From: Thermodesulfobacteriota bacterium
Lineage (GTDB): Bacteria > Desulfobacterota > Desulfarculia > Adiutricales > JAGVGV01
Direction of reading: 5' to 3'
Length of the DNA: 64,000 bases
NCBI GenBank assembly: GCA_040755515.1
Contig: JBFMAW010000023.1
Location: forward strand, 39,383-103,382
In this document: positions 1 through 64,000 of the stretch, piece by piece
Numbering within the stretch: the stretch's first letter is position 1
Layout: each line of letters begins with the position of its first letter
Translations under genes and position numbers: made by a program
The notes under the pieces: generated by a model
The model's database searches: none
What the model was told of the DNA's origin: nothing
What the model saw: the letters and a program-made list of their open reading frames with translations, nothing else

Positions 1-154
1 AGCGGTCAGGGATTTCTGCCTGAAAAGGCTGCCCGCCGCCTCGGTCCCGGATATCATTCATTTCACCGAGACCTTCCCCATGACCGCCACCGGCAAGATA
101 CAGAAGTTCAAGATGAGAGAGATAACGCTCGAGCTGCTGGCGGGAAAAGGGTGA
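1..154 (+). CDS. Acyl-CoA synthetase (AMP-forming) / long-chain fatty-acid-CoA ligase, C-terminal fragment (5' end lies outside the window)
   Basis: Frame 2 translates to ...DIIHFTETFPMTATGKIQKFKMREITLELLAGKG*. The ...P(K/M)TATGKIQ(K/R)... motif is the conserved C-terminal signature of adenylate-forming acyl-CoA synthetases. Stop codon at 152-154. Confidence 0.6.
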   Translation, partial: AVRDFCLKRLPAASVPDIIHFTETFPMTATGKIQKFKMREITLELLAGKG

Positions 155-174
155 TTGATTATATCATCGCTTGA

Positions 175-1719
175 TCAATCACCGTCCAGCACGAGAATGA
201 AACAGCCGCCGCCTCCACCGCCCGATCCGCCTCCGCCGTTGCCGCCGGATTGACCGAAAATAGCCGTGACGGACTTGGATTCGCTTAGCACCACGGTGCA
301 AGCGCCGGTGCCGGAGCAAGCGTCCCGCCATCCCAGGAAAGTGGAACCGGCGTCGGGTGTGGCGGTCAAAACGACGACGGTGTTCTGGTCAAAACCCTGA
401 TGACAGGTCGGGCCGCAGTCAATACCGGCCGGGTTGCTTAGAACGCGGCCGCCGCCCGGACCTATTTTATAAACCACCAGCCCTACGGCGATCCGCTCGA
501 AGGAGCCGATGTCGCTGATAGCCACGCCGTCGCCGTCTCCGTCCCGGGGCCTGGTGGTCCCTCTTTGGTCGGCCAGGCCGGGCTGGACCGGATCGGCAGC
601 GTCCACGGCCGGGCTGCCCGTCAGGAGGGCGTGGGTCTGGGTCGGGCCGCCGTTGTCGGCCAGCGGGCCGAGTCTGGGATCAGGATCCACCAGGTCGCCG
701 GCCGTCAAGGTCACAACGCAGGAAGTTAAGTCGCCAATCAGGTTGTACCCGGCGCTGGTAAGCGTGCCGGCGCAGTCCGGTCCGTCAGGGCCGGCGTTCC
801 CGGCCAGGAGAGAACCCCGGGCCGTGATGGCGCCCGCGGCCCGCAGGCCGCCACCCCTGGTCGTGGTCGTATTGCCGGATACGGTGCAATGGGCCAGGTT
901 CACGTTGCCGCCGGCGGCGTTGTAGAGGCCTCCTCCGAAATTGGACGAGTTGCCGCTGATCGTGGAGTTGCTCAAGGTTAAAACGGGCGAGCCGGCGCCG
1001 TTGTATAATCCTCCACCTTGGGTCGCGGCCGTATTGCTGTTGAAGGTGCTGTTCTCGACGGTGGCCGAGGCCCCCCAGTCGTTATGTACGCCGCCGCCGT
1101 AATCGGCCGAGTTCCGGCTGAAGGTGCAGTCGGTGACGGACAGGGTGGCGTTAAGGCTGTTGTATACGCCGCCACCGGTATTAGTGGTAGTGTTGTCCGC
1201 GACCAGGCCTTCCCTCAAGGTCACCGAGCCGCCGGGATTATAGATGCCGCCGCCGAAATTGGCCGCGTTGGCGACCAGGCGGAAGCGGCTCAAGGCGAGG
1301 CTTCCGCTCACTAGGTAGAACCCGCCGCCCAGATTGGCGTTGCCGTTGGTGACGGACAGATCAGTGCAGTTGACCGCGGCGTTGCCGGCGATCTGGAAGA
1401 CTCCCTGGGTTCCGCCGCCGCTGACGGTCAATTGGTCCGCGCCCAGGCCGTTGATGGTCAGGTTCTTATCGATGACCAGGACGCCGGCGATCAAGGTAAT
1501 GGTTTGACCGGAAAGGGAGGAGTCAAAAACGATGGTGTCTCCGGCCGCGGCGTTGGCCACGGTCCAACGCAGGCAGCCCGGATCGGCCACGTTGTCCGTG
1601 GCTTTGGTCACGGTCCAGGTGGCGGCCCAGGAGGTCGAAGCCAGCAGGAGGCAGAAAAGAGGCAAGGCCAAAAAGAAGGCGGCCTGGAGACGCCTGGTGG
1701 AGAGACCCGCAATGATCAT
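175..1719 (-). CDS. Secreted right-handed parallel beta-helix repeat protein (Pmp/pectate-lyase-like GGGxYN repeats) with N-terminal signal peptide (RR-containing n-region, possibly Tat) and Gly-rich C-terminus
   Basis: 514-aa ORF. N-terminus MIIAGLSTRRLQAAFFLALPLFCLLLASTSWA/ATW looks like a signal peptide with an AXA cleavage site. There are more than 12 degenerate repeats of ~22 aa, N(T/S)xxxGGG(L/V/I)YN. Its start lies 4 nt downstream of the PAAR-like gene stop, indicating translational coupling. Confidence 0.65.
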   Translation of the reverse strand: MIIAGLSTRRLQAAFFLALPLFCLLLASTSWAATWTVTKATDNVADPGCLRWTVANAAAGDTIVFDSSLSGQTITLIAGVLVIDKNLTINGLGADQLTVSGGGTQGVFQIAGNAAVNCTDLSVTNGNANLGGGFYLVSGSLALSRFRLVANAANFGGGIYNPGGSVTLREGLVADNTTTNTGGGVYNSLNATLSVTDCTFSRNSADYGGGVHNDWGASATVENSTFNSNTAATQGGGLYNGAGSPVLTLSNSTISGNSSNFGGGLYNAAGGNVNLAHCTVSGNTTTTRGGGLRAAGAITARGSLLAGNAGPDGPDCAGTLTSAGYNLIGDLTSCVVTLTAGDLVDPDPRLGPLADNGGPTQTHALLTGSPAVDAADPVQPGLADQRGTTRPRDGDGDGVAISDIGSFERIAVGLVVYKIGPGGGRVLSNPAGIDCGPTCHQGFDQNTVVVLTATPDAGSTFLGWRDACSGTGACTVVLSESKSVTAIFGQSGGNGGGGSGGGGGGCFILVLDGD

Positions 1720-1723
1720 GTCG

Positions 1724-2131
1724 TCAGCTCAGCACCAGAACCTGGACCTGACTGGGCGCCAGGGCCACGCCGGGACAGTTCATGCTCTGGCCGTTCTGGC
1801 CGGTCGTGCCGGTCATTCTGACGGCCGGCGCTCCTCCCACCAGTACGGTGGCGCTGCCGATCAGGAACCTGGTCGGCCCCATGATCATGCCCGAGACCAC
1901 GCCCATCTGCACGCCGGCCTCATCGCCGTTGCTCAGGGGTATCTGGGACATCAGATTCAGGGCCGGCATGCCACTGACCAGGACCGTGCGGGCCGCGGTC
2001 GAGGGGTTGGCCGTGGCGTTCGTGGATATATTCGGATAGGGGACGGGCACGGGCGCGCCCGCCGCGGCCGGTGTGTTGCACACGTCCGGGAAGCCCAGGT
2101 TCATCCCGCCGGCCATGCACGACATGAACAT
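1724..2131 (-). CDS. DUF4150-family PAAR-like protein (T6SS spike-sharpening/tip protein)
   Basis: 135 aa, MFMSCMAGGMNLGFPDVCNTPAAAGAPVPVPYPNISTNATA...MIMGPTRFLIGSATVLVGG. This matches the DUF4150/PAAR-like pattern (GxPDVCxTP...PxPYPN), from memory of the family. It lies at the end of the vgrG operon. Confidence 0.7.
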   Translation of the reverse strand: MFMSCMAGGMNLGFPDVCNTPAAAGAPVPVPYPNISTNATANPSTAARTVLVSGMPALNLMSQIPLSNGDEAGVQMGVVSGMIMGPTRFLIGSATVLVGGAPAVRMTGTTGQNGQSMNCPGVALAPSQVQVLVLS

Positions 2132-2173
2132 TAGCTGACCCTCCTTTCACATATCCGGATGAAATGGATTCTC

Positions 2174-2827
2174 TCAGCCCAGATGTATCTGCTCGGCCTC
2201 CACCTTAACATGTTTTTCAGACTTGATAATGGAATTCCTGGAGTGCATGATCATGGTTCCGTCCACCAGCCACCGCGTCGAGGCGGCTTGAACCTCTTCA
2301 TGCTCGGCCACATAGCGATACGAAGCAGTCAGCCGTTGAACGACTCTTCGGAAGACCAGGTCCAGCGACTGTCCGATCATCTTGACCCGTTCCACTTGAC
2401 CGTGCAGCATCCGGCCGATATAGGTGAATTTTTTAAACCGGGCCAGACCGAAGGCGGTATTGACCTCCAGAGACTCGGAGGCGGCGGTGAGTTTGTTGGC
2501 GGAAGACAGGGTCAAATCCTGAGCGGCGGTGAGCCGCAGGTCGTCCCGACCCTCGATATGCACCGGCCCGTCAAAGATTATTCGTCGTTCCGAGTCCGGA
2601 CCGCTTGCCCGTTCCAGCACGGCCAGGATGTGGCTTTCACCGGTCGGCGCCAAAGCCAAAAGGACCCGATCCCCTTTTTCCGGTTTCAAGAGGCAACTGG
2701 CGGCCTGAACGGCTTTGATCCGGCCGAAACCATTCTCCACCATGAATAGCCGCTCCACCTCGGACAATACCTGTCCGTATTCCAAGACAGGATGGGAGTC
2801 GGTCATCTTATAAGCCAGGTTCTCCAT
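2174..2827 (-). CDS. DUF3540-like protein, a conserved partner of the DUF2169/pentapeptide/DUF4150 modules in vgrG islands (function unknown)
   Basis: 217-aa ORF tightly packed between the pentapeptide-repeat gene (24-nt gap) and the PAAR-like gene (42-nt gap). Size and position match the DUF3540 member of this recurring gene set. The family assignment is from memory of the gene neighbourhood and is not a direct motif match. Confidence 0.5.
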   Translation of the reverse strand: MENLAYKMTDSHPVLEYGQVLSEVERLFMVENGFGRIKAVQAASCLLKPEKGDRVLLALAPTGESHILAVLERASGPDSERRIIFDGPVHIEGRDDLRLTAAQDLTLSSANKLTAASESLEVNTAFGLARFKKFTYIGRMLHGQVERVKMIGQSLDLVFRRVVQRLTASYRYVAEHEEVQAASTRWLVDGTMIMHSRNSIIKSEKHVKVEAEQIHLG

Positions 2828-2851
2828 ATCGTCTCCTTTAATTGGCCAAGG

Positions 2852-3895
2852 TTACCAGTTTTCGGCTTCGGCCAGGTCCGGGTCAGTGCCCAGAGCAGCC
2901 TCGCGGTTGGCGCCCTCCCAATTGACGTGATCCATCAGGCTCCGGTGCAACTTGGTTCGATATAACCGGGCTGATCCGAAATCGGCCGCGGTCAGATCGG
3001 CGTGCGAGAAATCCGTATAGGCGCAGTTCGCGCCGATGAACAACGCTCCCTGGCAGAAGGCTCGCGTGAAGATGGCCTGCTCGATATCGGCCCTGGAGAA
3101 ATCAGCCCGCTTAAGCTTGCTTTTATCAAAGCAGGATTGATAAAGTCGGGCGTCCTTAAGGCTGGCCGCGGTCAGTGTGGTCTCGAGGAAGACGCTGCGT
3201 TTGCCTTTCACCGCGTCGAGCTTCGCCCCGGTCAGATCGGCGCCGGAAAAGTCGGATTGAGTGATATCCGCGCCGGTGAAGTCGCAGCCGGTGAAGTCCG
3301 CTCCACCGGCCTGGACCATGATGAATTCGGCGCCTCGGAAATCCTGTCCGGGCAGGCGACAATCCCGCAGAAAGGTCTTGTGCAATTTGCAGCCTTTGAG
3401 TCTGGCCCCGCTCAAGTCAGCTTCCATGAAGGTCGCCCTGGTCAGGTCCGCGCCGCTCAGATCCGCGTCAACCAAGGAAGCCTGGTAGAGTACCGTCCAG
3501 TTCAATACCGCTCCGGCCATGACGGCTTTATCCAGCCGGGCGTGATCCAATACGGCGCTGCTTAAGTCGGCCAGGGTAAGATCGGCGCCGGCCAGGTCCG
3601 CGCCGGTCAGGACCGCTTCGCGTAAAACCGCCTCTCGAAGAATGACCCCTTTGAGGTTCATCTTATGCCAGATGACTCCGGTCAGGTCCACTCCGGCCAT
3701 GATCGCCCCGAAGAGATCGCAGCCGGTAAAGCCGGTTCTTTGGATTTTGGCCACGGTGAAATTCACTTTTCTCAAGACCGTGTTCTCGAAGCGGCCGCCG
3801 GACAGGTCCGCGCCGGACAGATCGAGTCCGCTCAAGTCCACGTTCTCGATGGTGTCGTCGCGACGAATGGCGGCTAGGACTTCATCCCTGGTCAT
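2852..3895 (-). CDS. Pentapeptide-repeat protein
   Basis: 347 aa composed almost entirely of A(D/N)LxG / (S/T)GADL pentapeptide repeats (…VDLSGLDLSGADLSGGRFENTVLRKVNFT…ADLSGADLTRATFMEADLSGARL…). Start ATGA overlaps the stop of the upstream giant gene. Confidence 0.9.
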   Translation of the reverse strand: MTRDEVLAAIRRDDTIENVDLSGLDLSGADLSGGRFENTVLRKVNFTVAKIQRTGFTGCDLFGAIMAGVDLTGVIWHKMNLKGVILREAVLREAVLTGADLAGADLTLADLSSAVLDHARLDKAVMAGAVLNWTVLYQASLVDADLSGADLTRATFMEADLSGARLKGCKLHKTFLRDCRLPGQDFRGAEFIMVQAGGADFTGCDFTGADITQSDFSGADLTGAKLDAVKGKRSVFLETTLTAASLKDARLYQSCFDKSKLKRADFSRADIEQAIFTRAFCQGALFIGANCAYTDFSHADLTAADFGSARLYRTKLHRSLMDHVNWEGANREAALGTDPDLAEAENW

Positions 3896-6800
3896 GGCAG
3901 CAGGTCGGTCCGTTTATGCAGCTTGGTCATTTTAAGGTTGGCGCCATCGAGTTTGGTCCGGCCCAGCACGGACCGATGAAATTCAACGCCGTAAAGATTG
4001 GCGCCGGAAAAATCCGTGTCCACCAGTCTGGTCTTGCGCAGGGAACCATTTAAAAGGTTAATCCCCCGCAGGTCCCCCCCACTGAGGTCTGATTTGTTAA
4101 AGCTGGTCTGTTTGGCCTGGGTCCGGTTCAGGTTGGCTTGATGCAGGTCGCACTCCTCGATCAGGCTGCCTTCGAGGCGGGCGCCTCGGAAATCGGCCCG
4201 GTGCAACTCGGCCTGGCGCCAGCAGGCTTGGGACAAATCGGCGCCGGAGAAATCGGCGCCCGGCATCTCGGAGCCGCCGCCGATCCGGCTGTTGTGCATA
4301 TCCGTGTCGGTGAAATTGACTTCCCGGCCTTTCACCTGCCAGAAGAAGGCGGATCGGGCCTTCGCGCGGGAAAAGTCTGTCTTATCCAGTGCTGCTTCCG
4401 AAAAAAGCCCATGGCTTATATCCGCTCCGGCCAGGTTGGCCCCGGTAAGATCAGACGAGAGAAAGGAACCGCCATTGATTTTGGTATCATTCAGCCGGGC
4501 GTCTGACAGTTTCGCTCCTTCCAGAAGAGCACTTTCCATTTCGGCCCCTTGCAGATCGGCCGCGGTCAGGTCCGCGTTTTTCAGCAAGGCTTTCGTCATG
4601 GAAGAGCCGCTTAACACCGCTTTGGTAAACTTGGCTTGTTGAAAGAGCCCGCTGTCCAAACGGACGCCCTTTAACGAGGCCCCGGTGAAATCGGCCTCGT
4701 TGGCCACCGCCTCGGTCAGGTTGGCTCCATCGAGCTTTGAGCCGGCAAGGACGGTCTTTTCCAGAAAGGCTTCTTTTAAATCCAGGCCGGACAAGTCCAG
4801 GCCGGATAAATCGAGACCGGACAAGTTCTTGCCGGCCAGGCTTAGGCCTTGCTTATGGCGTTCGATCACATCTTCCCGGGTTAGAGGCTCCAGGTCATCC
4901 ACATCAATACCCGCTTTTTTAAGCTGTCCCAAGGCCCAGTCCGGGACGGGGGGCCGTGATTCGGCCTCGGCGATCCTGGCCATCCCGGCCTGGTATCTTT
5001 CCGCGGCCGCGCCGGTGACCCGCTTTATCTTGCCTTCGGCCTCGTCGAGTTTGGCCCAGACCTCGGGGTCTACCCGATCCACTTGTTTCAACTTTTCACG
5101 AGCCTGACCTAGGGAAGCGAGCATCGGCGCTGGGTCGAAAGGATTGTCGCCCAGGGCGACCTCTTTCCTGTCCAGGATCGTGTCCGGATTCAGGCCGGAT
5201 TTCCTGAGAGGTTCGTCGAATTTTTTCAGTTCCTGCTGGAAGTGGGCCTGCATCTCTTTTTTCATGGCCGCGATGTTTTCCAGCTCTGGTTTGAGGGCGG
5301 CGTCCACGCTGCCTCTTATTTTTTGATCCAGGGCTTGAACGTCAGGCAAGGGAAAATCTTGGGTGGCTTTTCTTTCTTGGCGCTCTTTTTCGATCAGGGC
5401 CAGTTCTTCCTCGATTTGGGTGGATAATTCCGGCGGGAGCGCGGCCAAAAGCCACGGTCTCAAGTCAAAACCGGTCCGGCGCGCCTCGAGCAGGTTCCGG
5501 CCCACGGGCAGGGGCAGGATTTTGGCTTGGGGATGAACATCGAGCCAGGCCGACAGTGTCTCGTCCACTTGTACTTCGGACCAGGCCGGCCCGGCGATCA
5601 GGAAAGCGCGGGCTGGCTCGATCAACTTGGCGGTTTCCTCGGCCGGCTTCCGGCTTGGATCCGGGGCCGCGATTATGGAGCAAAGGTCTGAAGCCTCTTG
5701 CCGGGCCAGCCAGGCCTCCAACTCGTCCGCCACCCGCAGGAAGACGTCAGGCCGTCGCGGGCTGATAAAGGTCAAAGCCAAGTCTTTCGATCCTTCGACC
5801 GGGAAATCAGTCCCGGCCTCGACCGCGTCACCGGTCCGGATAGTGATCCGGTCCAGGATGGCGCCGTCAAAATGAGGTATCACCAAGCCCGCCGGCAGGC
5901 GCTGATTCCTCGGCCGGCCCTGGTCGTCCCAGGCTTCTTTCAAACCCCAGGCGGATCGCGGTTCGGATAATTCCACCGGATTATAACCCAGCCAGGCCCG
6001 TCTGATGGTCTGGTGGGACAGGCCATGGGAGCGAAGTATTTTCATCAGTTCCTGGTTTTCCTGCAATCTCTGTCGGCAATCTTCCACGAAGCGGAAGCCT
6101 TGTTCCCGCCAGAGCTGATCCGGTTTAGGTTCGAAAAGCATGTCCGGTTCAAAACCCTCGGTCGGGATGCCTCTGGCTTCCAGTCGTTTCTTCTGCTCTT
6201 GGAAGGCCTTTTTAATTTCCTGTTGATGTTGAGTTATCTCGGCCTGGGCCTGGGCCACCTGGCCCGGAACTTCCTGAATGGCCGCGGCGGCCGCGGCCAG
6301 TTCACCCTGGGCCTCCTCGAGCATCGAGAGGTCTATTTTGATCAGGTGGCCGAATTCGGCCTTCAATTCAACGAGTCTCTTCCTGGCCTCGGCCAATCTA
6401 GTTGCCGCCTCGGTCATCTGCCCGGCGCCGCCGGCGGTCAGTTCCGATAAAGGCTGGGTGGAGGCCGGCGCCCGTCCCGCGGCCTCGGCCAAGGCCTCGT
6501 CGAGAAGTTGAGGTATTTTCTCCAGTTCGGCCCTGGCTGCCGCCAGCTCTTTTTCGGCCTGCTCCAAGGGGGTCATATCCACGGCCGGCACCGGCCATTT
6601 CATTCTTTCCTTTTCCAACTCGAGGTATTCTTCCAGGGTCCGGGGCGGGTCATGCAGTTTTTCCGTAAGCAGGAACAGCCGTCGGACGTCCGAGGCCTCG
6701 TCATCGGCCACTTCGGTCACGCCCCGGAAGATCAATACGCCCCGCCAGGCGTTGGGTAAGAGCCAGACCGTATCCAGGTTGGTCTTGACCTCCTTGAAGA

Positions 6801-7644
6801 CGGCGTCGGAAGGACTTCGCCTATCGTTCTTAAGTTGGGTGGCGAAACATTTCACCGCGACGCCGGGCAGGTGCGCCTTGATAAGGGGCCGGGCGTTGTT
6901 CATGTTTTCGATGAGCAGGGCTTCGTCGCCGCGCCAGAACCCGGTCAATCGTTGGTCCGGCGGCGCCGCGTTGAAAAAAGTATAGTCCATGTCCTCGGGG
7001 AAGTAAGGCCAGCGTTCCCTGAGCCATTTGGCGTCATATGTTCCCAGCTTACTCGATCTTTGCGGCCAGGTGATCTCGTACGGGCCGAAGCCGGCCGGAT
7101 TCGGCCGGTCCTCGGGCGAAGAGATCAAATGGCCGGGATCTTCCACGTTGGGCGCCAGGACCATAATTTCGCCCGAAGGCAGGCGGACGGGGTTGAGGCC
7201 CTTGCCCAGGGGGTTGCGCGGAAAGTCCGGACCGCCGAAAGCGTTGCGATAACCGACCTCGATGGCCTGAAACGGTTGGGGATCGCTCAGGGTCAGTAAA
7301 CCATTGGGACGGCGGCGCCAATGGCGACGGCCGAAGATGTAAAGACTCTTGTTGATGGGGCCGAGGCGCAAGGAAACTCTCAGGCCGGTAGTGGTCAGGC
7401 CGCCCGGAGCAAAGCACCGGCCCAGCATCAAAACTTCGCCTTGCGGCTTGGGCAGGCCTTGATCGAAGATGGTTTCCGCTCCCAGTTGGTCCTGAACGCA
7501 TGGCCATAGCTCCTGCTCCGGGAGCAGGTCGGCCGGCTCATTCAGATCGAAGAAGAGCAGGATCGAGACGGTCAGGTAGTATTTATCCGCCAGTCCGAAA
7601 TGATTGAGCAGCAGCGACTGGTCCTGTTCTTTTACCACTTCCAC
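3892..7644 (-). CDS. Giant DUF2169-domain protein fused to a coiled-coil linker and C-terminal pentapeptide-repeat domain
   Basis: 1250 aa. The N-terminal ~330 aa (…FPRNPLGKGLNPV…YDAKWLRERWPYFPEDMDYTFFNAAPPDQRL…) resembles DUF2169, a T6SS-associated adaptor-like domain. The middle ~550 aa is E/A/K/Q-rich with heptad character. The last ~340 aa are pentapeptide repeats (NLSGLDLSGLDLSGLDLKEAFL…ADLTAADLQGAEM…). Confidence 0.8.
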   Translation of the reverse strand: MEVVKEQDQSLLLNHFGLADKYYLTVSILLFFDLNEPADLLPEQELWPCVQDQLGAETIFDQGLPKPQGEVLMLGRCFAPGGLTTTGLRVSLRLGPINKSLYIFGRRHWRRRPNGLLTLSDPQPFQAIEVGYRNAFGGPDFPRNPLGKGLNPVRLPSGEIMVLAPNVEDPGHLISSPEDRPNPAGFGPYEITWPQRSSKLGTYDAKWLRERWPYFPEDMDYTFFNAAPPDQRLTGFWRGDEALLIENMNNARPLIKAHLPGVAVKCFATQLKNDRRSPSDAVFKEVKTNLDTVWLLPNAWRGVLIFRGVTEVADDEASDVRRLFLLTEKLHDPPRTLEEYLELEKERMKWPVPAVDMTPLEQAEKELAAARAELEKIPQLLDEALAEAAGRAPASTQPLSELTAGGAGQMTEAATRLAEARKRLVELKAEFGHLIKIDLSMLEEAQGELAAAAAAIQEVPGQVAQAQAEITQHQQEIKKAFQEQKKRLEARGIPTEGFEPDMLFEPKPDQLWREQGFRFVEDCRQRLQENQELMKILRSHGLSHQTIRRAWLGYNPVELSEPRSAWGLKEAWDDQGRPRNQRLPAGLVIPHFDGAILDRITIRTGDAVEAGTDFPVEGSKDLALTFISPRRPDVFLRVADELEAWLARQEASDLCSIIAAPDPSRKPAEETAKLIEPARAFLIAGPAWSEVQVDETLSAWLDVHPQAKILPLPVGRNLLEARRTGFDLRPWLLAALPPELSTQIEEELALIEKERQERKATQDFPLPDVQALDQKIRGSVDAALKPELENIAAMKKEMQAHFQQELKKFDEPLRKSGLNPDTILDRKEVALGDNPFDPAPMLASLGQAREKLKQVDRVDPEVWAKLDEAEGKIKRVTGAAAERYQAGMARIAEAESRPPVPDWALGQLKKAGIDVDDLEPLTREDVIERHKQGLSLAGKNLSGLDLSGLDLSGLDLKEAFLEKTVLAGSKLDGANLTEAVANEADFTGASLKGVRLDSGLFQQAKFTKAVLSGSSMTKALLKNADLTAADLQGAEMESALLEGAKLSDARLNDTKINGGSFLSSDLTGANLAGADISHGLFSEAALDKTDFSRAKARSAFFWQVKGREVNFTDTDMHNSRIGGGSEMPGADFSGADLSQACWRQAELHRADFRGARLEGSLIEECDLHQANLNRTQAKQTSFNKSDLSGGDLRGINLLNGSLRKTRLVDTDFSGANLYGVEFHRSVLGRTKLDGANLKMTKLHKRTDLLP

Positions 7645-7707
7645 GTTTATCGCCCTCCAAGGCCGATGCGCCGGGCCTCGTTGGTGATGGTGAAGAAGGC
7701 CTTGACT

Positions 7708-10700
7708 TCAACCAAGAATCACATTTCCCTTCAGGCAGGCTATTCTGAAATCAAACAAAGCCATATCGGTCTTATCGATGGCTGTCTTGTTTTGTCTGAT
7801 ATCGAGTTCGTTTTGATCAATCCTTTGATTGGTTCGCCGGATCGCGGTGGTGATTCTCCCGACGCGTGTGTTGAAGTCTTCCAGGCGTTGTTGGTGCATC
7901 CTCACGACCCGCTGGCCGAGTTCGATGTCTCTTTCAGCGGTATCCACACGTTCATTGGTAATTCTAATGTGTCTCCGAATGGCCCTGATTTGATTGGTGA
8001 AGACTCGAACATCTTGTTGGCCGGCCGTTATGGACTGTTCATGTGCCAAAACCATGTGGTTGGTGGCTTGCAAGTGGGTCTGCCAGGCGTTAATTCTATT
8101 GTCAATCGCCTCGATCTTTTTGTCCGAAGCGTTGAAGTGGCCGTTCTGCCACTCGTTGTGCCAGGCCAGGCTTCCTTCGAACTCGACGCCGATATGTATC
8201 TCCGAAGCCAGGCCGACCGTGAAGTAGCTCTCCCAGCCGCCGACGTACTGCATTTCTTCGCCATAGACCTTCCTGCTTTCCCCGGCTTCGATCTCCCAGT
8301 CGGCGAAAGAGCCGACCAGGCCCCGAAAGGCGCCCACGGTATGCATCTGAATTCCGTGTTTCCCTTCGCCGCCTTCGCCCTTCTCACCCTTTTCGCCCTT
8401 TTCGCCTTTTTCCCCTTTTTCGCCCGTAGCGCCGGTGGCGCCAGTGGGACCCCGGGCGCCCGTGGGTCCGATCGCGCCGGTGGCGCCTTTAGGTCCCAGA
8501 GGTCCGACCGGGCCGGTGGCGCCCTTTTCACCCTTCAGATCAACATAGGTGTAGTCAGCCTCATCAGACGTCTTCACTCCCAGGCGGGTGCCGTCCCATT
8601 TGTATTCAAAGTTGGCCCCGCGGTCGCCCTGATCGCCTTTGGCGCCCGGCGCCCCCGGCACTCCAGGCAGTCCTTGTTGACCGCGGTCGCCCTGGTCGCC
8701 CTTTGCTCCGGTTGCTCCACTGGCGCCGGTCGCACCGGTCGCACCGGTGGCGCCGGCGGGACCGGTTGGTCCAGCCGGTCCTGGAATACCCGGAGGGCCT
8801 GGCGGCCCTGGTTCGCCTTTTGCTCCGGCCTCGCCCTTTTCACCCGTGGGTCCGGTAGGCCCGGTCGCGCCGGCGGGGCCGGTTGGTCCTACGGCTCCGG
8901 CCGGTCCGGGAATACCCGGGGGTCCGATCGGTCCGGCTTCACCTTTTGCTCCGGCCTCGCCCTTTTCACCCGCGGGTCCGGTAGGCCCGGTCGCGCCGGC
9001 GGGGCCGGTTGGTCCTACGGCTCCGGCCGGTCCGGGAATGCCCGGAGGTCCGATCGGTCCGGCTTCGCCCTTGTCACCGCGGTCGCCCTTTTCGCCCAAC
9101 GGTCCTTGCGGTCCCGCTGGCCCCTGAGGTCCCGGAGGCCCCTGCGGCCCGGGGGGGCCTGGAGGTCCGGGCGGGCCGGGTTCTCCGTCTCCGGTGGGTG
9201 GGTCGTTGGGCGCGCCGATGCGAATCCAGGAGTTGGCCGTGGGCGACAACAGCACGATCCTTTGGCTGCCAGCCGCGTCTTCGATGTGTATCTTGTTCTG
9301 TCCGGCCGTGGTGATGATGTTCATGGTGCTGTTGTCGGCCGTGACCGGGCTGGGATACTCGGGGTTCGGCACCGCTCCGGTGATGATCGGCCGATCCGGG
9401 TCTCCCTCGATGAAGGTCAAAAGCACTTCCGTTCCTTTGTGCAGGGGGAAGTGCAGGCCGTGGTCCGAACCTCCGTAAGGTTGCATCATGCGCAGATAAG
9501 TCGAGGCCTTGCCGTCCTTCCGGCCCGAAAGATCAAAAGGCAGGACCACCTTATACCGGCCGTATTCGTCCAGTTCGGCGTATTCGCCGCTCGCGGCCGC
9601 GTCCACCACGGCGTTGATCACTCCGTAGAACCTTGGTTTTTCGCTGGCCAATTCGGCCCGGAACTGGGCCTGGGCCGGAATGGCCACAAACGAGTTGCGG
9701 TAATAGAGCTGCTGTTCTCGCTCGCTCAGAGCGCGCTTGAGGCCGTCTATCATGTACGCCGTCTGAGTGCCTTCATGCTCCATCTTGATGGTCAGGTACT
9801 TCTGATTGAAGTTTTCCTGATAATGATCCTGTAGCTCGAAGGTGTATCCTGGTCGGAGATAGGGCACCGCGCTCTCGCCGTAAAATTCGCGTTCCCGGCA
9901 GAGATAGGCTTCGGCTCGAACCTGGGCCAGCGTGTCGCCCTCTTCCGGGGTGAGGAAATGGTCGCCGTAAACGTAGATCTGCCCTCGGCCTTCAGGCAGG
10001 ATTCCGGCCCGGCCGGTCAGTTCGAGAGATGGCGTCAGGTAATTGTAATCCTTGAGCAGAACCTCTTGGGGCAGCATATGCTGGCGGCAGACATAAGATT
10101 GGATGACTTCCCGCATATGTCCGGCTTCCAAGCCGGAAGGGGGGGAATAGTAAAGAGTTCGACCTTGAGGCATGTCGGTGTGGGCGATGCCCGTATCGGT
10201 GATGATGACCTTTTCGGCGCCGGAGTCCTGTTCGAAGTAGTAATAGAGCCCTTGATGTTCGAGCCAGCGGGAGACGAAGTTCAGATGGCTTTCCCGGTAC
10301 TGGCTGACATATTCGAGTGATTGATAGGTCTTGGTGGTCTTTATCTCGAAATCCCGGGAAGTCAAGCCGCCGTCCTTGAGGACTTCGACTATTATGTCCG
10401 GCAGGTTCATCTTGAGGAATATCTGGTTATGGAAGGTCAGGGAGAGCCACCAGAGCCTGGGCGCCAGCACGGCCCGGTAAAAGACGTATTCGCCGAAGGC
10501 CTGCCGTTGTTCAAACCGGCTGAGAATGCCGTGAAAGGGCACGTCGCCTTCTTCGCGCCGGATGATGAAGGTGGCCGGCTTTTGTATTATCCGGCCCAGG
10601 TCCAGGTCCCGGCGGTCCGAGACCAGGTCAATCTCGAAGTGGTAGCACTGATTCAAGCCTTCGCTGCCTTTGAAGCTGACCACGTCAAAGGCGTCGGTCG

Positions 10701-10749
10701 GCAGGGCCTGGGAGACAAAGGCGAATTTTTCTTCGGTGATGAACCTCAT
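7708..10749 (-). CDS. vgrG: T6SS spike protein VgrG with long collagen-like (Gly-X-Y) triple-helix extension, a globular C-terminal domain and a terminal coiled coil
   Basis: 1013 aa. Classic VgrG gp27/gp5 core (…[48 protein letters not shown]…). About 230 aa of uninterrupted GXY repeats follow ([25 protein letters not shown]…). Then a ~35-aa non-collagen spacer, a second GXY block ending in (GEK)5, a ~130-aa globular region, and a ~100-aa heptad-like C-terminus. Confidence 0.9.
8695..9072. repeat. Tandem 126-bp (42-aa, 14 GXY triplets) direct repeats inside the vgrG collagen-like region: two near-identical units at 8821-8946 and 8947-9072, plus a more diverged third copy upstream
   Basis: The string tgctccggcctcgcccttttcaccc… recurs at 8821 and 8947. 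The two units differ at only a handful of positions, and the encoded peptide …[32 protein letters not shown](A/T)[11 protein letters not shown]… is duplicated. A 9-bp (cccttttcg)n microsatellite encoding (GEK)5 lies at ~8385-8432. Confidence 0.8.
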
Positions 10750-10952
10750 GCTAAACCTCCCCCGCGGGTCAGGATTGAGGCGTTTGGGACGGAGAGCAGC
10801 CCCGGCCGAGGAGGGCCGGGCTGGCCGGAGTCAATAAGGCCGCCGCTTCGGAATGAGCGGTTTAAATCATGTAATCCTCCGGTACGGCGTCATTATAGGT
10901 GAATACCGGAAAAAATCAATCCGGAAGCAGAGGCCTGGTTCTCCGGTCAGGC

Positions 10953-13469
10953 TCAGAAATCAACGTCCTGGCGGAAGACCGGCCTCAGAACGACGGTCAG
11001 GTCGGGGCCCAGGTTCCGGCCGGTGAAAAGAAGGCGGTAATAATACATTTCGCCTAAGATCTTTTTAACGTAAAGGCGGGTCTGATCGAAGGGTATCTGC
11101 TCGATGAATTCCTCGATGGTCGTTTCGCCGGCCTGCTCCACCCAGCGTTTGACGTTGAAAGGACCGGCGTTGTAGGCGGCCAGGGCCAGGGGGTATTGGC
11201 CGTCGAATTCCTTGATCAAGGCGGCCAGGTACCACGCGCCGAAGCGGATGTTGTTTTCCGGCGAAAAAAGGTCGGCCGGGTGCGGTTCGGCCCGGCCGAG
11301 GTGGGCCGCGATCTTACGTCCCGTGGAAGGCAGGATTTGCATCAGCCCACGGGCGTTGGCCCAGGACAGGATTTCCGGCTGGTAAAACGATTCCGTGCGC
11401 ATCATTGCCAGCAGCAAGGCCGGGTGCAGATGGAATTCATCGGCCGCTTTCAAGACCGGACCGGGATAGGCCAGGGGATAGAAGCGCCGCCGCGCCTTGA
11501 TCTGGTCCTCGGGGGAGCGGTTCTGGACCAGAAGCCGGAAGTAACTGTATTGGAGGCGGACAAAACCGTCATAATCGCCGACGTGAGCCAGGTAGGCGCT
11601 GCTGAAAGCCAGCAGCCTCAACTCCAGATCACCGGCCGCCGAAGAAGGGGACAGGCCCTGTCTCTTGATCAAGGACCGGACGGCTTCGGCCTCGAGATGC
11701 AGCAGGTCCACGGCTCCGGCCGCGGCCAAGTTTCTCAGCCGAGTCAGGGCCTGATTCAACACCGGCCCGGCGGCCGGTTGATCCGGGAGGCTTTCGATCC
11801 GGCGGCGTTCGACGCTCAATTCGCCCAGGCCCAGTCCAGGATCGCTCAAAGCCCAGACCGCCTGTCCGGCTGATCGGGTCTGGTGGTAGCGGAGGGGCAG
11901 GAAGGAATTGTCCAGACCCGGCTGATCCGAAATGAGCAATCTCCGGAAAATAGGCAGGTCCGGCCAATGGTCCTTGTTCCTGATCAGCCCGAGGCGTTCA
12001 TTCGCCCGCTGCCGGTAGTAGAATTCGGTCTGATCGGCCGCCAGAGGCTGGTAATAACCGGCCGCTTGGGCCTTCAGCCCGGCCTGTTCCAGGGAGCGGC
12101 CCAGCCAGTAAGAAGCGCCGGCGGCGTACCGGCTGCCGGGTTGTTCCTTGAGCAGGGCCTTGAATTGTTCGGCCGCCGCCTGATAGCTCCTCTTTCGGAA
12201 ATAAAAGAGGCCCCGCTGCCAGGGCAGGGCGTCCTTGTATTGTCCCTGGAGGCCCCCAGCGCTGATTCGTTTCCAGGCTTCTTCGGTCTGGTCCGGCTGA
12301 TCCAGTCTAAGCCGGACCAGCCCGGTCTGGAACCAGGCCTCGTCGGCCAGGGCCGAAGGTTGGATCGCTTCGGCCACGATCCGGTAGGCCTCCGCGGCCT
12401 TCTGCCATTGGCCCAGTCTTTCCCAACAGCGGGCGTAGGTCATGGCCGCGCCGGGGTTGGCTCTGACCGTGGCTGGCGCTCCATACGACTGGAAATAGAC
12501 GAGCGCTTCCTTGACTTGGCCGCTAAAATACAAGAGCCAGGCCTTTTCCGCGGCCAGACCGCCTCGAAAGCCTGGAGTCCCGCCTTGTCTGGACAGGCGT
12601 TCGATCAAGGCCAGAGCTTCTTCCAGGCGCCATTCCCGTCGCAGAAACCTGACCAGTTCCAATTTGCGGTCTTCGCTTCCGGGAACTTCCTGGGCCGGAG
12701 CCAGCAATTGGTGATATTTCCGGGCCGCTTCGGCCCGGATCGGTCTCTGGTTACTGGCTTCCATGGCCTGGCGGTAGTATTCCCGGGCCCGGGCTTCTTC
12801 GTTCCGGGCTTCGAAGATTCGGGCCAAGGCCAGCCTGGCTTCACCTCGGCGGTCCAAAGGCAGCAGGGCTTTGAATTCCCTGATGGCCTCCTCTGAGCGG
12901 CCTTCGTGGAACCAAGTTTCGGCTTTGAGCAGTCTGGCTTGGTCAGACCAAATTCCGGCGGGATCAGCCTTGAGATAATCTGAAATAAGGAGTCTGGCTT
13001 CGGGGTAACGGCCGGCCAGGTAGCAGGCTTGTCCGCGGAAATAGAGTCCGTAGCCGGCCAGGCTGGCCGGCATGGCTTCCCGACCGGACAGCCATCCGTC
13101 GGCCGCGTCGGCCAGACCGAGCTTGAGGGCCGTCAGGGCGGCCAAAAAGCCGGCCAGTTGTTTCTGCCGGACGGTGAGATCACCGGAGAGTATCTCGCTC
13201 AGGAGGCCCAGGGTCTCTTCATAATGGCCGTCCGTGTACAGTTCCACGGCCCGGTTATAATCGGACCAGTCCGCTTTCCTGATGGACGCTTGCTTTTTCT
13301 CCGGAGCGGCCGGAGTGATACGTTCCGTCTTGGTTTCTAGGGCCGTCGCGTCTCTGATTTGAAGTCGGACTGGCTGGCCCGGTTCACTCGCCCGGCAGGA
13401 TATGGCCGCCAGGCACACCAGCAAAACAGCGAACCAAGCCGCTGGACGCATCAGCCGGAACTCCAGCAC
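10953..13469 (-). CDS. slt: Soluble lytic murein transglycosylase (Slt70-like): signal peptide, TPR/superhelical N-domain, C-terminal SLT domain
   Basis: 838 aa with an N-terminal signal peptide (MLEFRLMRPAAWFAVLLVCLAAISCRA). The C-terminus carries SLT catalytic signatures …LLLAMMRTESFYQPEILSWANARGLMQILPSTG…FSPENNIRFGAWYLAALIKEF…AAYNAGP…. Confidence 0.85.
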   Translation of the reverse strand: MLEFRLMRPAAWFAVLLVCLAAISCRASEPGQPVRLQIRDATALETKTERITPAAPEKKQASIRKADWSDYNRAVELYTDGHYEETLGLLSEILSGDLTVRQKQLAGFLAALTALKLGLADAADGWLSGREAMPASLAGYGLYFRGQACYLAGRYPEARLLISDYLKADPAGIWSDQARLLKAETWFHEGRSEEAIREFKALLPLDRRGEARLALARIFEARNEEARAREYYRQAMEASNQRPIRAEAARKYHQLLAPAQEVPGSEDRKLELVRFLRREWRLEEALALIERLSRQGGTPGFRGGLAAEKAWLLYFSGQVKEALVYFQSYGAPATVRANPGAAMTYARCWERLGQWQKAAEAYRIVAEAIQPSALADEAWFQTGLVRLRLDQPDQTEEAWKRISAGGLQGQYKDALPWQRGLFYFRKRSYQAAAEQFKALLKEQPGSRYAAGASYWLGRSLEQAGLKAQAAGYYQPLAADQTEFYYRQRANERLGLIRNKDHWPDLPIFRRLLISDQPGLDNSFLPLRYHQTRSAGQAVWALSDPGLGLGELSVERRRIESLPDQPAAGPVLNQALTRLRNLAAAGAVDLLHLEAEAVRSLIKRQGLSPSSAAGDLELRLLAFSSAYLAHVGDYDGFVRLQYSYFRLLVQNRSPEDQIKARRRFYPLAYPGPVLKAADEFHLHPALLLAMMRTESFYQPEILSWANARGLMQILPSTGRKIAAHLGRAEPHPADLFSPENNIRFGAWYLAALIKEFDGQYPLALAAYNAGPFNVKRWVEQAGETTIEEFIEQIPFDQTRLYVKKILGEMYYYRLLFTGRNLGPDLTVVLRPVFRQDVDF

Positions 13470-13588
13470 CTGAATAAGTCGAGAGACTCGATACGTCCCT
13501 TGATGGATGGTGTAATCCCTGGGGGCACAAGTCGGTTCCCACCGCCGGTTGATGAAAGTGGGGCCTAGGCCGGCGGCAACACATCGAG

Positions 13589-13774
13589 TTATTTTTCCGT
13601 GACCGTAATGGCTCCTTGTTCACAGGCTTCGACGCAAGATTCGCAACCCACGCACTCATCGGCGTTGACCGGTACTGATTTTTTGTTCTGCAGTTCAAAT
13701 ACGTCCGTGGGACAGACTTCCACGCATTCGCCGCAACCGTTACACTTGTCATGGTCAACCGTCACTTGCCACAT
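13589..13774 (-). CDS. 2x[4Fe-4S] ferredoxin
   Basis: 61 aa with two CxxCxxCxxxCP motifs (CNGCGECVEVCP and CVGCESCVEAC). Confidence 0.85.
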   Translation of the reverse strand: MWQVTVDHDKCNGCGECVEVCPTDVFELQNKKSVPVNADECVGCESCVEACEQGAITVTEK

Positions 13775-14021
13775 TGATCAAACCTCCGTTTTCCCCGGCC
13801 AGCGGTTTCGCTGGCGATTCCGGTGGAAACATCTCGCTGGACGACTTCGAGGGCCGGACTGTATTACGCCGATATGGTTCTTCTTGCCCTTTAGGCTGTG
13901 ACTTTGTTTGTATACTTGACCTTCAAGTCTGTCAAGAGGGGCGGACCGCCCCAGGAGCTTGTTGTTTTCGACGGTTTTTTATGGCAGATTCGATCAGGCC
14001 GAGAGAGATTTAGATTATGAT

Positions 14022-14489
14022 ATGGGAGGACCCGTGAGCGGACCGACACTTGAAGACGCCATCGCTTTGGCGGCCCAGGCCCACCGCGGCCAGATGGACA
14101 AAGTGGGGCAGCCTTACATCCTGCACCCGCTCCGGGTGATGCTCCGGCTCGATTCCCTGACCGAGAAGATGGTGGGCGTCTTGCACGATCTGATCGAGGA
14201 TACGGGTTGGACCTTGGAAAAACTGACCGGCCAAGGCTATCCGCCCGAGGTCATCGTGGCCCTGGATCGTTTGACCAGAAGGCCTAAAGAGGAGTATGAA
14301 GACTTTATCGAACGGCTTAAAAACGATTCCCTGGCCCGACGGGTGAAACTGGCCGACCTGGAAGACAACCTGGACGTTTCACGCCTGCCGGAGATTACAT
14401 CTAGGGACCTCGCCAGATTGGATAAATATCGGCGGGCCAGAGAGGTTTTGATGGCGGTTCAAGCATTGGCCCGGGTGCAACCAAAATGA
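14022..14489 (+). CDS. Small HD-domain phosphohydrolase (RelA/SpoT-like HD, ppGpp-hydrolase-like)
   Basis: …AIALAAQAHRGQMDKVGQPYILHPLRVMLRL…VLHDLIEDT… contains the H…HD…D metal-binding pattern. The start was moved to the internal ATG (MGGPVSGPTLED); the upstream part of the tracked ORF looks non-coding. Confidence 0.65.
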   Translation: MGGPVSGPTLEDAIALAAQAHRGQMDKVGQPYILHPLRVMLRLDSLTEKMVGVLHDLIEDTGWTLEKLTGQGYPPEVIVALDRLTRRPKEEYEDFIERLKNDSLARRVKLADLEDNLDVSRLPEITSRDLARLDKYRRAREVLMAVQALARVQPK

Positions 14490-14608
14490 CGACCTGATCG
14501 AGCCGTTCGAAGGAGCGATAGGTTCTCGGCGGCGATCGCGCGCTGGATATTCAGGACCGGAATTAAGGGCTTTGATTACAGTTTTTCTCTTTCTCCATCG
14601 AGGGCAAG

Positions 14609-15010
14609 ATGATCGACTTGGTCAAATGGTTTAAAAGGCTCTTCCGGAACAACCGCCGCCAGCATAAGCGGTACAAGGTTCTGGATCAAGCCTACTGCGT
14701 CATCGGCTCGGACCCGGCCGAAGGCGAAAGGATGCGCCTGCTGGACATAGGCGAAGGCGGATTGGCCATGGCCTATGCCTTTTCGGACCCATTGATCCAG
14801 AAGACGGGCGAAATAAGCCTCATGGCCGGCGACAAGGTATATATCAAAAATGTCCTGGTCGAAACCATCACCGATCTGGAGATCAAGGATCTGTCCGAGA
14901 CCATGGTCACCATGAGGCGCCGGGGAGTACGTTTTAAAAGGCTTAAAAACGTGGATAAGAAACACCTGATGGATTTTATTAAAAACTGTACGGTTTGCGG
15001 GCCGGATTAG
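14609..15010 (+). CDS. Single-domain PilZ protein (c-di-GMP binding)
   Basis: RRQHKRYKV (RxxxR motif) and DIGEGGLAM (D/NxSxxG motif). Confidence 0.75.
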   Translation: MIDLVKWFKRLFRNNRRQHKRYKVLDQAYCVIGSDPAEGERMRLLDIGEGGLAMAYAFSDPLIQKTGEISLMAGDKVYIKNVLVETITDLEIKDLSETMVTMRRRGVRFKRLKNVDKKHLMDFIKNCTVCGPD

Positions 15011-15111
15011 GCGTCATTGTCTTGAACCCGAAGAGTGGCCGTTCAGATCGAATATTGATATAATATAATTGTATTCTTTCCCAGGCTCCTTAGTACGCCG
15101 GGAGATGTTCA

Positions 15112-15498
15112 ATGAGGACCGGCAGAGGACTGATCAGCCGGCTGATTAAACCCAGGCGCTTCAAACGTTTTCAAGCCAGGGACGGCGCCTTCGTTATCTT
15201 GGGTTCATCGCCCGCCCGTGGTCCAAAGTTAAAGATTCTGGATATAGGTCAGGGTGGTCTTTCCTTTCTATACCAGGGCAACCCCGCGGAACAGGAATAC
15301 CACGGTCAGCTCAGCCTCATGGCCGGAAGGGGACTCTACCTGGATTACGTGCCCTTCGAAGCCGTATCCGACGTTGGTCTGAGCGAACTGACGGGTCAGG
15401 AAAGCCCGTGGCGGCGCCGCAGCATACGCTTCAAGCAATTGGGATATCTGGACGTCAGGCAGCTTCGGGAGTTCATTCGCCGTCACTGCCGCTTCTGA
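15112..15498 (+). CDS. Single-domain PilZ protein, tandem paralog of the previous gene
   Basis: PRRFKRFQ (RxxxR) and DIGQGGLSF (DxSxxG); same architecture and length as the upstream PilZ. Confidence 0.75.
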   Translation: MRTGRGLISRLIKPRRFKRFQARDGAFVILGSSPARGPKLKILDIGQGGLSFLYQGNPAEQEYHGQLSLMAGRGLYLDYVPFEAVSDVGLSELTGQESPWRRRSIRFKQLGYLDVRQLREFIRRHCRF

Positions 15499-15599
15499 CC
15501 CAATCCGACTCGACCTTTCCATCATAACTTGTGATATAAGCCGGGCCGAATGAGGGTGGCGATTCGTTTAGGCCGTCATCCCTCGATTCCGGCTGGAAC

Positions 15600-16628
15600 T
15601 CAGTACGCCTCCTCCGAGCTAAGGTCCTTCTCCTTCACCTTTCCGCTGAATAAAATGTTGACCCAGACCTGGTAAGCGATGACCACGGGCACGAAGATCA
15701 AGGCCAGGACCAGCATTATGGTCAAGGTCAGCGAACTGGAGGCGGCGCCGGCCACGGTCACGCTGAACTTAGGGTCCAGGGTCGAGGGCAGCATATAGGG
15801 ATAAAGGCCGACCACTCCGAAAAAGGTCACGCCGATAATGGCCAGGGCCGAGCTGGCCCAGGCCAGCCAGTAGTTCCGCCGGATCAGTAGATGTTTGATG
15901 CCGGCCAGACCGGCCACCGCGATCACGATTATCAAGAACAAGGCCGGATGGGCCAGATAAATATCGTACAGTCGGGTGGACCAGGCGCTGGCGGCCAGGC
16001 AGAGGACGGCCGCGGCCAGCAGCACCGGCCAGAGTTGATGGGCCAGCTTGACCGCTGAGTCGTGAAGGTCTCCCTCCGTCTTGACGGCCAACATAATGGC
16101 GCCGTGGACCAGAAAGAGAAGCAGGAACAGCACGCCGCCCAAAAGACCGTAGGGATTGAGCAAGGTCAGCAGGTTGCCCTGGAACACGCCCTGGCCGTCA
16201 AGGGGCAGCCCGCGGAAGATGTTGGCGAAGGCCACGCCGAGGAGCACGGCCGGAATCAGGCTGCCCAGGAAGACTCCCCAGTCCCATATTTTCTTCCATT
16301 TTTCATCTTCGATCTGGTGGCGGAACTCGAAGGAGACGCCCCGGAAGATCAAGGCAAAGAGCAGTATCATCAAAGGAGTGTAGAAGGCGCTGAACATGAC
16401 CGCGTACATTTTAGGGAAGGCGGCGAAGGTCACCCCGCCGGCGGTCAGCAGCCAGACTTCGTTGCCGTCCCAGAGAGGGCCTATCACGTTATACATGATC
16501 CTTTTTTTTCCTTCGTCCCGGCCCAGGAAGGGTGACAGGACGCCGATGCCCAGGTCATAGCCGTCGGTGATGAAATAAACGGCCCACAAAAGGCCCCACA
16601 ACAAGAACCAGACCGTGGCCAAATCCAT
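15600..16628 (-). CDS. cydB: Cytochrome bd ubiquinol oxidase subunit II
   Basis: MDLATVWFLLWGLLWAVYFITDGYDLGIGVLSPFLGRDE…WDGNEVWLL… conserved CydB N-terminus; polytopic membrane protein. Confidence 0.9.
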   Translation of the reverse strand: MDLATVWFLLWGLLWAVYFITDGYDLGIGVLSPFLGRDEGKKRIMYNVIGPLWDGNEVWLLTAGGVTFAAFPKMYAVMFSAFYTPLMILLFALIFRGVSFEFRHQIEDEKWKKIWDWGVFLGSLIPAVLLGVAFANIFRGLPLDGQGVFQGNLLTLLNPYGLLGGVLFLLLFLVHGAIMLAVKTEGDLHDSAVKLAHQLWPVLLAAAVLCLAASAWSTRLYDIYLAHPALFLIIVIAVAGLAGIKHLLIRRNYWLAWASSALAIIGVTFFGVVGLYPYMLPSTLDPKFSVTVAGAASSSLTLTIMLVLALIFVPVVIAYQVWVNILFSGKVKEKDLSSEEAY

Positions 16629-16662
16629 TTCTCAACCTCCTTGTTTCAACCGACCCGTCGGT

Positions 16663-17967
16663 TCAGGCCGATTCCGGCGCCTTGGCGGCGATCCTGGCCA
16701 TGAGCGCGAAAGTCGTCACGGATAAAAAGGAATAGACCAGGAAAAAGGCGATCAGGGACGCACCGCCCTGGACGGCGGTTATGGGCGAGAAGGCGTCGGC
16801 CGTCTTCATGACCCGGTAGACGATCCAGGGTTGGCGTCCGACTTCGGCCAAAATCCAACCCAGTTCGCAGGCCAGATAGGGCAGAGGGAGCGACCAGACC
16901 ATGAGCTTGAGATAGGTCGGCTTTTCGGTCAGCCTGTTTCTGAACAGAAAACCGAGAGCGGTCATCAGCACGAACCAACCACCCAGGGCGACCATGGTCC
17001 GGAAGGAGAGAAAGCTGATCAGGACCGGCGGGCGCTCCTCGGCCGGGAAGTCCCTCAATCCCTTGACTTCGGCCCCGGGATCGTGAAAGGCCAGCAGGCT
17101 CAGAAAGCCGGGCAGACGGCCGATGGCCACGCTGTTGGCGGCCTTGGCCTCGTCCGGCCAGGCGAACAGATAAATAGGCGCGCCTTTGGACGTCTCCCAG
17201 TGGGTTTCCATGGCCGCCAGCTTGGTCGGCTGGGTCTGGGCCAGGTCGCTGCCGTGTAGATGGCCTTCCACCACTATAAAAAAGGAAAAAATCAGCCCCA
17301 AGACCAGTCCGATCCGGAAGGAACGGCTGAAAAAGTCAACCCGGCGGCCTTTGAGGAGATGATAGGCGCTGACGCCCATGACGAAGAAGGCCGATAGGAT
17401 ATAGGCCGCGCTTATGGTGTGCAGGATCATCAGCAGGGCGAACTTATTGGTCAGGACGGCGACGAAATCAACGAGTTCGGCCCGGCCGTTCCTGATGGCA
17501 TAGCCCACGGGGTGCTGCATCCAGGAGTTGGCGGTCAATATCCAGATCGCGCTGCCGGTCGAAGCGAAGGCCACCAGCCACATGACCACGGCGTGTGCCT
17601 TGGCCGAGATGCGTCGCCAGCCGAAAATCCATACGCCCAGCAAGGTCGATTCCAGGAAAAAGAAGCCCAAGGCCTCGATGGCCAGCAGGGACCCGAAAAT
17701 ATCGCCCACGAAGGCCGAATAACGCGACCAGTTGGTGCCGAACTGAAACTCCAGGGTTATACCCGAAACCACGCCCATGGCGAAATTGATGAGGAAAATC
17801 TTGCCCCAGAACCTGGCCATCTCGAGATAGACTTTTTCGTTGGTCCGGACGTATTGGGTTTCCATCACCGCCACCAGAACCGACAGGCCCAGGGTCAGGG
17901 GCACGAATAAGAAATGAATAAAGGTGGCGAAAGCGAACTGAAGCCTGGACAACATTAAGACATCCAT
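16663..17967 (-). CDS. cydA: Cytochrome bd ubiquinol oxidase subunit I
   Basis: …LSRLQFAFATFIHFLFVPLTLGL…ETQYVRT…FWGKIFLINFAMGVVSGITLEFQFGTNWS… conserved CydA N-terminus. Confidence 0.9.
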   Translation of the reverse strand: MDVLMLSRLQFAFATFIHFLFVPLTLGLSVLVAVMETQYVRTNEKVYLEMARFWGKIFLINFAMGVVSGITLEFQFGTNWSRYSAFVGDIFGSLLAIEALGFFFLESTLLGVWIFGWRRISAKAHAVVMWLVAFASTGSAIWILTANSWMQHPVGYAIRNGRAELVDFVAVLTNKFALLMILHTISAAYILSAFFVMGVSAYHLLKGRRVDFFSRSFRIGLVLGLIFSFFIVVEGHLHGSDLAQTQPTKLAAMETHWETSKGAPIYLFAWPDEAKAANSVAIGRLPGFLSLLAFHDPGAEVKGLRDFPAEERPPVLISFLSFRTMVALGGWFVLMTALGFLFRNRLTEKPTYLKLMVWSLPLPYLACELGWILAEVGRQPWIVYRVMKTADAFSPITAVQGGASLIAFFLVYSFLSVTTFALMARIAAKAPESA

Positions 17968-18004
17968 ACTACCTCCTTTCCTTGTTTACGCTTTAGTCTG
18001 GGCC

Positions 18005-18430
18005 CTAGGGCCGGCCTTTGGTTGAAAGGCTCTCTTGGACCAGATCCGCCAGACTGGCCCGGGCCAGTTCCGCGCGCAGGGCTTGACCGGCCCGATTCCA
18101 GGCCCGGTGCACTGGACAGGTACGGCTCCGGGAACAGGAATCCTCATACATCAGGCACTCATTAAGAAATATCCGACCCTCCACGGCTTCCACCACGTCC
18201 AGCAGGGTTATCTGATCCGAGGCCCGGGCCAGGCCATAGCCGCCTTGAGCGCCTTGTACGATTCGGATCAGACCGGCCTCGGCCAATTTCGGCCCGATCT
18301 TGCCTAGGAATTGATAAGGAATTTCCATGGCCTGGGCGATTTCCCGGCGTGAAGCCAGGCGGCCTGGTTTAAGCCCGGCTAGATGCAGGGCGCAACGGAT
18401 GGCGTATTCGCCGGCTCGAGTGAGTCTCAA
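18005..18430 (-). CDS. Rrf2-family (IscR/NsrR-like) transcriptional regulator, first gene of the rrf2-cydAB operon
   Basis: MRLTRAGEYAIRCALHLA… wHTH domain with a C-terminal Cys cluster (CLMYEDSCSRSRTCPVH) typical of Fe-S-sensing Rrf2 regulators. TTG start. Confidence 0.85.
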   Translation of the reverse strand: MRLTRAGEYAIRCALHLAGLKPGRLASRREIAQAMEIPYQFLGKIGPKLAEAGLIRIVQGAQGGYGLARASDQITLLDVVEAVEGRIFLNECLMYEDSCSRSRTCPVHRAWNRAGQALRAELARASLADLVQESLSTKGRP

Positions 18431-18444
18431 TTTATTTGACCCTA

Positions 18445-18476
18445 AATAAGATAATTATGACCATATTTATCTTATA
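18445..18476. promoter_or_regulatory. AT-rich imperfect inverted repeat (AATAAGATAA-N12-TTATCTTATA), candidate Rrf2 operator immediately upstream of rrf2
   Basis: AAGATAA (18448-18454) and TTATCTT (18467-18473) are exact reverse complements. The flanking bases extend this to a 9/10-matching 10-nt arm. It lies 15-45 nt upstream of the rrf2 start codon. Confidence 0.45.
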
Positions 18477-18800
18477 TCAATTTAATTCGGGCTTGGCAAG
18501 CTTTTTTTTCGAGACTTGGAAAGAACCGCGGAATTTCTGGCCAGTCCGCTTAAAAACCCAATTGAATCGAGTCCTGATCTTCCTGGTCCGGCCCGAGTCT
18601 TGAGCGAGTCTTAAGGGTCGAGAAATGCGGTCTACTAAAAAAGTGTTAATCGTCCCGATTAAAAATAGTACTCCTTACCTATTGCTCTCCGGCCGAAATT
18701 TTTGTATTAAATTAGCTATAATATGACCGCCGCGCTGAAAGTCGGGGGCGGAGGCTTGAAAAACCAGGGCCGCCGCCGTGGGAGCGGATGAGGATCGGAG

Positions 18801-20525
18801 ATGCGTAAAGCCGATAGAAAGCCGAAATTATTGAACATTGATCTCAATGTGGGCCGAACCGAGGCTGAACTAAAGTATTCGGTCAGCCCCCTCGGCAAAA
18901 GATTCAAGCTGCCCGAAGAAGAGGATTACCGCCTGGAATTCGACAGACTGGAGAGATTAGCCCGGGCTCACCGCCGCGAGGGCCGGGAAATAGTCGTGGT
19001 CCTGGGGTTGGGCTTTGTCGGGGCGGTCATGGCCGGAGTGGTGGCCGACTCGGTGGATGAAAAAACCGGCCGGCCCGGCAAGTTCGTGATTGGAATGCAG
19101 AGGCCCAGCCCGCGCAGCTACTGGAAGATACCGCTTTTAAACCAGGGCGTCTCGCCGGTCGAGGCCGAAGACCCGGAGGTGGCGGTCCTGATCGCCCGAT
19201 GCGTCGGGGAGAAGAAGACCCTGGCCGCCACTTACACCAGCGACGCCCTGAAACTGGCGGACGTGGTCATAGTGGACGTCCAATGCGACTTCCTCAAGCA
19301 GGACCTGGGCAATCTGCGGAGCGGCCACGCGGACATCAGCGCCCTTGAGGACAGCTTCAAGGTGATCGGCGAGAAGATCAATCCGGACTGCTTGGTCCTG
19401 ATCGAGACCACGGTTCCGCCGGGCGCCACGGAATACGTGGCTTATCCTCTCTTGAAGAAAGCCTTTCAAAAGAGAGGCCTGGCCGACGAGCCTCTTCTGG
19501 CGCACAGTTTCGAAAGGGTCATGCCCGGCCGGGAGTACGTGCGTTCGATTCGGGATTTCTGGCGGGTCTGCAGCGGTCTCAACGAAACCAGCCGGCAGAG
19601 GGTGGTGAAGTTCCTGTCCGAAGTCATCAACGTCAAGGAATATCCCTTGACCGTTCTGGACCGGCCCATCGAGAGCGAGACCTGCAAGATCGTGGAAAAC
19701 AGCTACCGGGCCACCATCCTGGCCTTTCTGCACGAATGGAGCCTTTTCGCCGAAACCAACGGCGTGGACTTGATCAAGGTGATCCAGGCCATCAAGGTCC
19801 GGCCCACCCACGACAACATCATCTTCCCGGGTCCGGGCATCGGCGGCTATTGTCTGCCCAAGGACGGCGGCTTGGGCCTGTGGGCCTACCGGCACCTGAT
19901 GGGCTTTGACCAGGATATCTTCCGCATCACGCCCGAGGCCATAAACGTGAACGACACCCGGGCCCTCCACGCGGCCCAATTGGTCCGGGACGCCCTCAGG
20001 AACATGGGGCGGATCGTGGCCGCCTCCCAGATCGCCGTGCTGGGCGTCTCCTATCGGGAGGACGTGGGCGACACCCGTTACAGCGGTTCGGAAGTATTGG
20101 TGCGCAAGCTGACCGAGATGGGGGCCGAGGTGAAGGCTCATGATCCCTACGTCAAGCACTGGTGGGAGCTGGAAAAGCAGGACTCCTATCCGGCCACGGG
20201 GCTCAGCTTGGCCCGTTTTTTCCGCAATCAGGAATTCCTGCGCGACTTTCACATGACCCCTGACCTGGCCGAGACTCTGCAAGGAGCGGATGCCGTGGTC
20301 CTGGCGGTCCGTCACGGCCAGTACCTGAATCTGTCCCCGGATGAAGTCGTACGAATGGCCGGAAATCCCCTGGCCGTGGTGGACTGTTTCGGCATCCTGG
20401 ACGACGGGCGGATTAAGAGATACCTGGAACTGGGCTGCGAAGTCAAGGGACTGGGTCGAGGCCATATAAAACGGATCAAGGATCAGATCGTTCGTCCGGC
20501 GACCGGTTCGGGGTCCGATGGATGA
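18801..20525 (+). CDS. Nucleotide-sugar dehydrogenase (UDP-glucose/GDP-mannose dehydrogenase superfamily; UDP-N-acetyl-hexosamine or UDP-glucose 6-dehydrogenase-like)
   Basis: N-terminal Rossmann motif VVVLGLGFVGAVMAG and catalytic-Cys motif PGPGIGGYCLPKD. It is long for the family at 574 aa. Confidence 0.8.
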   Translation: MRKADRKPKLLNIDLNVGRTEAELKYSVSPLGKRFKLPEEEDYRLEFDRLERLARAHRREGREIVVVLGLGFVGAVMAGVVADSVDEKTGRPGKFVIGMQRPSPRSYWKIPLLNQGVSPVEAEDPEVAVLIARCVGEKKTLAATYTSDALKLADVVIVDVQCDFLKQDLGNLRSGHADISALEDSFKVIGEKINPDCLVLIETTVPPGATEYVAYPLLKKAFQKRGLADEPLLAHSFERVMPGREYVRSIRDFWRVCSGLNETSRQRVVKFLSEVINVKEYPLTVLDRPIESETCKIVENSYRATILAFLHEWSLFAETNGVDLIKVIQAIKVRPTHDNIIFPGPGIGGYCLPKDGGLGLWAYRHLMGFDQDIFRITPEAINVNDTRALHAAQLVRDALRNMGRIVAASQIAVLGVSYREDVGDTRYSGSEVLVRKLTEMGAEVKAHDPYVKHWWELEKQDSYPATGLSLARFFRNQEFLRDFHMTPDLAETLQGADAVVLAVRHGQYLNLSPDEVVRMAGNPLAVVDCFGILDDGRIKRYLELGCEVKGLGRGHIKRIKDQIVRPATGSGSDG

Positions 20526-22137
20526 AGGTATGTCGGATCAGGAATTAAGCCTCCAGGATCTGAAAGACGCCTTACGGCGGCGTTGGCTCGGCTTTCTTAT
20601 CTGCGCCAGCCTGGTGGGTCTGGCCGCGATCATAATAGCCTTGGCCCTGCCGCCTATTTATCGGGCTAAGACCGTTATCCTTATCGAAGCTCAGCAGATA
20701 CCGCCAGAGTACATCAGGACTACCGTCACCAGCTACATCGATGAAAGGTTGAAAATAATCACTCAGCAAGTGATGAGCCGGACCAAACTGATGGAAATAA
20801 TCAACCAGTTCAAGCTGTATACCGACTTGACGGGACAGTACACCACCGATGAAATAATCGATAAAATGCGGGAGGACATTACCTTCACTACTATCAGTGC
20901 CGACGTTACCGGCAAGAAAGCCGACAAAGGCGACAGCGCCACCGTGGCCTTCATGGTGGCTTATGCCGGAAGCAACCCCACCACCGTGCAAAGGGTGACC
21001 AACGCGTTGGCGGCGCTGTATCTGCAAGAGAACACCCGCACCAGGGAAGCCCGGGCCGCCGGCGCCACCGAATTTCTGGAAAAAGAGCGCCGGAACATCA
21101 AGACCGAAATTGACGCCCTGGAACAGCGCATCAGCGATTTCAAGGCGGCCCACGCCGGCGAACTTCCGGAGTTCGCCCTGATAAATAACCAGACTCTAAA
21201 TAATCTCCGCCGGGACCTGGACCATGTAAACAGCCAGTTCAACATGCTCCAGGAAAGAATTGTATATCTTCAAGGACAGTTGTCCGGGGTGACTCCGGCC
21301 GCTCAAGTGCCGGTTTCAGGCGGCCGGGCCGCGACTGGTCCGGCCGAACGCTTGAAAACCCTGAGGATGCAACTCACTTCCTTGCGGGTCACTCATTCGG
21401 ATAAGCATCCGGATGTGATCAGAATAATGAATGAAATAAAACAACTGGAAGATCAGCTAGCGGCCGGGGGAGGCTCCGCGGGCGCGGCCTCCGGATATCG
21501 GATGCAGGAAAATCCGGCCTATATCAGCCTGAAGACTCAACTGGACTCGTCCAAGCTGGAACTGGCCAACCTGAACACGGAAAAGGCCAGGATCGTCGAA
21601 AAAATAGAATTATATGAAAAGCGGATACAAGTCGCGCCGGTGGTGGAGAAGGATTACAACAACCTGGTCAGAAGTTATGACATGGCCAAGTTGAGATACC
21701 GGGAGCTGACCAACAAGCTGATGGAAGCCCGCAGCGCCCAGGACCTGGAAGATGCTCAGAAAGGGGAAAGGTTTGTCATTGTCGAGCCGGCCACTGTCCC
21801 GCAAAAGCCGTACAAACCCAACCGTCTGGCCATACTCCTGGTCGGGTGTGTTCTGGCCCTGGGAACGGGCGCGGGCTTCGCCTTTCTCCGGGAAATGTTC
21901 GACCATTCGATCAAAAACCAGACCGAACTGGTGGCGCAGACCGGTTTGAATCTGCTTACCACGATCAGGTTTATAGAATCTTTCGAGGAGTTGAGGGCCA
22001 AGCGGCGCAGGAAGATAATAATCGCCTGCACCGCCTCGGTTTTTATTGTCGTCTGTCTGATCGCGGTTCATGTCTTCTATACCCCGCTGGACATCCTGTG
22101 GATAAGGGTTCAGAAACGGTTGATGCTGGGAGTATGA
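20518..22137 (+). CDS. Polysaccharide chain-length determinant protein (Wzz/GumC/EpsF-like, PCP family)
   Basis: N-terminal …LQDLKDALRRRWLGFLICASLVGLAAIIIALALPPIYRAKTVILIE… (TM1 plus Wzz motif), a long periplasmic coiled-coil region, and a C-terminal TM. Overlaps the dehydrogenase stop by 8 nt. Confidence 0.8.
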   Translation: MDEGMSDQELSLQDLKDALRRRWLGFLICASLVGLAAIIIALALPPIYRAKTVILIEAQQIPPEYIRTTVTSYIDERLKIITQQVMSRTKLMEIINQFKLYTDLTGQYTTDEIIDKMREDITFTTISADVTGKKADKGDSATVAFMVAYAGSNPTTVQRVTNALAALYLQENTRTREARAAGATEFLEKERRNIKTEIDALEQRISDFKAAHAGELPEFALINNQTLNNLRRDLDHVNSQFNMLQERIVYLQGQLSGVTPAAQVPVSGGRAATGPAERLKTLRMQLTSLRVTHSDKHPDVIRIMNEIKQLEDQLAAGGGSAGAASGYRMQENPAYISLKTQLDSSKLELANLNTEKARIVEKIELYEKRIQVAPVVEKDYNNLVRSYDMAKLRYRELTNKLMEARSAQDLEDAQKGERFVIVEPATVPQKPYKPNRLAILLVGCVLALGTGAGFAFLREMFDHSIKNQTELVAQTGLNLLTTIRFIESFEELRAKRRRKIIIACTASVFIVVCLIAVHVFYTPLDILWIRVQKRLMLGV

Positions 22138-22243
22138 AACGGGGTGGAACTGATTGAGAGGACGTGAGCCGAAGACCGGCCTGGATAAGTGAGACGAAAA
22201 GACAACCGCTTGGAATCAGTAGGGAGACGAAACGGATAGGAAC

Positions 22244-23260
22244 ATGGACATATTGGTGACCGGAGCCGCGGGATTCATTGGCTTTCATCTTTCCAAGAGG
22301 TTGTTGGAAGATGGACACCGCGTCATCGGCGTGGACAACCTGAATGAGTACTACAGCGTTCAGTTGAAGAAGGATCGCTTGAACCTACTCACGAGTTTTG
22401 ACGCTTTTTCTTTCTTGCCTCTGGATATCGCCCAGCAGACGGGTATGGCCGATCTTTTCTCCAGATATCGTTTCGACCGAGTCGTCAATCTGGCGGCCCA
22501 GGCCGGAGTGAGACACAGCCTGACGCACCCCCATGATTACCTGGAAAGCAACATAACCGGCTTCATGAACGTCCTCGAGGGTTGCCGCCACTCGAAGACG
22601 CCGCATTTGATATTCGCTTCCAGCAGTTCGGTTTACGGCCTGAACACCAGCATGCCGTTTTCCGTGCATGACAACGTGGACCATCCGGTCAGCCTGTACG
22701 CGGCGACCAAGAAGGCCAACGAGCTCATGGCCCATGCTTACAGTCATCTATACGCCCTGCCGGTGACCGGCCTGAGGTTTTTCACGGTCTATGGTCCGTG
22801 GGGCCGGCCGGACATGGCGCTTTTTCTCTTCACCGAGGCGATTTTGAACGATCGGCCGATCAAGGTCTTCAATCAGGGACGAATGGTCCGGGATTTTACT
22901 TTCGTGGATGATATAATTGAAGGCGTGGTCAGGGTCATGGATGCTATTCCTGAAGGCAATCAGGACTGGTCCGGCGAGAGGCCGGATCCGGGTTCCAGCC
23001 CGGCCCCTTATCGGCTATATAATATAGGCAATCATAACCCGGTCAAACTTCTGGACTTTATCGAAGCGATCGAGAAGGCTCTAGGCAAGTCGTCCACCAA
23101 GGAACTTTTACCCATGCAACCAGGGGACATCCCGGCCAGTTTCGCGGACGTGGCCGACCTGGCCCGGGCGGTAGGTTTTAAACCAAATACTGACATTCAA
23201 GAAGGGGTGAAAAGGTTCGTGGCCTGGTATAGTAGCTATTACGGCGACACCAGGACTTGA
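22244..23260 (+). CDS. NAD-dependent epimerase/dehydratase, UDP-glucuronate 4-epimerase-like
   Basis: MDILVTGAAGFIGFHLSKRLLEDGHRVIGVDNLNEYYSVQLKKDRL… and the YAATKKANE (YxxxK) catalytic motif. Confidence 0.8.
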   Translation: MDILVTGAAGFIGFHLSKRLLEDGHRVIGVDNLNEYYSVQLKKDRLNLLTSFDAFSFLPLDIAQQTGMADLFSRYRFDRVVNLAAQAGVRHSLTHPHDYLESNITGFMNVLEGCRHSKTPHLIFASSSSVYGLNTSMPFSVHDNVDHPVSLYAATKKANELMAHAYSHLYALPVTGLRFFTVYGPWGRPDMALFLFTEAILNDRPIKVFNQGRMVRDFTFVDDIIEGVVRVMDAIPEGNQDWSGERPDPGSSPAPYRLYNIGNHNPVKLLDFIEAIEKALGKSSTKELLPMQPGDIPASFADVADLARAVGFKPNTDIQEGVKRFVAWYSSYYGDTRT

Positions 23261-23355
23261 ATATCCATCCCTGGGCCTATAACCCTGACCGCAGGGGAAA
23301 GGGCGCCTAGGCAACCTGGCCTGGCGCTGGGCCAGAAAGATCAAGGGGAATTGCT

Positions 23356-25128
23356 ATGAACAAGAAAGTGTTTTTTATTGTATTGGCGCTTCTTATTATT
23401 TACCCCGCCGCCTCATGGGCCAGGGACTGGTATGTCCGGCCGGCCGGCGGCCAGTACGGAACACAAGACGGCACCAGCTATGACAACGCCTGGAACGGCC
23501 TGCACGCGATCAAATGGCTCGAGGGCGGCGTGCAGCCGGGCGACACCTTGTGGGTCTGCGGCCTGCATGTTTGGGATATGAAGACCAAGTCCTACATTGA
23601 CAAACAGGCGGTCATTCCAACGATCAACGGCGCGAGCGATACCCAGAGAATCATGATCCGGGGCGACTATTCTAACGATCCGGGCATTGTCTGGGGTGCG
23701 TACAGAATGAGCAGTTCTCCCTGGGTGGACGAGGGCGGAGGAGTGTGGAGTACCCTTCTTGCGGCCAATTCATTTCCTGAATGGTTCTTCCAGGATATCG
23801 GTAAACCAAAACCGGATTCCTATATTGTTCTGAACAGGCAAAAAAGCATTGACGGCGTCCGAGCCAATCCCGGGTCGTTTTACAGTGAAACCTATACCGC
23901 GGGTTCCAAGCTATACGTTAAAACTACTGACAGCCTGCCACCTCAAGGACGAATTTACGCTAACAGATACGGGTATAGATTCAACCTGGCGGATAATAAA
24001 TTTATAACTTTTTATAAGCTGAAAATGTTTAATTTCTTTCGTATATCCGGGATAAAACCCGTTTCCCCTCCCAGCAATATTACTTGGCAGGGCTGCACCC
24101 TGACTCATGGTGAACACAGTATCATATGGCTCTATGATGGCATGGATAATATGAAAGTCATTGACTGCGAACTGGCTTGGGCCGGAAACGGCATTTACAA
24201 CATCAGTAGTACTCTGGACAAAGCGGCCAGCAATTACCACTTCAAAGGTAATTATATCCATGACATGGGCGTCCGGGAAGCCACCCAGAACAACGATGGC
24301 CATTGCGTCGGGGCTCAAGGAGGGCGGAACGGAATCATAGAGGATAACGTTTGCGTAAACTGCGGTACCGGGCCATTGATTTACACTGGCGCCAGCCAGA
24401 TCGCCACCAACAACATTATCAGAAGGAACCTGGTCAAGGACCCGCATACGCTCGGCGGCGCCAATGGATACGGAATAGCTTTGCTGACCACCAACCTGAA
24501 TACTTCCGACAAGAGCGGCAATATAGTGGTCCAAAATATAGTCATCAACGCGAAGATAGCCTTCAGGTTTCATTGGGAACAGGTTCAACTCGTGGCTAAC
24601 AACGTGGCTTATAATTGCGAAATAGGCCTGGAGTCAAAGCGTAACTACAATGGTCTAGGGGCCAATGTCTATTTTGTCAATAACGTGTTTTTGAACACCA
24701 AGCAATATCACATCAACTGGGACACGGGCGCAAGTAATTTCGTTATATACGCCGACCGTAACATTTATTATCCGTCAACGGGTGCCATGTTCAGGTATAG
24801 GGGAAAGGACTATACTTGGGATGGTTGGCGCGCCTTGACCCGCCCGTCTTGCCTGTTTGACCCGAAGTCCTTCGCTTTGGACCCGAAATTTAAGAACATC
24901 ACGGGCAAGTTCACTGACGCTTTGGACTTCATGTTAAAAAGCGACTCGCCAGCCATTGGTACCGGACAGACGGTCCAGGTAATCACTAGTGATTTTGCCG
25001 GCGGGCCTATCCTGGGCACGCCGGATATCGGCGCTTTTCAGCATACCACGATTCCGCGGGGAGGTATTTCCGCCACTGCGCCAGGGTCGGGACCAATGCC
25101 TGCCCCAGGAGTGCCTGGCACTCCTTGA
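23356..25128 (+). CDS. Secreted right-handed beta-helix protein (possible polysaccharide lyase/depolymerase or EPS-modifying enzyme)
   Basis: Signal peptide MNKKVFFIVLALLIIYPAASWA. The region after the signal peptide (WYV…GG…G.S…) is typical of pectate-lyase-fold proteins, and Asn-rich beta-helix rungs are present (NNVAYNCE…NNVFLNTK). Confidence 0.6.
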   Translation: MNKKVFFIVLALLIIYPAASWARDWYVRPAGGQYGTQDGTSYDNAWNGLHAIKWLEGGVQPGDTLWVCGLHVWDMKTKSYIDKQAVIPTINGASDTQRIMIRGDYSNDPGIVWGAYRMSSSPWVDEGGGVWSTLLAANSFPEWFFQDIGKPKPDSYIVLNRQKSIDGVRANPGSFYSETYTAGSKLYVKTTDSLPPQGRIYANRYGYRFNLADNKFITFYKLKMFNFFRISGIKPVSPPSNITWQGCTLTHGEHSIIWLYDGMDNMKVIDCELAWAGNGIYNISSTLDKAASNYHFKGNYIHDMGVREATQNNDGHCVGAQGGRNGIIEDNVCVNCGTGPLIYTGASQIATNNIIRRNLVKDPHTLGGANGYGIALLTTNLNTSDKSGNIVVQNIVINAKIAFRFHWEQVQLVANNVAYNCEIGLESKRNYNGLGANVYFVNNVFLNTKQYHINWDTGASNFVIYADRNIYYPSTGAMFRYRGKDYTWDGWRALTRPSCLFDPKSFALDPKFKNITGKFTDALDFMLKSDSPAIGTGQTVQVITSDFAGGPILGTPDIGAFQHTTIPRGGISATAPGSGPMPAPGVPGTP

Positions 25129-25446
25129 GGCCTGAACCGTTGCCGAGAGGTGTAGTATAAAGCCGACGGCCGTGAGAGCGGTTCGGTACAGAGGAAGAGT
25201 TATTGGAATACGGAGTGGATCAGGCTGAATAAATTATTAATCTTTGTGCTTCTATATTGTGTAGGCATGGAATAGACTTAGTTCTTAAGAAATGGAAGCA
25301 GTTTCATCGGGGTCAAGGCCGAATCCTTAATCAACTTACGCCCCTTGACTCCGATTTTTATTTTGACCGGAAGCCACGAGGCCTCATGACCTTTATAGAG
25401 GCTAAATCAGCATAATTTCGCTCTTGAGGTAAATGGAGGTGGTGTT

Positions 25447-26589
25447 TTGGGGTATAATATTTTGGAAACCAAATCGTTTGTTACGGAAGAAAATGAAAGC
25501 GTGGTGACAATAAAATTTACTATTGATGCTAATGAGCATACTGTCTATTTTAAGAGTAAGCAGATCCGATTGCAGGATAGCGCGGAAGCTCTTCTGAATT
25601 TTTCAATTCTGCCAAATCTTTATGCTGGTAGTAATTTGAGATTGAATAGACCGATTAGCCGACGGTTATGTAATTCTACCAAGAAGATAATAGATATATT
25701 CTGTAAATGGAATCCAAAATATAACTACGTCGAAATTATTGATGCCGTCCCGGGTAGAACGGAAGATCAGGTTGAACGGAGAGTTGGAGTCTTTTTTTCC
25801 ACCGGGTTAGATTCGATATATACGCTGCTAAAGAATTTACATGAAATTACCGACATGATCTTCATTCATGGTTATGATTTGCGAATTAGCGAGATTGACT
25901 TGAGAAAAAAAACATCCGACATAATAGAACAGATTGGAAGAGAATTTAATAAAAATGTAATTCATGTAGAGACAAATTTAAAGGATGTGTTGGGACAATA
26001 TATCCCCTGGGCCAAGCTTTTACACGGAGCCGCGTTGACTACTATTGGACATATGATGTCACGGCATTTCAGGAAAATATTTATTTCGGCTAATCATACT
26101 TATGCTAATCTTCAACCAAATGGAGCTCATCCTATACTTGATCCCCTGTGGAGTACGGAATCTCTCGAGTTTGAGCATTTCGGCTGCGAGGCAGATAGAA
26201 TAGAGAAAGCTGCTTATATTGCTCAATTCGAAATTGCTTTAAATTCCCTGAGAGTTTGCTGGAAAAAAACAGGTGGGGCCTATAACTGCGGCGAATGCAA
26301 CAAGTGTCTTATTACAATGATTAACTTATATTTGGCAGGCGCATTAGATCGTTGTTCCACATTTGATAAGAAGATAAGTTATTGGAAAATGAAAATGGAA
26401 CTGAACTTCATGCCAGAGGGTTGGCGAGCATACGTAAGGCAAAACATAGATCATCTGGAAAAAACCAATAGTGATAAGAAAATGTTAAAAGCCTTAAGAA
26501 AGATATATAACAGAACTATTTGGGGGTGTTACTTTATAGCTGCTATCAAAAAGGCAGGCATGTTGTATGAAAAATACAAAAAAAGATAG
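25447..26589 (+). CDS. Uncharacterised enzyme-like protein, paralog A: PP-loop-like motif (…GVFFSTGLDS…) plus C-terminal Cys cluster (CWKKTGGAYNCGECNKC)
   Basis: 380 aa. The beta-strand-STGxDS-helix arrangement at ~aa 115 resembles the SGGxDS PP-loop of ATP pyrophosphatases (QueC/WbpG/LarE class) with Gly replaced by Thr. A CxxC-containing Cys cluster is present. TTG start with GGAGG 8 nt upstream. Confidence 0.55.
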   Translation: MGYNILETKSFVTEENESVVTIKFTIDANEHTVYFKSKQIRLQDSAEALLNFSILPNLYAGSNLRLNRPISRRLCNSTKKIIDIFCKWNPKYNYVEIIDAVPGRTEDQVERRVGVFFSTGLDSIYTLLKNLHEITDMIFIHGYDLRISEIDLRKKTSDIIEQIGREFNKNVIHVETNLKDVLGQYIPWAKLLHGAALTTIGHMMSRHFRKIFISANHTYANLQPNGAHPILDPLWSTESLEFEHFGCEADRIEKAAYIAQFEIALNSLRVCWKKTGGAYNCGECNKCLITMINLYLAGALDRCSTFDKKISYWKMKMELNFMPEGWRAYVRQNIDHLEKTNSDKKMLKALRKIYNRTIWGCYFIAAIKKAGMLYEKYKKR

Positions 26590-26639
26590 GAAAAGAAATA
26601 AAATTATACAAAAAAATCTATATATATGGATAGGCAAGA

Positions 26640-28247
26640 ATGAAAGATATTGAAGCACAGGATAACAATGGTGCATCAAACAGAAAGATAAGCGATAAAA
26701 TTAAGATAAGTAAATCGCTGATAATGATAAATTCCGGTAGTTTTATGTTAGCATTTTTGTTGAACATTACCGTCGTCGTTTGGCTACAGCAGTATTTACT
26801 AAAAAGAATTTCGGTGGATGAATATAGCATTTATCCTATAGTTGTTTCAATGATGGTCTTTATATCTTTATTAGAAACAATATTAGTCCCGAGTTTAGTT
26901 AGATATGCGATAGAAGCATTCGCCGTTGGTGATGAAAAGCGGTTAAATCAGGTGTTTTCAACCATGTTATCGCTAACATCCTTTTCCGGAATAGCGATAT
27001 TGTCGGGTGGGATTATATTTTCATGGTATATTGATAGCATTTTCAACATAGCTTCACATCTTGCTTGGGATGCGAGAATCATGATGGCCTTGTTGATTTT
27101 GAATATAAGCGCCGACATTATATTGTCCCCTTATAGAGTTGGATTGAATATACAACAGAAGTATTACCTTATGAATATAATTAAATCACTAGGAGAATTT
27201 TTTCGTTTATTAATTCTATTTGTTCTTTTATTTTCTATAAGCACTAGGATATTATGGGTAGTAGTAGCTACCATAATTAGCAATATAAGTGTTATATTAG
27301 CAAAAGTATACTATTCTCAAAAAGCGATGCCCGGGTTAAGATTTAACAAAAAGGATATTAGGGTCGACCTCTTAAAGAAAATGTTGAATTTTGGCGGTTG
27401 GAATTTCATGTATATGGCAGGCAGGACAATAAGAAATAATTCTGATGTAATAATACTAAACAAGTTTGCCACGGCTTATGATGTCAGCGCGTTTCATATT
27501 GGCAGATTGTTCCATAGATATGCACTTATGAGTTGGGAAATGATACGACTTTCAACTTTTCCTGCCCTGACGGCCATGCACTCTCTTAAAATGGAACAGA
27601 GTCTCAAAAACGCTTATCTACGTGGCGGCAGGTATGCTTTGTGGATAGTGCTTTTTATCGGCGCTCCCCTAGTTGCCTTTAGAGAGGAAGTTATTATATT
27701 ATATTTATCGGAAAAATTTGTAGTTTCAGCTCAAGTACTATTATATTTATTTTTAGCTCTTCCCGCTGAATTAAGCGATATAATGTTAAGTATCATTGCG
27801 AGAGCTAGAGGAAGAATGAAAGAGTTGGCGACGATATACTTGATTATGCAGATAGCAAATATCATACTTACGTTGTACCTTGTCATCGCCTTGAAATCAG
27901 GCTGCGTGGGTTCGGCATTCGGCACTTTCATAACGGCACTAATTTTTGAACCATTGTTTCTTTGGCCGATCGGATTGAAATTGGTAAATCTTTCTCTGAT
28001 GAGATTCATAAGAGAAACAGTCATTCCAGGTATTATACCGGCGTCAGCGGTGGGGTTGTTATATTATGTAATAAAGACACAATTTGAAGTATTAACATTT
28101 ACGCACATTATTGAATGGGTAGCCATCGGTAGTTTAGTTTATACTGGTGTTTTATTCGGATTCTGTTTACAAGCAAGCGATAAAAAAGATTTAGCGGAAG
28201 CTTATATGAAAATACGAGAGATGATATATAGAAAGTTAAGGAGGTGA
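26640..28247 (+). CDS. Oligosaccharide/polysaccharide flippase (Wzx-like, MOP superfamily)
   Basis: 535 aa with ~14 predicted TM helices; size and composition match Wzx/MurJ-type 'polysaccharide biosynthesis protein'. Sits in a glycan locus. Confidence 0.75.
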   Translation: MKDIEAQDNNGASNRKISDKIKISKSLIMINSGSFMLAFLLNITVVVWLQQYLLKRISVDEYSIYPIVVSMMVFISLLETILVPSLVRYAIEAFAVGDEKRLNQVFSTMLSLTSFSGIAILSGGIIFSWYIDSIFNIASHLAWDARIMMALLILNISADIILSPYRVGLNIQQKYYLMNIIKSLGEFFRLLILFVLLFSISTRILWVVVATIISNISVILAKVYYSQKAMPGLRFNKKDIRVDLLKKMLNFGGWNFMYMAGRTIRNNSDVIILNKFATAYDVSAFHIGRLFHRYALMSWEMIRLSTFPALTAMHSLKMEQSLKNAYLRGGRYALWIVLFIGAPLVAFREEVIILYLSEKFVVSAQVLLYLFLALPAELSDIMLSIIARARGRMKELATIYLIMQIANIILTLYLVIALKSGCVGSAFGTFITALIFEPLFLWPIGLKLVNLSLMRFIRETVIPGIIPASAVGLLYYVIKTQFEVLTFTHIIEWVAIGSLVYTGVLFGFCLQASDKKDLAEAYMKIREMIYRKLRR

Positions 28248-29413
28248 ATGCCTTGAGTTTCAATGTTCAGAATGTTAGGACGTTCACCACGCAAGAAGGC
28301 GCCAATGAGGTTGCGCTTGACCTTAACATTGAAAAAGAGATACATCACATTTATTTTAGAAGTGAGAATATAACTCTATTTGATTGCCCAGAGGCTGAAG
28401 TCGCACTCTCCCTACTTTGGCACTTAAAATTCGGAATAGACTTGTCGGTTGATAGATGTGTAAGCAAGCGTTTCCTGGATTCAATGGAACGAGTGATGGA
28501 TATTTATAACACCTGGGATCGCAGCTTAAATCGTATCCGGATAAATACAAAAGAAACCTGCATAAAAGAGAATATAGGATCTGGTAGAGTCGGTTTATTC
28601 TTTTCTACCGGAATAGATTCCTTGTTTACTTTATTGAAGAATCTTGATGAGATCAATGATTTAATTTTTATCCATGGATTTGACTTACGATTAGACGAAA
28701 TTGAATTGAGAAATAAGACTTCTGATATTATAGAAAATATAGGTAAAGAATTCAAGAAAAACGTGATACATATAGAAACCAATTTCCGAGAACGACTTGG
28801 AGATCACTTCTCGTGGGCCAAAATTATGCACGGAGTTACCCTGGCGACGGTGGGACATTTAATATCTCGACACTATAAAAAGATATACATTTCCGCGAAT
28901 CACACTTACGCAAATCTACACCCGGCTGGGGCTCATCCTATCCTTGATCCGCTATGGAGCACCGAATCAACTGAATTCGTTCATTATGGCTGCCAGGCAG
29001 ATAGAATTGAAAAGGCGGCGTTAATCGCGCAATATCCTACGGCCTTAAATTCAATCCGAGTATGCTGGAAAAAAACCGGTGGAGCCTATAATTGCGGAGA
29101 GTGTAACAAATGCGTAAACGCCATGACAAACTTATATTTGGCTGGAGCCTTAGATCATTGTTCCACTTTTAGTAATAAAATAAATTATCGAAAAATGAAA
29201 ATGGCCTTAAACTTTTTAACGGAAGGTGGAAAAGCTTTTGTAATGCAAAATATTTCATATATAGAACGAAACAACGGTGATAAAAAATTGTTGAAAGCTT
29301 TAAAAAAGATACACGATAGACCTTTGTGGAAATGCTATTTTATAGCGGCGATAAAAAAGACAAATATGATTTATGAAACAATGTTAAAAAGAAAGAATAT
29401 AGATCTTAGATAA
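28244..29413 (+). CDS. Uncharacterised enzyme-like protein, paralog B (~70% identical to paralog A over the C-terminal ~270 aa; divergent N-terminal ~110 aa)
   Basis: …VGLFFSTGIDSLFTLLKNLDEINDLIFIHGFDLR…ISANHTYANL…GAHPILDPLWSTES…RVCWKKTGGAYNCGECNKC… aligns colinearly with paralog A. The start overlaps the wzx stop. Confidence 0.55.
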   Translation: MNALSFNVQNVRTFTTQEGANEVALDLNIEKEIHHIYFRSENITLFDCPEAEVALSLLWHLKFGIDLSVDRCVSKRFLDSMERVMDIYNTWDRSLNRIRINTKETCIKENIGSGRVGLFFSTGIDSLFTLLKNLDEINDLIFIHGFDLRLDEIELRNKTSDIIENIGKEFKKNVIHIETNFRERLGDHFSWAKIMHGVTLATVGHLISRHYKKIYISANHTYANLHPAGAHPILDPLWSTESTEFVHYGCQADRIEKAALIAQYPTALNSIRVCWKKTGGAYNCGECNKCVNAMTNLYLAGALDHCSTFSNKINYRKMKMALNFLTEGGKAFVMQNISYIERNNGDKKLLKALKKIHDRPLWKCYFIAAIKKTNMIYETMLKRKNIDLR

Positions 29414-29692
29414 AATATTTATGGAAATAAAGTTCTCCAAAAAAATCAATTCGATTACGAGGCCAATATTTTCGTATATTAAGATCAAGTTCAACATAAA
29501 TATTGGATTAGAAAATGAAACATTTATAGAGAAGTTTAAAGGTAACGAATATGAATAAATGAGGATGTTACATGTAATCGGTAAAGATAACGGTTTCATA
29601 GCTATGTAAAAAGCATTATACAGTATAAACATGAAAAAAATATTGAATAAATCGCGCGAGAGAATATTTTTATAAACAAGAGGAATGGTATT

Positions 29693-31123
29693 TTGACCGG
29701 ACACGACCGGAACCTGGAAGCGTTCATATCTCCACGATCGGTGGCGGTCATAGGCGCCACCGAAAGACCTGGCTCCTGGGGATCGTTCATCATGTTAGGC
29801 CTGAAGTCCCTGGATTATAACGGAGATATATTCCCAGTGAATACGAGCGCCAGCGAAATTTATGGCCTACCAGCGTACAAAGACATACGGGAAATAAGCG
29901 GACCCGTGGATCTGGCCGTGCTAGCCATTCCAGAAGAATATGTAGAGACGGCTATAGAAGCCTGCGGTCAAAAAGGCGTTAAAGGAATAACGATTATCAC
30001 GGCAGGGTACGGAGAGGAATCTGAAGAAGGAAGGGAGCGGCAACGACATCTGGCCCGATTGGCCGCCTTAAATGACCTGCGCGTTCTTGGTCCAAACGTG
30101 AGCGGCACGTTCAATCTTCACGCCGGCTTCAATGCCTCCTCGACGCCAGGCCATGATCTTCTGGCCACGCCGGTCGCGGCCGTATGTCAGGGCGGGTACG
30201 CCTTCTACGACATGCTTTCGGTGGGCGGAGAGCAAGGCTACGGCGTGGGTTGGTTCATCCACACCGGGAACGAAGCTGACCTGACCATCACGGATTTTCT
30301 GGAGCACTTCGGCCGAAAGGACGAGGTCAAGGCAGTGGTCATGTACATCGAGACCGTTCGGGACGGACAGCACTTTCTGGACGCGGCCAGGGCCGCGGCG
30401 GCGAAAAAGCCGGTGCTGGTATATAAAGCCGGCCGCACGGCCGGTTCGGCCCGAGCCGCCCGCAGTCATACAGGCGCCCTGGCCGGTAACAAAGACATAT
30501 ACCAGGGACTGTTCAGGCAGACCGGCCTGGTCATGTGTCCAACCATGGAACTGCTGTTGCCCGCGGCTCATGCCCTGATCGAACGTCCAGCCATGCGCGG
30601 ACGGCGAGTGGGCATCATCACCGTGGGCGGATCGTGGGGCGTATCCCTGACCGACGCCCTGGAGGAAACCGGGCTGCTGGTCCCCGAATTCAGCCCCGGG
30701 TTGCAAGAAACCTTGCGGGAGAAGGGATTGCCGGAGCGGGCTTCGGTAAGGAATCCCGTGGATTTCGGAGCATCGGGTCTGTTCCTGTCCCAGGACACGC
30801 CGGGTCTCCTGGCCCGGGAAATCCTGGCTTCCGGCGAAGTGGACGCCCTGGTGGCGCACGGCCTCGGCCGGCCGGGACTACATGATCGGAACACGCCGGA
30901 CGAATGGAAGTTGTTCCTGGAGATCGAAAAGAACCAGGTGAGGAGCCTGGCCGCCCTGGAGAAAGAGTTCGATCTGCCGGTCCTGATAGGCAGTTATTAC
31001 CACCCCTGGCAAAGCCAGGCGGTCAGCGACCTGAACAAGGAAGGATATAGAATTTATAATCGCCTGGTGGAGACGGCGCAAATATTGTTGATGATGAGCG
31101 AGTACTGGAGCCGGCGCCGTTGA
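29693..31123 (+). CDS. CoA-binding acyl-CoA synthetase (NDP-forming)-like protein / acetate-CoA ligase alpha-domain family
   Basis: …PRSVAVIGATERPGSWGSFIM…GDIFPVN… (CoA-binding Rossmann, succinyl-CoA-synthetase alpha-like) and …VKAVVMYIETVRDGQHFLDAARAAAAKKPVLVYKAGRTAGSARAARSHTGALAG… (ligase-CoA domain). Confidence 0.7.
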   Translation: MTGHDRNLEAFISPRSVAVIGATERPGSWGSFIMLGLKSLDYNGDIFPVNTSASEIYGLPAYKDIREISGPVDLAVLAIPEEYVETAIEACGQKGVKGITIITAGYGEESEEGRERQRHLARLAALNDLRVLGPNVSGTFNLHAGFNASSTPGHDLLATPVAAVCQGGYAFYDMLSVGGEQGYGVGWFIHTGNEADLTITDFLEHFGRKDEVKAVVMYIETVRDGQHFLDAARAAAAKKPVLVYKAGRTAGSARAARSHTGALAGNKDIYQGLFRQTGLVMCPTMELLLPAAHALIERPAMRGRRVGIITVGGSWGVSLTDALEETGLLVPEFSPGLQETLREKGLPERASVRNPVDFGASGLFLSQDTPGLLAREILASGEVDALVAHGLGRPGLHDRNTPDEWKLFLEIEKNQVRSLAALEKEFDLPVLIGSYYHPWQSQAVSDLNKEGYRIYNRLVETAQILLMMSEYWSRRR

Positions 31124-31163
31124 TCCGTTCAAAATAATTCCGGCTGTCCGGTCGTCCCGCTGA

Positions 31164-32837
31164 TTATTGGTCTGCGGCGCCGCCCTGTTCCTTGGGCGTA
31201 AAAGCTTTGACCAGTCCGTGGGCTTCCAGCAGGGAAAAGATCTCCGCTAGAAGGTTCGAAAGCGGCGAAGAGCCCGACCGGTCCAGGACCGTATAGCGAT
31301 CAATTTTCTGGGCGGCCGCGATCTCCGGCAGCCTGGCGGTCAGTTCGGTCAGGACCCGGTTCGGGGAGACCGTGTTTCTCATTTCTTCTTCCAGCCGCAG
31401 GTGCTCGAGACGTTTGGCCTCGGCTTCGTGTTCCACGAGGATAGTTTCCCGCCTCTCTTTCAGGGAATGGGCCAGCCTTTCGGCGGCCAATTCCAGTTCG
31501 GTCTTCTGGCGCGACGCTTTGGCCTGCTGTTCCACGGCCAAGGCCTGGGAGCTTCTTTCCGCTTCCAGCGCCTGTTCCCTTAAAGTCTTCTTATGCCGGG
31601 CCTCGGCTTGGGCCAGTTCGTTGGTGGCCAAGGCTTCGGTGATTTTGGTTTCCGCGGCGGCGGCGTTGATCCGGACCGAAGCCTCGGTCTCGGCTTTCAA
31701 CAGCGCCAGCTTCACTTTCTCATTTTCCTGGTGGGCCGCGATCTCCATTTCCCGGGTGGCCTGACGCCTGGCCTGCTGGGCCAGATGCTCGTTCATCCGC
31801 TCCGTCGCTTCGGCTTCGGACCTCCGGCGATCCTCGTCGGCCTTGCGCAGTTCCTGCTCCCTTTTGGCCTTTTCGTCCAGTTCGACCTTATGGATGCCGG
31901 TTTCGGTGGTGGCCCGCAAGACGCGCGCCTCCGCTTCGGTCTTGGCCTTTATCCGCTCCATCTCCTCGCTGTACTGGGCCTGCTTCTTCTCGATCTCCTG
32001 GTCGGTCTGCATGCGGCTCTCGGCCGAACTCAATCTGAGTTGGTCCCGGGTCTTCTGCTGCAGGTCTTCAAAAACCCGGGCCGAGAGGATGGTCACCCTT
32101 TCTATGCCCACCTGATCGAAGATCAGACCCCAGGTCCGCTCGATCCTCTGCAACTGGCCTTTCAGGTCCCGGCCGATCTCGTCCTTCTTGGTCAGGGATT
32201 CTTCGATGGTGATATTGGCGATGATATGCCGGATGGCCTCGGTGCAAATGGTCCTGATGATCCGGTTGGTGTTGCCCATGGGGTTTTCCTGGTCGCTGAA
32301 GTCCAGGGTCCGGGCCGCCAGTTCCGGGGCCTCGGGATTCACCCGCCAGCAGGCGTAACCGTCTATCTTCAGGCCCTGGTAGTTCTTGTTGGCGTTGTCC
32401 GAGGTAAAATAAACCGTCTGGACCGTGGCCGGGAACTTCAAGAAATGCTTGCCCCACTTGAAGAACTTGCCGCCCAGGACAGGCTTGACCTCTTTTCTGC
32501 CGATCTCGACGATATACTCGTTGGGCAGGGCGTGCTCATATAGCAGCGAGCGTATCTGGCTTACCTTGGCGGGACGGGCCTTGATGGTCTGTGATTCGGG
32601 TAGATAAGGATCGGTCATGGCTGGCATCCTCCGTTTGGCGGCCTTCCTGGCCGGGCTCGGAGCGGCGGCGACTGGTTCCTCGAGGTCAGGTTCGGTAGAT
32701 AATGAAAAAGCCAGGGCGGGTTCTTCCTCCTCTGGGGCCTCCCGCAGGATATGTTCGATTTCGGTTTCGCTCAAGCCTAATTGAGATTTCTGATCCTTGA
32801 GAAACTGCTCGACCTCTTCCCGTGACTTGGCTTTCAT
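31164..32837 (-). CDS. Flotillin-like SPFH/band-7 protein with long C-terminal coiled coil
   Basis: SPFH core (…IDGYACWRVNPEAPELAARTLDF…IIRTICTEAIRHIIANITIEESLTKKDEIGRDL…) followed by ~250 aa of EA-rich heptads. The N-terminal ~100 aa is acidic with no obvious TM. Confidence 0.75.
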   Translation of the reverse strand: MKAKSREEVEQFLKDQKSQLGLSETEIEHILREAPEEEEPALAFSLSTEPDLEEPVAAAPSPARKAAKRRMPAMTDPYLPESQTIKARPAKVSQIRSLLYEHALPNEYIVEIGRKEVKPVLGGKFFKWGKHFLKFPATVQTVYFTSDNANKNYQGLKIDGYACWRVNPEAPELAARTLDFSDQENPMGNTNRIIRTICTEAIRHIIANITIEESLTKKDEIGRDLKGQLQRIERTWGLIFDQVGIERVTILSARVFEDLQQKTRDQLRLSSAESRMQTDQEIEKKQAQYSEEMERIKAKTEAEARVLRATTETGIHKVELDEKAKREQELRKADEDRRRSEAEATERMNEHLAQQARRQATREMEIAAHQENEKVKLALLKAETEASVRINAAAAETKITEALATNELAQAEARHKKTLREQALEAERSSQALAVEQQAKASRQKTELELAAERLAHSLKERRETILVEHEAEAKRLEHLRLEEEMRNTVSPNRVLTELTARLPEIAAAQKIDRYTVLDRSGSSPLSNLLAEIFSLLEAHGLVKAFTPKEQGGAADQ

Positions 32838-32904
32838 GCGGACCTCCCGCGTGGCAGGGTAAACGGATCAAGCGGTCGGGTCGTGTCTTCGGCCGATGAA
32901 GCTT

Positions 32905-34413
32905 CTATTCGTCGGTATCTTCCAGGGCTTCCATCTGGCCGGATTTAATCTGCAACCATAAGCCGCGGCCAATGGAAAGAAAGGCCAGGATCATAAAGGC
33001 CGCGGCGATGGGCCGGGTGAAAAAGATGCCCAGGGACCCCCGCGAGATCAACAGGGACTGGGAAAGAGAAGTCTCGAGCATCTGGGCCAGCACGCTGGCC
33101 AGAACCAGCGGGGCCACGGGGAATTTGAACTTGCGCATGAAGTAACCGATGACTCCGAAAATCAGGGCCACCCACACGTCGAACAAAAGGAAGCGGAGAC
33201 TGTAGGCGCCGATGACGGAAAAGACCACGATCAACGGCCCCAGGATAGGGAAGGGGATGGTGGCGATGCGGGCCCACAACCCCACCAGGGGGAGATTCAA
33301 AACCAGGCAGATGACGTTGCCGATGTACATGCTGGCGATGACCGCCCAGACGAAGCTAGGGTTGTTCTTGAAAAGCAGTGGCCCGGGTTGCAGGCCGTAC
33401 ATCATCAATCCGCCCAGAAGCACGGCCAGGGCCGGGCCGGTGGGCAGGCCGAAGGCGAACAGGGGCACGAAGCCGCCGCTGCACGTGGCGTTGTTGGCCC
33501 CTTCCGGCGCGGCGACCCCTTCTATGGCCCCTTTCCCGAATTCCTCGGGATGCTTCGAGAGTCTCTTTTCAATGTCGTAAGCCACGAAAGTGGTCACCGC
33601 GGGCGCGCAGCCGGGAAGCAAACCCAGGAAAAAGCCTATGCCGGTGGACCTCAGCATGGCGGCCCAGCTGCGTTTGAGGTCGGCCCAGGTGGGCATCCAG
33701 TCAATCTTCTTCCCGCTGTCGTAAATCAGGGCGATCTTTTGTTCGACGTTGGTCAGGACTTCCGCGATGGCGAACAGGCCGATGATGATGCTGATGAAGT
33801 TGACGCCGGCCATCAGGTGGTCGCTGCCGAAAGTGAGGCGGGTGGCGCCGGTGAGAGGGTTCTGGCCGATGAGGGAGACGATCAGGCCGATGGCCATGCC
33901 GATGAACCCCTTGAGCAAGGCCTTGCCGGACAGGCTGATGACCAGGCTCAAGCCCATGAACATCAGGGCGAAATATTCCGGCGGACCGAAGGACAAAGCG
34001 AAATCGGCCAGCACCGGAGTGAAGAAGGTCAAGCCTATGAGACTGACGGTTCCGGCCACGAAGGAGGAAATGGCGGCGATGGCCAGAGCCGGTCCGGCCC
34101 GACCCTGTTTCGACAGGGCGTAACCATCCATGGCCGTGGGCACGGAAGAGGCTTCGCCGGGGATATTGACCACGATGGCGGTGGTCGAGCCGCCGTACAT
34201 GGCCCCGTAATAAATGGCGGCCATCATGATTATGGCCGACGTGGGCGGCAGGAAAGTGGTCAGTGGCAGAAGAATGGCTATGCCGGACGAGGGACCGATG
34301 CCGGGCAGCACTCCGATCAAGGTGCCGATCAGACAACCCACCAGGGCCCAGAGCAGGTTCATCGGAGAAATCGAAGTGATGAAACCCTGCCATAACAGAT
34401 CGAAGGTAAACAT
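32905..34413 (-). CDS. tctA: Tripartite tricarboxylate transporter large permease
   Basis: …GTLIGVLPGIGPSSGIAILLPLTTFLPPTSAIIMMAAIYYGAMYGGSTTAIVVNIPGEASSVPTAMDGYALSKQGRAGPAL… canonical TctA motifs. Confidence 0.9.
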   Translation of the reverse strand: MFTFDLLWQGFITSISPMNLLWALVGCLIGTLIGVLPGIGPSSGIAILLPLTTFLPPTSAIIMMAAIYYGAMYGGSTTAIVVNIPGEASSVPTAMDGYALSKQGRAGPALAIAAISSFVAGTVSLIGLTFFTPVLADFALSFGPPEYFALMFMGLSLVISLSGKALLKGFIGMAIGLIVSLIGQNPLTGATRLTFGSDHLMAGVNFISIIIGLFAIAEVLTNVEQKIALIYDSGKKIDWMPTWADLKRSWAAMLRSTGIGFFLGLLPGCAPAVTTFVAYDIEKRLSKHPEEFGKGAIEGVAAPEGANNATCSGGFVPLFAFGLPTGPALAVLLGGLMMYGLQPGPLLFKNNPSFVWAVIASMYIGNVICLVLNLPLVGLWARIATIPFPILGPLIVVFSVIGAYSLRFLLFDVWVALIFGVIGYFMRKFKFPVAPLVLASVLAQMLETSLSQSLLISRGSLGIFFTRPIAAAFMILAFLSIGRGLWLQIKSGQMEALEDTDE

Positions 34414-34437
34414 GGATCACCCGTTATAACCCAGCCG

Positions 34438-34899
34438 TCACCAGGAGAGAGGCCCAACCGGAAAAGCCAGGCCCAGAAAGCGTATGAAAACGAACAGGAT
34501 CAAGACGCTGGTGGCAAGTCCTACTATGGCCGCCCGCCCTATTTTCTTTTCCAGAAACCAAATGTGGAAAGACAGATAGAGCAGCGTGGCCAGCGGGAAG
34601 CCCAAAGGACTGATCAAGACGAGGTAAAGACAGAACGCGGCGTAGCTGATGGCCAGGCGGCCCCACCCGCCGCGGTCGGGCCACTCGATCAACACCGCCG
34701 GCCCCTGGTATTGCCAGGCCCGGAAGCTGAGCAGCAAGCCGGTGACGATCAGCAGGACGCCCATGACCACAGGCAAGGTCCGGGGGGGTAGCTTTTCGGC
34801 AAAGGCGGCCTCGATTTGAAAGGCGGCGATGATTATCCCCAGACCCACCGCCGCCAGCACCAGGCCGACCACCAGGTCCGCTACACGTTGGGTTTTCAT
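34438..34899 (-). CDS. tctB: Tripartite tricarboxylate transporter small subunit
   Basis: 153 aa, 4 TM helices, positioned between tctC and tctA. Confidence 0.7.
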   Translation of the reverse strand: MKTQRVADLVVGLVLAAVGLGIIIAAFQIEAAFAEKLPPRTLPVVMGVLLIVTGLLLSFRAWQYQGPAVLIEWPDRGGWGRLAISYAAFCLYLVLISPLGFPLATLLYLSFHIWFLEKKIGRAAIVGLATSVLILFVFIRFLGLAFPVGPLSW

Positions 34900-34929
34900 G
34901 GCCTGCCCCGCTTCAGCCCGGCCGTGATT

Positions 34930-35901
34930 CTATTTCTTGATGGCCCTTACTTCCTTGACCAGGTCCTTGTACACGGCCACCTTGTTCTTGATGTAGTCCA
35001 CGCTCTCGGCATGGCCCATGGCCAGGGGCACGAAGCCCTGCTCGGTCATTTCCTTCATTATGGCCGGGTCCTGGGCGATCTTCAGGAAGACCGATTCGAG
35101 TTTGGCGATTATTTCTTTGGGCGTGCCCGGAGGAACGGCCACGCCTCGATCAACGGAGTGGATCACTTCATAGCCCAGTTCCTTGAAGGTGGGCGCTTCC
35201 GGGAAAGCGCTGAAACGTTGGGTCGAGGCAAAGGCCAGGACGCGGACCTTGTCTTTATAACGCACCAGGTCGTCGGAGTTGCCCAGGCAGGCGTCGGTGT
35301 GCCCTCCCAGGAAGGCGGTCATCTGGGGGGCCGAGCCGGTGAAAGGCACGTAGGTCACCTTGCAGCCCGTGGCCTTCTCGAAATGCAGGGTGGTGAAGTG
35401 AGGTCCGGAAAATACGGCCGATCCGCCCACGGTCAGTTTTTCCGGGTCCTTCTTGGCCGCTTCGACCAAGTCCTTCAGAGTTTTGTACGGGCTGGTGTTG
35501 AGAACGGTCAAGGCCATCCAGGTCCGTTGAAACAGGGCCACGGGCACGATCTGTTCCGTCTTGTAACCTACGTTTTGCTGCATGGGCTGGAGGATGACGT
35601 GGGGAATATTAAAACCGGCGAAAAAATACCCGTCGGGTTTGCCGTTGGCCAGTTCCTTCCAGCCAAGGGCTCCCCCGCCGCCGACTTTATAATCTATTAT
35701 CACCTGCTGGCCCAGGAGCTTGATCAGATGGGGTTGCTGGCGCCGGGCTTCCCGGTCGGACTGGCCGCCCGGATCGAAGGTGATCAGGTAGGTGAGCTGT
35801 TTGGACGGATAATCTTTTTCCGCGCTCCAGGCCAGAGGAGGGAATGGTTTGAGGCATAAAGCCAGGGTAAAGATCAGGGCCAGGATCATGATCCGCTTCA
35901 T
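34930..35901 (-). CDS. tctC: Tripartite tricarboxylate transporter substrate-binding protein (Bug/TctC family)
   Basis: Signal peptide plus …YPSKQLTYLITFDPGGQSD…IDYKVGGGGALGWKELANGKPDGYFFAGFN… TctC signatures. Confidence 0.85.
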   Translation of the reverse strand: MKRIMILALIFTLALCLKPFPPLAWSAEKDYPSKQLTYLITFDPGGQSDREARRQQPHLIKLLGQQVIIDYKVGGGGALGWKELANGKPDGYFFAGFNIPHVILQPMQQNVGYKTEQIVPVALFQRTWMALTVLNTSPYKTLKDLVEAAKKDPEKLTVGGSAVFSGPHFTTLHFEKATGCKVTYVPFTGSAPQMTAFLGGHTDACLGNSDDLVRYKDKVRVLAFASTQRFSAFPEAPTFKELGYEVIHSVDRGVAVPPGTPKEIIAKLESVFLKIAQDPAIMKEMTEQGFVPLAMGHAESVDYIKNKVAVYKDLVKEVRAIKK

Positions 35902-36217
35902 AATCTAAGTCCTCCTTGTCGCCTTCACCCGACCGGGTTTCTGATCGGGCGTCGTGATGACATTTGGTTTTATAAAAACTCCGAGCGTTAATGATTTATC
36001 CTTAAGCCAACCCCGGCTTCCTGTCAAGCCGAGGGTTCGGCTGCTGGACAAGAGAGGCTTTGACTATAGACCACGGCCCCATTTGAGTCCTTGTTCAAGT
36101 CGGCCTGTTCATGTCCTGGTAGTGGTTTTATATTGGATGCCTTTTTGGTATTATGGGGTTTCCCTGGAACGGCGGTCCGCCATCGGGCCAGGGAAACGTT
36201 ACAGATCATAGGGAGGT

Positions 36218-36502
36218 TTGAGAATGATTCAATTCCTGGTTCACGAACAGGCCGACTCGGTGGGCGTGGCGACGGTGGACATCAAGGCCGGCGAAACCGT
36301 TCGGGGCCTTTTCATGGACAACCAGACGCCCATTGAAATCAAGGCCCTCGACGACATCCCCCTGGGGCACAAGATCGCTCTCAAGGATCACGCCGCGGGC
36401 GAGGCGGTTATCAAATACGGACATGACATCGGTCGGGTCGTTCAGCCTATTAAAAAGGCGGAACACGTCCACATTCACAATTTGAAAACCAAAAGGTGGT
36501 AG
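36218..36502 (+). CDS. UxaA-family dehydratase small subunit (SAF domain; altronate/galactarate dehydratase N-terminal part)
   Basis: 94 aa …[12 protein letters not shown]…[37 protein letters not shown]… SAF-domain pattern. Overlaps the large-subunit start. Confidence 0.75.
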
Positions 36503-37668
36503 CCATGAAGAATTACCAAGTCCAGGGATATCGTCGCGAGAACGGGCGGGTGGGTATCCGCAACCATGTGGTCATCCTGCCTTTGGACGACCTGTCCAAC
36601 GCGGCCTGCGAGGCCGTGGCCAACAACATAAAGGGAACCAGGGCCATACCCCATGCCTACGGCCGGCTGCAGTTCGGCGAAGACTTGAAGCTGTTCTTTC
36701 GCACCATCATCGGCACCGGCGCCAATCCCAACGTGGCCGCCTGCGTGGTGATCGGGATCGAGCCGGAGTGGACCAACCTCGTGGTGGAAGGCATAGCCCG
36801 GACGGGCAAGCCGGTCACCGGTTTTGCCATCGAACGCGCGGGCGACCTGGCCACCATCGCCGCCGCTTCCCAAAAGGCCAAGGAATACGTTCAATGGGCT
36901 TCCGAACTCAGGCGGGCAGAATGCGAGCTCAGGGATATCTGGGTATCGGTCAAATGCGGCGAATCGGACACCACCTCGGGGCTGGCCTCCAACCCCACCG
37001 TGGGCAACGCCATTGACAAGCTGGTGGAACTAGGCGCGACCTGTTCCTTCGGCGAGACTTCCGAGATAACCGGCGCGGAAATGGTCTGCCGGGAAAGGGC
37101 GGCCAACAAGGAGATCGGCGACCGGTTCTATAAAGTCTGGTCCGACTACAACGACTTTATCAACGCCAACAAGACCGATGACCTGTCCGGCTCGCAGCCG
37201 ACCAAGGGCAACATCCGGGGCGGGCTGACCACCATCGAGGAAAAGGCTTTCGGCAATCTGCAGAAAATAGGGAAGAAGGCCCGCTACGTCGGCGTGTTGG
37301 AGCCGGCCGAGGCGCCGGCCGGGCCGGGCCTCTGGTTCATGGACACTTCCTCGGCGGCGGCCGAAGCGGTCACGCTCTGGGCCGCGGCCGGCTTCGTGGC
37401 CCATTTCTTCCCCACCGGCCAGGGCAACATCATCGGTAATCCCATCGAACCGGTAATAAAGCTCTCGGCCAACCCCTTGACCGTCAGGACCATGCGGGAG
37501 CACATTGATTTTGACTGCTCGGCCATCCTGCGAGGAGAGATGACCCTGGATCAAGCCGGCGATGGCCTGCTGGACATGCTGGTCAGGACCGGCAACGGCC
37601 GTCTGACCGCCAACGAGGTCTTGGGGCACTTCGAGTTCGTACTGACCAAACTCTACCGCAGCGCCTGA
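36496..37668 (+). CDS. UxaA-family sugar-acid dehydratase large subunit (D-galactarate/altronate dehydratase-like)
   Basis: …[32 protein letters not shown]…[14 protein letters not shown]…[23 protein letters not shown]…[16 protein letters not shown]… UxaA C-domain motifs. Confidence 0.8.
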
Positions 37669-37715
37669 TCGCCGGCGGTCCCAACCCCGCGGCCTTTTTC
37701 AGGGCCGCGGGGCTT

Positions 37716-38987
37716 TCAGTCGCCATTTCCTTCGGCCCGATAGAAATAGGTGGTGTTGGCGTTGGGCACCACGGCCACCCGGGGCCGGCCCGGCCGCTCA
37801 GCCAGCCAGCGGTCCAGGGTCTCCTGGGCCGGCCGCGGCGCCAGATAACAGCGCCGCAGGTCTTCGGCGGACATCTCCGACTCGATCGCCACCTCGTACC
37901 GGCTCAAGGTCCGGCCAAAAAGATAGGCTTTGTGAGCCCCCATCCTGAAGCCGCCCCTTCTAAAGTCTTCCATGGCTTCCCGGCAGGAATCGAAGCGGCT
38001 GACGTAATCGAAATAAACCTGGTCCCCGACGCCCTGGTCGCAGGAGGCCAGCAGCAATATTCCGCCGCCCGGCTTGACGGCCCGGGAGGCCAGGTTGAGC
38101 CCTTTTTGAGCCTGATATAAACAGATGTCCTTGGGATATCCCCCGCAGGAAGCCACAGCCAGGTCATACTGTTCCGAGATGGCCACGCCGTAAACCCTGG
38201 CGCAGGTTTGAGCCCCCCGCCGGAGCACGGCCATTGGTTCGCCGGCCCAGAGTCCCACCGCCCTTTTGTCCGGATCCAGGACCACGTTTACTGCCAGGTC
38301 CACGCCGGCCAGACGGCCGATGTCGTTCAGGTCTTCCCGGACGGGGTTGCCGTCCAGCCGGCCGGCTTCGGCGCCGTCCTGGAACATCAGACTATGGTTG
38401 TGTTCGATGGTCGCCGGCGAAGCGCAACCGATGGCCACGCCTTTGGCTCCGCCGGTGAAGCCCACGAACTGATGGGGGTCAATCTGGCCGATAACCATCT
38501 TCAAGTCGGCCTGGGAATATTCGGTGTTGATCGCCACCGGTGTTCCCCGGCTGGTGCGCCCGAGGTCGGTCAAGGGCGAAAGGTGGGGATCGTGGATCAC
38601 CATCCGGCATTCCAGAGACACTTCCGGAGGAACCCAGAGCCGGGCTCGATCTGAACCCATCCGCGGATGGAGCCCGCCGCCTATGATAATGCTGATGTCC
38701 TCCGGCTCTAAGTTCGAATAAGCGTTGAAGAGGCGCCGCAGAACGACCGGTAGGATTGCTTTAAAGGGAACCGGTCGGCTTTCATCGGGTAGGGCGATAG
38801 CCACGCGTCGGGGCGGCGGTCGATCTTCCAACCTGGCGGCCTCGAGAGGTGAATCGAGGGCCTGCTTTACGGCATGTTCGAGGTCCGTCAGGGTTGGGTG
38901 GGGAGAAGGGGCCAGAAAGACGATCTCGGCCCGATCCGGAAGGCTCAGGGTTTTGTATCCTTGTCCATATTTTAGCTTTATCTCCAT
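37716..38987 (-). CDS. LarA-like (lactate racemase family / DUF2088) protein; candidate Ni-pincer-dependent alpha-hydroxy-acid racemase or epimerase
   Basis: 423 aa; the N-terminal domain pattern (…RRVAIALPDESRPVP…IIIGGGLHP…) and overall length match the LarA family, from memory of the family. Confidence 0.6.
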   Translation of the reverse strand: MEIKLKYGQGYKTLSLPDRAEIVFLAPSPHPTLTDLEHAVKQALDSPLEAARLEDRPPPRRVAIALPDESRPVPFKAILPVVLRRLFNAYSNLEPEDISIIIGGGLHPRMGSDRARLWVPPEVSLECRMVIHDPHLSPLTDLGRTSRGTPVAINTEYSQADLKMVIGQIDPHQFVGFTGGAKGVAIGCASPATIEHNHSLMFQDGAEAGRLDGNPVREDLNDIGRLAGVDLAVNVVLDPDKRAVGLWAGEPMAVLRRGAQTCARVYGVAISEQYDLAVASCGGYPKDICLYQAQKGLNLASRAVKPGGGILLLASCDQGVGDQVYFDYVSRFDSCREAMEDFRRGGFRMGAHKAYLFGRTLSRYEVAIESEMSAEDLRRCYLAPRPAQETLDRWLAERPGRPRVAVVPNANTTYFYRAEGNGD

Positions 38988-39543
38988 GCGCCGCCTCGTT
39001 CTTGATTCCGTAACATTATGGTCCGCCGGGTCGGTTTTGGCAACCCAAGACGTGGGATATCGTCTGGAACGGCCGCGCTCGATTCGAATAGACCTCGACG
39101 TTCACCGTTCACCCGTAGGCTGGGCGGGACCATAAGCGGGCGAGCCCTGGGTCTCATCTTCTGAAGGGATGGATTGAAGGGAGACTTGCCCGCCTCCGGC
39201 ATAGTGAAACTTCCTCAACTTAATTCCAACCCTGGAGGGGGATAGCCCTCTCCCGGCGATAAAATTCATCGTCGTTTTTATTAAAAATGATTTCTTGACT
39301 GGTATGTTTTTACAAATATACTAATCCTTATGTAGGTAGAGGGAAATATAAGGTCTGCCGCCAGGTTGCCTTATCCAGTCTTCCATAAGCTCAGCCTGCT
39401 CAAAAGACATCACTGGCGTTCCAGGCCGCGGAAGAAAAGACGCGAGGAAGGCCTCAAGGACTTTTTACGGGTTTCCGCCTTCAAGCCATCGCCGCGGGCG
39501 GATATGACCTGATGACGTCCCTATTCCTGGAAAGGAGGTCGAA

Positions 39544-40881
39544 ATGGAGCGTTTCGAAAAATTGATCGCCCAGGGCGTGCGCGAATACTATTCCGATGTC
39601 CATATGACCGGCGGACATCCCCTGGTCTTCAGGAGAAACGGGGTCATTGACTTTCAGAAAGAGGTCAAATGGTCCCATGAAGAGATTGACGACCTGGTGG
39701 AAGAATTACTGACCCCCCGGGAAAGACAGCTTCTCCAGGTTTATCAGGCCGTGGACATCGGCCGAAGCATCAACATGGTCCGGGTCCGCGTCAACGTGTT
39801 CAACACGACCCGGGGCCTCAGCCTGGCCGTCCGGTTGTTGCCGGGAATGGTCCCCGAGATAGGCAGCTTGAACCTACACCCGTCGCTAAGGGATTTCGCC
39901 CATAGAAAGAACGGTCTTTTCCTTATCTGTGGAGCCACCGGCTGCGGGAAATCAACGACCATGGCCGCCATGATCGAGGAAATCAATCGGACCCGTTCAG
40001 CGCACATAGTCACCCTGGAAGACCCGGTCGAGTACCGTTTCAAGTCCAAGAAGTCTTTCATCGAGCAACGGGAACTGGGCACGCATTTCCCCACCTTCGA
40101 CCGCGGTCTGTACGACGTGCTGAGGGAAGACCCGGACGTCATACTGGTCGGTGAGCTCCGCGATCCGGAGACGATCCGCCTCACGCTCAACGCGGTCGAA
40201 TCCGGACACATGGTCATCGCTTCTTTACACGCCACCAATTCAGAGGACGCCGTGTACCGCATCGGCAACTCTTTTGCCCAGGAGGCCCAGGACATTGTCC
40301 GGCATCAACTGGCCTCCACCCTCGCCGTTCTCATCGTTCAGACGCTCTCCTTCCTGCCCAGGGTCGGATTCAGGGTCCCGGTGCTGTCGATCATGACCGG
40401 AAGCTCGGCGGTAAAGGGCATGATCAGGGAGAACAGGCTGGCCCAGATAGAGAGCACCATGCAGACCAGCCGCAAGGACGGCATGATGACCATGGAACAA
40501 TACCAGCAGGAATTCGTGGACCAGCGCCAGTTTTTCACCCTGCCGGAGGAAAACTTCCGGCCCTCCACTGAAATCACCACGGAGATTATTTATACCTCCC
40601 GCTTGATGAAGGACAGGGAGGCCATGGTCCGGTCCGCCGTAGCGGCGCAGGCGGAAGCGAGGGCCGCCAGGCCCGTCCCCGAGAAGCCGTCCCCCGTCTC
40701 GACCCTCCCCTCGCAATTGATCGCCAGGACACCGTTTCCTCTATCGCCGGCCGAACAATCCCTGGCCAGCGCCGGGGCTCTGCCCGAAACCCAGCCCCAG
40801 GAAGGCTCATCATTCTATGTGTTGACCGAGGAAAAACCCATCCACGAACTCATTGCCGAAATGAAGAAATTAGAACACTGA
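39544..40881 (+). CDS. pilT: PilT-family type IV pilus retraction ATPase with ~95-aa Pro/Ala-rich C-terminal extension
   Basis: Walker A GATGCGKSTT, Asp box and His box (…VILVGELRDPETI…VESGHMVIASLHA…). Confidence 0.85.
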   Translation: MERFEKLIAQGVREYYSDVHMTGGHPLVFRRNGVIDFQKEVKWSHEEIDDLVEELLTPRERQLLQVYQAVDIGRSINMVRVRVNVFNTTRGLSLAVRLLPGMVPEIGSLNLHPSLRDFAHRKNGLFLICGATGCGKSTTMAAMIEEINRTRSAHIVTLEDPVEYRFKSKKSFIEQRELGTHFPTFDRGLYDVLREDPDVILVGELRDPETIRLTLNAVESGHMVIASLHATNSEDAVYRIGNSFAQEAQDIVRHQLASTLAVLIVQTLSFLPRVGFRVPVLSIMTGSSAVKGMIRENRLAQIESTMQTSRKDGMMTMEQYQQEFVDQRQFFTLPEENFRPSTEITTEIIYTSRLMKDREAMVRSAVAAQAEARAARPVPEKPSPVSTLPSQLIARTPFPLSPAEQSLASAGALPETQPQEGSSFYVLTEEKPIHELIAEMKKLEH

Positions 40882-41074
40882 GGACGTCTCCCACCGGCCG
40901 CCCAGTCCTGGCGGCAAGTGGAAAAACCAACCTGACCGAGACCCTTCCGGGATGTTTGTGACTTATTAAAGTCTGGAATGTATCTAGAGAAGACAAAAGG
41001 ATTCGAAGCCGTCAATCTTTTCGTCTGATGCCTTATTGATCCCTGGCGACGGGCGTGGACAAGAAAGAGGCTAG

Positions 41075-41407
41075 TTGGTTATGGCTGAAGACAGCAGGTC
41101 CAAGAAACGATTTCAGGTGGTTGCACCGGCGGTAGTGGAGATCGAAAAACCTTCCGGAACTGAGGTTGAAACCGAATTTCTGAACTTACTAAGCCGGGAC
41201 GTGAGCGCCGGCGGCGCGTTCTTTTACACTGATTCGCCCCTGCCTGAAGGGACCAGGGTCAAGGTGGACCTGGTTCTGATGACCGATCAGTTGAAAAAGA
41301 TCGAGTCAGATCAAGCCATGATCAAGCTGGTCGGCGAGGTGGTCCGGGTGGAATCAGGCGGCATGGCCGTCCGGTTCAATAAACGTTGTCATATTCTGCC
41401 CCTCTAG
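41075..41407 (+). CDS. Single-domain PilZ protein
   Basis: RSKKRFQV (RxxxR) and DVSAGGAF (DxSxGG). Confidence 0.65.
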   Translation: MVMAEDSRSKKRFQVVAPAVVEIEKPSGTEVETEFLNLLSRDVSAGGAFFYTDSPLPEGTRVKVDLVLMTDQLKKIESDQAMIKLVGEVVRVESGGMAVRFNKRCHILPL

Positions 41408-41637
41408 ACTTTAGGCCCTGGATTTATCCCTCCCCTGGGGCCGGCGGTAATATTCTGGCGGATGCTTCTGATTCGAGACCTCCGTAAAACGAGTAATTTG
41501 AACCGAGATCGCGAAAGGCGATATTTTAAGCCGCGGGAATATTAGATATATTTCGAGGACTTAAAATTGAGCCTGACAAAGAGCTTGGCCAAAGGACGAA
41601 GTTTTGCAGGGGTCTCGATTCAACCTTGAGGCTGACT

Positions 41638-42636
41638 TCAGATCACGGAAGCCAAAGCCGTTTTGAGATGAGCCAGGGAAGTGTTGCCGCCGGAACAGAT
41701 CAGACCGACTTTGGTCCCGGCCAAGACTGATTTGAGGCGATAGGCCGCGGCCAGAGGGCTGGCTCCAGCGGCTTCGGCCAAAGTGTGGGCGCATTCGATC
41801 ATCCAGACCATGGCCTGCCTGATCTCGTCATCGTCGACCAGGATGAAGTCGTCCAAATCCCGCCATAGAATGCTCTGAGGCAGTTCAAAACCGGCTCCCG
41901 TGGCCAGACCTTCGGCGAAGGTGCGGCAAGGGGCCGTGACCATCTTTCTTTGGCGCCAGCATTCATAGGCCGCCGGAGCTTGAGCGCTTTGAACGCCGAT
42001 GATCCTTATCCGGGGATTGACGGCCTTGGCCGCCAGACAGGCGCCGGCCGCGCCGCTGCCTCCGCCCACGGGCACGATCAAAGTCTCGAGGTCGGGCTGG
42101 TCTTCCAGCATCTCCAGGGTCTCCGTGGCCACTCCGGCGATCAACAGCGGTTCGTTGCCCGAATTGATGTAACGGCACCCAATAGTCTCGGTCAGGACCT
42201 CGCAATGGCGTTTGGCTTCTTCAAAGTCCCGTCCGTGAAGGATGACTTCCGCGCCCAGACCCCGCATGGCCGCCACCTTCCCGGGATTAGCCCCTTCCGG
42301 GACCACGATGCGGGCCTGGACGTTGAACAGGCGGGCGGCATAGGCTATGGATTGTCCGTGGTTGCCCGTGGAAGCTCCGATGACTCCCCTGGAACGCTCT
42401 TCCGATGTGAGCCGCGCCATCAAGTTGATTCCGCCCCGCACCTTGAAGGCTCCAACCGGCTGGTAGTTTTCATGTTTGATGAAAACGTCGGCGCCGATCA
42501 ATTGGCTGACCGCCGGGAAGGCGTGCAGAGGGGTCCGGGGTAGATATCGGGAAATGACCCGCCGGGCCGAAAGAACGTCTTTGAATTCAAGAAGGGCTGG
42601 GTTATCCGCGGCTTTAATATCCGATTCAGTTTTCAT
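41638..42636 (-). CDS. PLP-dependent threonine/serine dehydratase (threonine ammonia-lyase family, no ACT domain)
   Basis: …FIKHENYQPVGAFKVRGGINLMARL… (PLP Lys motif) and …GGGSGAAG… glycine loop. Confidence 0.8.
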   Translation of the reverse strand: MKTESDIKAADNPALLEFKDVLSARRVISRYLPRTPLHAFPAVSQLIGADVFIKHENYQPVGAFKVRGGINLMARLTSEERSRGVIGASTGNHGQSIAYAARLFNVQARIVVPEGANPGKVAAMRGLGAEVILHGRDFEEAKRHCEVLTETIGCRYINSGNEPLLIAGVATETLEMLEDQPDLETLIVPVGGGSGAAGACLAAKAVNPRIRIIGVQSAQAPAAYECWRQRKMVTAPCRTFAEGLATGAGFELPQSILWRDLDDFILVDDDEIRQAMVWMIECAHTLAEAAGASPLAAAYRLKSVLAGTKVGLICSGGNTSLAHLKTALASVI

Positions 42637-42748
42637 TTAGTCTGGAGTCCTCCGCCGGTCGATGGCTTTCTTCTTGGAGTTTGCCCCGGCCGGATCATCT
42701 CTTTCGCTGGCGGCGGTCATGATCCGGCTATCCCTCTCCGTTCCAGGT

Positions 42749-43717
42749 CTATTCCTTTCCGTAGAACTCGGGATAAAGCTTCCGGGCGCATTCCGGGCAG
42801 ATACTATGACTGAAAAGGGCTTCCGTCCGGTCCTGTATATACTTTTCCAACTGTTGCCAGTAGCCCGCATCGTCCCTTATTTTCTTACAACAAGTGCAGA
42901 TGGGCAAAAAGCCCCGCAGGGTCTTGACTTCATCCAGGGCCGCCCTGAGGCTGGTCAGGGCTGACTTGAGTTCGGTTACGTCCCGGTTGCTGCCCCGCCG
43001 GCCCAACCATTCGCCCGTGGATGATAAAATGGACTGGCATTGGTGGCTTATCCATTTCTCCTGGCCTTCGGCGTCAATGATTCGGAAATCGAGTTGCATC
43101 GGGCCGGATTCCACTTGATAGAGATTTTCGTGCTTGATCAGGGCCTCTTGGTCTTCGGGGTGGGTTATCCTTTGCATCAGGCCTGAGTCGCGCAGGAACT
43201 CCTCGTGGCCGTGTCCGGTAATTCTCCGGCAGGAAGGCGTCACGTAGATATAACGGCCTTTCGGGTCCAGCCACGTTTCCCAGTCGTAGGTGTAATCGGC
43301 GAAAGCCCTGAATCTTTCCTCGCTGGCCTTCAGTTTCTTCTCCATCTCTGATTTGTATAGGGCTATCTCGATGCTGGCCTGCAGTTGCTGGTCATTGAAG
43401 GGTTTGAGCACTAGACCAAAAGGCTCGGTGGCCTTGGCCCGACTGACCATTCCTTCGTCTCCATGGGCGGTTAGAAAGATGATGGGCAGCACGTGGCGTC
43501 GGTTGATCTCTTCGGCCGCCTCGATGCCGTCCATGCGCCCTTGCAAGGTTATGTCCATTAAAATGATGTCCGGATCTGTATGTTTCACCTGAAAAACGGC
43601 CTCCTCGCCGGTAGTGGCCTGGGCGCAGACCAGGTATCCCATTTCCTCGAGGCGATTATTAAGGTCGGCAGCCACGATCAGGTCGTCTTCCACAATCATG
43701 ATTCTGGCTGATTTCAT
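42749..43717 (-). CDS. Response regulator (REC) - PAS - C-terminal Cys4 (zinc-ribbon-like) domain protein
   Basis: REC domain with phospho-acceptor Asp (…IILMDITLQG…). PAS-like middle region. C-terminus …LPICTCCKKIRDDAGYWQQLEKYIQDRTEALFSHSICPECARKL. No HTH or enzymatic output domain. Confidence 0.75.
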   Translation of the reverse strand: MKSARIMIVEDDLIVAADLNNRLEEMGYLVCAQATTGEEAVFQVKHTDPDIILMDITLQGRMDGIEAAEEINRRHVLPIIFLTAHGDEGMVSRAKATEPFGLVLKPFNDQQLQASIEIALYKSEMEKKLKASEERFRAFADYTYDWETWLDPKGRYIYVTPSCRRITGHGHEEFLRDSGLMQRITHPEDQEALIKHENLYQVESGPMQLDFRIIDAEGQEKWISHQCQSILSSTGEWLGRRGSNRDVTELKSALTSLRAALDEVKTLRGFLPICTCCKKIRDDAGYWQQLEKYIQDRTEALFSHSICPECARKLYPEFYGKE

Positions 43718-43985
43718 TGGTTCGTTCCTTTCAGCTTAACGCTGTTTCCCGGTATGGTCCAGGCCGGGTTTCCCCTGGACGACCGGGGTAAAGGCCCGTC
43801 TCGGTTCAAGACCAAAGATATTCCAACCTGAGAAAACCGGTGGACCCGGCGTCTTCCACCGCGGTCGGCCGTGGAGAACTTCGGTATTATTTTGTCACAA
43901 AAAAACGGGCAAGGGAAGACGTTCATCGGCTTATCAATAAGCAATTGGTTAAAGGTCTTTAGTACCGGGCAGACCAGGAAACGGA

Positions 43986-44015
43986 TTGACCCTGGCGAAT
44001 GGGGCAAGTTAGAAT
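43986..44015 (+). promoter_or_regulatory. Candidate sigma70-type promoter (TTGACC-18-TAGAAT) for the ferredoxin-aor operon
   Basis: TTGACC at 43986-91 and TAGAAT at 44010-15, ~55 nt upstream of the ferredoxin start. Confidence 0.35.
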
Positions 44016-44068
44016 AGCCTGGGTATGGCGGTGGATTCTATTTGGGTCAGGGCGAAATAGGGCGAAAC

Positions 44069-44308
44069 ATGGCGGCGGATGATATTAAAGTGGATGAGGG
44101 ATTGTGCGCTGGTTGCCTTCGCTGCGCGCTGGCCTGTTCGAGTCTGTACACCGGGGAGTACAACGCGGAGCTGGGTCGGATTCGCGTCGAGGCTGACGGC
44201 GTTCAGATGAAGGTTTGGTTTACCGAAGAATGCCCGAACTGCGGTCATTGCGTCGGTTTCTGCTTTTACGGCGCCTTGAGCCAGGTCGGGCCCGAGACTC
44301 GGTCATGA
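44069..44308 (+). CDS. Small ferredoxin-like 4Fe-4S protein, probable electron acceptor/partner of the downstream AOR
   Basis: CAGCLRCALAC… and …CPNCGHCVGFC Cys motifs; the stop overlaps the AOR start (ATGA). Confidence 0.6.
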   Translation: MAADDIKVDEGLCAGCLRCALACSSLYTGEYNAELGRIRVEADGVQMKVWFTEECPNCGHCVGFCFYGALSQVGPETRS

Positions 44309-46161
44309 CCGGTCGTGGTTTCGCCGGCCGTGTATTACGGGTGGACCTGACCGCCGGCCGATGTCAATCCGAACCGTTGGATATGACATTGGCTGAAAAA
44401 TTCGCCGGGGGTCTGGGCCTGACCATCAGGCTGGCGGCGAATGAGGTCCGGCCCGGCGTCGAGCCGTTGGCGCCGGAGAACGCCGTCGTTTTGGGAGTGG
44501 GGCCGTTGGTCGGGACGGAAGTCCCGTCCTCATCCAGACTGTACTCTGTGACCGTCCTGCCGGCCAGTGGGACCTTGGGCTGGTGCGGCGCGGGCGGGGT
44601 GACCCTGGCCGCTCAACTCAAACAGGCCGGATTCGACCACATAGTCATCACCGGCCGGTCGGCCCGGCCGGCCATGCTCAGGATCGAAGACGGACGAGCC
44701 GAACTCGTCGAGGCCGGACGCCTCTGGGGACTGGGCACGGCTGAAACGGCCCGGGCCGTCTGGGAAAGCGATCCCTGGCCGGCCGGCGTTCTGACCATCG
44801 GTCCGGCCGGTGAAAACCGATCGTCCCTGGCCATGGCCTACGTCAATCGACTGGCCACCCTGGGCCGCGGCGGACTGGGAGCCGTTCTGGGCGCCAAGAA
44901 CCTGAAAGCGGTTCTGGTACGGGGCCACGGCGGAGTTGAAGTCCATGATCAGAAGCGGATTCGCGGCCTGGTGGATGGCTTGCTGGCCCGAATGCGAAAC
45001 TGGCCGCAACTGGCCGCCTGGCATGACCTGGGCATGATCAATTCCTTCCCTTTCATACCCGTTGACGTCTACCGGGAGATCAAATTGCGTCGGGTGGCCT
45101 GCGTGAGCTGCCCGATCGGCTGCAAGGACGTGGTCCGAATAAGGGACGGCCGCTTCGCCGGGTTCACCACCTGCTCCAGTTCGGCGATCAATCTGTTCAC
45201 GCCGGTCATCTACGGTTTCAAGGATTATCGGGAGGCGGTCAGACTGGTGGCCGAACTGGACGAATACGGGCTGGACATGTTCGAGTTTTTCGGCGTCATG
45301 AAAGCCGTTTCCAACCTGGTGGAACAGGGAACCATACCGGCCCGGGAAATCGAACCTCCCCTCGTTCTGGATTCCTTCGACTCCATGTCGGCCTGGGCCG
45401 GAAAGACTGCCCGCCGGGAAGGTTTGGGGCAAATCCTGGCCGACGGTTTCAAAGGCCTGCTGGACTCTTTCGGCGCTCAGGCCCGCCCGGCCCTGCCGGC
45501 CTTGGTTAAAAACATGCACCCTTATACCGGTCCCGGTTCAGCCCTGCCTTGGGACCTGTTCGGCACCATGGAACTGGGCCAGGTCCTGGACCCCCGGGGC
45601 CCTCACGTGGGCTCGGGAGGTTCGCCCACCTATTTCGCCAAAAGACCCCTGGAAGTATTTCCCGGCCACCTGCAAAGAATGGGCGTTCCGGACGAGGCGG
45701 CGGCGCGGATACTGGACAATTCCAGACTCGACGTGGGCCGGCTGCTTAAATACTCGCATACCTGGTTCGCTGCTTTGGGCTGCCTGGGATTATGCGCCCG
45801 GGCCCAGATAAACCGTTTTTACAGCGCCCGTCTCTGCGCCGATATCTACCAGGCCGTGACCGGCTTCCCCGGCGGCGTGGACGAGCTTAGACTCAAGGCC
45901 GAGCGGGCCTGGAACCTGTTGAGGCTTTTAAACCTGCGCTTGGGTTTTGATCCCCGTAACCTTGAAACTCCGCCGGACAGATGGTTCCAGACGCCGGGGT
46001 TCAAGGAATACGTCGCGGAGCAACCGCTGAACCGCGGCCAGGTCGAGCGCATGATTGAGGACTACTATGACGAGTGGGGCTGGGATCTGGCCACTGGAGC
46101 TCCCAAGGCGGAAACCCTGGCCAGGCTCGGCCTGACCGAATATGCCCTGAAAAAGGAATGA
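44305..46161 (+). CDS. Aldehyde:ferredoxin oxidoreductase (tungsten/molybdopterin AOR family)
   Basis: N-terminus MTGRGFAGRVLRVDLTAGR… is the typical AOR family start. [4Fe-4S] Cys ligands are present (…VACVSCPIGCKD…). Full length of ~620 aa. Confidence 0.85.
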   Translation: MTGRGFAGRVLRVDLTAGRCQSEPLDMTLAEKFAGGLGLTIRLAANEVRPGVEPLAPENAVVLGVGPLVGTEVPSSSRLYSVTVLPASGTLGWCGAGGVTLAAQLKQAGFDHIVITGRSARPAMLRIEDGRAELVEAGRLWGLGTAETARAVWESDPWPAGVLTIGPAGENRSSLAMAYVNRLATLGRGGLGAVLGAKNLKAVLVRGHGGVEVHDQKRIRGLVDGLLARMRNWPQLAAWHDLGMINSFPFIPVDVYREIKLRRVACVSCPIGCKDVVRIRDGRFAGFTTCSSSAINLFTPVIYGFKDYREAVRLVAELDEYGLDMFEFFGVMKAVSNLVEQGTIPAREIEPPLVLDSFDSMSAWAGKTARREGLGQILADGFKGLLDSFGAQARPALPALVKNMHPYTGPGSALPWDLFGTMELGQVLDPRGPHVGSGGSPTYFAKRPLEVFPGHLQRMGVPDEAAARILDNSRLDVGRLLKYSHTWFAALGCLGLCARAQINRFYSARLCADIYQAVTGFPGGVDELRLKAERAWNLLRLLNLRLGFDPRNLETPPDRWFQTPGFKEYVAEQPLNRGQVERMIEDYYDEWGWDLATGAPKAETLARLGLTEYALKKE

Positions 46162-46165
46162 CGAC

Positions 46166-47059
46166 ATGTCCCGGCCACTTAGCGGCGTGATGCCGCCCGT
46201 GATCACTCCTTTTCAAGACGAGGAACTGGACCTCGAGGCTTTTAAAGCCAACTTCGAGCGCTGGAACGAGACCGGACTGACAGGTTATCTGGTCTTAGGG
46301 TCTAACGGCGAAAACGCTTATCTGTCGGATGGGGAAAAAGAACAGGTCCTGGCCGCGGCCAGGGAAGCAGTGCCGCCGGAGAAAATCTTCCTAGCCGGCG
46401 CCGGTTGCGAATCCACCCGGGCCACCATTCATCTATGCCGGCGCGCCGCCGATCTGGGCGCCGACGGCTGCCTGATCCTCACGCCGGCCTACTTCAAAGG
46501 TCAAATGACGGCCGAGCGTTTGGAAAGCCATTACCGCCGGGTGGCCGATGCCTCGCCTCGACCCGTGCTGATATATAATTTCCCCCAAGCGACCGGCTTG
46601 AACCTCGGGCCGGATTCCGTGGCCCGCCTGGCCGAACATCCTAATATAGTCGGCCTGAAGGACAGCTCGGGCAACGTGTCCCAGCTAGGCGAGATTCTGC
46701 GCCAGGTTCCGGCCGGCTTTTCGGTGTTCTCCGGGAACGCCGAGGTTTTTTATCCGGCCTTGTGCCTGGGAGCCGTGGGCGGCATTCTGGCCGTGGCCAA
46801 CGTGGTTCCGGAAATATGCCTGGCCATATATGATCGGTTTTTGTCCGGCGACTACACCCGAGCTCGGGACCTCCAGCTAAAGGTCGGCCGTCTGGCCGCC
46901 CTCGTGACCAGGATACATGGAGTGCCCGGCCTCAAGGCGGCCATGATGCAAGCGGGGTATCAGCCGGGAGGCGTTCGTTCGCCGCTGACCATGCCGGTTT
47001 CGGAAGTGACGGCCGGCCTGGCCGCGGAATTGAAAGACCTGCTCCAAGGATGCGAGTGA
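46166..47059 (+). CDS. DapA-family lyase/aldolase (dihydrodipicolinate synthase / KDG-aldolase / N-acetylneuraminate lyase family)
   Basis: …GVMPPVITPF…TGYLVLGSNGE…IYNFP… and a Schiff-base Lys region (…VGLKDSSG…). Confidence 0.8.
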   Translation: MSRPLSGVMPPVITPFQDEELDLEAFKANFERWNETGLTGYLVLGSNGENAYLSDGEKEQVLAAAREAVPPEKIFLAGAGCESTRATIHLCRRAADLGADGCLILTPAYFKGQMTAERLESHYRRVADASPRPVLIYNFPQATGLNLGPDSVARLAEHPNIVGLKDSSGNVSQLGEILRQVPAGFSVFSGNAEVFYPALCLGAVGGILAVANVVPEICLAIYDRFLSGDYTRARDLQLKVGRLAALVTRIHGVPGLKAAMMQAGYQPGGVRSPLTMPVSEVTAGLAAELKDLLQGCE

Positions 47060-47222
47060 AATTTCTATACAAGACCTGTCGGCCATGGTAATAATTCGAG
47101 CTTGTTTTTCCCCGGAACGGGGCGGAATGATATGGGACGGACGGCGGGAAGTTTCCACTGACCGGCGGGAAGTCATAATAAATATTGAAATCAACGTAAA
47201 GGTAGGAGGAACGTTTTACAAC

Positions 47223-48206
47223 ATGTCGGCGATTTCATTAAACCGGCGTAACCATTTCCAGCCGGTAGGCGTTTTGTGGATAGTGCTTCTGGTGCTGGGG
47301 CTGATGCTGGTCGTTCCGGTGTCGGCCCAGCCGGCGGACAAGAAGGCCGGCGCTGAAGGGCTCAAGACCCCCTCCGCCGCCGTGGCCACGGCCGGCCAGA
47401 CCGGCTCGGCCCCGGCGTTGCTGCCGCCGGGGCTGCCGGTCGCGCAGGTAAATCCGCCCAAGGACAGCGTGGACAATTTCGTGAAATACATGAAGGAGCA
47501 ACGCCAGGAGGATGACAAGTACCTCCGCCAGCGGTTCAGCCGCACCCAGGCCCTGATCCATAACAAGGACCTTTGGCGGGACAAGGAGATTCGCGCCTTC
47601 CTGATGACGCCGCGCGAAGAGTTCTGCCGCAAGTGGAACCTGTCGCGGGCCTATGAAAGCAACTTCATGGACATAAAATACGGCGTGACCATCTCCGGGC
47701 CTCACCTGGTGGGTCGCATGACTTCGGCCCTGGACATACTACCCGGCGAGAAAGTGCTGGAGATAGGCACCGGCTCCGGGTACCAGTCGGCCATGCTGGC
47801 TTACCTGACCGATAAGGTCTACACCGTCGAAATCATCGAGCCCCTGGCCAAGGAGACGGATCAGATCTACGCTGATCTGGGCAAGACCAAGTACAAGGAA
47901 TACGGGAGCATTGTCCGCAAGGCCGACGACGGCTATTATGGCTGGGAGCAGTATGCGCCTTTCGACAAGATCATTGTCACCTGCGGCATTGACCATATTC
48001 CGCCGGCCTTGCTGAACCAGTTGAAGGAAGGCGGGGCCATGGTCATCCCGGTGGGTCCGCCGGGAGCGCAGATAGTCCTGAAGGTCACCAAAACCAAGGA
48101 CAAGGACGGCAATTTCGTCATCGCCAGGGAAGACATCTACCAAGGCAAAAAGAAGGTGCCGTTTGTTCCTTTCACCAAGAAGGGCGGCGGGGCTCATACC
48201 AAATGA
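47223..48206 (+). CDS. pcm: Protein-L-isoaspartate O-methyltransferase with N-terminal signal/TM anchor and ~130-aa linker (exported or periplasm-facing Pcm)
   Basis: C-terminus …VLEIGTGSGYQSAMLAYL…(SAM motif I)…GGAMVIPVGP… gives a canonical PCMT fold. N-terminus MSAISLNRRNHFQPVGVLWIVLLVLGLMLVVPVSAQPA is a signal-anchor. AGGAGGA RBS upstream. Confidence 0.8.
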   Translation: MSAISLNRRNHFQPVGVLWIVLLVLGLMLVVPVSAQPADKKAGAEGLKTPSAAVATAGQTGSAPALLPPGLPVAQVNPPKDSVDNFVKYMKEQRQEDDKYLRQRFSRTQALIHNKDLWRDKEIRAFLMTPREEFCRKWNLSRAYESNFMDIKYGVTISGPHLVGRMTSALDILPGEKVLEIGTGSGYQSAMLAYLTDKVYTVEIIEPLAKETDQIYADLGKTKYKEYGSIVRKADDGYYGWEQYAPFDKIIVTCGIDHIPPALLNQLKEGGAMVIPVGPPGAQIVLKVTKTKDKDGNFVIAREDIYQGKKKVPFVPFTKKGGGAHTK

Positions 48207-48297
48207 CGGGCTTCTTTAGTCCGTCATCGAGCCGAGGGCGATCAAGCAGAGTGGTGCGGCGGGCCTCCCGGCCCGTTTTTTACGAGGTTATCAATAA

Positions 48298-50841
48298 ATG
48301 AATTTCCCCCGGAAAGCGGGCGAAGAGTTGACCTCTTCGCCCGCCGCATATCTGGCCATCGCCCTGGTTTCCGGCGCCATTATCGCCTACGAGTTGTTCG
48401 TGATGCGGGTCTTCGCCAACGGTGGCTGGGCCCACTTCGGCTCGACGGTGATAAGCATAGCCATGTTCGGCTTCGGTGTCTTCAGCACCGTCTTGTGCCT
48501 TTGGAAGCAGGTGTTCAAGGCCAGGCTGGTCTTCTTCACCAACCTCAGCCTGCTGCTCCTGGGGCCGGCCATGGTCGCGGCCAACTCGGCGGCCCAGACG
48601 CTGTCCTTCAATCCCATCTTTCTCGTTTCCGATCCGGACCAGAAATATCATCTGGCCCTGCTCTTCCTGATCTATTTCGTACCCTTCCTGTTCGGCGCCG
48701 GTTTCATTGGCCTCGTGTTTCTGGCGGGTCAGAGTAATTTCGGCCTGGTTTACTTCGCCAATATGGCCGGGTCCGGCCTGGGCGGTTTGGTTCTTTTCGC
48801 CGCCCTGTATTACCTGCTCCCGGAGAAGCTGTTCGTCATCCCGGTGGCCATCTGGGCCGTCGGAGCCCTCTTGTGGTACCTGGGGCAAGGCCGGTCCGGG
48901 CTGGCCGTCCTGCTCTTGGCCGCGACGGCCCTGACGGTGATCGCCGGTGGTCTGGCGCCCCAGATCAACGTCTCGACCTTCAAGGGCGTCAGTTACGCCC
49001 GGAATTTTCCGGATGCCCAGAAGGTCTATCAGAGCGCCAGCCCTTTTGGCTACGTGGAGGTGTATTCCAGTTCCTATTTCCACTTCGCCCCTGGTTTAAG
49101 CGACGTGGCCTCGCTGTATCTGAAGGAGATGCCGGAAAAAGCCTACCTGGGCATGTATATGGACGGCGACGGCCCTATTGGCATAATGAAAAAACTGCCC
49201 GACCGCCAGGTGGAATACTTCAAGTTCCTGCCGCTCTCCATGCCCTACCTGCTCAAGCCAGACCCGGAAGTCCTGATAATGCAGTTCGGCGGCGGCATTT
49301 CCACTAACGTGGCCTTGAAGATGGGCGCCCGGAAGGTGACCGTGGCCGAGGGCAATCCCATGGTCATCCAGGCCGTCCGCGACAGTGAAGTCATCTCCGA
49401 GTTCACCGGCCGCATACTCGATGACCCCAAGGTCAATCTCGTGCCTTACGACGGCCGCATCTACGTAAACGAAGCGCCGGGCGGCTTTGACGTGGTTGAT
49501 CTAAGCCTGGCCGATTCGACCGGGTTGTCCATGCCCGGCGGTTCCTCCATTTATGAAAAATACACCTACACGCGGGAAACCTTGTCTTCCTGCCTGCGGG
49601 CCTTGAAAAGAGGCGGATTGCTTTCCATAACCGTGTGGAACAAGGAAGACCCGCCCAAGTCCACCTTGAAACTGATTGGCAGCCTGATTCTGGCCGCCCG
49701 GGCAGCGGCCGGCCGGGATGTGAGCCGCCATCTCTTCCTGGCCCACACCTATCTATCCACCCTAACCATCCTGTTCAAGGACGGCGGGTTCAGTGATGAA
49801 GAGGTCCGGCGCTTGTCGGACTACTGCCGGAAGATGAGCTTCGAAATCATCCACCAGCCCGGACAGGCGCCGGTTCCGGATGATCTGGACCGGGTGTTCA
49901 AAGCCTATCGCAACGCCTACTTCCTGCCCCAGGAGAACGAGGGGCAGGAGCAGGACGTAAATATGACCGCCGGACATCTTTACCGCCTGGCGGTCAGCCG
50001 ACTGCTGAGCGGCGATTTCAAGTCGGTCGAGGACGGCTACGTCTTCAACGTCAAACCCTTGACCAACGACCGGCCCTACTTCGCCGGGTTTGTCAAACCG
50101 GAAGACATCCCCAGGTTCCTGGACAAGCTGGAGGTCATCTCCGACGAATGGGGCTATCTGCTCCTAGGGGCCACCTTGCTGCTGTCCATGATTTTCGGTT
50201 GTCTGCTGCTGCTCTTCCCGATGATCTTCGGCTGGAAGGCGTTTTTCTCCAGCCACCGCGGCAAGACGGGCATAGTGGTCTATTTTTCCTGTCTGGGCGT
50301 CGGATATATGTTGGTCGAAATCGGCCTGATCGCCAAGTATATCCTTTGCCTGGGCAATCCCACCGTGTCCGTGGCCGTGCTCATCCCGGGCATGTTGATC
50401 TTTTCCGGCCTGGGAAGCTATTTTTCGGGACGGCTGGCGGATAAGGCCGGCCGGGCCATGATCTTAATCTGCGGGGCCATCGCCGGCCTGCTTTTGGTCT
50501 ATATGCTGGGTCTGGACGTTGTATTCCGGGCCGTGGGCTTGTGGCCGTACTCCCTGAGGATTCTGGTCTGCCTGGCCTTGCTGTTTCCCCTGGCCTTCCT
50601 GATGGGCTTCCCCTTCGCCCTGGGCATGTCCAAGTTGTCTTCCCTGAAGAAGGAGCCCTTCTTTGTCTGGGCCTGGGGTATCAATGGGTCCTTTTCCGTG
50701 GTGGGCTCGGTCCTGGTGCCGATCCTTTCGGTCCTCCTCGGCCTCTCCGCGGTGATGATCATTTCGGCCGCCGTCTATCTATTGGCCTTGCCGGCCTTCT
50801 TCCGGCTTATGACCCCTGACGTGGGAGACCCGGCGTCGTGA
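48298..50841 (+). CDS. Polytopic membrane protein with central spermidine-synthase-like (PABS/class I MTase fold) domain
   Basis: 847 aa: ~7 N-terminal TM helices, a central soluble domain (…VLIMQFGGGISTNVALKMGARKVTVAEGNPMVIQAVRD…DGRIYVNEAPGGFDVVDLSLADS…), then ~7 C-terminal TM helices. Confidence 0.7.
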   Translation: MNFPRKAGEELTSSPAAYLAIALVSGAIIAYELFVMRVFANGGWAHFGSTVISIAMFGFGVFSTVLCLWKQVFKARLVFFTNLSLLLLGPAMVAANSAAQTLSFNPIFLVSDPDQKYHLALLFLIYFVPFLFGAGFIGLVFLAGQSNFGLVYFANMAGSGLGGLVLFAALYYLLPEKLFVIPVAIWAVGALLWYLGQGRSGLAVLLLAATALTVIAGGLAPQINVSTFKGVSYARNFPDAQKVYQSASPFGYVEVYSSSYFHFAPGLSDVASLYLKEMPEKAYLGMYMDGDGPIGIMKKLPDRQVEYFKFLPLSMPYLLKPDPEVLIMQFGGGISTNVALKMGARKVTVAEGNPMVIQAVRDSEVISEFTGRILDDPKVNLVPYDGRIYVNEAPGGFDVVDLSLADSTGLSMPGGSSIYEKYTYTRETLSSCLRALKRGGLLSITVWNKEDPPKSTLKLIGSLILAARAAAGRDVSRHLFLAHTYLSTLTILFKDGGFSDEEVRRLSDYCRKMSFEIIHQPGQAPVPDDLDRVFKAYRNAYFLPQENEGQEQDVNMTAGHLYRLAVSRLLSGDFKSVEDGYVFNVKPLTNDRPYFAGFVKPEDIPRFLDKLEVISDEWGYLLLGATLLLSMIFGCLLLLFPMIFGWKAFFSSHRGKTGIVVYFSCLGVGYMLVEIGLIAKYILCLGNPTVSVAVLIPGMLIFSGLGSYFSGRLADKAGRAMILICGAIAGLLLVYMLGLDVVFRAVGLWPYSLRILVCLALLFPLAFLMGFPFALGMSKLSSLKKEPFFVWAWGINGSFSVVGSVLVPILSVLLGLSAVMIISAAVYLLALPAFFRLMTPDVGDPAS

Positions 50842-51869
50842 GCCAAGGTGGAGGGCCACCTTCTGTTTTTGAACTCGTATTAATCGCTCTCTTCCTGATC
50901 GCCGGGAACCTGGTCCCGCCGTCGGCCCAGGCCAAGGCGACCAGACCGGCGGGGACGTCGGTCCAGGAACCGGTTCAATCGGCCGCCAAGAACCCGACCC
51001 GCCAATCAAGGAATCAACCCCTGACCTTCATCGCCCGGCTGGACCACGCGCCCTTTCCCTATACGGGCAAGGTCGGGGATACGGACCATGATTTTTTCGA
51101 TTACGTGGACCCGGCCACGGGTGAAAGGTTCCACACCGGCCGCAACGGCGAACGTTTCTCCGAGACGGCCTGCTATGGCGACAGCAGCGTTTTATTTCAT
51201 CTACCCAACGGCTTCAGCGCGGCCAGACCGTTGATTTACGTAGTCTTCTTCCACGGTATCCTAACGGAAGTAAACGAATTTGTCCGGGACTTCTATCTCG
51301 TGGATCAGGTGGAGAACTCGGGCCGGAACGCCATCCTGATCGTGCCTCAACTGGCCAAGCACGCTACCGACACCAGCCCGGGCAAGTTTTTTCAAAGGAA
51401 AGCCTTCCGGCGCTTCATGGACGAAGTCAGCCAGGTCCTGGCCGCCCGCCTGGGCCGACGGCATCTCAAGAAGCTGAACCAGGCCCCGGTGATTCTGGCC
51501 GCCTTTAGTGGGGGATACAAGGCCACGGCGCTTGTTCTGGACCGGGGCGGCCTTGACGCCAGGTTAAAAGGCGTAATGCTGCTGGACGCCTTGTACGATG
51601 ACGTGGACCGGTTCGAAAAGTGGTGGCTCAAGAATAACCGGCGGACCTTCTTGTTGAACATTTTCGGAGCCGGGTCCTGCGAGGAAAACAGCCGGCTCCT
51701 GGCCGACGGCTTGGTCCGACGCGGCTTTAGACCTTCCCCGGAGTGGCCGCGCCAGGTGGACAAGCGGGGCCTTTACTTCATCCGCAGCAATAATGAGCAC
51801 CTGCAAATACCCCTGCTGGGCCCGCCCGAAAGACCGCTGGAAAAACTACTGCGGAACCTGGCTTTTTGA
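50838..51869 (+). CDS. Secreted hypothetical protein, possible alpha/beta-hydrolase-like
   Basis: Signal-anchor N-terminus (…VFELVLIALFLIAGNLVPPSAQA). No confident family match. …ILAAFSGGYKA… is a weak GxSxG-like nucleophile elbow. Start overlaps the upstream stop. Confidence 0.45.
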   Translation: MSQGGGPPSVFELVLIALFLIAGNLVPPSAQAKATRPAGTSVQEPVQSAAKNPTRQSRNQPLTFIARLDHAPFPYTGKVGDTDHDFFDYVDPATGERFHTGRNGERFSETACYGDSSVLFHLPNGFSAARPLIYVVFFHGILTEVNEFVRDFYLVDQVENSGRNAILIVPQLAKHATDTSPGKFFQRKAFRRFMDEVSQVLAARLGRRHLKKLNQAPVILAAFSGGYKATALVLDRGGLDARLKGVMLLDALYDDVDRFEKWWLKNNRRTFLLNIFGAGSCEENSRLLADGLVRRGFRPSPEWPRQVDKRGLYFIRSNNEHLQIPLLGPPERPLEKLLRNLAF

Positions 51870-51900
51870 GGTTCCCGGAGGTCGGATTTCGAGGGAAGAA

Positions 51901-52023
51901 TCAGGTCTCCGGCTGGCGTCGGAGTATGTACCCGGCCTGAGCGCCGGCGCCTAGGCTAAGGGCGTGAAGGGCGGCCACGTGGCCGCTCGGGCCGGCGCCG
52001 ATGACGCAAATTCTCTTGGACAT
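51901..52023 (-). pseudogene. Approximately 40-codon remnant of the N-terminus of an FAD/NAD(P)-binding oxidoreductase
   Basis: Minus-strand translation MSKRICVIGAGPSGHVAALHALSLGAGAQAGYILRRQPET* contains the GxGxxG dinucleotide-binding motif but terminates after 40 aa. Coordinates are approximate. Confidence 0.35.
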
Positions 52024-52161
52024 GTCGGCTGGGCCTCCTCTAATGGGGTATTATCACCCCGCGAAATCGACCGTCCCGCCAGAAATCGTCGGTGACTGCG
52101 TGAGTGATTTCATGATTATTAAATAATATTTTTATGAAATGTTAAGTACAATAAATAAATA

Positions 52162-52190
52162 TTGACTAATAACTCAATAGTGGATATAAA
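52162..52190 (+). promoter_or_regulatory. Candidate sigma70 promoter (TTGACT-17-TATAAA) in the AT-rich region upstream of lrp
   Basis: TTGACT at 52162-67, a 17-nt spacer and TATAAA at 52185-90. The surrounding sequence is strongly AT-rich, so Lrp autoregulatory sites are plausible. Confidence 0.35.
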
Positions 52191-52223
52191 AAATTGACTC
52201 TGGAGCAGGCGTGAGGGGGCGGG

Positions 52224-52667
52224 ATGAGGATTGATGAGACCAGTCTGGAAATCATCAAGCGTCTGAAAGACGGCCGGAAATCCTTTCGCGAAATCGCCCA
52301 GGAGTTGTCCATCTCCGAAAACACGGTCCGCTCCAGGGTGAACAGACTCCAGGAAGAAGGAATCCTGGAAATCGCCGGTTTGGTTGATCCTTCCGCCATG
52401 CCCGGCCACGCCCTGATTCTGGTGGGAGTGAAGCTCCTGACCATGGAATTGGTCAAGAAAGGAGAAGAATTAAGCCGGCTGCGGGGTGTGGTGTCCGTCA
52501 GCGTGGTCACCGGCCGTTTCGATATCATCCTGTTGGTTTTATTGAACCAGGAATTCGGATTATTGCAGTTTTACACCGAGGAAATGTCCAGGGTGAAGGA
52601 CGTGGGTTCGGTGGAAACCTTTGTGGTTTACAAATCCTTCAATCTTAAGGTTTCTTATATTTTGTGA
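52224..52667 (+). CDS. lrp: Lrp/AsnC-family transcriptional regulator
   Basis: …LEIIKRLKDGRKSFREIAQELSISENTVRSRVNRLQEEGIL… HTH domain plus C-terminal RAM/ACT-like domain. Confidence 0.85.
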   Translation: MRIDETSLEIIKRLKDGRKSFREIAQELSISENTVRSRVNRLQEEGILEIAGLVDPSAMPGHALILVGVKLLTMELVKKGEELSRLRGVVSVSVVTGRFDIILLVLLNQEFGLLQFYTEEMSRVKDVGSVETFVVYKSFNLKVSYIL

Positions 52668-52755
52668 ACGCGGCCGGCGCCGGCGGAGTCAAGGGTCGGC
52701 CGCGTCCTTCCGCCTCGAATGGTTCGCCAAGGATTCTAAAGCCAAGGAGGTTGAC

Positions 52756-53160
52756 ATGAAAGAAATCAGCGAACTCGTTCTGCCCGAATATGTCCGCTAC
52801 GCCAAGGACCACGAATGGGTCCGGCCCCTGAACGGCCGGGTCAAGATAGGTGTTTCGGATTATGCCCAGGATCAATTGGGCGACATCACTTTTGTCGAAC
52901 TGCCCGAGACGGGTGACGTTTTCGAGGCCGGCGAAGAATTCGGGACCCTGGAGTCCACCAAAGCGGTGGGCGAACTGTTCATGCCTCTGGCCGGCGAGGT
53001 TACGGCCGTGAACAAGGCCCTTCTGGACGAACCGGGCCTGGTCAACAGGGACCCGTACGGAGAAGGCTGGTTGGTGGAATTGGAGCCGGAGGACCCCGAA
53101 GCCGTCGAGGAAATGATGAATCGGGAAGAGTACCTGGACATGCTGGAAAGGATGGTGTAG
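52756..53160 (+). CDS. gcvH: Glycine cleavage system H protein
   Basis: …HEWVR…VKIGVSDYAQDQLGDITFVELPETGDVFEAGEEFGTLESTKAV… lipoyl-Lys motif (ESTKA). Start at the internal ATG preceded by AAGGAGG. Confidence 0.9.
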   Translation: MKEISELVLPEYVRYAKDHEWVRPLNGRVKIGVSDYAQDQLGDITFVELPETGDVFEAGEEFGTLESTKAVGELFMPLAGEVTAVNKALLDEPGLVNRDPYGEGWLVELEPEDPEAVEEMMNREEYLDMLERMV

Positions 53161-54483
53161 ATGCGCTATCTGCCCCATACGCCGGAGGACGTGGCGGCCA
53201 TGCTGTCGGCGATCGGCCTTTCCGACCTGGACGATCTTTTCTCCATGGTGCCGCCGGACTGCCGCTGGCCGGACGATCTGAATCTGCCGCCGGCCCTGTC
53301 CGAACTGGAGTTGATCCGCCACTTGTCCGATCTGGCCGACCGATCGGCCCAGGGATATAAGGTCTTCCTGGGGGCGGGTCGGTACGAGCACTTCGTGCCT
53401 GAGACCGTTCGCTATCTGCTGGGCCGCTCCGAGTTCAGCACCGCCTACACGCCTTATCAACCCGAACTCAGCCAGGGCACCCTCCAGGCCATCTACGAGT
53501 ATCAGACCCTGATCGCCAGGCTGTTGGGACTGGATGTGGCCAACGCCTCTCTTTACGACGGGGCCACGGCCCTGGCCGAGGCCCTTTTCATGGCCGTCCG
53601 GATAACCAGGCGCACCCGGGTGGCGCTGTCCCGGGCCATCCACCCGGCCTATCGGCAGGTGGTCAAGACATATTTCCGGCCGACCGGTTACGAGGTGATC
53701 GAGTTGCCCTACGGGTCTGACGGCCGGACCGATCTGACGGCCCTGGAGGGAGGGGGAGGCCTGGCGGCCGTGGCCGTGCAGTCACCCAACTTCTTTGGAT
53801 GCATTGAAGACCTGCCGGCCGCCTCTGACCTGGCTCACCGCAGGGAGGCCTTGATGGTGGCCACGTTCACCGAGGCCCTGGCTTATGGCTGGCTCAAGAA
53901 TCCGGGCGGCTCAGGCGCGGACATCGCCTGCGGCGAAGGTCAGAGCCTGGGGCTGCCGCGCGGTTTCGGCGGGCCCGGCCTGGGCCTGTTCGCCTGTCGG
54001 AATCAGTTCGTCCGCAACATGCCGGGGCGTCTGGTCGGCCAGACCCAGGACCTGGAAGGCCGCCGGGGTTTTGTCCTGACCCTGGCCACCCGGGAACAGC
54101 ATATCCGGCGGGAAAAGGCGGTCTCGAACATATGCACCAACAACAGCCTCTGCGCGCTGACCGCGGCCATGTTCCTGGCTTCGGCCGGGTCCCAGGGCCT
54201 GAAAAACATGGCCAGGCTCAATTACGACAAAAGCGAGTACTTGAAGAACAGACTGGACCGGGCCGGCCTGGCCCCGAGTTTCTCCGCTCCGACTTTCAAT
54301 GAGTTCGTGTTCCAGGGACCGGGTGACGCCGGATTCTACCGGCGTTTGCTCGATAAAGGCATGGCGGCCGGCCTGCCGTTAGGGACCTGGTACCCCGAGT
54401 TGGAAGGCCATTTTCTTATCTGCGTCACCGAAGTCAAGACCAGGAGCGATTTGGACCACCTGGTCGAGGAGATGATAAAATGA
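53161..54483 (+). CDS. gcvPA: Glycine dehydrogenase (decarboxylating) subunit 1
   Basis: MRYLPHTPEDVAAMLSAIGLSDLDDLF… canonical GcvPA N-terminus. Confidence 0.9.
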   Translation: MRYLPHTPEDVAAMLSAIGLSDLDDLFSMVPPDCRWPDDLNLPPALSELELIRHLSDLADRSAQGYKVFLGAGRYEHFVPETVRYLLGRSEFSTAYTPYQPELSQGTLQAIYEYQTLIARLLGLDVANASLYDGATALAEALFMAVRITRRTRVALSRAIHPAYRQVVKTYFRPTGYEVIELPYGSDGRTDLTALEGGGGLAAVAVQSPNFFGCIEDLPAASDLAHRREALMVATFTEALAYGWLKNPGGSGADIACGEGQSLGLPRGFGGPGLGLFACRNQFVRNMPGRLVGQTQDLEGRRGFVLTLATREQHIRREKAVSNICTNNSLCALTAAMFLASAGSQGLKNMARLNYDKSEYLKNRLDRAGLAPSFSAPTFNEFVFQGPGDAGFYRRLLDKGMAAGLPLGTWYPELEGHFLICVTEVKTRSDLDHLVEEMIK

Positions 54484-55934
54484 CCATCTTTCCGGGCGCG
54501 GGCGGTCTGGTTTTCAACGAACCGCTCCTCTGGGAAAAGGGGAAAAAGGGTCGCTGCGGTCTCAGTCTTCCCCAGACCGACGTTCCGGCCGCCGCGTTGG
54601 ACGAAAGCCTGACCGCCGAAACGCCGGACCTGCCCGACCTGTCCGAACTGGAGATAGTGCGGCACTACACCCGCCTCTCGCAGTGGAACGTGGGGGTGGA
54701 TTCCGTCTTCTATCCCCTGGGTTCCTGCACCATGAAGTACAACCCGAAGATCAACGAAAAACTGGCCGGGTTGGCCGGACTGGCCGAAGCCCATCCCCTG
54801 CTGCCGGTCGAGTTGAACCAGGGACCGCTCAAGCTGATATACGATATGGAACGCTTCCTGGCCGCCATTACCGGCCTGGACGCGGTCAGCCTTCAACCCA
54901 CGGCCGGGGCCCACGGAGAATTGACGGGCATGCTCATTCTGAACGCCTATCACCACCATCTGGGACGCCCCAGGTCCAAAATCATCGTGCCGGACACGGC
55001 CCACGGAACCAACCCGGCCAGCGCGGCCATGTGCGGTCTGACGCCGGTGAACGTCAAATCCGGCGAACGGGGGGTGCTGACGCCCCAAGCCGTGACCGAA
55101 GTCATGGACGAAGACACGGCCGGAGTCATGATCACCAATCCCAACACCCTGGGCCTGTTTGAGGAACACATCAAGGAGATCGCCGATATAGTCCACGGCC
55201 GGGGAGGACTGGTCTATTTAGACGGCGCCAACCTGAACGCGGTCATGGGTATCGTCCATCAGGGACGAGCCGGCGTGGACGTAATGCACCTGAACCTGCA
55301 TAAGACTTTCAGTACGCCGCACGGCGGCGGAGGCCCGGGCGCCGGCCCGGTCTGCGTCAACCAAAACCTGGCCAGGTTTCTGCCCGTGCCTCGGGTCGTG
55401 GAAAAAGAAGGCCGTTACCTTGTGTCCGAGGACTTTCCCGACTCCGTGGGCCGGCTGCACGCCTTTCACGGCAACTTCGGGGTGATAGTCAAGGCCTATT
55501 GTTATATCCTCAGCCTGGGGCCTGATCTGAAAAAGGTGAGTCAACTGGCGGTGCTCAACGCCAACTACCTCAAAGAAAAGCTCAAGGGAACGCTTCATCT
55601 GCCCTACGACCGTCCCTGCCTGCACGAGTGCGTCTTTTCGGACAAGTATCAGAAGGGCCACAAGACCACTACCTTGGATTTGGTCAAAGGCCTGATGGAT
55701 TACGGCTTTCATCCGCCCACGATCTACTTTCCGCTGGTGGTCCCGGGCGCCATCATGATCGAACCTACCGAAACCGAGACCAAAGAGGAACTGGACCTGT
55801 TCATCGAGGCGTTCCAGGCCGTGGCGGCCGAGGCGGAGGCCGACCCCGAAAGCCTGCGCCGCGCGCCGAAAAGAACCAAGGTGACCAGACTGGACGAAAC
55901 CGCGGCGGCCCGGCGGCCCTGTCTGGCGGGTTGA
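54480..55934 (+). CDS. gcvPB: Glycine dehydrogenase (decarboxylating) subunit 2
   Basis: …NLHKTFSTPHGGGGPGAGPVCV… PLP-Lys region of GcvPB. Confidence 0.9.
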   Translation: MTIFPGAGGLVFNEPLLWEKGKKGRCGLSLPQTDVPAAALDESLTAETPDLPDLSELEIVRHYTRLSQWNVGVDSVFYPLGSCTMKYNPKINEKLAGLAGLAEAHPLLPVELNQGPLKLIYDMERFLAAITGLDAVSLQPTAGAHGELTGMLILNAYHHHLGRPRSKIIVPDTAHGTNPASAAMCGLTPVNVKSGERGVLTPQAVTEVMDEDTAGVMITNPNTLGLFEEHIKEIADIVHGRGGLVYLDGANLNAVMGIVHQGRAGVDVMHLNLHKTFSTPHGGGGPGAGPVCVNQNLARFLPVPRVVEKEGRYLVSEDFPDSVGRLHAFHGNFGVIVKAYCYILSLGPDLKKVSQLAVLNANYLKEKLKGTLHLPYDRPCLHECVFSDKYQKGHKTTTLDLVKGLMDYGFHPPTIYFPLVVPGAIMIEPTETETKEELDLFIEAFQAVAAEAEADPESLRRAPKRTKVTRLDETAAARRPCLAG

Positions 55935-55966
55935 ACCGGCCGGCGGTCGAGAAGCGGAGTCAGGCG

Positions 55967-56491
55967 ATGAAAAAGTACATGATTCTTTTCGTGGTGGGTA
56001 AAGACAGGCCCGGCATCGTGGACGACGTCTCCACCATGCTCTTCGAACGCGGGGCCAACATCGAAGACAGCCGCATGGCCACTTTGGGCGGGTGCTTTTC
56101 CATCATGGTGCTGATCTCCTGTCCCGAGGAGAAGGCCGTGGAAGTCAGAAGGGGCCTGGAGGTACTGTCAGGCCTGGGCTTCGACGCCTATCTTCACGAA
56201 GCCGCCGATCCGGTTTCGGTCCCCAGGCAGGTGGAAATACCCATGTCACTTGAAATCAGAGCCATGGATCATCCGGGCATAGTCCAAAAGGTGGTCCGCC
56301 TCCTGCGCCGCCGCAACGTTAACATTGAGAGCCTGGACACCCACGTGACCAGCGCCCCCTGGTCCGGCGCGCCGCTCTTCAACCTGCGGCTGTCCGCCGG
56401 CGTGCCGGCCGGCCAGTCCATCATGAAGATCAAGGAGGAACTGACGGCCTTGGCCGCGGAGATGAACCTGGACTTGAGTTTCGGACGATAG
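55967..56491 (+). CDS. Tandem-ACT-domain protein, GcvR-like (glycine cleavage system regulatory protein homolog)
   Basis: 174 aa with two ACT domains (MKKYMILFVVGKDRPGIVDDVSTMLFERGANIEDSRM… and …IRAMDHPGIVQKVVRLLRRRNVNIESLD…). The architecture matches the E. coli GcvR/YbeD class. Confidence 0.65.
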   Translation: MKKYMILFVVGKDRPGIVDDVSTMLFERGANIEDSRMATLGGCFSIMVLISCPEEKAVEVRRGLEVLSGLGFDAYLHEAADPVSVPRQVEIPMSLEIRAMDHPGIVQKVVRLLRRRNVNIESLDTHVTSAPWSGAPLFNLRLSAGVPAGQSIMKIKEELTALAAEMNLDLSFGR

Positions 56492-56534
56492 CCGGCGCCC
56501 CGCGGCAGGACGCGGAAATCCTTCCCGGCGCCGG

Positions 56535-56709
56535 CGTATCGAGGAAAACCGGCTTCCCAACTTCTCGCCTCGCTGCTACGTCATGGACACCGGCAACGTC
56601 ACTCTTGCCGGGCGTTCCTCGGACCTGTTGAACGATCCCGAGGTGAAACGGGTGTACCTGGGGGGTAAGAATATCAGCCACGAAGGGCACGAAGAACACG
56701 AAGGTTTAT
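56535..56709 (+). pseudogene. 3'-terminal remnant (~55 codons) of a livF-like branched-chain amino-acid ABC transporter ATPase gene
   Basis: Translation …IEENRLPNFSPRCYVMDTGNVTLAGRSSDLLNDPEVKRVYLGGKNISHEGHEEHEGL* aligns with the C-terminus of the intact LivF in this window (…VEQNALMALQVASRGYVLQSGRIVLHDSTDNLSENEMVRKAYLGES). No upstream ABC domain is present. Confidence 0.5.
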
Positions 56710-56943
56710 GAGGTAATTGCAAAACCCCAGCGTCTCTGTGGATTTCCGATTTTTCACCCAGACCAAAACCGTGACGTCGCGATGGTTCGATGATCCCGCC
56801 ATCGGCCAAAGCCCCTGACGCCACCCTGCACTCCATACAATGAAGGCAGGGGCGCACCAAGCTTAAAACGGAATGGGGCGCGATCCGACCGCCCAATCCG
56901 ACCGCCTCATAAAGCTCACCGCATTCGGAAGATGCTTTACTCA

Positions 56944-56987
56944 TCGGTCAACTCATGTGCTACCTAATTCGGTCAGATCATGTGCTA
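56944..56987. repeat. Two 19-bp direct repeats (TCGGTCAACTCATGTGCTA / TCGGTCAGATCATGTGCTA, 25-bp period) in the AT-rich non-coding region
   Basis: 17/19 identity between copies; each contains CATGTG. Candidate regulator-binding iteron or recombination scar. Confidence 0.5.
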
Positions 56988-57121
56988 GCGACATTATCCC
57001 CTAAAATGTCTTGACTTAAGGGTCGCACTACAGTAATTTGGGACAAAGGCAAATTATGAGATTTATGAGGAGGTAGAGAAGAATTTTAGCGAGTAAAGTG
57101 GGATAACCCCTTTTTTTCTTC

Positions 57122-57151
57122 TTGACATGAAATTTTCATTTGTTATATATT
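57122..57151 (+). promoter_or_regulatory. Candidate sigma70 promoter (TTGACA-17-ATATAT), giving a ~450-nt leader upstream of livJ
   Basis: Perfect -35 TTGACA at 57122-27, a 17-nt spacer and an AT-rich -10 at 57145-51. Downstream ORFs up to livJ look spurious. Confidence 0.4.
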
Positions 57152-57610
57152 TTATAGATTCTAAAGTGAGTTCTTATTATTTCATCTAAATCGGGAAATA
57201 AGGAGCCTAGAGGGAACGGCGCCAAGCACTTCATACCCGCCGCTCCGCAACAGGGAAAGCAATTTACAGTGTGGGTGGGCTTGCGGGGAGGAGATCTCCA
57301 GGTTGTAGCGACCGACATCCCCATCTTGTTCCCCGGCGACATGATCGGAGGGAGCCAAAAGAGGAGATTACGCGCTTGAACGCGCTGGACGAGTGATTGG
57401 CCAATGGACTACGTGAGGCATATGACTCGGACGCCGTAAAGGAGGTATGTCCTGTCATTAGAAAGGGAGGAATGAGCCATCGAAAATCCTCCGCCGGGGT
57501 ATGCGAAGCTGCGACCATACCACTGTTATTGACCGAGGCAAGGGATCGGCTCCCAAATCGAGTTTCGGTATGTTTAAATCTCCATAAAAACTTCGAAGGA
57601 GGGTCTTGCA

Positions 57611-58867
57611 ATGAAAAAGCTTCGTATCATTTCCCTTATTGTTTTAGGCGGTCTGTTCATTGTTCTAGCAGCCCATCCGGCTGCGGCTCAAACAAAGGTC
57701 ATCAAGGTCTATCAGAGTTGGCCGTTACAGGGGGCCATGATCCCCGAAGGCAAGGCCATGCTGAATGCCGCCCAGATGGCGTTGGACGAGGTAAAAGGGC
57801 AGGTTGCCGGCTACAAGATTGAGTTGGTTTTCCTGGATGATGCCTCTCCGACCACCGGCTCGTGGGACGGCACGATCGAAGCGAACAACGCGCAAAAAGC
57901 CATCGCCGACCCACAATGCCTCGTCTACTTCGGCACCTACAACTCCGGCGCCGCCAAGGTCTCCATGCCCCTGACCAACGAGGCCGGCATGGCGCAGATC
58001 ACCCCGGCGAACAGTTATCCCGGCTTGACCAAACCCGGCTATGCCCCCGGTGAACCGGGTATCTACCGTCCGACGGGCAAGGTCAACTACTTCCGCACGT
58101 TCGGCGCGGATGATTTCCAGGGCGCCTCCGGTGCGGCCTGGGCGAAATGCCTCGGCTTCAAGAAGGTTTACATCCTTGATGACCGCCAGCTTTACGGCAA
58201 GGGCATAGCCGATGTTTTCGAGAAGAGCGCCAAGCAACTCGGGCTGCAAGTCGCCGCCCACGACGGCATCGAGTCCGTGAACATAGACTTTCGCGCGCTG
58301 CTCACCAAGGTCAAGGCCTCCGGTGCGGACCTCGTCTACTTCGGCGGGTTGGTGGATTCCGGCGGTCCCCAGATCGCGCAGCAATTGGACGCCCTGGGAT
58401 TGTTCAAGGCAGGCGCCAAACTGCTCTCCGATGACGCCATGTATTCAGACGCCGTTCCCAAGGCGGTCAGCCCCAACGTTCTCAACGGCAACCTGTACGT
58501 GACCTTCGCCAGCCCGGCTTTGGACCAACTGCCGACCGACGTGGGCAAGAACTTTTACAAGAACTACAAGGCCAAGTTCGGCGGGGAACCCATCGGGTGG
58601 TCCATTTACTCTTACAACGCCATGTTGGTGATCCTGGATTCGATCAAGAGGGCTGCGCCAATGCTCGATAAGGCCGCTGACGTCAAGGCCAAGCGCGCCG
58701 CGGTCCTCGAGGCAATGCGCGCCACCAAGGACCTGGATGGCGTCTCCGGCAAGATCACCTTCGACCAAAACGGCGATCCGACGACCTACCTGATGTCCGG
58801 CTTTTTGTTCAAAGACGGCAAGTACGTCTGGCAGCGGAATATCAGCGGCGACATGACCTGCAAGTAG
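57611..58867 (+). CDS. livJ: Branched-chain amino-acid ABC transporter substrate-binding protein (LivJ/LivK family)
   Basis: Signal peptide plus type-I periplasmic binding protein features (…VIKVYQSWPLQG…VKGQVAGYKIELVFLDDAS…). Confidence 0.85.
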   Translation: MKKLRIISLIVLGGLFIVLAAHPAAAQTKVIKVYQSWPLQGAMIPEGKAMLNAAQMALDEVKGQVAGYKIELVFLDDASPTTGSWDGTIEANNAQKAIADPQCLVYFGTYNSGAAKVSMPLTNEAGMAQITPANSYPGLTKPGYAPGEPGIYRPTGKVNYFRTFGADDFQGASGAAWAKCLGFKKVYILDDRQLYGKGIADVFEKSAKQLGLQVAAHDGIESVNIDFRALLTKVKASGADLVYFGGLVDSGGPQIAQQLDALGLFKAGAKLLSDDAMYSDAVPKAVSPNVLNGNLYVTFASPALDQLPTDVGKNFYKNYKAKFGGEPIGWSIYSYNAMLVILDSIKRAAPMLDKAADVKAKRAAVLEAMRATKDLDGVSGKITFDQNGDPTTYLMSGFLFKDGKYVWQRNISGDMTCK

Positions 58868-59033
58868 CATTCGCGGAATCTCGTCTTACCCTGGCGATCG
58901 GATTTTTTCGTCGCCAGGGTAAGTTTTTGGACCGCGGCGGTTAAACGCATTTTCGCCTATATCATCAGCCGTTGGCGCATGTGCGCGGTGTTGAAAAGAT
59001 CCTCAGATTACCCGATGAGGGGGATGGGGTTAG

Positions 59034-59972
59034 ATGACCGAGACTGAGCTTTTCATGCAGCTCCTTATCAACGGGGTCACGATCGGCTCTTACCTGGCCT
59101 TGATCGCCTTGGGCTACACCATGGTGTACGGCATCATCGAGCTGATCAATTTCGCCCACGGCGACATCTACATGTTGGGTTTCCTGATCTCGCTGACCTT
59201 CCTGGGGTTTCTCGATGTCAACTCGACCCTGGGAGGCTGGTACCTGTGGGTCATTATCTTCGGGGTGATGTTCGTGACCATGATCTGCACGGGAACGATC
59301 AACATGCTGATCGATCGCATCGGCTATAAACCGCTGCGCCGCGCCCCGCGCTTGGCCGCGCTCATCACGGCGGTCGGCATGTCCTTCATGTTGGAGAACT
59401 TGGCCATGATCTGGAGGGGACCCAGCCAGATCAATTATCCGAACATCTTCCCCACGATCGACATTCTGAACGATATGCTGGGAATGAAGACCGCCGTGCT
59501 CTTTACGACCAAGGACGTGTTTCTCATGGGCTTCACCGTGCCGTTGATGGTACTCTTGAGCCTGTTCATTCGGAAAACCAAGATGGGCAAGGCCATGCGG
59601 GCCACGGCCCAGGATCGCGAGGCGGCGGCGTTCATGGGCATCAACGTCGAGACGGTGATTCGCAACACGTTCTTTATCGGCGGCGCCCTCGCCGGTGCGG
59701 CCGGTATGGTGGTCGGCATTTACCTGAACACAGGCCGTTACCTGATGGGTTTTGACGCCGGCCTTCTGGCGTTCACCTCGGCGGTCTTGGGAGGCATTGG
59801 CAATATCGGTGGTGCGGTGTTGGGCGGCTACGTCATCGGTTTTCTCAACGCCTTCAGCGATCAATATTTATCCTCGGAATGGACGCGTGCCCTGGTCTTT
59901 ACGATACTCATCCTGGTGCTGGTCTTCAAACCATCCGGGCTCCTGGGCATTCGCACACAGGAGAGAGACTGA
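59034..59972 (+). CDS. livH: Branched-chain amino-acid ABC transporter permease
   Basis: …LLINGVTIGSYLALIALGYTMVYGIIELINFAHGDIYMLG… canonical LivH. Confidence 0.9.
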   Translation: MTETELFMQLLINGVTIGSYLALIALGYTMVYGIIELINFAHGDIYMLGFLISLTFLGFLDVNSTLGGWYLWVIIFGVMFVTMICTGTINMLIDRIGYKPLRRAPRLAALITAVGMSFMLENLAMIWRGPSQINYPNIFPTIDILNDMLGMKTAVLFTTKDVFLMGFTVPLMVLLSLFIRKTKMGKAMRATAQDREAAAFMGINVETVIRNTFFIGGALAGAAGMVVGIYLNTGRYLMGFDAGLLAFTSAVLGGIGNIGGAVLGGYVIGFLNAFSDQYLSSEWTRALVFTILILVLVFKPSGLLGIRTQERD

Positions 59973-59982
59973 GCGGGGGGCT

Positions 59983-61131
59983 ATGGCTGAACTCTGGCAT
60001 TCGTTGACTGGTCCCTGGCGGGCACTGCCAGTTCGGCAGCGCCAGATCCTCACCTGGTCCTGCTCGATTCTTCTGCTCCTGACATTTCCCCTGTTGGACA
60101 AGGCGTTCAGATGGGGAATCGTCAATGATGTCACAGACGTGCTGGTCCTGGTGATCCTGGCTCTCGGCCTGAACATCGTCGTCGGCTATGCCGGTCTTCT
60201 CGACCTGGGTTACGCCGCGTTCTTTGCGATCGGCGCCTATACCACGGGGGTCCTCACCTGGCCTGGGCATCCCTTGCAATGGAATTTTTGGATCGTTATC
60301 TGGGCCGCCGTGATTGTCGCCGCGTTTTGCGGCATCATCATCGGTACCCCAACATTGCGCCTGCGCGGCGACTATCTCGCCATCGTTACGCTGGCTTTCG
60401 GCGAAATCGTGCCCGTCGTCATGCGCAATTTGGGCAGTGTGTCGATCGGCATCGGGCCCTGGCGGCTGGTCAGCGACTTCAACTTGACCAACGGGGTGCA
60501 GGGGCTGAACCCGGTCGGGCGGCCGTCGGTTTTTGGATTTACCTTCAGCTTCGACCCCACACCCTGGTATTACCTGATCTTGATTATCGCCGCCCTCGTC
60601 ATTTTCGCGAACGTGCGCTTGCAGTATTCACGCCTGGGCAGGGCCTGGATGGCGCTGCGCGAGGACGAAACCGCCGCGGACTGCATGGGGGTTGACCCCA
60701 TTCGAACCAAACTCCTGGCTTTTGCCATCGGTGCCTCTTTCTCTGGGTTTGCGGGAGCGTTTTACGCGGCCAAACTGCAAGCGATCTTCCCGGAGTTGTT
60801 CAAGTTCAATTTGTCGATCATGATCCTGTGTATGGTCATTCTCGGCGGCATGGGCAACATCAAAGGGGTCGTGATCGGTGGCTTGATGCTCCAACTCTTT
60901 GACCGCGTCATCCTGACTCAGACCACTTTCTTTGTACGCTACGTCGGCCAGTCGCTTCACATTGCTCCGCTGGCAACGGTTGACCTCTCTTTGTGGCGGT
61001 GGTTCTTCTTTGGTTTGGCGATGGTGGTTGTTATGGTGCTCAAACCTGAAGGGCTCTTTCCCAGCGCCGTGCGGCGCGCTGAATTCCACGCGGCGGAAGA
61101 AGAAATGCCCCAGCCGGCCGAAAGAGGATAG
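59983..61131 (+). CDS. livM: Branched-chain amino-acid ABC transporter permease
   Basis: …VLVLVILALGLNIVVGYAGLLDLGYAAFFAIGAYT… canonical LivM. Start chosen at the internal ATG 10 nt after the livH stop. Confidence 0.85.
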   Translation: MAELWHSLTGPWRALPVRQRQILTWSCSILLLLTFPLLDKAFRWGIVNDVTDVLVLVILALGLNIVVGYAGLLDLGYAAFFAIGAYTTGVLTWPGHPLQWNFWIVIWAAVIVAAFCGIIIGTPTLRLRGDYLAIVTLAFGEIVPVVMRNLGSVSIGIGPWRLVSDFNLTNGVQGLNPVGRPSVFGFTFSFDPTPWYYLILIIAALVIFANVRLQYSRLGRAWMALREDETAADCMGVDPIRTKLLAFAIGASFSGFAGAFYAAKLQAIFPELFKFNLSIMILCMVILGGMGNIKGVVIGGLMLQLFDRVILTQTTFFVRYVGQSLHIAPLATVDLSLWRWFFFGLAMVVVMVLKPEGLFPSAVRRAEFHAAEEEMPQPAERG

Positions 61132-61145
61132 CGGAGGAGACGGCC

Positions 61146-61979
61146 ATGGCCTTGTTGGAAGCTCGAAGGATCAGCAAGCGATTTGGCGGCTTGACCGCGG
61201 TGTCTGAACTCGACCTCGATATCGAGAACGGCACGATCGCAAGTCTGATCGGCCCGAACGGCGCGGGCAAGACGACCTTTTTCAACATGGTCTCCGGCAT
61301 CTACAAGCCAACGTCCGGTCAGATGTTGCTCGATGGCAAGGAGATCGGCGGCCTGCGCCCCAATCGCGTTACTGCGCTGGGGCTGGGACGGACCTTCCAA
61401 AATATCCGTCTCTTCAGCAACATGACCGCCCTCGAGAATGTATTGGTCGGAATGAACTGCCGCCTGGAATCGACTTGGTACGGTGCACTGCTGCGAACGC
61501 GGTCCGTGGTGCAGGAGGAGGCCAATGCGCGCGGGCGCGCGCAGGAGCTCTTGGCGTATGTAGGCTTGGGTGGCAAGGCCGAGACCACCGCCAAGAACCT
61601 TCCTTACGGACTTCAGCGGCGGTTGGAGATCGCCCGGGCTCTGGCGTCCCAGCCGAAGCTCATGCTCCTGGACGAGCCTACCGCCGGCATGAACCCGCAG
61701 GAAACCGTCGACGCGATGGCGCTGATCAAGCGCGTGCGCGACGATTTGGGCATCACGATCCTACTGATCGAGCACGATATGAAAGTGGTGATGAGCATCT
61801 CGGAATTTATCACCGTTCTGGATTATGGCGCCAAGATCGCGGAAGGAACGCCGGATCAGGTGCGTACCAACCCGAAAGTCATCGAAGCCTACCTCGGCAA
61901 AGGGGTCGCCACCGGGATCAGGCGAGCAAAACGAAAGGTCGTGGCCCAAACAGAGAGCGAGGAAGATGGCGCTGCTTGA
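61146..61979 (+). CDS. livG: Branched-chain amino-acid ABC transporter ATP-binding protein
   Basis: Walker A GPNGAGKTT, ABC signature and Walker B LLLDEP. Confidence 0.9.
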   Translation: MALLEARRISKRFGGLTAVSELDLDIENGTIASLIGPNGAGKTTFFNMVSGIYKPTSGQMLLDGKEIGGLRPNRVTALGLGRTFQNIRLFSNMTALENVLVGMNCRLESTWYGALLRTRSVVQEEANARGRAQELLAYVGLGGKAETTAKNLPYGLQRRLEIARALASQPKLMLLDEPTAGMNPQETVDAMALIKRVRDDLGITILLIEHDMKVVMSISEFITVLDYGAKIAEGTPDQVRTNPKVIEAYLGKGVATGIRRAKRKVVAQTESEEDGAA

Positions 61980-62679
61980 ACTCCATAACGTCCACACATA
62001 TTACGGCAATATCCACGCCCTTAAAGGCATCTCGGTTACCGTCGACAAGGGCGAGGTCGTTACGCTCATCGGCTCGAACGGGGCCGGAAAAACGACCACA
62101 CTCAAGACGATCTCCGGCGTGCTGCGGCCCAAAGAGGGAACGATAACGCTCGATGGACGGCGGATAGACCGCGTCCCGGCCCACGACATCGTCGCAATCG
62201 GCATCTGCCAGGCGCCGGAAGGCCGCCGCATCTTCCCCCGGCTGACGACCCTCGAAAATCTGGAAATGGGTGCCTTCCACCGTGACGACAAGATCGGCAT
62301 CCAGCAAGACCTGGAGCGCGTGTTTGAGCTCTTTCCAAGGTTGAAAGAAAGACGGAGTCAGTTGGGCGGGACACTCTCCGGCGGAGAGCAGCAAATGCTG
62401 GCGATCGGACGCGCCCTGATGTCGCGTCCGAGTATCCTGCTTCTGGACGAGCCAAGTATGGGACTTTCGCCGGTTCTAGTCGAAGCGATTTTCCAGATCA
62501 TCCAAGACATTCACACGCAGGGCATTACGATCCTTTTGGTCGAACAGAACGCCCTCATGGCACTCCAGGTGGCGAGTCGGGGTTATGTGCTGCAGAGCGG
62601 ACGCATCGTGCTGCATGACAGCACAGATAATCTGAGCGAAAACGAGATGGTGCGCAAAGCATACTTGGGAGAATCATGA
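61966..62679 (+). CDS. livF: Branched-chain amino-acid ABC transporter ATP-binding protein
   Basis: MALLELHNVHTYYGNIHALKGISVTVDKGEVVTLIGSNGAGKTT… ; overlaps the livG stop by 14 nt. Confidence 0.9.
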   Translation: MALLELHNVHTYYGNIHALKGISVTVDKGEVVTLIGSNGAGKTTTLKTISGVLRPKEGTITLDGRRIDRVPAHDIVAIGICQAPEGRRIFPRLTTLENLEMGAFHRDDKIGIQQDLERVFELFPRLKERRSQLGGTLSGGEQQMLAIGRALMSRPSILLLDEPSMGLSPVLVEAIFQIIQDIHTQGITILLVEQNALMALQVASRGYVLQSGRIVLHDSTDNLSENEMVRKAYLGES

Positions 62680-62975
62680 CCGCGTGAGGCAATGACAGGC
62701 TATAAATGGAGTACACCTCACCCTGGCTGCCGGAGAAAAACTGGATAGGTCAATAGGCTCAGGCATCTTCCTCCTCCTTTTTATTTTATCATTCATCAGA
62801 GCGTCCAACTAGCACCTTTTTCCCTTTCATCTTGTCCAGATTGGACTGAAACATTATAGATGGCCGCACCTATAACTTTATGGACAAGGTCCTCCAATTC
62901 ATCGGTAAGTACGCTTTCGACCCTCAGCTTCATTCTTGCTTATAAGGAAAAAAAATTCCTTCGTGTTCTTCGTGG

Positions 62976-63968
62976 CTAAAATATCTTCTCCGGGACGAAG
63001 TCCGAGCTTCTGACCTCTTTCATGGTAATGGCCTCGGACGGACAGGTGACTTGGCAGAGGCCGCAGCCCAGGCATTTCTCCGCGGCCACCCTGGCCGACT
63101 CATCCTCGATGGCAATGGCCTTGAAGAAACAGCGGGTCAGGCAGGTCTCGCAGGCGGTGCACCTGTCCGGGTCCACTTCGGCCGCGAACCGGCTCGGCTC
63201 GATGACCTTGATGCCGTGCTCGATCAGGATGGGCATGGTCTGGCAGCAGCAGGCGCAGCAGTTGCAAATAAAGTGGTCCACGTCCCGCTTGTTGATCACC
63301 ACGTGAATGAGGCCGGCTTCCTCGCACTTCTTCATCAGGTCCAGGGTCTCCTCTTTAGTCAACTCCCGGCCCGTGCCGCGGTTAAGGGAATAGGCCGCGG
63401 CGTTGTTGATCTGGAGGCAGACTTGGAGCGGTTTGTCGCATTTGTGGGCGGTGAGGCGGCAGGTGCAATTGGTCACGGCCAGTTTCCAGGCCCGGGACAC
63501 GATCTCCTTGATGTCTTCGTAAGCCAGTATCTGGCTCCTGGCCGGCACGGTCACGCCCACCGGTATGATCCGGGTGAACGGCCGGGGCAGGAGTTGATTG
63601 TACGTCCTGGCCATCTCCGGCCATTCCACTTCCATCAGTTCCTGCCAGAGGTCGAGAAACTCCCGGGGGGCCTCCGGCCAGAGTATGGTGGCGTCATGGA
63701 ACTGGACGAAATCCCGGCAGAGCCGGTATGAAGGCGGACTGGTCTTGGAAGAAGGGAAGACCAGACCCTTGAGAAAAAGCTCCCGCAAGGACCGGGCAAC
63801 CTCTTCCTCCGGGCGTCCCAACTTCGCGGCCACGGCCGGGGCCTGGCCCGGCAGCGTCAATAGAATATCGGCTTCGGCCGGATCGGCCAGCATCTTGAAC
63901 AGTTTCGGCGCTCTTTCCGATTGGCCCAGCCCGATTCTTCGGGCCAACTCCAGGTACCGGGATGCCAT
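62976..63968 (-). CDS. Iron-sulfur cluster-binding protein (4Fe-4S dicluster domain plus CNCCACCC Cys-rich segment)
   Basis: C-terminal …CTACETCLTRC…CLGCGLCQVTCP… is ferredoxin-like, preceded by HFICNCCACCCQ. The N-terminal ~150 aa lacks a recognisable family. Confidence 0.65.
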   Translation of the reverse strand: MASRYLELARRIGLGQSERAPKLFKMLADPAEADILLTLPGQAPAVAAKLGRPEEEVARSLRELFLKGLVFPSSKTSPPSYRLCRDFVQFHDATILWPEAPREFLDLWQELMEVEWPEMARTYNQLLPRPFTRIIPVGVTVPARSQILAYEDIKEIVSRAWKLAVTNCTCRLTAHKCDKPLQVCLQINNAAAYSLNRGTGRELTKEETLDLMKKCEEAGLIHVVINKRDVDHFICNCCACCCQTMPILIEHGIKVIEPSRFAAEVDPDRCTACETCLTRCFFKAIAIEDESARVAAEKCLGCGLCQVTCPSEAITMKEVRSSDFVPEKIF

Positions 63969-64000
63969 AGGCCGCTCCTGACTGAAGACGCGGGATCGCC

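Follow-up and report, generated by a model that had tools for sequence, protein, structure and literature searches.

A tandem duplication within the collagen-like region of a putative T6SS VgrG spike protein

The gene under study lies on the minus strand of a 64-kb window (the whole stretch of DNA that was analysed), and its product matches VgrG families, as a preliminary description of the locus had proposed. The product scored 353.9 bits against TIGR03361 (cut-off, 186.35) and 289.5 bits against TIGR01646 (cut-off, 121.8), and among the Pfam families it matched Phage_GPD (PF05954; E 3.4e-78), Phage_base_V (PF04717; E 1.1e-08) and Collagen (PF01391; E 1.4e-37; 127.7 bits, cut-off 27.2; five stretches). 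Judged by these family matches, it is a T6SS VgrG. The ORF is unbroken and its Shine-Dalgarno sequence is good; the sequence upstream of the ATG start is GGGGGAGG. Two plus-strand ORFs (7600-9834, 744 aa, and 8747-9127, 126 aa), which are Gly/Pro/Ala/Arg-rich and have no family matches, were discounted as antisense by-products of the reading frame that encodes the GXY triplets.

Directly downstream of vgrG, on the same strand, are four accessory genes, all of them complete and intact (Table 1). The product of the first carries DUF2169 (E 2.6e-82) and pentapeptide repeats (E 1.8e-49), and that of the last contains VPVPYPN, a PIPY-type motif. The Class III Tvp set has been defined as TvpA (DUF2169) fused to pentapeptide repeats, TvpB as a pentapeptide protein of its own, TvpC with DUF3540, and a small PAAR of the DUF4150 type (Monlezun et al. 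2026, PMC13373197), and the genes downstream of vgrG agree with that definition; DUF2169-VgrG-DUF4150 linkage has also been described (PMC11883445). The possibility that the TvpAB-like protein had been extended together with the VgrG stalk was ruled out by locus L004, where a DUF2169-pentapeptide ORF of 1303 aa follows a collagen-free VgrG, so that 1250 aa is a normal size for this family. We found no T6SS core genes within the 64-kb window, and it is therefore the accessory genes that point to use of this VgrG by a T6SS.

Table 1. Positions of the genes and sequence features discussed in the text
Feature	Position in window	Strand	Remarks
vgrG CDS	7708..10749	-	1013 aa, 3042-nt ORF; ORF list and Pfam/TIGR matches
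VgrG hub (gp27-like, gp5 OB-fold and short beta segment)	9199..10749	-	aa 1-517
Collagen-like segment 1	8611..9186	-	aa 522-713; 64 uninterrupted GXY triplets
126-bp unit A	8947..9072	-	aa 560-601; 42 residues
126-bp unit B	8821..8946	-	aa 602-643
Block C	8695..8820	-	aa 644-685; diverged third block
(GAT)3 9-bp tract	8725-8754	-	inside block C
10-residue peptide encoded twice	8680-8709 and 8617-8646 (span 8617..8709)	-	63 nt apart
26-aa non-GXY interruption	8533..8610	-	between segments 1 and 2; phage tail-fibre repeat motif
Collagen-like segment 2	8362..8532	-	aa 740-796; 19 GXY triplets, 28% charged residues
(GEK)5	8380..8424	-	amino acid-level repeat inside collagen-like segment 2
C-terminal tip module	7711..8361	-	aa 797-1013; 217 aa
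DUF2169 + long central region + pentapeptide-repeat protein (TvpAB-like)	3892..7644	-	1250 aa; MEW6265910.1
Pentapeptide-repeat protein (TvpB-like)	2852..3895	-	347 aa; Pfam Pentapeptide E 4.4e-62
DUF3540 protein (TvpC-like)	2174..2827	-	217 aa; Pfam DUF3540 E 6.1e-55; MEW6265908.1
Small DUF4150/Tox-PAAR-like protein	1724..2131	-	135 aa; PF13665 E 1.3e-35; MEW6265907.1

The VgrG hub, which is 60% identical to that of the homologue P0001 over aa 1-521 (pairwise alignment), ends at a conserved junction that reads GAPNDPP in homologues. Beyond it lie two collagen-like segments of 64 and 19 unbroken triplets, and this, together with the Pfam Collagen score, bears out the earlier placement of the repeats within a collagen-like GXY stalk. 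Segment 1 contains 23% Pro, 13.5% charged residues and nine K/R-G-E/D motifs (regular-expression search), and, if triple-helical, would be ~55 nm long; segment 2 would on the same condition measure ~16 nm. Scores against the NCBIfam families SclB, SclA and Lcl were 118, 103 and 97 bits, under cut-offs of 325-500, and the protein is therefore not a member of those families. The tip module consists of a beta-rich stretch of ~45-75 aa followed by heptad repeats that are predicted to form a single long helix; it has weak matches to coiled-coil families and aligns with the corresponding module of P0001 at 26% identity (pairwise E 9e-26). The VgrG that goes with a Class III Tvp set would be expected to accept PAAR and Tvp on a long beta-prism tip. 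An AF2 model of the single chain, made from the single sequence, placed a helix at aa ~839-1012 (pLDDT 88-97 over aa ~877-1006), with low confidence over aa 797-855 and a confident helix in the remainder. Trimerisation-type domains thus appear to adjoin both ends of the stalk: the VgrG hub, which is a trimer, on the N-terminal side and the predicted heptad helix on the C-terminal side. The GXY region itself would be expected to form a triple helix.

Within segment 1, units A and B are identical at 121 of 126 positions (96.0%), and the near-perfect tandem duplication that had been described there is real. The five differences fall at window positions 9070/8944, 9067/8941, 9046/8920, 9040/8914 and 8973/8847; four are synonymous, all in third positions, and one is non-synonymous (Ala593 GCG versus Thr635 ACG). 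These values correspond to a dS of 0.113, which rests on four substitutions only and has a rough 95% range of 0.03-0.3, a dN of 0.011 and a dN/dS of ~0.1. Four of the five differences fall within the unit's first 33 nt, and a later conversion tract, instead of uniform drift, could explain this clustering. The longest perfect tracts common to A and B are 66, 31 and 20 nt. TRF reported an array at 8770-9097 (period 126, 2.6 copies, score 509) that is by far the strongest tandem repeat within the window. At all other in-register 9-nt offsets of the collagen-coding region, unit identity was 0.44-0.60, so that GXY composition does not account for the A/B match. Both units begin on a codon boundary and in the same GXY phase and, as had been claimed, a change in their copy number would alter the protein by whole triplets and leave the frame intact. 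Because the source is a MAG of an uncultured, sulfate-reducer-type member of the Thermodesulfobacteriota, in which an identical third copy could have been collapsed, two copies are a lower bound.

The preliminary description had also reported a third, more diverged copy upstream. A related block is indeed present, upstream on the plus strand but downstream within the gene, and the relationship is partial: block C is 66-67% identical to the unit overall, and the figure is 78% in the 51 nt closest to unit B (8770-8820) and 57% in the remainder, with a saturated dS of ~1.1. Block C is thus, by sequence comparison, a weak, partial and synonymously saturated relic. The repeats would have been poor evidence of recent duplication had all been equally ancient; the A/B dS of 0.11, set against ~1.1 for the other blocks, shows that they are not. 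The A/B duplication is young compared with the remaining blocks, yet not fresh.

The shorter repeats behave differently as peptide and as DNA. The (GEK)5 run was confirmed as a peptide but lies at 8380-8424 and not at 8385-8432 as first given, and it is not a true microsatellite: its codons (GGC GAA AAA, GGG GAA AAA, GGC GAA AAG twice and GGT GAG AAG) comprise four DNA spellings among five 9-mers, with identity in only one adjacent pair, and perfect period 9 extends over 20 nt at most (8387-8406). TRF placed an array of period 9 with 81% matches at 8374-8425; (GEG)2 follows (GEK)5 at 8362-8379. In the (GAT)3 tract the longest perfect period-9 stretch is 23 nt (8726-8748), and the two copies of the 10-residue peptide are identical in amino acids with five synonymous differences in their DNA; neither feature had been noted in the preliminary description. 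A slippage-prone simple-sequence contingency locus would have a long perfect tract of a short unit, and the longest such tracts here are the 20 and 23 nt just mentioned. As (GEK)5 and the remaining short peptide repeats are kept as peptide but scrambled as DNA, they are poor substrates for slippage. All of the repeat periods (126, 63, 27 and 9) are multiples of 9, as originally noted; this, with the imperfection of the tracts, rules out a phase-variation or frameshift switch. The codon-level signal between the duplicated blocks and between the repeated peptides is one of purifying selection.

The 120 best homologues are 58-66% identical to this VgrG, over the hub half only. In these proteins GAPNDPP is followed by an acidic or low-complexity linker of 12-40 aa and then by the same type of C-terminal module, giving a C-terminal extension of 220-260 aa in 59 of 82 homologues, versus 496 aa here (the 217-aa module plus an insert of 279 aa). 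Even a short GXY run at the hub junction was found in just one of the 120, P0038 (candidate division CSSED10-310, 993 aa). This protein belongs to the same VgrG subfamily, its hub is 58% identical, and its GXY run likewise begins a few residues past GAPNDPP; unlike the VgrG studied here, it has only 14 triplets, ends in another C-terminal domain and lacks both the interruption motif and a large tandem duplication. Scans of the genome and metagenome collections yielded related loci with 17 VgrG-core ORFs, all of them lacking a true GXY run, and ~90 other loci that we rejected as unrelated collagen-like genes drawn by the EKGDRGDK pattern. In the protein, genome and metagenome collections scanned there was no orthologue of more than 66% identity, and an exact look-up of the VgrG protein returned no record. 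The contig protein clusters that we checked were all singletons, the nearest relative of GcvPA being 69% identical.

Among the representatives searched, the best 150 HMMER matches to a hub-collagen junction query were all long collagen-like or tail-fibre proteins that scored through many stretches, and none of the 10 inspected matches starting in the hub part was a VgrG, a result that is uninformative on the frequency of VgrG-collagen fusions. A tblastn search of plasmids with the same junction gave no match, and with the tip module plus interruption as query the one homologue recovered, P0121, matched within the 36-aa motif alone, no tip-module orthologue being found. Among the papers that we searched, none describes a single protein that unites VgrG with a collagen-like domain. 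Collagen-like genes are well known to vary fibre length by expanding their repeats in frame, and the duplication alone is therefore ordinary; the collagen insert is the more unusual feature of this VgrG.

Besides P0038, three kinds of known protein resemble parts of this one. BclA, Scl1, Scl2, Bucl and Lcl have, as here, a central GXY region built from tandem DNA repeats and a trimerising flank, and in the BclA/Scl/Bucl type the repeats are likewise in frame and encode whole GXY triplets. Those proteins are surface-anchored adhesins or filaments, whereas here the insert is in a secretion-system spike, and the BclA type uses many short units where this VgrG has two copies of a long, 126-bp one. 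In BclA, which forms the exosporium nap filament of Bacillus anthracis/cereus, triplet number is strain specific (PMC10470788); in-frame triplet gain or loss there alters fibre length, and the polymorphism is documented, whereas the present repeats are known from one sequence.

Collagen-like phage tail fibres (e.g. Clostridium phage phiCD111 CEK40295.1; PHROGs 6320, 5073 and 17587) share with our protein both GXY runs and the motif [EF]-x-W-x-GT-x-LGV...Y-x-Y-x-DLKG-x-KG. This motif makes up the interruption, which is spanned by phrog_17587 and recurs as tandem repeats in CEK40295.1; identity is modest, at 48% to C. difficile phage tail-fibre proteins and 75% to the unannotated P0121, and is limited to 36 aa. 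Collagen-like phage fibres are trimeric and attached to the baseplate of a contractile or non-contractile tail, but here the cassette is in line with a VgrG hub and is followed by a VgrG-family tip, with no receptor-binding head. The third resemblance is to VgrG1 of Serratia marcescens, which has a downstream set of the same type (TvpAB, TvpB, TvpC and Paar1; PMC13373197) and a C-terminal extension that, as here, is not recognisable as a toxin. VgrG1 is described as having an exceptionally long beta-prism and no collagen, whereas the protein studied here carries its 279-aa collagen cassette between hub and tip, and its last ~135-170 residues are predicted to be helical.

We consider it likely that the locus encodes a collagen-like trimeric stalk, inserted into a T6SS VgrG at the linker junction and lengthened by a genuine in-frame duplication of a block descended from older, similar blocks. 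The GXY region occupies exactly the place where the subfamily has its short, hypervariable hub-tip linker. The 42-residue, 14-triplet block underwent tandem, in-frame duplication, most probably by unequal recombination or replication slippage between blocks that were older and already similar, block C being a probable relic of one of them. The duplication would have made the stalk ~12 nm longer, if it is triple-helical, and A and B would afterwards have drifted, mainly at synonymous sites. With 96% identity and a 66-nt perfect tract, the pair is a plausible substrate for further gains or losses in 42-residue steps.

Whether the stalk is an active hotspot, as the preliminary description proposed, with copies of the 126-bp units, and less so of the 9-bp runs, now being gained and lost in the population to give VgrG stalks of several lengths as in BclA, Scl and Bucl, is a narrower question, and we regard this as possible but lean against it. 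The near identity and perfect tract of A and B and the multiples-of-9 periods would favour it, and there is precedent in the Bucl proteins, whose collagen-like regions are significantly length-polymorphic (PMC4565658); the C-terminal rods of VgrG homologues also contain recurrent near-perfect tandem repeats. However, an A/B dS of ~0.11 implies long coexistence without loss or homogenisation, and the 9-bp runs are codon scrambled, with perfect tracts of 20-23 nt at most. Rod length, moreover, is narrow across the family (the 59 of 82 homologues cited above) despite the repeats, and repetitiveness in this family has therefore not meant free length variation.

It is also conceivable, although we think it improbable, that the GXY region forms a flexible linker of low complexity and no rigid triple helix, the duplication being neutral drift in spacer length. 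Linkers at that junction in homologues do look unstructured ((GGE)n, (SG)n or acidic), but the unbroken Gly periodicity of 83 triplets, a Pro content of 23% and the many KGE/KGD motifs argue for a folded stalk, as do the trimerising domains at both ends (the C-terminal one predicted), the A/B dN/dS of ~0.1 and the retention of peptide while codons were scrambled. Recombinant bacterial collagens of similar composition fold without hydroxyproline. We give similarly little weight to the view that the protein is a non-functional chimera, a phage tail-fibre collagen cassette in an orphan vgrG no longer used by a T6SS. The likeness to phage fibres and the window without core genes are compatible with it, and the baseplate and membrane complex of a canonical T6SS would not readily take a fibre of ~90 nm; against it stand the intact 3042-nt ORF with its good Shine-Dalgarno sequence, the complete and intact accessory set downstream and the purifying signal in the repeats, and orphan vgrG islands far from the core cluster are common. 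An assembly artefact, with strain variants of one unit mis-joined or a longer array collapsed, is the least probable reading even though tandem repeats notoriously trouble assemblers, the contig comes from a MAG and the VgrG protein is missing from a protein collection that contains both neighbours, since the 66-nt maximum exact tract and five distinguishing positions mean that k-mers or reads longer than ~70 nt resolve the two copies, the two units meet with frame and GXY phase exactly kept, the diverged third block extends the array, and accession slots MEW6265911-916 provide six places, as many as there are ORFs separating the DUF2169 gene from cydB.

What is unusual is the location of the repeat, in a rigid-looking 83-triplet collagen stalk that joins the hub of a VgrG to its conserved tip, with a Class III Tvp set downstream. 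A bolder reading, which we put forward only as an unlikely possibility, is that this T6SS spike is a very long trimeric fibre, with ~55 + 16 nm of collagen and ~20-25 nm of coiled coil between hub and tip, its length tuned by block duplication in 42-residue (~12-nm) steps and its cassette captured from phage tail fibres. Such a fibre, of ~90 nm, would exceed the thickness of the Gram-negative envelope and, by far, the space usually taken to lie between the baseplate and the membrane complex; the tip and its PAAR-like/Tvp cargo would have to be threaded through the envelope or exposed outside it before firing, or the spike would act as a tethered long-reach harpoon. A functional spike of this kind would raise the question of how a ~90-nm fibre is housed, loaded and fired by the baseplate and membrane complex of a T6SS. 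It would also be a natural case of a spike whose reach could be changed in 12-nm steps. The fusion further points to phage tail fibres and T6SS spikes having exchanged modules, with GAPNDPP as the defined junction.

The repeats lie in a vgrG gene whose ATG start codon has GGGGGAGG ahead of it. Residues 1-517 of the product are, judged by domain matches, a T6SS VgrG hub (TIGR03361, 353.9 bits; cutoff, 186), and a collagen cassette (Pfam Collagen, 127.7 bits; cutoff, 27.2) separates this hub from a C-terminal tip module. At the collagen rise of 0.286 nm per residue, the two GXY segments would be ~55 nm and ~16 nm long and one 42-residue unit ~12 nm. The tip module, which resembles that of P0001 (a VgrG homologue without collagen), has a proline-free a/d heptad pattern, and an AlphaFold2 single-sequence model predicted one long helix at ~aa 839-1012 (pLDDT 88-97 at ~aa 877-1006), with the initial ~59 residues of the module not resolved.

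Layout of vgrG, its stalk repeats, and the accessory genes
Feature	Position	Strand	Details
vgrG ORF	7708-10749	minus	3042 nt, 1013 aa; contains the repeats
VgrG hub	aa 1-517		Phage_GPD E 3e-78; OB-fold domain E 1e-08
Collagen segment 1	aa 522-713		64 GXY triplets without break; 23% Pro; nine K/R-G-E/D motifs
Unit A	8947-9072 (aa 560-601)		126 bp
Unit B	8821-8946 (aa 602-643)		126 bp
Block C	8695-8820
Non-GXY interruption	between the GXY segments		26 residues
Collagen segment 2	aa 740-796		19 triplets; 28% charged residues; C-terminal end (GEK)5(GEG)2
Tip module	aa 797-1013		26% identity to P0001 C-terminal module, pairwise E 9e-26
DUF2169 + pentapeptide protein	3892-7644	minus	1250 aa; downstream of vgrG
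Pentapeptide protein		minus	347 aa; downstream of vgrG
DUF3540 protein		minus	downstream of vgrG
DUF4150/Tox-PAAR-like protein		minus	135 aa; VPVPYPN motif; downstream of vgrG

Within the stalk, a GXY region inserted at the VgrG hub-tip linker, a 14-triplet block has been duplicated in frame. Units A and B have codon-aligned starts and an identical GXY phase and differ at 5 of 126 positions, four of them synonymous (third position) and one nonsynonymous (Ala593 versus Thr635). Tandem Repeats Finder ranked the array (8770-9097; period, 126; 2.6 copies; score, 509) as the top tandem repeat of the entire window. When the unit was compared with all other in-register 126-nt stretches of the collagen-coding region as a background control, identities were 0.44-0.60, versus 0.96 for A and B. 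Thus, the match is not a product of GXY composition alone, and the duplication reported in the preliminary description is real. The third copy reported with it was sustained in part: block C has 0.66-0.67 identity, but clear kinship is limited to the 51 nt adjoining unit B (78%), the remainder (57%) being at background. Judged by its saturated synonymous sites, block C is a relic.

Nei-Gojobori counts gave 4 synonymous differences in 38 sites (dS, 0.113) and 1 nonsynonymous difference in 88 sites (dN, 0.011) between A and B, an age estimate based on four substitutions, versus a dS of ~1.1 between either unit and block C. The A/B duplication, or the last homogenization of its two copies, is therefore far younger than the remaining array without being fresh. 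Of the five differences, four fall within the unit's first 33 nt, a clustering that may be due to a conversion tract. The perfect tracts common to A and B are 66, 31, and 20 nt, and such tracts would suffice for further unequal exchange by RecA-dependent and slippage-mediated rearrangement of tandem repeats.

The shorter peptide repeats of the stalk keep their amino acid sequence, but their codons are scrambled. The (GEK)5 run, previously described as a microsatellite, exists, but it lies at 8380-8424 and uses four DNA spellings across its five units, with a longest perfect period-9 tract of 20 nt; a (GAT)3 tract (8725-8754) is slightly more perfect, at 23 nt. A stalk peptide has two coding copies, offset by 63 nt and distinguished by five synonymous changes, and glycine codon usage is more mixed in the stalk than in the hub. 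Such scrambling and mixed glycine codons are expected if repetitiveness is not maintained at the DNA level. As had been stated, every period is a multiple of 9.

The claim that these repeats form an active length-variation hotspot strikes us as possible but doubtful. The C-terminal rods of the wider VgrG family often carry near-perfect 14- and 28-aa tandem repeats (97.5% over 40 aa in the homologues P0002 and P0003), and rod length is narrowly distributed despite them; in this family, repetitiveness has not meant free length variation. In P0002, P0003, and a further homologue, P0013, such repeats (14 or 28 aa) occupy the C-terminal 100-150 aa as heptad rods. The source of the window is a MAG labeled Thermodesulfobacteriota bacterium at NCBI (110,542-nt contig, proteins MEW6265906-MEW6265949). 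All protein clusters checked from this contig were singletons, its next-best GcvPA match had 69% identity, and the closest VgrG matches had 58% (genome collection scan) and 50% (metagenome collection scan) identity; the window's VgrG has no entry in the protein collection, although the NCBI accession series has room for it. With singleton clusters and matches this distant, stalk-length polymorphism would be argued by analogy with two documented cases, one of them cited to 2003. Collagen-like genes are already known to change length through tandem repeats, and the collagen-like regions of Bucl proteins are length polymorphic (PMC4565658).

The best 120 homologues (58-66% identity, limited to the hub) are mostly from Thermodesulfobacteriota or "Deltaproteobacteria" MAGs, and the majority are 740-780 aa long. 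Their layout runs from ...R[IM]GAPNDPP through a short acidic or low-complexity linker and a beta-rich stretch to heptad repeats. Past the junction, 59 of 82 scorable homologues extend by 220-260 aa, versus 496 aa for the window's VgrG, a length accounted for by a 217-aa module of normal size and a 279-aa collagen cassette; this comparison identifies the collagen as inserted at a junction that is hypervariable. A collagen stalk is rare among relatives: within the best 120 homologues, P0038 alone, from candidate division CSSED10-310, carries GXY triplets at the junction, in a run of 14, and no true GXY run occurs in 17 VgrG ORFs of related loci from genomes and metagenomes. The literature searched yielded no collagen stalk within a VgrG. 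At the related locus L003 (5818-10612), (GGE)n and (SG)n linkers occur at the GAPNDPP junction, and several loci of this subfamily have two or three tandem vgrG paralogues. A phage tail-fiber origin of the cassette is suggested by the interruption motif, which has 75% identity to a motif of the phage-like protein P0121 and 48% identity to C. difficile siphophage tail-fiber proteins, being tandemly repeated in that of phiCD111 (CEK40295.1), and the cassette matches many PHROG tail-fiber families.

Directly 3' of vgrG, on the same strand, four accessory genes span 1724-7644. Together they match in composition the Class III Tvp accessory system defined by Monlezun et al. (PMC13373197), and the set is complete; the neighborhood also agrees with the strict DUF2169-VgrG-DUF4150 co-occurrence described by Sachar et al. 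(PMC11883445). No T6SS core genes occur within the 64-kb window, whose remaining genes are ordinary chromosomal ones, making this an orphan vgrG island. In the TvpAB-like protein, a ~600-aa central region separates DUF2169 from the pentapeptide repeats, and a 15-bp tandem repeat (4781-4826, minus strand; 3.1 copies), which like the stalk repeats is in frame and belongs to the vgrG operon, encodes LSGLD-LSGLD-LSGLD where the pentapeptide repeats begin. Choice-of-anchor Q domains occur in two predicted secreted proteins, encoded at 175-1719 and 23356-25128; the former, whose gene immediately follows the PAAR-like one, has in addition an InlB B-repeat-like domain and a Gly-rich C-terminal tail and could be cargo or unrelated.

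Elsewhere, a low-GC island (24000-30000; 0.36-0.45 versus ~0.58 outside it) adjoins Wzz-like, UDP-glucose dehydrogenase, and epimerase genes and probably represents a surface-polysaccharide segment gained by horizontal transfer; its three ORFs at 25447-26589, 26640-28247, and 28244-29413 have no Pfam or NCBIfam match. Two adjacent ORFs at 48298-51869 (847 and 343 aa) lack a Pfam family, the larger having weak aminopropyltransferase similarity and nothing else. Between an HD-domain gene and cydB (14609-15498) lie small paralogous ORFs of 133 and 128 aa (…LDIGEGGLAM… and …LDIGQGGLSF…), PilZ-like by eye.

We propose that the trimeric hub and the putative C-terminal coiled coil would hold three chains in register for folding into a collagen triple helix, predicted to be stabilized N-terminally by Pro-rich (GPP-type) triplets and also by KGE/KGD ion pairs, particularly in the terminal (GEK)5. 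It is improbable that the GXY region is instead a disordered linker, and equally so that this vgrG is a dead chimera; an assembly artifact behind the repeat is less probable still. In the proposed triple helix, duplication by unequal exchange among older similar blocks would have lengthened the stalk by ~12 nm, and further ±42-residue steps would be possible but probably infrequent. A T6SS spike built as a very long trimeric fiber (~90 nm) is a reading that we regard as rather unlikely, and it would pose a geometric puzzle, namely, how a T6SS houses and fires a fiber of ~90 nm.

What the first reader, a model, noticed from the sequence alone, without database searches (positions are those of the whole stretch)
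25130..29700. AT-rich horizontally acquired cassette inside the EPS locus: Wzx flippase flanked by two recently duplicated genes of an unrecognised enzyme family (STGxDS PP-loop-like motif plus CGECNKC cluster)
Seen in sequence: composition drops abruptly to roughly 35% GC between 25.13 and 29.70 kb. The island holds exactly three genes. Genes 1 and 3 are ~70% identical over ~270 C-terminal residues but have unrelated ~110-aa N-termini. Their conserved core has a beta-strand-S-T-G-x-D-S-helix element like the ATP-pyrophosphatase PP-loop with a Gly-to-Thr change, invariant stretches (ISANHTYANL, GAHPILDPLWSTES), and a CWKKTGGAYNCGECNKC cluster. Inference: amidotransferase- or adenylyltransferase-like enzymes that modify the flipped sugar unit, with the divergent N-domains conferring different substrate or acceptor specificity. 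I could not place them in a named family (WbpG/WbuX-like N-acetyl-sugar amidotransferases are the closest idea). There are no HisH/HisF partners and no transposase.
Basis: partly seen in the sequence, partly recalled or inferred. Interest (0 to 1): 0.65.

Follow-up and report, generated by a model that had tools for sequence, protein, structure and literature searches.

The report
QueC-like sugar-modifying enzyme pair, foreign cassette
A 4.5-kb AT-rich, probably foreign cassette holds a sugar flippase gene flanked by two old copies of an unnamed ATP-using enzyme family that folds like the queuosine enzyme QueC and, in other bacteria, sits next to or is fused with polysaccharide pyruvyl transferases.

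Summary
Bases 25,200-29,692 have 36% GC against 58.5% for the rest of the window, and GC3 of 0.36 against 0.61-0.82. The segment holds exactly three + strand genes: paralog A, a divergent Wzx-type flippase, and paralog B.

The N-termini are not unrelated: they are 28% identical, align without gaps, and form a domain conserved across the family. The duplication is not recent: synonymous sites are saturated.

A and B belong to a very large family (about 9,900 clusters at 50% identity) that no Pfam or NCBIfam model covers. In 86 other loci the family is often multi-copy. It lies directly beside a pyruvyl-transferase-like gene in 33 loci, and the two are fused in several proteins.

Most likely function (inferred): ATP-dependent adenylation of a sugar carboxyl group, then amide formation, before flipping. 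The substrate is unknown, and the window has no pyruvyl transferase.

The parts
25130..25446 (.). Left edge of the AT-rich segment and the spacer upstream of paralog A
   Evidence: GC drops from 0.61 to 0.34 between the 100-bp windows starting at 25,100 and 25,200. A GGAGG lies 6 nt before the TTG at 25447. Promoter-like sites are no more frequent than in shuffles.
25447..26589 (+). Paralog A, 380 aa (NCBI aa, P0002): a QueC-like PP-loop enzyme of an unnamed family
   Evidence: 57% identical to B with no gaps. No Pfam, NCBIfam or PADLOC family. HMM score 482 against the family profile.
25798..25815 (+). PP-loop of A: STGLDS (residues 118-123)
   Evidence: Translation checked. The family consensus at these columns is S-G-G-V-D-S. 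The G at the third position is present in 123/124, D in 122/124 and S in 117/124.
26257..26307 (+). Cys4 motif of A: C271-x9-C281-x2-C284-x2-C287
   Evidence: Translation CWKKTGGAYNCGECNKC. All four Cys are present in 124/124 homologs. The layout matches the QueC zinc motif C(x)8CxxCxxC (PMC13329287).
26640..28247 (+). Divergent Wzx-type (MOP superfamily) flippase, 535 aa
   Evidence: No Pfam hit. MATE TIGR00797 at E 0.004. hhalign probability 97%, E 1e-10 over 406 columns, and hmmsearch E 8e-14, against a profile built from the nine-ORF cluster whose scanned representative is Polysacc_synt_3-positive. Many hydrophobic segments.
28244..29413 (+). Paralog B, 389 aa (NCBI aa, P0001): a QueC-like PP-loop enzyme. 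Its GTG start overlaps the flippase stop codon.
28604..28621 (+). PP-loop of B: STGIDS (residues 121-126)
   Evidence: Translation checked. It follows strand E115-119 and precedes helix H124-132 in the model.
29063..29113 (+). Cys4 motif of B: C274-x9-C284-x2-C287-x2-C290
   Evidence: Translation checked. All four Cys are invariant in the family.
29414..29692 (.). Spacer of 26% GC and right edge of the segment
   Evidence: GC 0.262. GC jumps from 0.28 to 0.58 at 29,700, where the acetate-CoA ligase alpha gene starts. The 27 nt after the B stop codon (29424-29450) are 85% identical to the 27 nt after the A stop codon (26595-26621).
18801..23260 (+). Context genes upstream: Ugd-like nucleotide-sugar dehydrogenase (18801-20525), Wzz/GNVR chain-length protein (20518-22137), NAD-dependent epimerase (22244-23260)
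   Evidence: Pfam hits. A uronic-acid precursor pathway is inferred from these families; it was not tested.

Best explanation
The segment is a three-gene cassette of foreign composition: enzyme A, a Wzx-type flippase, and enzyme B.

A and B are cytoplasmic ATP pyrophosphatases of the PP-loop class with a QueC-like core. They have no signal peptide. They carry a four-cysteine, probably zinc, site at the C-terminal end of the core. A family-specific N-terminal domain of about 110 aa and a C-terminal helical extension give the same three-part layout as QatC.

By analogy with QueC, Cap9 and other PP-loop enzymes, each most likely works in three steps:
1. It binds ATP on the S-x-G-x-D-S loop.
2. 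It adenylates a carboxyl group, releasing pyrophosphate.
3. Ammonia or an amine attacks the acyl-adenylate to give an amide.

The carboxyl group is most likely on a sugar building block of a surface polysaccharide, modified on the cytoplasmic face before the flippase exports it. In much of the family that carboxyl is probably the one added by the adjacent or fused pyruvyl transferase. In this window no such gene is present, so the target is more likely a uronic acid made by the upstream dehydrogenase and epimerase, or a pyruvyl group added by a gene outside the window.

The two copies either form a heterodimer or act on different positions or with different amines. Their fast-evolving N-domains would set that specificity.

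Shown: the fold, the motifs, the family size, the gene linkage and the composition. Inferred: ATP use, adenylation of a carboxylate, amide formation, the glycan substrate and the dimer.
For: FOLD
- AlphaFold2 model of B: pLDDT 92.7.
- Foldseek top hits are QatC (E 8e-6 and 4e-5, probability 1.0, 395-398 columns), followed by weak PP-loop enzymes.

MOTIFS
- Family consensus FFSGGVDSFY. The four Cys, R254 and G145 are invariant in 124 ORFs.
- Weak PF06508 hits in 8 of 49 homologs fall at the PP-loop (profile 4-66) and at the zinc motif (profile 182-207).
- The QueC family reaction is carboxylate activation by ATP followed by attack of NH3 or a protein amine (PMC13279940).

SELECTION
- Core dN is 0.18-0.20 with saturated dS.

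GLYCAN LINK
- The flippase lies between the copies, and Ugd-like, Wzz and epimerase genes lie upstream.
- Glycosyltransferases occur in 42 of 87 loci. Wzx, GT9, WaaP-like kinases, AsnB-like genes and carbamoyltransferase also recur.
- At least 59 of 87 loci hold a recognised glycan gene within 6 kb.

PYRUVYL TRANSFERASE LINK
- A PF04230-like ORF occurs in 46 of 87 loci and lies directly adjacent in 33.
- It makes up 32 of 97 immediate neighbours against 7 of 476 other conserved ORFs (odds ratio 33, Fisher p 1e-20).
- Fusion proteins: L029, L053, P0122 (family-PvT-family) and P0124.

PAIRING
- 25 of 87 loci hold 2-9 copies.
- Single chains with two complete copies exist: P0119, P0121, P0123, P0124, P0127.
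- Orthologous pairs are conserved across the four Pseudomonas-type loci: 65-67% identity between species against 37-45% within a pair.

CHEMISTRY PRECEDENT
- Amides of uronic acids with NH2 and with amino acids are known in bacterial glycans (PMC10609480).
Against: - No biochemical data exist for any member.
- The window holds no pyruvyl transferase and no glycosyltransferase.
- 28 of 87 loci show no recognised glycan gene within 6 kb. These include some of the closer relatives of A and B: L001/L002 and the Sulfuricurvum loci lie next to Sdh/Frd-like genes.
- The review of pyruvylated glycans that I searched (PMC6801904) does not mention any amidated pyruvate ketal.
- No amine-donor gene is consistently linked.
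- Both window copies carry Thr at the second loop position (2 of 124) and an aromatic residue where 109 of 124 have Asp in the H-D-G motif. They may differ in substrate, or even in activity, from the bulk of the family.
- Sequence-level homology to QueC is not significant (hhalign probability 9%, PP-loop only). The assignment therefore rests on a predicted structure.
Confidence: 0.5

Rival explanations
1. Same fold and ATP-dependent adenylation, but a different second step. One option is sulfur insertion, giving a thiocarboxylate as in LarE, with the Cys cluster holding an Fe-S centre. Another is dehydration of the amide to a nitrile, as in QueC and ArtA.
Against: Fe-S-dependent LarE uses three Cys and lacks the QueC motif (PMC13329287). 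Here all four Cys are invariant and have QueC spacing. The family also occurs in genera I know as aerobes, such as Pseudomonas, Rhodococcus and Williamsia (aerobic lifestyle is own knowledge). No sulfur-carrier genes appear among the recurrent neighbours.
Confidence: 0.12
2. A and B are WbpG/WbuX-type N-acetyl-sugar amidotransferases that make acetamidino sugars.
For: The family consensus loop SGGVDSFY fits the SGGxDSxY loop reported for the WbpG cluster of the QueC superfamily, whose members are 300-400 aa and lie in O-antigen loci (PMC13329287). The polysaccharide context is shared.
Against: No TIGR03573 hit or any other NCBIfam hit at E<=1, apart from asn_synth at 0.15. PMC13329287 describes WbpG as having a CxxC(x)6CxC motif in the reverse order relative to the P-loop; here the motif is C-terminal with QueC spacing. 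No HisH/HisF-like partner is present in the window.
Confidence: 0.08
3. A and B modify a protein, as Cap9 and QatC do, by conjugating a carboxylated small molecule to a protein amine. In that case they act in phage defence or signalling rather than in glycan synthesis.
For: The best full-length structural match is QatC, which shares N- and C-terminal extensions. Tandem arrays of up to nine copies and the foreign composition are reminiscent of defence islands.
Confidence: 0.07
4. About origin rather than function: the low GC is not a recent horizontal transfer. It is either a long-resident property of variable polysaccharide genes or an assembly chimera in the MAG.
For: There are no mobility genes, tRNA or flanking repeats. 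Genes at 20.5-25.1 kb have intermediate GC3 of 0.61-0.68. AT-rich wzx/wzy regions are common in O-antigen loci (own knowledge). The sequence comes from a metagenome assembly.
Against: GC3 of 0.36 beside 0.68-0.82 shows no amelioration. In 47 other genomes the family genes are a median 2.5 points below their distal flanks, and never more than 10.4. Both junctions fall in spacers between intact genes on one contig, which a single chimeric join would not produce.
Confidence: 0.15

Closest known systems
QueC (7-cyano-7-deazaguanine synthase, PF06508)
   Different: No significant sequence match. The QueC substrate motifs YxQxHxxE, VPxRN and YPDC are replaced by HGFD, ETNxR, GSHPLLDPLWST and HDGC. 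Extra N-terminal domain and C-terminal helices. Neighbours are glycan genes, not queuosine genes.
QatC of QatABCD and Cap9 of type IV CBASS (QueC-family defence enzymes)
   Different: 12% identity and TM only 0.42-0.46. No PADLOC hit. No QatA/B/D or CD-NTase neighbours. The isolated N-domain has no significant structural relative. The context points to glycan rather than protein substrates.
WbpG/WbuX N-acetyl-sugar amidotransferases (TIGR03573; cluster 5 of the QueC superfamily in PMC13329287)
   Same: PP-loop enzymes of 300-400 aa in surface-polysaccharide loci. SGGxDSxY-type loop.
   Different: No TIGR03573 hit. The Cys motif differs in type and position. No HisH/HisF-like partners.
Pfam DUF6395 (PF19932)
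   Same: 11 of 49 family members give weak hits over the Cys-cluster and following helices (best 24.4 bits, E 3e-5).
   Different: All hits fall below the 25-bit gathering score and cover only part of the 174-position model. A and B give no hit. DUF6395 has no known function and does not appear in the searchable literature.
Asparagine-synthetase-like (AsnB/WbpS-type) and ATP-grasp amidoligases that amidate uronic acids in O-antigens and capsules (own knowledge, not tested here)
   Same: The proposed outcome is the same: ATP-dependent conversion of a sugar carboxylate to an amide. AsnB-like genes lie in the same loci in about 8 cases.
   Different: Different families. A and B have no glutaminase domain and no ATP-grasp fold.

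Membership tests
PP-loop ATP pyrophosphatase (adenine nucleotide alpha-hydrolase) superfamily | S-G-G-x-D-S-type loop between the first strand and first helix of the nucleotide-binding domain | tested here: met
   STGLDS and STGIDS in the window. Family consensus SGGVDS, with G 123/124, D 122/124 and S 117/124. The loop sits between E115-119 and H124-132 in the model.
PP-loop ATP pyrophosphatase (adenine nucleotide alpha-hydrolase) superfamily | Rossmann-like alpha/beta fold shared with QueC, TilS, LarE, NAD synthetase and related enzymes | tested here: met
PP-loop ATP pyrophosphatase (adenine nucleotide alpha-hydrolase) superfamily | ATP cleaved to AMP + PPi through an adenylated substrate | not testable with these tools
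   Needs an enzyme assay.
QueC family (PF06508) | Match to the Pfam model above its gathering score (22 bits) | tested here: not met
   No hit for A or B. The best of 49 homologs scores 17.7 bits, E 0.0026.
QueC family (PF06508) | C-terminal zinc motif C(x)8CxxCxxC | tested here: met
   C-x9-C-x2-C-x2-C, one residue longer in the first spacer. All four Cys are present in 124/124. Metal identity was not tested.
QueC family (PF06508) | Substrate motifs YxQxHxxE, VPxRN and YPDC for 7-carboxy-7-deazaguanine | tested here: not met
   The family has different conserved motifs, compared with PMC13329287.
QatC (QatABCD defence) | QueC core plus N-terminal and C-terminal extensions | tested here: inconclusive
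QatC (QatABCD defence) | Operon with QatA, QatB and QatD; match to defence-system models | tested here: not met
   No PADLOC hit. The neighbours are a flippase and glycan genes.
WbpG/WbuX N-acetyl-sugar amidotransferase (TIGR03573) | Match to the NCBIfam model | tested here: not met
   No hit at E<=1.
WbpG/WbuX N-acetyl-sugar amidotransferase (TIGR03573) | CxxC(x)6CxC motif in the reverse order relative to the P-loop; imidazole-glycerol-phosphate-synthase-like partners | tested here: not met
   The Cys motif here is C-terminal and of QueC type (description). No HisH/HisF-like genes in the window. The partner requirement is own knowledge.
Wzx / MOP-superfamily flippase (middle gene) | Match to Polysacc_synt, Polysacc_synt_3 or MurJ Pfam models | tested here: not met
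   No Pfam hit at E<=1. Only MATE TIGR00797 at E 0.004.
Wzx / MOP-superfamily flippase (middle gene) | Profile-level homology over most of the length, and a polytopic membrane topology | tested here: met
   hhalign probability 97%, E 1e-10, 406 columns. hmmsearch E 8e-14 against a profile of the nine-ORF cluster whose representative matches PF13440. Hydrophobic segments run throughout.
Horizontally acquired genomic island | Composition and codon usage unlike the host | tested here: met
   GC 0.36 against 0.585. GC3 0.36 against 0.61-0.82. Edges are sharp. This is an outlier among 47 other family loci.
Horizontally acquired genomic island | Mobility signatures (integrase, transposase, tRNA target, direct repeats) | tested here: not met
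   None found.
Horizontally acquired genomic island | Absent from the same site in close relatives | tested here: inconclusive
   Only two relatives of the flanking acetate-CoA ligase gene were found (71% and 60% identity). Their upstream genes are unrelated to anything upstream of it here.

The most novel reading that the evidence does not exclude
This unnamed QueC-like family carries out a glycan modification that has not been described. It would convert, with ATP, the carboxyl group of pyruvate ketals (and, in cassettes like this one, of uronic acids) into amides, amino-acid conjugates or nitriles. Duplicated copies would work as obligate hetero- or pseudo-dimers alongside a pyruvyl transferase. 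QueC-type chemistry would then have been recruited a third time, after nucleoside synthesis and phage defence, to edit the charge of bacterial cell surfaces in many phyla.
Probability: 0.3. Interest if true: 0.75.

Novelty: new variant of a known kind. Interest (0 to 1): 0.6.

Why it matters
- QueC-type enzymes were recently found to do more than make queuosine: they conjugate nucleobases to proteins in CBASS, and they act in QatABCD by an unknown reaction.
- This family would add a third, much larger branch. It has about 9,900 clusters at 50% identity across many phyla and no Pfam or NCBIfam model. It is tied to surface polysaccharides and tightly coupled to pyruvyl transferases.
- The enzymes that put amides or amino acids on acidic sugars are mostly unassigned. 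A defined candidate family with cultured hosts makes the question directly testable. Cultured hosts include Pseudomonas neustonica, Aliagarivorans marinus, Thauera sp., Williamsia muralis and Rhodococcus opacus.
- Neutralising carboxylates changes surface charge, antigenicity and phage receptors.
- For this window alone the result is more modest: an old paralog pair and a flippase in a foreign cassette, with no known substrate.

Tried and rejected
- Sequence searches for a named family. Pfam, NCBIfam and PADLOC gave nothing for A or B. A PDB profile search gave nothing significant. hhalign of the family profile against E. coli QueC aligned only the PP-loop (probability 9%).
No support from any search.
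- Insertion point by synteny. A metagenome scan with the flanking acetate-CoA ligase found only two useful relatives (71% and 60% identity). Their upstream genes are unrelated, so nothing can be said.
- Mobility signatures. No tRNA, integrase or flanking repeats. Promoter and terminator scans were at chance level.
- AFDB fold search. The library was not available.
- Residue 248 (Asp in most members, Tyr/Phe here) as a marker of pyruvyl-transferase coupling. The rate was 2/15 against 37/109, too few cases to conclude.
- Literature. Searches for a PP-loop or QueC-like enzyme linked to pyruvyl transferases or polysaccharides, and for DUF6395, found nothing relevant. A search for amidated pyruvate ketals found no example.
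- Recent duplication. Rejected on saturated synonymous sites.

Full report
**1. The observation**

In 500-bp windows GC is 0.31-0.41 from 25,500 to 29,999, against 0.47-0.65 on either side. At 100-bp resolution the edges are sharp. GC goes from 0.61 to 0.34 between the windows starting at 25,100 and 25,200, and from 0.28 to 0.58 between those starting at 29,600 and 29,700.

Segment 25,130-29,692 is 36.0% GC and the rest of the window is 58.5%. GC3 of the three genes is 0.356-0.370, against 0.606-0.818 for 22 other genes.

The segment holds three + strand genes:
- A, 25447-26589, 380 aa.
- A 535-aa membrane protein, 26640-28247.
- B, 28244-29413, 389 aa. Its start overlaps the previous stop codon.

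The source is a Thermodesulfobacteriota MAG contig of 110 kb, where A and B are annotated as hypothetical proteins.

**2. The paralogs**

A and B align over their full length without a gap (57% identity, E 4e-164). Identity is 28% in residues 1-110 and 70% in residues 111-380. The N-domain is also conserved across the family, at L57, S74 and W91.

The duplication is old:
- Nucleotide identity is 63%.
- Third positions at conserved residues match in only 48% of cases.
- dS is saturated.
- dN is 0.18-0.20 in the core and 0.71 in the N-domain.

The core is under purifying selection and the N-domain evolves about 3.6 times faster.

**3. What A and B are**

No Pfam, NCBIfam or PADLOC model matches either protein. 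The only trace is asparagine synthase at E 0.15 over the PP-loop region.

Homologs are plentiful. There are 118 clusters in the word-indexed search, none carrying a functional name for this domain and none with a Pfam domain covering it. The exhaustive profile search found 9,892 representatives at 50% identity with E<=0.001, of which 5,387 have E<=1e-30. At least 575 hits occur in species-representative genomes from many phyla. These include cultured Pseudomonas neustonica, Aliagarivorans, Thauera, Williamsia, Rhodococcus opacus, Kineococcus and Aquisalinus.

The family consensus loop is the canonical FFSGGVDSFY. Among 124 family ORFs:
- Thr at the second loop position occurs only in the two window copies.
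- The third-position Gly is present in 123, Asp in 122 and Ser in 117.
- All four cysteines of C-x9-C-x2-C-x2-C, as well as R254 and G145, are invariant.

QueC's two hallmarks are the SGGxDS loop and a C(x)8CxxCxxC zinc motif at opposite ends of the domain (PMC13329287). QatC adds an N-terminal domain and C-terminal helices (PMC13279940). A and B share that layout.

**4. The middle gene**

It has no Pfam hit. A profile built from the nine-ORF flippase cluster found near family members in other genomes, whose scanned representative matches Polysacc_synt_3, does match it: hmmsearch E 8e-14; hhalign probability 97%, E 1e-10, 406 columns. It is also hydrophobic throughout. It is a divergent Wzx-type flippase.

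**5. Context in the window**

Upstream lie a Ugd-like dehydrogenase, a Wzz/GNVR protein, an NAD-dependent epimerase, and a 590-aa protein with a signal-peptide-like start and no family assignment. Downstream lies an ADP-forming acetate-CoA ligase alpha subunit.

No glycosyltransferase, Wzy or pyruvyl transferase was found among the ORFs scanned in the 64 kb. 'EPS locus' therefore describes a small cluster.

**6. Context of the family elsewhere**

I called ORFs in 86 other loci plus the window and clustered them.

*Multiple copies.* Twenty-five of 87 loci hold two or more copies. One Melioribacteraceae contig has nine in tandem and one Ktedonobacterales contig has five. In 32 of 60 cases a copy's best match is its locus mate, which points to repeated local duplication. 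In the four Pseudomonas-type loci (three labelled Pseudomonas, one an unclassified gammaproteobacterial MAG) the two copies are instead old orthologous pairs, 65-67% identical between species and 37-45% within a pair. Single polypeptides with two complete copies, each with loop and Cys4, also exist.

*Pyruvyl transferase.* The dominant partner is a PF04230-like polysaccharide pyruvyl transferase. It is present in 46 of 87 loci and directly adjacent in 33, often with overlapping stop and start codons. It makes up 32 of 97 immediate neighbours but only 7 of 476 other conserved ORFs within 6 kb (odds ratio 33, p 1e-20). The loci are not phylogenetically independent, so this p-value overstates the evidence. 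It is fused to the family in L029, L053, P0122 (family-PvT-family) and P0124.

*Other fusions.* Partners include FemAB-like domains (P0070, P0249), a GT2 domain (P0123) and a class A beta-lactamase-like domain (P0180).

*Other neighbours.* Recurrent neighbours are glycosyltransferases (42 loci), ABC ATPases, epimerases, Wzx, GT9, GT25, WaaP-like kinases, AsnB-like enzymes and a carbamoyltransferase.

The nearest relatives of A and B in species genomes are a Pirellulales pair. They sit in a Wzy-type locus with two pyruvyl transferases.

At least 59 of 87 loci have a recognised glycan gene within 6 kb. Twenty-eight do not, including the Sulfuricurvum and L001/L002 loci, which lie next to Sdh/Frd-like genes.

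**7. Mechanism**

QueC-family enzymes activate a carboxylate with ATP and resolve the adenylate with ammonia or a protein amine (PMC13279940).

These proteins have an intact loop, a QueC-like metal site, purifying selection, a cytoplasmic location and tight coupling to an enzyme that installs a carboxylate on sugars. The best-supported reading is therefore an ATP-dependent carboxylate-amine ligase acting on a lipid- or nucleotide-linked sugar unit before flipping.

Amides of uronic acids with NH2 and with amino acids are well known in bacterial glycans (PMC10609480). I found no report of amidated pyruvate ketals. If the pyruvyl link reflects the substrate, the product would be new chemistry.

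In this window the candidate carboxylate is a uronic acid (from the Ugd-like and epimerase genes upstream) or a pyruvyl group from a gene outside the window. The recurrent pairs and the double-copy proteins suggest a dimeric working unit. The divergent N-domains suggest different specificities. All of these steps are inference.

**8. Origin**

Composition argues strongly for foreign DNA. In 47 other genomes the family genes are a median 2.5 GC points below their distal flanks, and never more than 10.4. Here the gap is 22 points.

A and B share the rare Thr in the loop and an aromatic residue at position 248, and they have the same GC. They were therefore already a pair in the donor, and the cassette probably arrived as a unit.

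No close relative of B exists in the databases; the best is 46% identical. The donor is unknown. No mobility signature was found, and synteny with relatives was uninformative.

**9. Verdict**

The refinements are:
- A QueC/QatC-like fold.
- A family-wide habit of multi-copy arrangement.
- A strong and previously unreported link to pyruvyl transferases.

The corrections concern the age of the duplication and the relatedness of the N-termini. The function remains inferred.

Noticed in passing
window 2852-10749 (- strand): A VgrG-like protein (Phage_GPD and Phage_base_V domains) carries collagen triple-helix repeats (7708-10749). Next to it are a 1,250-aa DUF2169 plus pentapeptide-repeat protein (3892-7644) and a pentapeptide-repeat protein (2852-3895). 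Together they look like a type VI secretion spike and effector cluster.
   Followed up: no
window 23356-25128 (+): A 590-aa protein with a signal-peptide-like N-terminus has no Pfam family and only a sub-threshold choice-of-anchor Q match at residues 522-562. Its GC3 (0.61), like that of the two genes before it (0.67-0.68), is at or just below the bottom of the range of the window's other genes (0.68-0.82). The whole 20.5-25.1 kb stretch may be older foreign DNA.
   Followed up: partly
window 26595-26621 and 29424-29450: The 27 nt directly after the stop codons of both paralogs are 85% identical. The duplicated unit therefore reached past the coding region, or a shared 3' signal is conserved (family D2).
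   Followed up: no
L043 1522-12562; L052 477-11197: A Melioribacteraceae MAG carries nine tandem copies of the family (44-51% identical to each other). A Ktedonobacterales MAG carries five. The reason for such arrays is unexplained.
   Followed up: partly
P0070, P0249, P0180, P0123: Family members are fused to FemAB-like aminoacyl-transferase domains (two clusters), to a class A beta-lactamase-like domain, and to a GT2 glycosyltransferase. The FemAB fusions hint at amino-acid chemistry.
   Followed up: partly
L009, L010, L012 (Sulfuricurvum); L001, L002: In these loci the family gene follows succinate dehydrogenase/fumarate reductase-like flavoprotein, Fe-S and CCG-domain genes, or lies near GDSL-like and MFS genes. 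It does not follow recognisable glycan genes. These are exceptions to the polysaccharide context.
   Followed up: no
L057 7089-12058; L042; L076; L085: The four Pseudomonas-type loci (three Pseudomonas, one gammaproteobacterial MAG) carry two family copies with a pyruvyl-transferase-like gene between or after them; in L057 the order is methyltransferase, family copy, GT2, family copy, pyruvyl transferase, and the WaaP-like kinase, GT9 and carbamoyltransferase gene clusters also have members in these loci. The interleaved order mirrors the copy-flippase-copy order in the window.
   Followed up: partly
window 36496-38987: A LarA-like (lactate racemase family) gene lies next to a galactarate/altronate dehydratase-like gene and TctA/TctC transporter genes.
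   Followed up: no
window 48298-50841 (+): An 847-aa ORF has no Pfam match.
   Followed up: no

Follow-up and report, generated by a model that had tools for sequence, protein, structure and literature searches.

A putative 3-sulfolactate uptake, racemisation and desulfonation module with a LarA-family protein in a Thermodesulfobacteriota bacterium

Layout of the locus

The window analyzed here, a 64-kb stretch of DNA from an anaerobic Thermodesulfobacteriota bacterium, contains a cluster of six genes: tctCBA, a two-piece UxaA-family enzyme and a LarA homologue. All six were verified by ORF and Pfam evidence, which bears out the gene content, coordinates and arrangement (divergent tctCBA, convergent LarA gene) given in a preliminary description of the locus. 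The features are as follows.

tctA, 32905-34413, minus strand: large permease of a tripartite tricarboxylate transporter (TTT; PF01970, 539 bits)
tctB, 34438-34899, minus strand: small permease subunit (PF07331, 62 bits)
tctC, 34930-35901, minus strand: periplasmic solute-binding protein (PF03401, 153 bits)
tctC/suyA intergenic region, 35902-36223, no strand: divergent control region, 322 bp
suyA, 36224-36502, plus strand: small SAF-domain subunit (PF08666)
suyB, 36505-37668, plus strand: large UxaA-family catalytic subunit (PF04295 and PF20629)
hairpin between suyB and larAH, 37685-37712, no strand: inside the 47-bp gap
larAH, 37716-38987, minus strand: LarA superfamily, LarAH5 family (PF09861 and PF21113)
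candidate larAH promoter, 39015-39043, minus strand: sigma-70-like, by consensus match only

The start of suyA was placed at ATG 36224, downstream of an AGGGAGG motif (the mechanical ORF start is TTG 36218), and the suyB ATG begins 2 nt past the suyA stop codon. The intergenic region between the divergent tctCBA and suyAB genes holds one sigma-70-like site per strand (36127-36154 on the plus strand and 36232-36205 on the minus strand), and no sigma-54 -24/-12 element was matched there within 2 mismatches. In 58 related loci the cluster comes with a sigma-54/GAF regulator, of which no homologue was found in the window. Convergent larAH ends 47 bp from the suyB stop codon, and the gap contains a GC-rich hairpin with a perfect 10-bp stem (CCCCGCGGCC / GGCCGCGGGG) and a folding energy of -33.3 kcal/mol on the plus strand (z = -3.5) and -33.9 kcal/mol on the minus strand. 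This is likely a bidirectional terminator, a role that we only infer as its U-tract is weak. The promoter candidate of larAH (TTGCCA-17-CATAAT), 28 bp upstream of the start codon, agrees with the consensus at 10 of 12 positions. That larAH converges on suyAB, is separated from it by a strong hairpin and has its own promoter-like site is a point against reading the genes as one co-expressed module.

The two-piece UxaA-family enzyme and the transporter

SuyAB, the (2R)-3-sulfolactate sulfo-lyase, is an Fe(II)-dependent enzyme of the UxaA family, and sequence comparison identifies the two-piece enzyme of the window as its orthologue. The large subunit is 66.1% identical to SuyB from the C. pinatubonensis locus, which is of the hps-suy type (hpsN-hpsO-...-suyAB), and 68.1% identical to SuyB from the P. 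versutus locus, of the Paracoccus suyRABZ type (GntR-suyAB-sulfate exporter). These two references are 64.1% identical to each other, so the window protein is as close to either as they are mutually, which places it at orthologue level. The small subunit behaves similarly, at 49 and 48% identity to SuyA of C. pinatubonensis and P. versutus, respectively, which share 44%. In a plasmid collection, identity to the window SuyB drops from 62-72% to 39% with no values between, and other split UxaA proteins are at most 39% identical to it. Close relatives carry the JGI annotation “(2R)-sulfolactate sulfo-lyase subunit beta”. Across phyla, SuyB conservation exceeds 70%, and recombinant SuyAB from Desulfovibrio sp. 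DF1 cleaves sulfolactate (PMC6278857); by analogy with such characterized orthologues, the window pair would be an active sulfo-lyase.

A sugar-acid or hydroxy-acid dehydratase was considered and rejected. The preliminary description had read the enzyme as a UxaA/GarD-type dehydratase, but besides its 66-68% identity to SuyB, the large subunit scores 140 bits against the galactarate dehydratase profile TIGR03248, whose cut-off is 731. The substrates suggested with it (tartrate, galactarate, altronate, malate and lactate) fall with that assignment, since orthology to SuyAB points to 3-sulfolactate.

Di- and tricarboxylates are common TTT cargo. TctA is 63-79% identical to TctA of loci that combine LarAH and SuyAB (L034, L035, L042), and 35% identical to a fused TTT permease beside suyAB-slcC-comC in Paracoccus seriniphilus, where the importer adjoins suyAB; it is predicted to be an SlcG-like subunit of a sulfolactate importer. 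TctB homologues at 31-37% identity sit in LarAH-SuyAB loci. TctC, whose N-terminus (MKRIMILALIFTLALCL) is hydrophobic and signal-peptide-like, is 59-65% identical to TctC of such loci, 37% to the SlcH-like binding protein of P. seriniphilus and 28% to another TTT binding protein. It is predicted to be an SlcH-like sulfolactate binder, on only 37% identity to the SlcH-like protein. In Taurinivorans muris, TTT importers are induced on sulfolactate (PMC10507020).

The LarA homologue and its gene neighborhoods

LarAH scores 552.9 bits (cut-off 462) against NF052595, the NCBIfam profile “nickel-dependent malate racemase, LarAH5 family”, and finds the structure of Mar2 (6D6Z) with E = 3e-72. Its residues D68, R71, H107, H172 and K182 align with D72, R75, H108, H174 and K184 of LarA, and H198, Y291, Q292 and K295 with H200, Y294, Q295 and K298. 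Every NPN-binding and catalytic residue is thus kept, including the catalytic His and Lys that the preliminary description had singled out for checking, and all are invariant among 25 relatives. The lysine of the GHK motif, proposed in Mar2 to bind the distal anionic group of the substrate, is retained as K353, whereas the loop and helix-14 signature is QF ... Y-L-F-x-R in place of YK ... A-V-I-x-E. In a neighbor-joining tree LarAH groups with Mar1 to the exclusion of Mar2 (73-87% bootstrap), at only 36% identity to Mar1.

The gene context was surveyed in the 80 best LarAH relatives among GTDB species representatives. SuyA is encoded in 69 of these loci and SuyB in 65, and suyAB lies within 5 kb of LarAH in 66 of the 76 loci with adequate flanks, a figure that reaches 58 of 61 for LarAH proteins of the Tyr355 type, to which the window protein belongs. 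The larAH-suyAB loci show at least four gene orders in two phyla, and the whole set recurs in several arrangements in Thermodesulfobacteriota and Bacillota; its clustering is far beyond chance. In most relatives larAH is co-directional with suyAB, whereas in the window it forms a separate, convergent transcription unit. Near the more distant LarAH5-like members of Neomoorella, an Archaeoglobaceae MAG and Desulfitibacter, suyAB was not found. In five suyAB-less loci, the genes beside LarAH encode an SlcC-like dehydrogenase and a phosphosulfolactate synthase, ComA (334 bits, cut-off 280); these loci are an independent second context for this protein. Further neighbors include a DhpA-like dehydrogenase, an aldehyde:ferredoxin oxidoreductase, a ComC-like “L-sulfolactate dehydrogenase” and a sulfoquinovose-isomerase-like gene, together with a PfkB kinase and a class II aldolase; the sulfonate-type neighbors correspond to proteins that strain DF1 induces on DHPS. 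The Mar1-type gene itself sits in a suyA-suyB-larAH-tctCAB cluster: a cluster representative 92% identical to Mar1 shows the order SAF-UxaA-LarAH-TctCAB-GntR-Ldh_2, and the UxaA subunit encoded there shares 62% identity with SuyB.

How the sulfolactate configuration is inverted appears to differ between loci. Around SuyB, 18 loci encode LarAH, 13 encode the SlcC and ComC pair and none encodes both (Fisher p = 0.002); many suyAB loci have neither. No SlcC, ComC or ComA homologue was found in the window. In this reading LarAH would take the place of the two-dehydrogenase “racemase” SlcC and ComC of Chromohalobacter, Paracoccus and Taurinivorans. Taken together, the conserved catalytic residues, the gene context and substrate analogy suggest that LarAH is probably an undescribed, one-enzyme type of NPN-dependent 3-sulfolactate racemase. 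No connection between LarA and sulfolactate was found in the literature searched. The locus had been put forward as unexplored, and this holds in part: the pairing of SuyAB with a TTT importer is already known from sulfolactate metabolism, and the LarAH5/COG2721/TctC association was tabulated in 2020 and left uninterpreted (Desguin et al.).

Proposed pathway and comparison with known systems

3-Sulfolactate is a sulfonate from plants and algae, and the six-gene cluster most likely allows a sulfate/sulfite reducer to import it and split it to pyruvate and sulfite. The TctC-type protein would bind sulfolactate in the periplasm for import by TctBA, LarAH would racemise it by transient hydride transfer via 3-sulfopyruvate held in the active site, and SuyAB would release sulfite from (2R)-3-sulfolactate by β-elimination. 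Pyruvate would provide carbon and electrons, and sulfite would act as electron acceptor in dissimilatory sulfite reduction. (S)-Sulfolactate is what sulfoquinovose and DHPS breakdown should yield, and the racemase step matters because it would make this form accessible to the (R)-specific lyase. The logic first proposed for the locus, in which both enantiomers become usable through import, racemisation by a LarA-family enzyme and a stereospecific C3 elimination, is supported; its chemistry is not, the eliminating enzyme being a sulfo-lyase rather than a dehydratase. We consider it likely that the genes form a self-contained system for sulfolactate uptake, NPN-dependent racemisation and desulfonation.

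It is unlikely that LarAH acts instead on another sulfolactate-like 2-hydroxy acid (tartrate, 2-hydroxysuccinamate or a sulfonated C4 acid) and shares only regulation or transport with SuyAB. Tartrate and 2-hydroxysuccinamate were proposed by Desguin et al. themselves, MAR-type enzymes epimerise tartrate promiscuously and some clade members have no suyAB nearby, but genes for tartrate or amide metabolism do not recur in the neighborhoods, and sulfolactate is the only metabolite common to the independent partners SuyAB and ComA. A genuine malate racemase, with the TTT system importing D/L-malate and SuyAB nearby through co-regulation of unrelated organic-acid genes, is improbable. The NF052595 score, the GHK motif shared with Mar2 and the usual TTT cargo would suit it, yet the signature departs from that of Mar2, malic enzyme, fumarase and malate dehydrogenase are absent from the window module and do not recur in the 80 loci, and linkage to SuyAB or ComA survives rearrangement in two phyla. 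Mar1 and Mar2 do racemise malate in vitro, and NCBIfam and published assays name the family accordingly, but the Km of Mar1 for L-malate is 55 mM, and a native substrate other than malate was suggested by the authors of that work (PMC7583248).

Very improbably, LarAH is inactive in an organism that cannot make NPN, and the module handles (R)-sulfolactate only. The detachment of larAH transcription from suyAB would fit, as would the absence of LarB, LarC and LarE domains, noted from the outset and upheld by a Pfam scan of every non-overlapping ORF of at least 200 aa in the 64-kb window. However, the ORF is intact with its catalytic residues conserved, and the genes for NPN biosynthesis often lie apart from larA homologues. 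LarB, LarC and LarE are among the associated COGs of other LarAH groups (~28-42%) and absent from those of group 5 (Desguin et al., Table S1). A further point against the main reading is that sulfite is a tight reversible inhibitor of Lactiplantibacillus plantarum LarA via a covalent NPN adduct (10.1101/2022.11.09.515893), so an NPN enzyme working alongside sulfite-releasing SuyAB requires low sulfite. Least credible is a tartrate, galactarate or altronate module with a split UxaA dehydratase: by Pfam, both pieces belong to the galactarate/altronate dehydratase superfamily, for which a heteromeric L-fuconate dehydratase has been proposed, and the only solved structure matched is E. coli GarD, but against the scores and identities above, the 80 loci carry sulfoquinovose/DHPS-type rather than uronate/aldarate genes, with neither KDG kinase nor KDPG aldolase recognized among recurrent neighbors.

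Denger and Cook are said to have described, in 2010, the slcHFG-slcC-comC-suyAB sulfolactate pathway of Chromohalobacter salexigens. Taurinivorans muris has a pathway of this type (PMC10507020), and a P. seriniphilus plasmid locus (L004) has the same layout. The window resembles these systems in its TTT importer beside SuyAB, in the route from (S)- to (R)-sulfolactate and in the products pyruvate and sulfite; they use NAD(P)-dependent SlcC and ComC with free sulfopyruvate, whereas the window has a single LarA-family NPN enzyme. The window also lacks a GntR regulator (SuyR) and a sulfate/sulfite exporter (SuyZ, TauE) beside the genes. Mar1 of Desulfitobacterium hafniense (Dhaf_4417) shares with LarAH the NF052595 family, the tree clade, the suyA, suyB and tctCAB neighbors and the signature of a QF loop, GHK and then Y-L-aromatic-x-R, but differs in sequence, in gene order (larAH being convergent to suyAB in the window) and in its published activity, malate racemisation. 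LarA of L. plantarum (5HUQ) has the same fold, two histidines, NPN-tethering lysine and nickel-ligating histidine; its pocket residues F175, F176, W358 and T359 are replaced in LarAH by Q173, F174, H352 and K353, as would suit a substrate that bears two anionic groups. Desulfovibrio sp. DF1 is likewise an anaerobic sulfite respirer in which SuyAB frees sulfite from sulfolactate, and its DHPS pathway comprises DhpA, SlaB/AOR and SuyAB, stereochemistry and a racemase lying outside the scope of that study (Burrichter et al., 2018; PMC6278857). Genes of the DhpA-like and aldehyde:ferredoxin oxidoreductase types adjoin larAH-suyAB in relatives of the window locus, whereas the window module corresponds to the sulfolactate part only, without the DHPS or sulfolactaldehyde dehydrogenases.

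The module and its setting in the window

The six genes of the module span 32905-38987, exactly as the preliminary description had placed them, and their positions were confirmed:

32905-34413, minus strand, tctA (PF01970)
34438-34899, minus strand, tctB (PF07331)
34930-35901, minus strand, tctC (PF03401)
36224-36502, plus strand, suyA, a 92-aa SAF-domain gene
36505-37668, plus strand, suyB, a 387-aa UxaA-type gene
37716-38987, minus strand, larAH, a 423-aa LarA homologue convergent to suyAB

A full tripartite tricarboxylate transporter (TTT) set of TctC, TctB and TctA is encoded together, all three Pfam families being matched. The small SAF and large UxaA-type subunits are encoded by adjacent genes, with 2 nt between the suyA stop and the suyB start. 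A hairpin with a 10-bp all-GC stem (-33 kcal/mol, z = -3.5) lies in the convergent suyB/larAH gap. In the window larAH is a separate transcription unit, with a promoter-like site upstream. No regulator adjoins the module genes, and the sigma-54/GAF regulator that usually accompanies related loci has no homologue in the window. The suyA/tctC intergenic region contains no sigma-54 promoter (TGGCAC-N5-TTGC, at most two mismatches), and matches to this pattern across the whole window are fewer than in shuffled sequence.

What reaction does the two-piece enzyme catalyze? Both pieces fall in the galactarate/altronate dehydratase superfamily of Pfam, a membership at superfamily level only, and the score against the galactarate dehydratase model TIGR03248 (140.4 bits vs a cut-off of 730.85) is far from an equivalog match. 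When the large subunit was searched by tblastn against 72,556 plasmids, 13 records matched at 62-72% identity, after which identity fell abruptly to 39%. The 62-72% band is made up of sulfonate loci.

Gene order at plasmid loci carrying SuyA and SuyB
Cupriavidus pinatubonensis: LacI-hpsN-hpsO-MFS-dehydrogenase-SuyA-SuyB
Paracoccus versutus: GntR-SuyA-SuyB-sulfate exporter (suyRABZ layout as in P. pantotrophus)
Paracoccus seriniphilus: GntR-SuyA-SuyB-TTT-hydroxyacid dehydrogenase-Ldh_2-exporter
Methylobacterium oryzae: TauE-SuyA-SuyB-...-oxidoreductase-Ldh_2

The window SuyB is 66.1% identical to that of C. pinatubonensis and 68.1% to that of P. versutus, which share 64.1% with each other; for SuyA the corresponding values are 49, 48, and 44%. 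A Desulfitobacterium UxaA subunit is 62% identical to both the window and the C. pinatubonensis SuyB, whereas other UxaA proteins reach at most 39% identity to the window protein. The closest metagenomic relatives carry the JGI label “(2R)-sulfolactate sulfo-lyase subunit beta.” SuyAB enzymes are reported to have lost a four-cysteine set conserved in other UxaA/GarD enzymes (Watanabe et al., 2019); at two cysteines compared in an alignment with E. coli GarD, the window protein has Leu in place of the VRCGA cysteine and keeps the CGxSD cysteine. Identity to loci of characterized type, together with the gap to other UxaA proteins, shows the two-piece enzyme to be, as judged from sequence, a SuyAB orthologue. 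The sugar-acid dehydratase reading was rejected on the TIGR03248 equivalog score and the identity gap.

SuyAB, the (2R)-3-sulfolactate sulfo-lyase (EC 4.4.1.24), is an Fe(II) enzyme that converts (R)-sulfolactate to pyruvate and sulfite, an activity known for the P. pantotrophus enzyme. Recombinant SuyAB of Desulfovibrio sp. DF1 also cleaves sulfolactate to these products, and conservation of SuyB across Desulfovibrio, proteobacteria and Desulfitobacterium exceeds 70% (PMC6278857). By analogy with these characterized orthologues, the window SuyAB would release sulfite and pyruvate. The earlier proposal of a racemase feeding a stereospecific enzyme keeps its logic, but the sugar- or hydroxy-acid substrate class attached to it is wrong, the large subunit being an orthologue of SuyB.

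Several other parts of the window were inspected. One candidate for a CuyA-like sulfo-lyase, a PLP-dependent threonine-dehydratase-like gene (41638-42636), was rejected, as its only model matches are to threonine/serine dehydratases and it is not a recurrent gene of related loci. Three plus-strand ORFs of 380, 535, and 389 aa at 25447-29413 have 36-37% GC in a contig of ~59% GC and no Pfam match; they are surrounded by UDP-glucose dehydrogenase, Wzz and epimerase genes, and the region was probably gained by horizontal transfer as a polysaccharide (O-antigen or EPS) cassette. The minus strand at 1724-10749 carries an island of type VI secretion spike/effector type, with a PAAR-like ORF, DUF3540, a pentapeptide-repeat protein, a 1250-aa DUF2169 and pentapeptide protein, and a 1013-aa VgrG with collagen triple-helix repeats. 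At 15600-18430 are the genes for both subunits (I and II) of a cytochrome bd oxidase, downstream of an ORF that by sequence look alone resembles an Rrf2-type regulator; these cytochrome genes are an oxygen-defense feature in a presumed anaerobe.

The LarA homologue

LarAH contains the domains PF09861 (Lar_N, 148 bits) and PF21113 (LarA_C, 47 bits), and among proteins of known structure matches Mar2 (PDB 6D6Z, E = 3e-72) and the lactate racemase LarA of L. plantarum (PDB 5HUQ, E = 3e-38). It passes the equivalog cut-off of NF052595, “nickel-dependent malate racemase, LarAH5 family” (552.9 bits vs 462), but falls below those of the LarAH6 (353.7 vs 500) and LarA (235.9 vs 460) models. The nine mapped cofactor-binding and catalytic residues are invariant across 25 relatives.

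Residues of the window LarAH and their LarA equivalents
D68, R71 (LarA D72, R75): binding of the nickel-pincer cofactor (NPN)
H107, H172 (LarA H108, H174): catalytic histidines
K182 (LarA K184): NPN tether
H198 (LarA H200): nickel ligand
Y291, Q292, K295 (LarA Y294, Q295, K298): carboxylate binding

The preliminary description had allowed that the ORF might lack the LarA catalytic His and Lys residues; since H107, H172, and K182 are all present, that objection fails. It had also reported no larB, larC or larE, the genes for NPN synthesis, in the window, and a Pfam scan of the 64 kb agrees, finding no LarB, LarC or LarE domain in any non-overlapping ORF of at least 200 aa.

At the specificity positions (Q173-F174, G-H352-K353 and Y-L-F-x-R) the pattern is the same as in Mar1 (Dhaf_4417 of Desulfitobacterium hafniense), the characterized LarAH5, whereas the Mar2 signature differs (Y-K ... 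A-V-I-x-E). A neighbor-joining tree places the window protein inside a Desulfobacterota clade with 100% bootstrap, and this clade joins that of Mar1, without Mar2 and group 6, at 73-87%.

Mar1 has malate racemase activity; its Km for L-malate is 55 mM and its kcat/Km 0.39 s-1 mM-1, and the authors considered that malate is perhaps not the native substrate, suggesting tartrate or 2-hydroxysuccinamate (Desguin et al., 2020, PMC7583248). Table S1 of the same study lists, for group 5, a 100% association with COG2721 “altronate dehydratase,” 26% each with TctC and TctA, and 16% with a GAF/sigma-54 regulator, associations that were left without interpretation (Desguin et al., 2020, PMC7583248). A 2024 follow-up still terms LarAH5 MAR and nowhere mentions sulfolactate, and sulfonate papers up to December 2025 give SlcC/ComC, an (S)-sulfolactate dehydrogenase paired with an Ldh_2-type (R)-sulfolactate dehydrogenase, as the only route for sulfolactate inversion. 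Within the openly accessible literature, neither a link between sulfolactate and LarA or nickel-pincer enzymes nor the phrase “sulfolactate racemase” was found. Assignment of LarAH as a sulfolactate racemase appears to be undescribed in searchable literature.

Gene neighborhoods of LarAH and SuyB

Each GTDB species was represented by one genome in a search with a profile of the window LarAH clade. Of the 318 relatives that this search gave, the best 80 share 49-60% identity and come almost entirely from Desulfobacterota MAGs. Neighbors were counted by tblastn over these best 80 of 318 loci.

Neighbor matches among the best 80 of 318 LarAH loci
SuyA: 69/80
SuyB (59-86% identity): 65/80
TctC: 49/80
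TctA: 45/80
ComC-like: 15/80

Where a LarAH copy has at least 2.5 kb on each side (n = 76), suyAB lies within 5 kb in 66 cases. This LarAH clade has a conserved linkage to sulfolactate enzymes. Linkage by residue 355 is 58/61 for Tyr-type copies, the window's type, and 8/15 for Phe-type copies (Fisher p = 3e-4); this position correlates with suyAB linkage, yet was rejected as a specificity marker as those eight linked Phe-type genes make it non-diagnostic.

In the most frequent arrangement, larAH-suyA-suyB-tctC-tctA-tctB comes after a sigma-54/GAF regulator gene that points the other way. Genes for an aldehyde:ferredoxin oxidoreductase (AOR), a DhpA-like beta-hydroxyacid dehydrogenase and a TRAP transporter often lie downstream, and sulfoquinovose-isomerase-like, PfkB, class II aldolase and ComC-like genes sometimes lie upstream. 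Other loci have suyA-suyB-larAH, or larAH and suyAB ~3 kb apart, and the convergent arrangement in the window is a further order. The same gene set occurs in an isolate-type Desulfovibrio assembly (GCA_000422565.1), and the DHPS-induced proteins of Desulfovibrio sp. DF1 match neighbors of larAH-suyAB loci.

The window also carries an AOR gene (44215-46161), followed by a DHDPS-family gene (the two spanning 44215-47059), 5 kb from the module. This AOR is only 26% identical to the family accompanying larAH-suyAB elsewhere, which gives no support for a connection with the module, and it was set aside as a pathway member.

Is the LarAH linkage seen from the side of SuyB? Among 80 metagenomic SuyB loci (69-86% identity) and 8 plasmid loci, LarAH is found in 18 and an SlcC+ComC pair in 13 with adequate flanks, and the two never share a SuyB locus (Fisher p = 0.002). 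Both are absent from about 20 loci, and LarAH is present in 0/8 of the plasmid loci, all from Proteobacteria or Rhodococcus. The window itself contains no homologues of SlcC, ComC, ComA or DhpA-like proteins, with no tblastn match to the SlcC+ComC pair at E = 1e-3 or better.

The context of Mar1 was read from the 90%-identity cluster representative of Dhaf_4417 (92% identical), where the order is SAF-UxaA-LarAH-TctC-TctA-TctB-GntR-Ldh_2. A Desulfosporosinus locus has GntR-SAF-UxaA-LarAH-TctCAB-Ldh_2, closed by a SLAC1/TehA (TDT-family) transporter gene (L088:13953-15101, L-numbers denoting related loci retrieved for comparison). The yeast sulfite efflux pump Ssu1 belongs to this transporter family, and by analogy the L088 protein may export sulfite. 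In two Desulfosporosinus-type loci (L089:2681-4119 and L090:2690-4128) an additional Lar-family gene, truncated to Lar_N alone (293 aa), lies together with a 186-aa ORF upstream of suyAB-larAH-tctCAB, adjoining triose-phosphate isomerase, class II aldolase and aldose epimerase genes.

More distant LarAH5-like members, from Neomoorella, an Archaeoglobaceae MAG and Desulfitibacter, have no suyAB nearby. In Neomoorella glycerini (L178:2853-7514) the order is tctC-tctB-tctA-larAH-thiS, without suyAB within 6 kb, so the wider LarAH5-like clade probably includes enzymes for another TTT-imported substrate. Racemase assignment should be confined to those clades that are linked to suyAB or to ComA.

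The ComA-linked group gives LarAH an independent second setting and comprises five suyAB-less loci with a distinct neighbor set (L010, L018, L033, L043 and the truncated L047). ComA phosphosulfolactate synthase is encoded in four of them (TIGR03849, 334 bits vs a cut-off of 280; PF02679), while L047 retains, of ComA and a D-2-hydroxyacid dehydrogenase, the dehydrogenase only. In LarAH-ComA-type loci this dehydrogenase is 46-51% identical to SlcC-like genes flanking SuyB elsewhere, and a conserved 343-aa protein is among the neighbors. An aspartate aminotransferase gene adjoins LarAH in L033 and L043, and L033 additionally has two MtaA/CmuA-type methylcobamide:CoM methyltransferases and a corrinoid protein. 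These pairings of a LarAH paralogue with ComA occur in Syntrophales-type MAGs (L033:5900-17600, L043:14400-18700, also L010 and L018), and look like coenzyme-M-type sulfolactate chemistry in bacteria. Sulfolactate is the sole metabolite common to SuyAB and ComA.

A proposed nickel-dependent sulfolactate pathway

Sulfolactate and DHPS are major currencies of the sulfur cycle, fed by a sulfoquinovose pool of roughly 10 Pg per year. SuyAB takes only (R)-sulfolactate, and sulfoquinovose-derived material is expected as the (S) form; to our knowledge, the SlcC/ComC dehydrogenase pair is the only known inversion route. We favor, with some confidence, the view that suyAB-linked LarAH5 proteins, that is, the window's Desulfobacterota clade and the Desulfitobacteriaceae Mar1 group, are single-enzyme 3-sulfolactate racemases and not malate racemases.

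TctCBA would import the substrate. The window TctC is 37% identical to an SlcH-like protein of P. seriniphilus, SlcH being part of the sulfolactate subtype of TTT (SlcHFG), vs a baseline of 28% to an unrelated TTT binding protein. In T. muris, sulfolactate induces the TTT genes that adjoin suyAB (PMC10507020). Identity to TctC of other LarAH-SuyAB loci is 59-65%. LarAH would then racemize sulfolactate by the proton-coupled hydride transfer of the LarA family, the retained GHK lysine perhaps holding the distal sulfonate as proposed for the second carboxylate of malate, and the sulfite released would be respired. In LarA, sulfite attaches covalently to NPN in a tight but reversible adduct, acting as a mixed inhibitor and “protectant” (10.1101/2022.11.09.515893), and the racemase would therefore need to operate at low sulfite, or could be feedback-controlled by it. 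Sulfite, a pathway product, could thus throttle or protect the enzyme as a built-in feedback.

If LarAH5-type enzymes do racemize sulfolactate, the explicit question of the LarA field as to the native substrate of Mar1 would be answered, and the “malate racemase” annotation now spread by NCBIfam would be corrected. Sulfate and sulfite reducers would thereby have the stereochemical step now missing from their anaerobic DHPS/sulfolactate pathway. Nickel and NPN biosynthesis would be tied to organosulfonate respiration and H2S formation, adding a nickel requirement to organosulfonate-driven sulfide production. The nested subclade beside ComA and CoM-type methyltransferases would extend this chemistry to sulfolactate biosynthesis in Syntrophales. 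For anaerobic mineralization of sulfoquinovose, DHPS and sulfolactate, a new nickel-pincer-dependent activity would stand in place of SlcC/ComC. The module is a variation on the established sulfolactate pathway, with a nickel-pincer enzyme most likely taking the place of the two inverting dehydrogenases.
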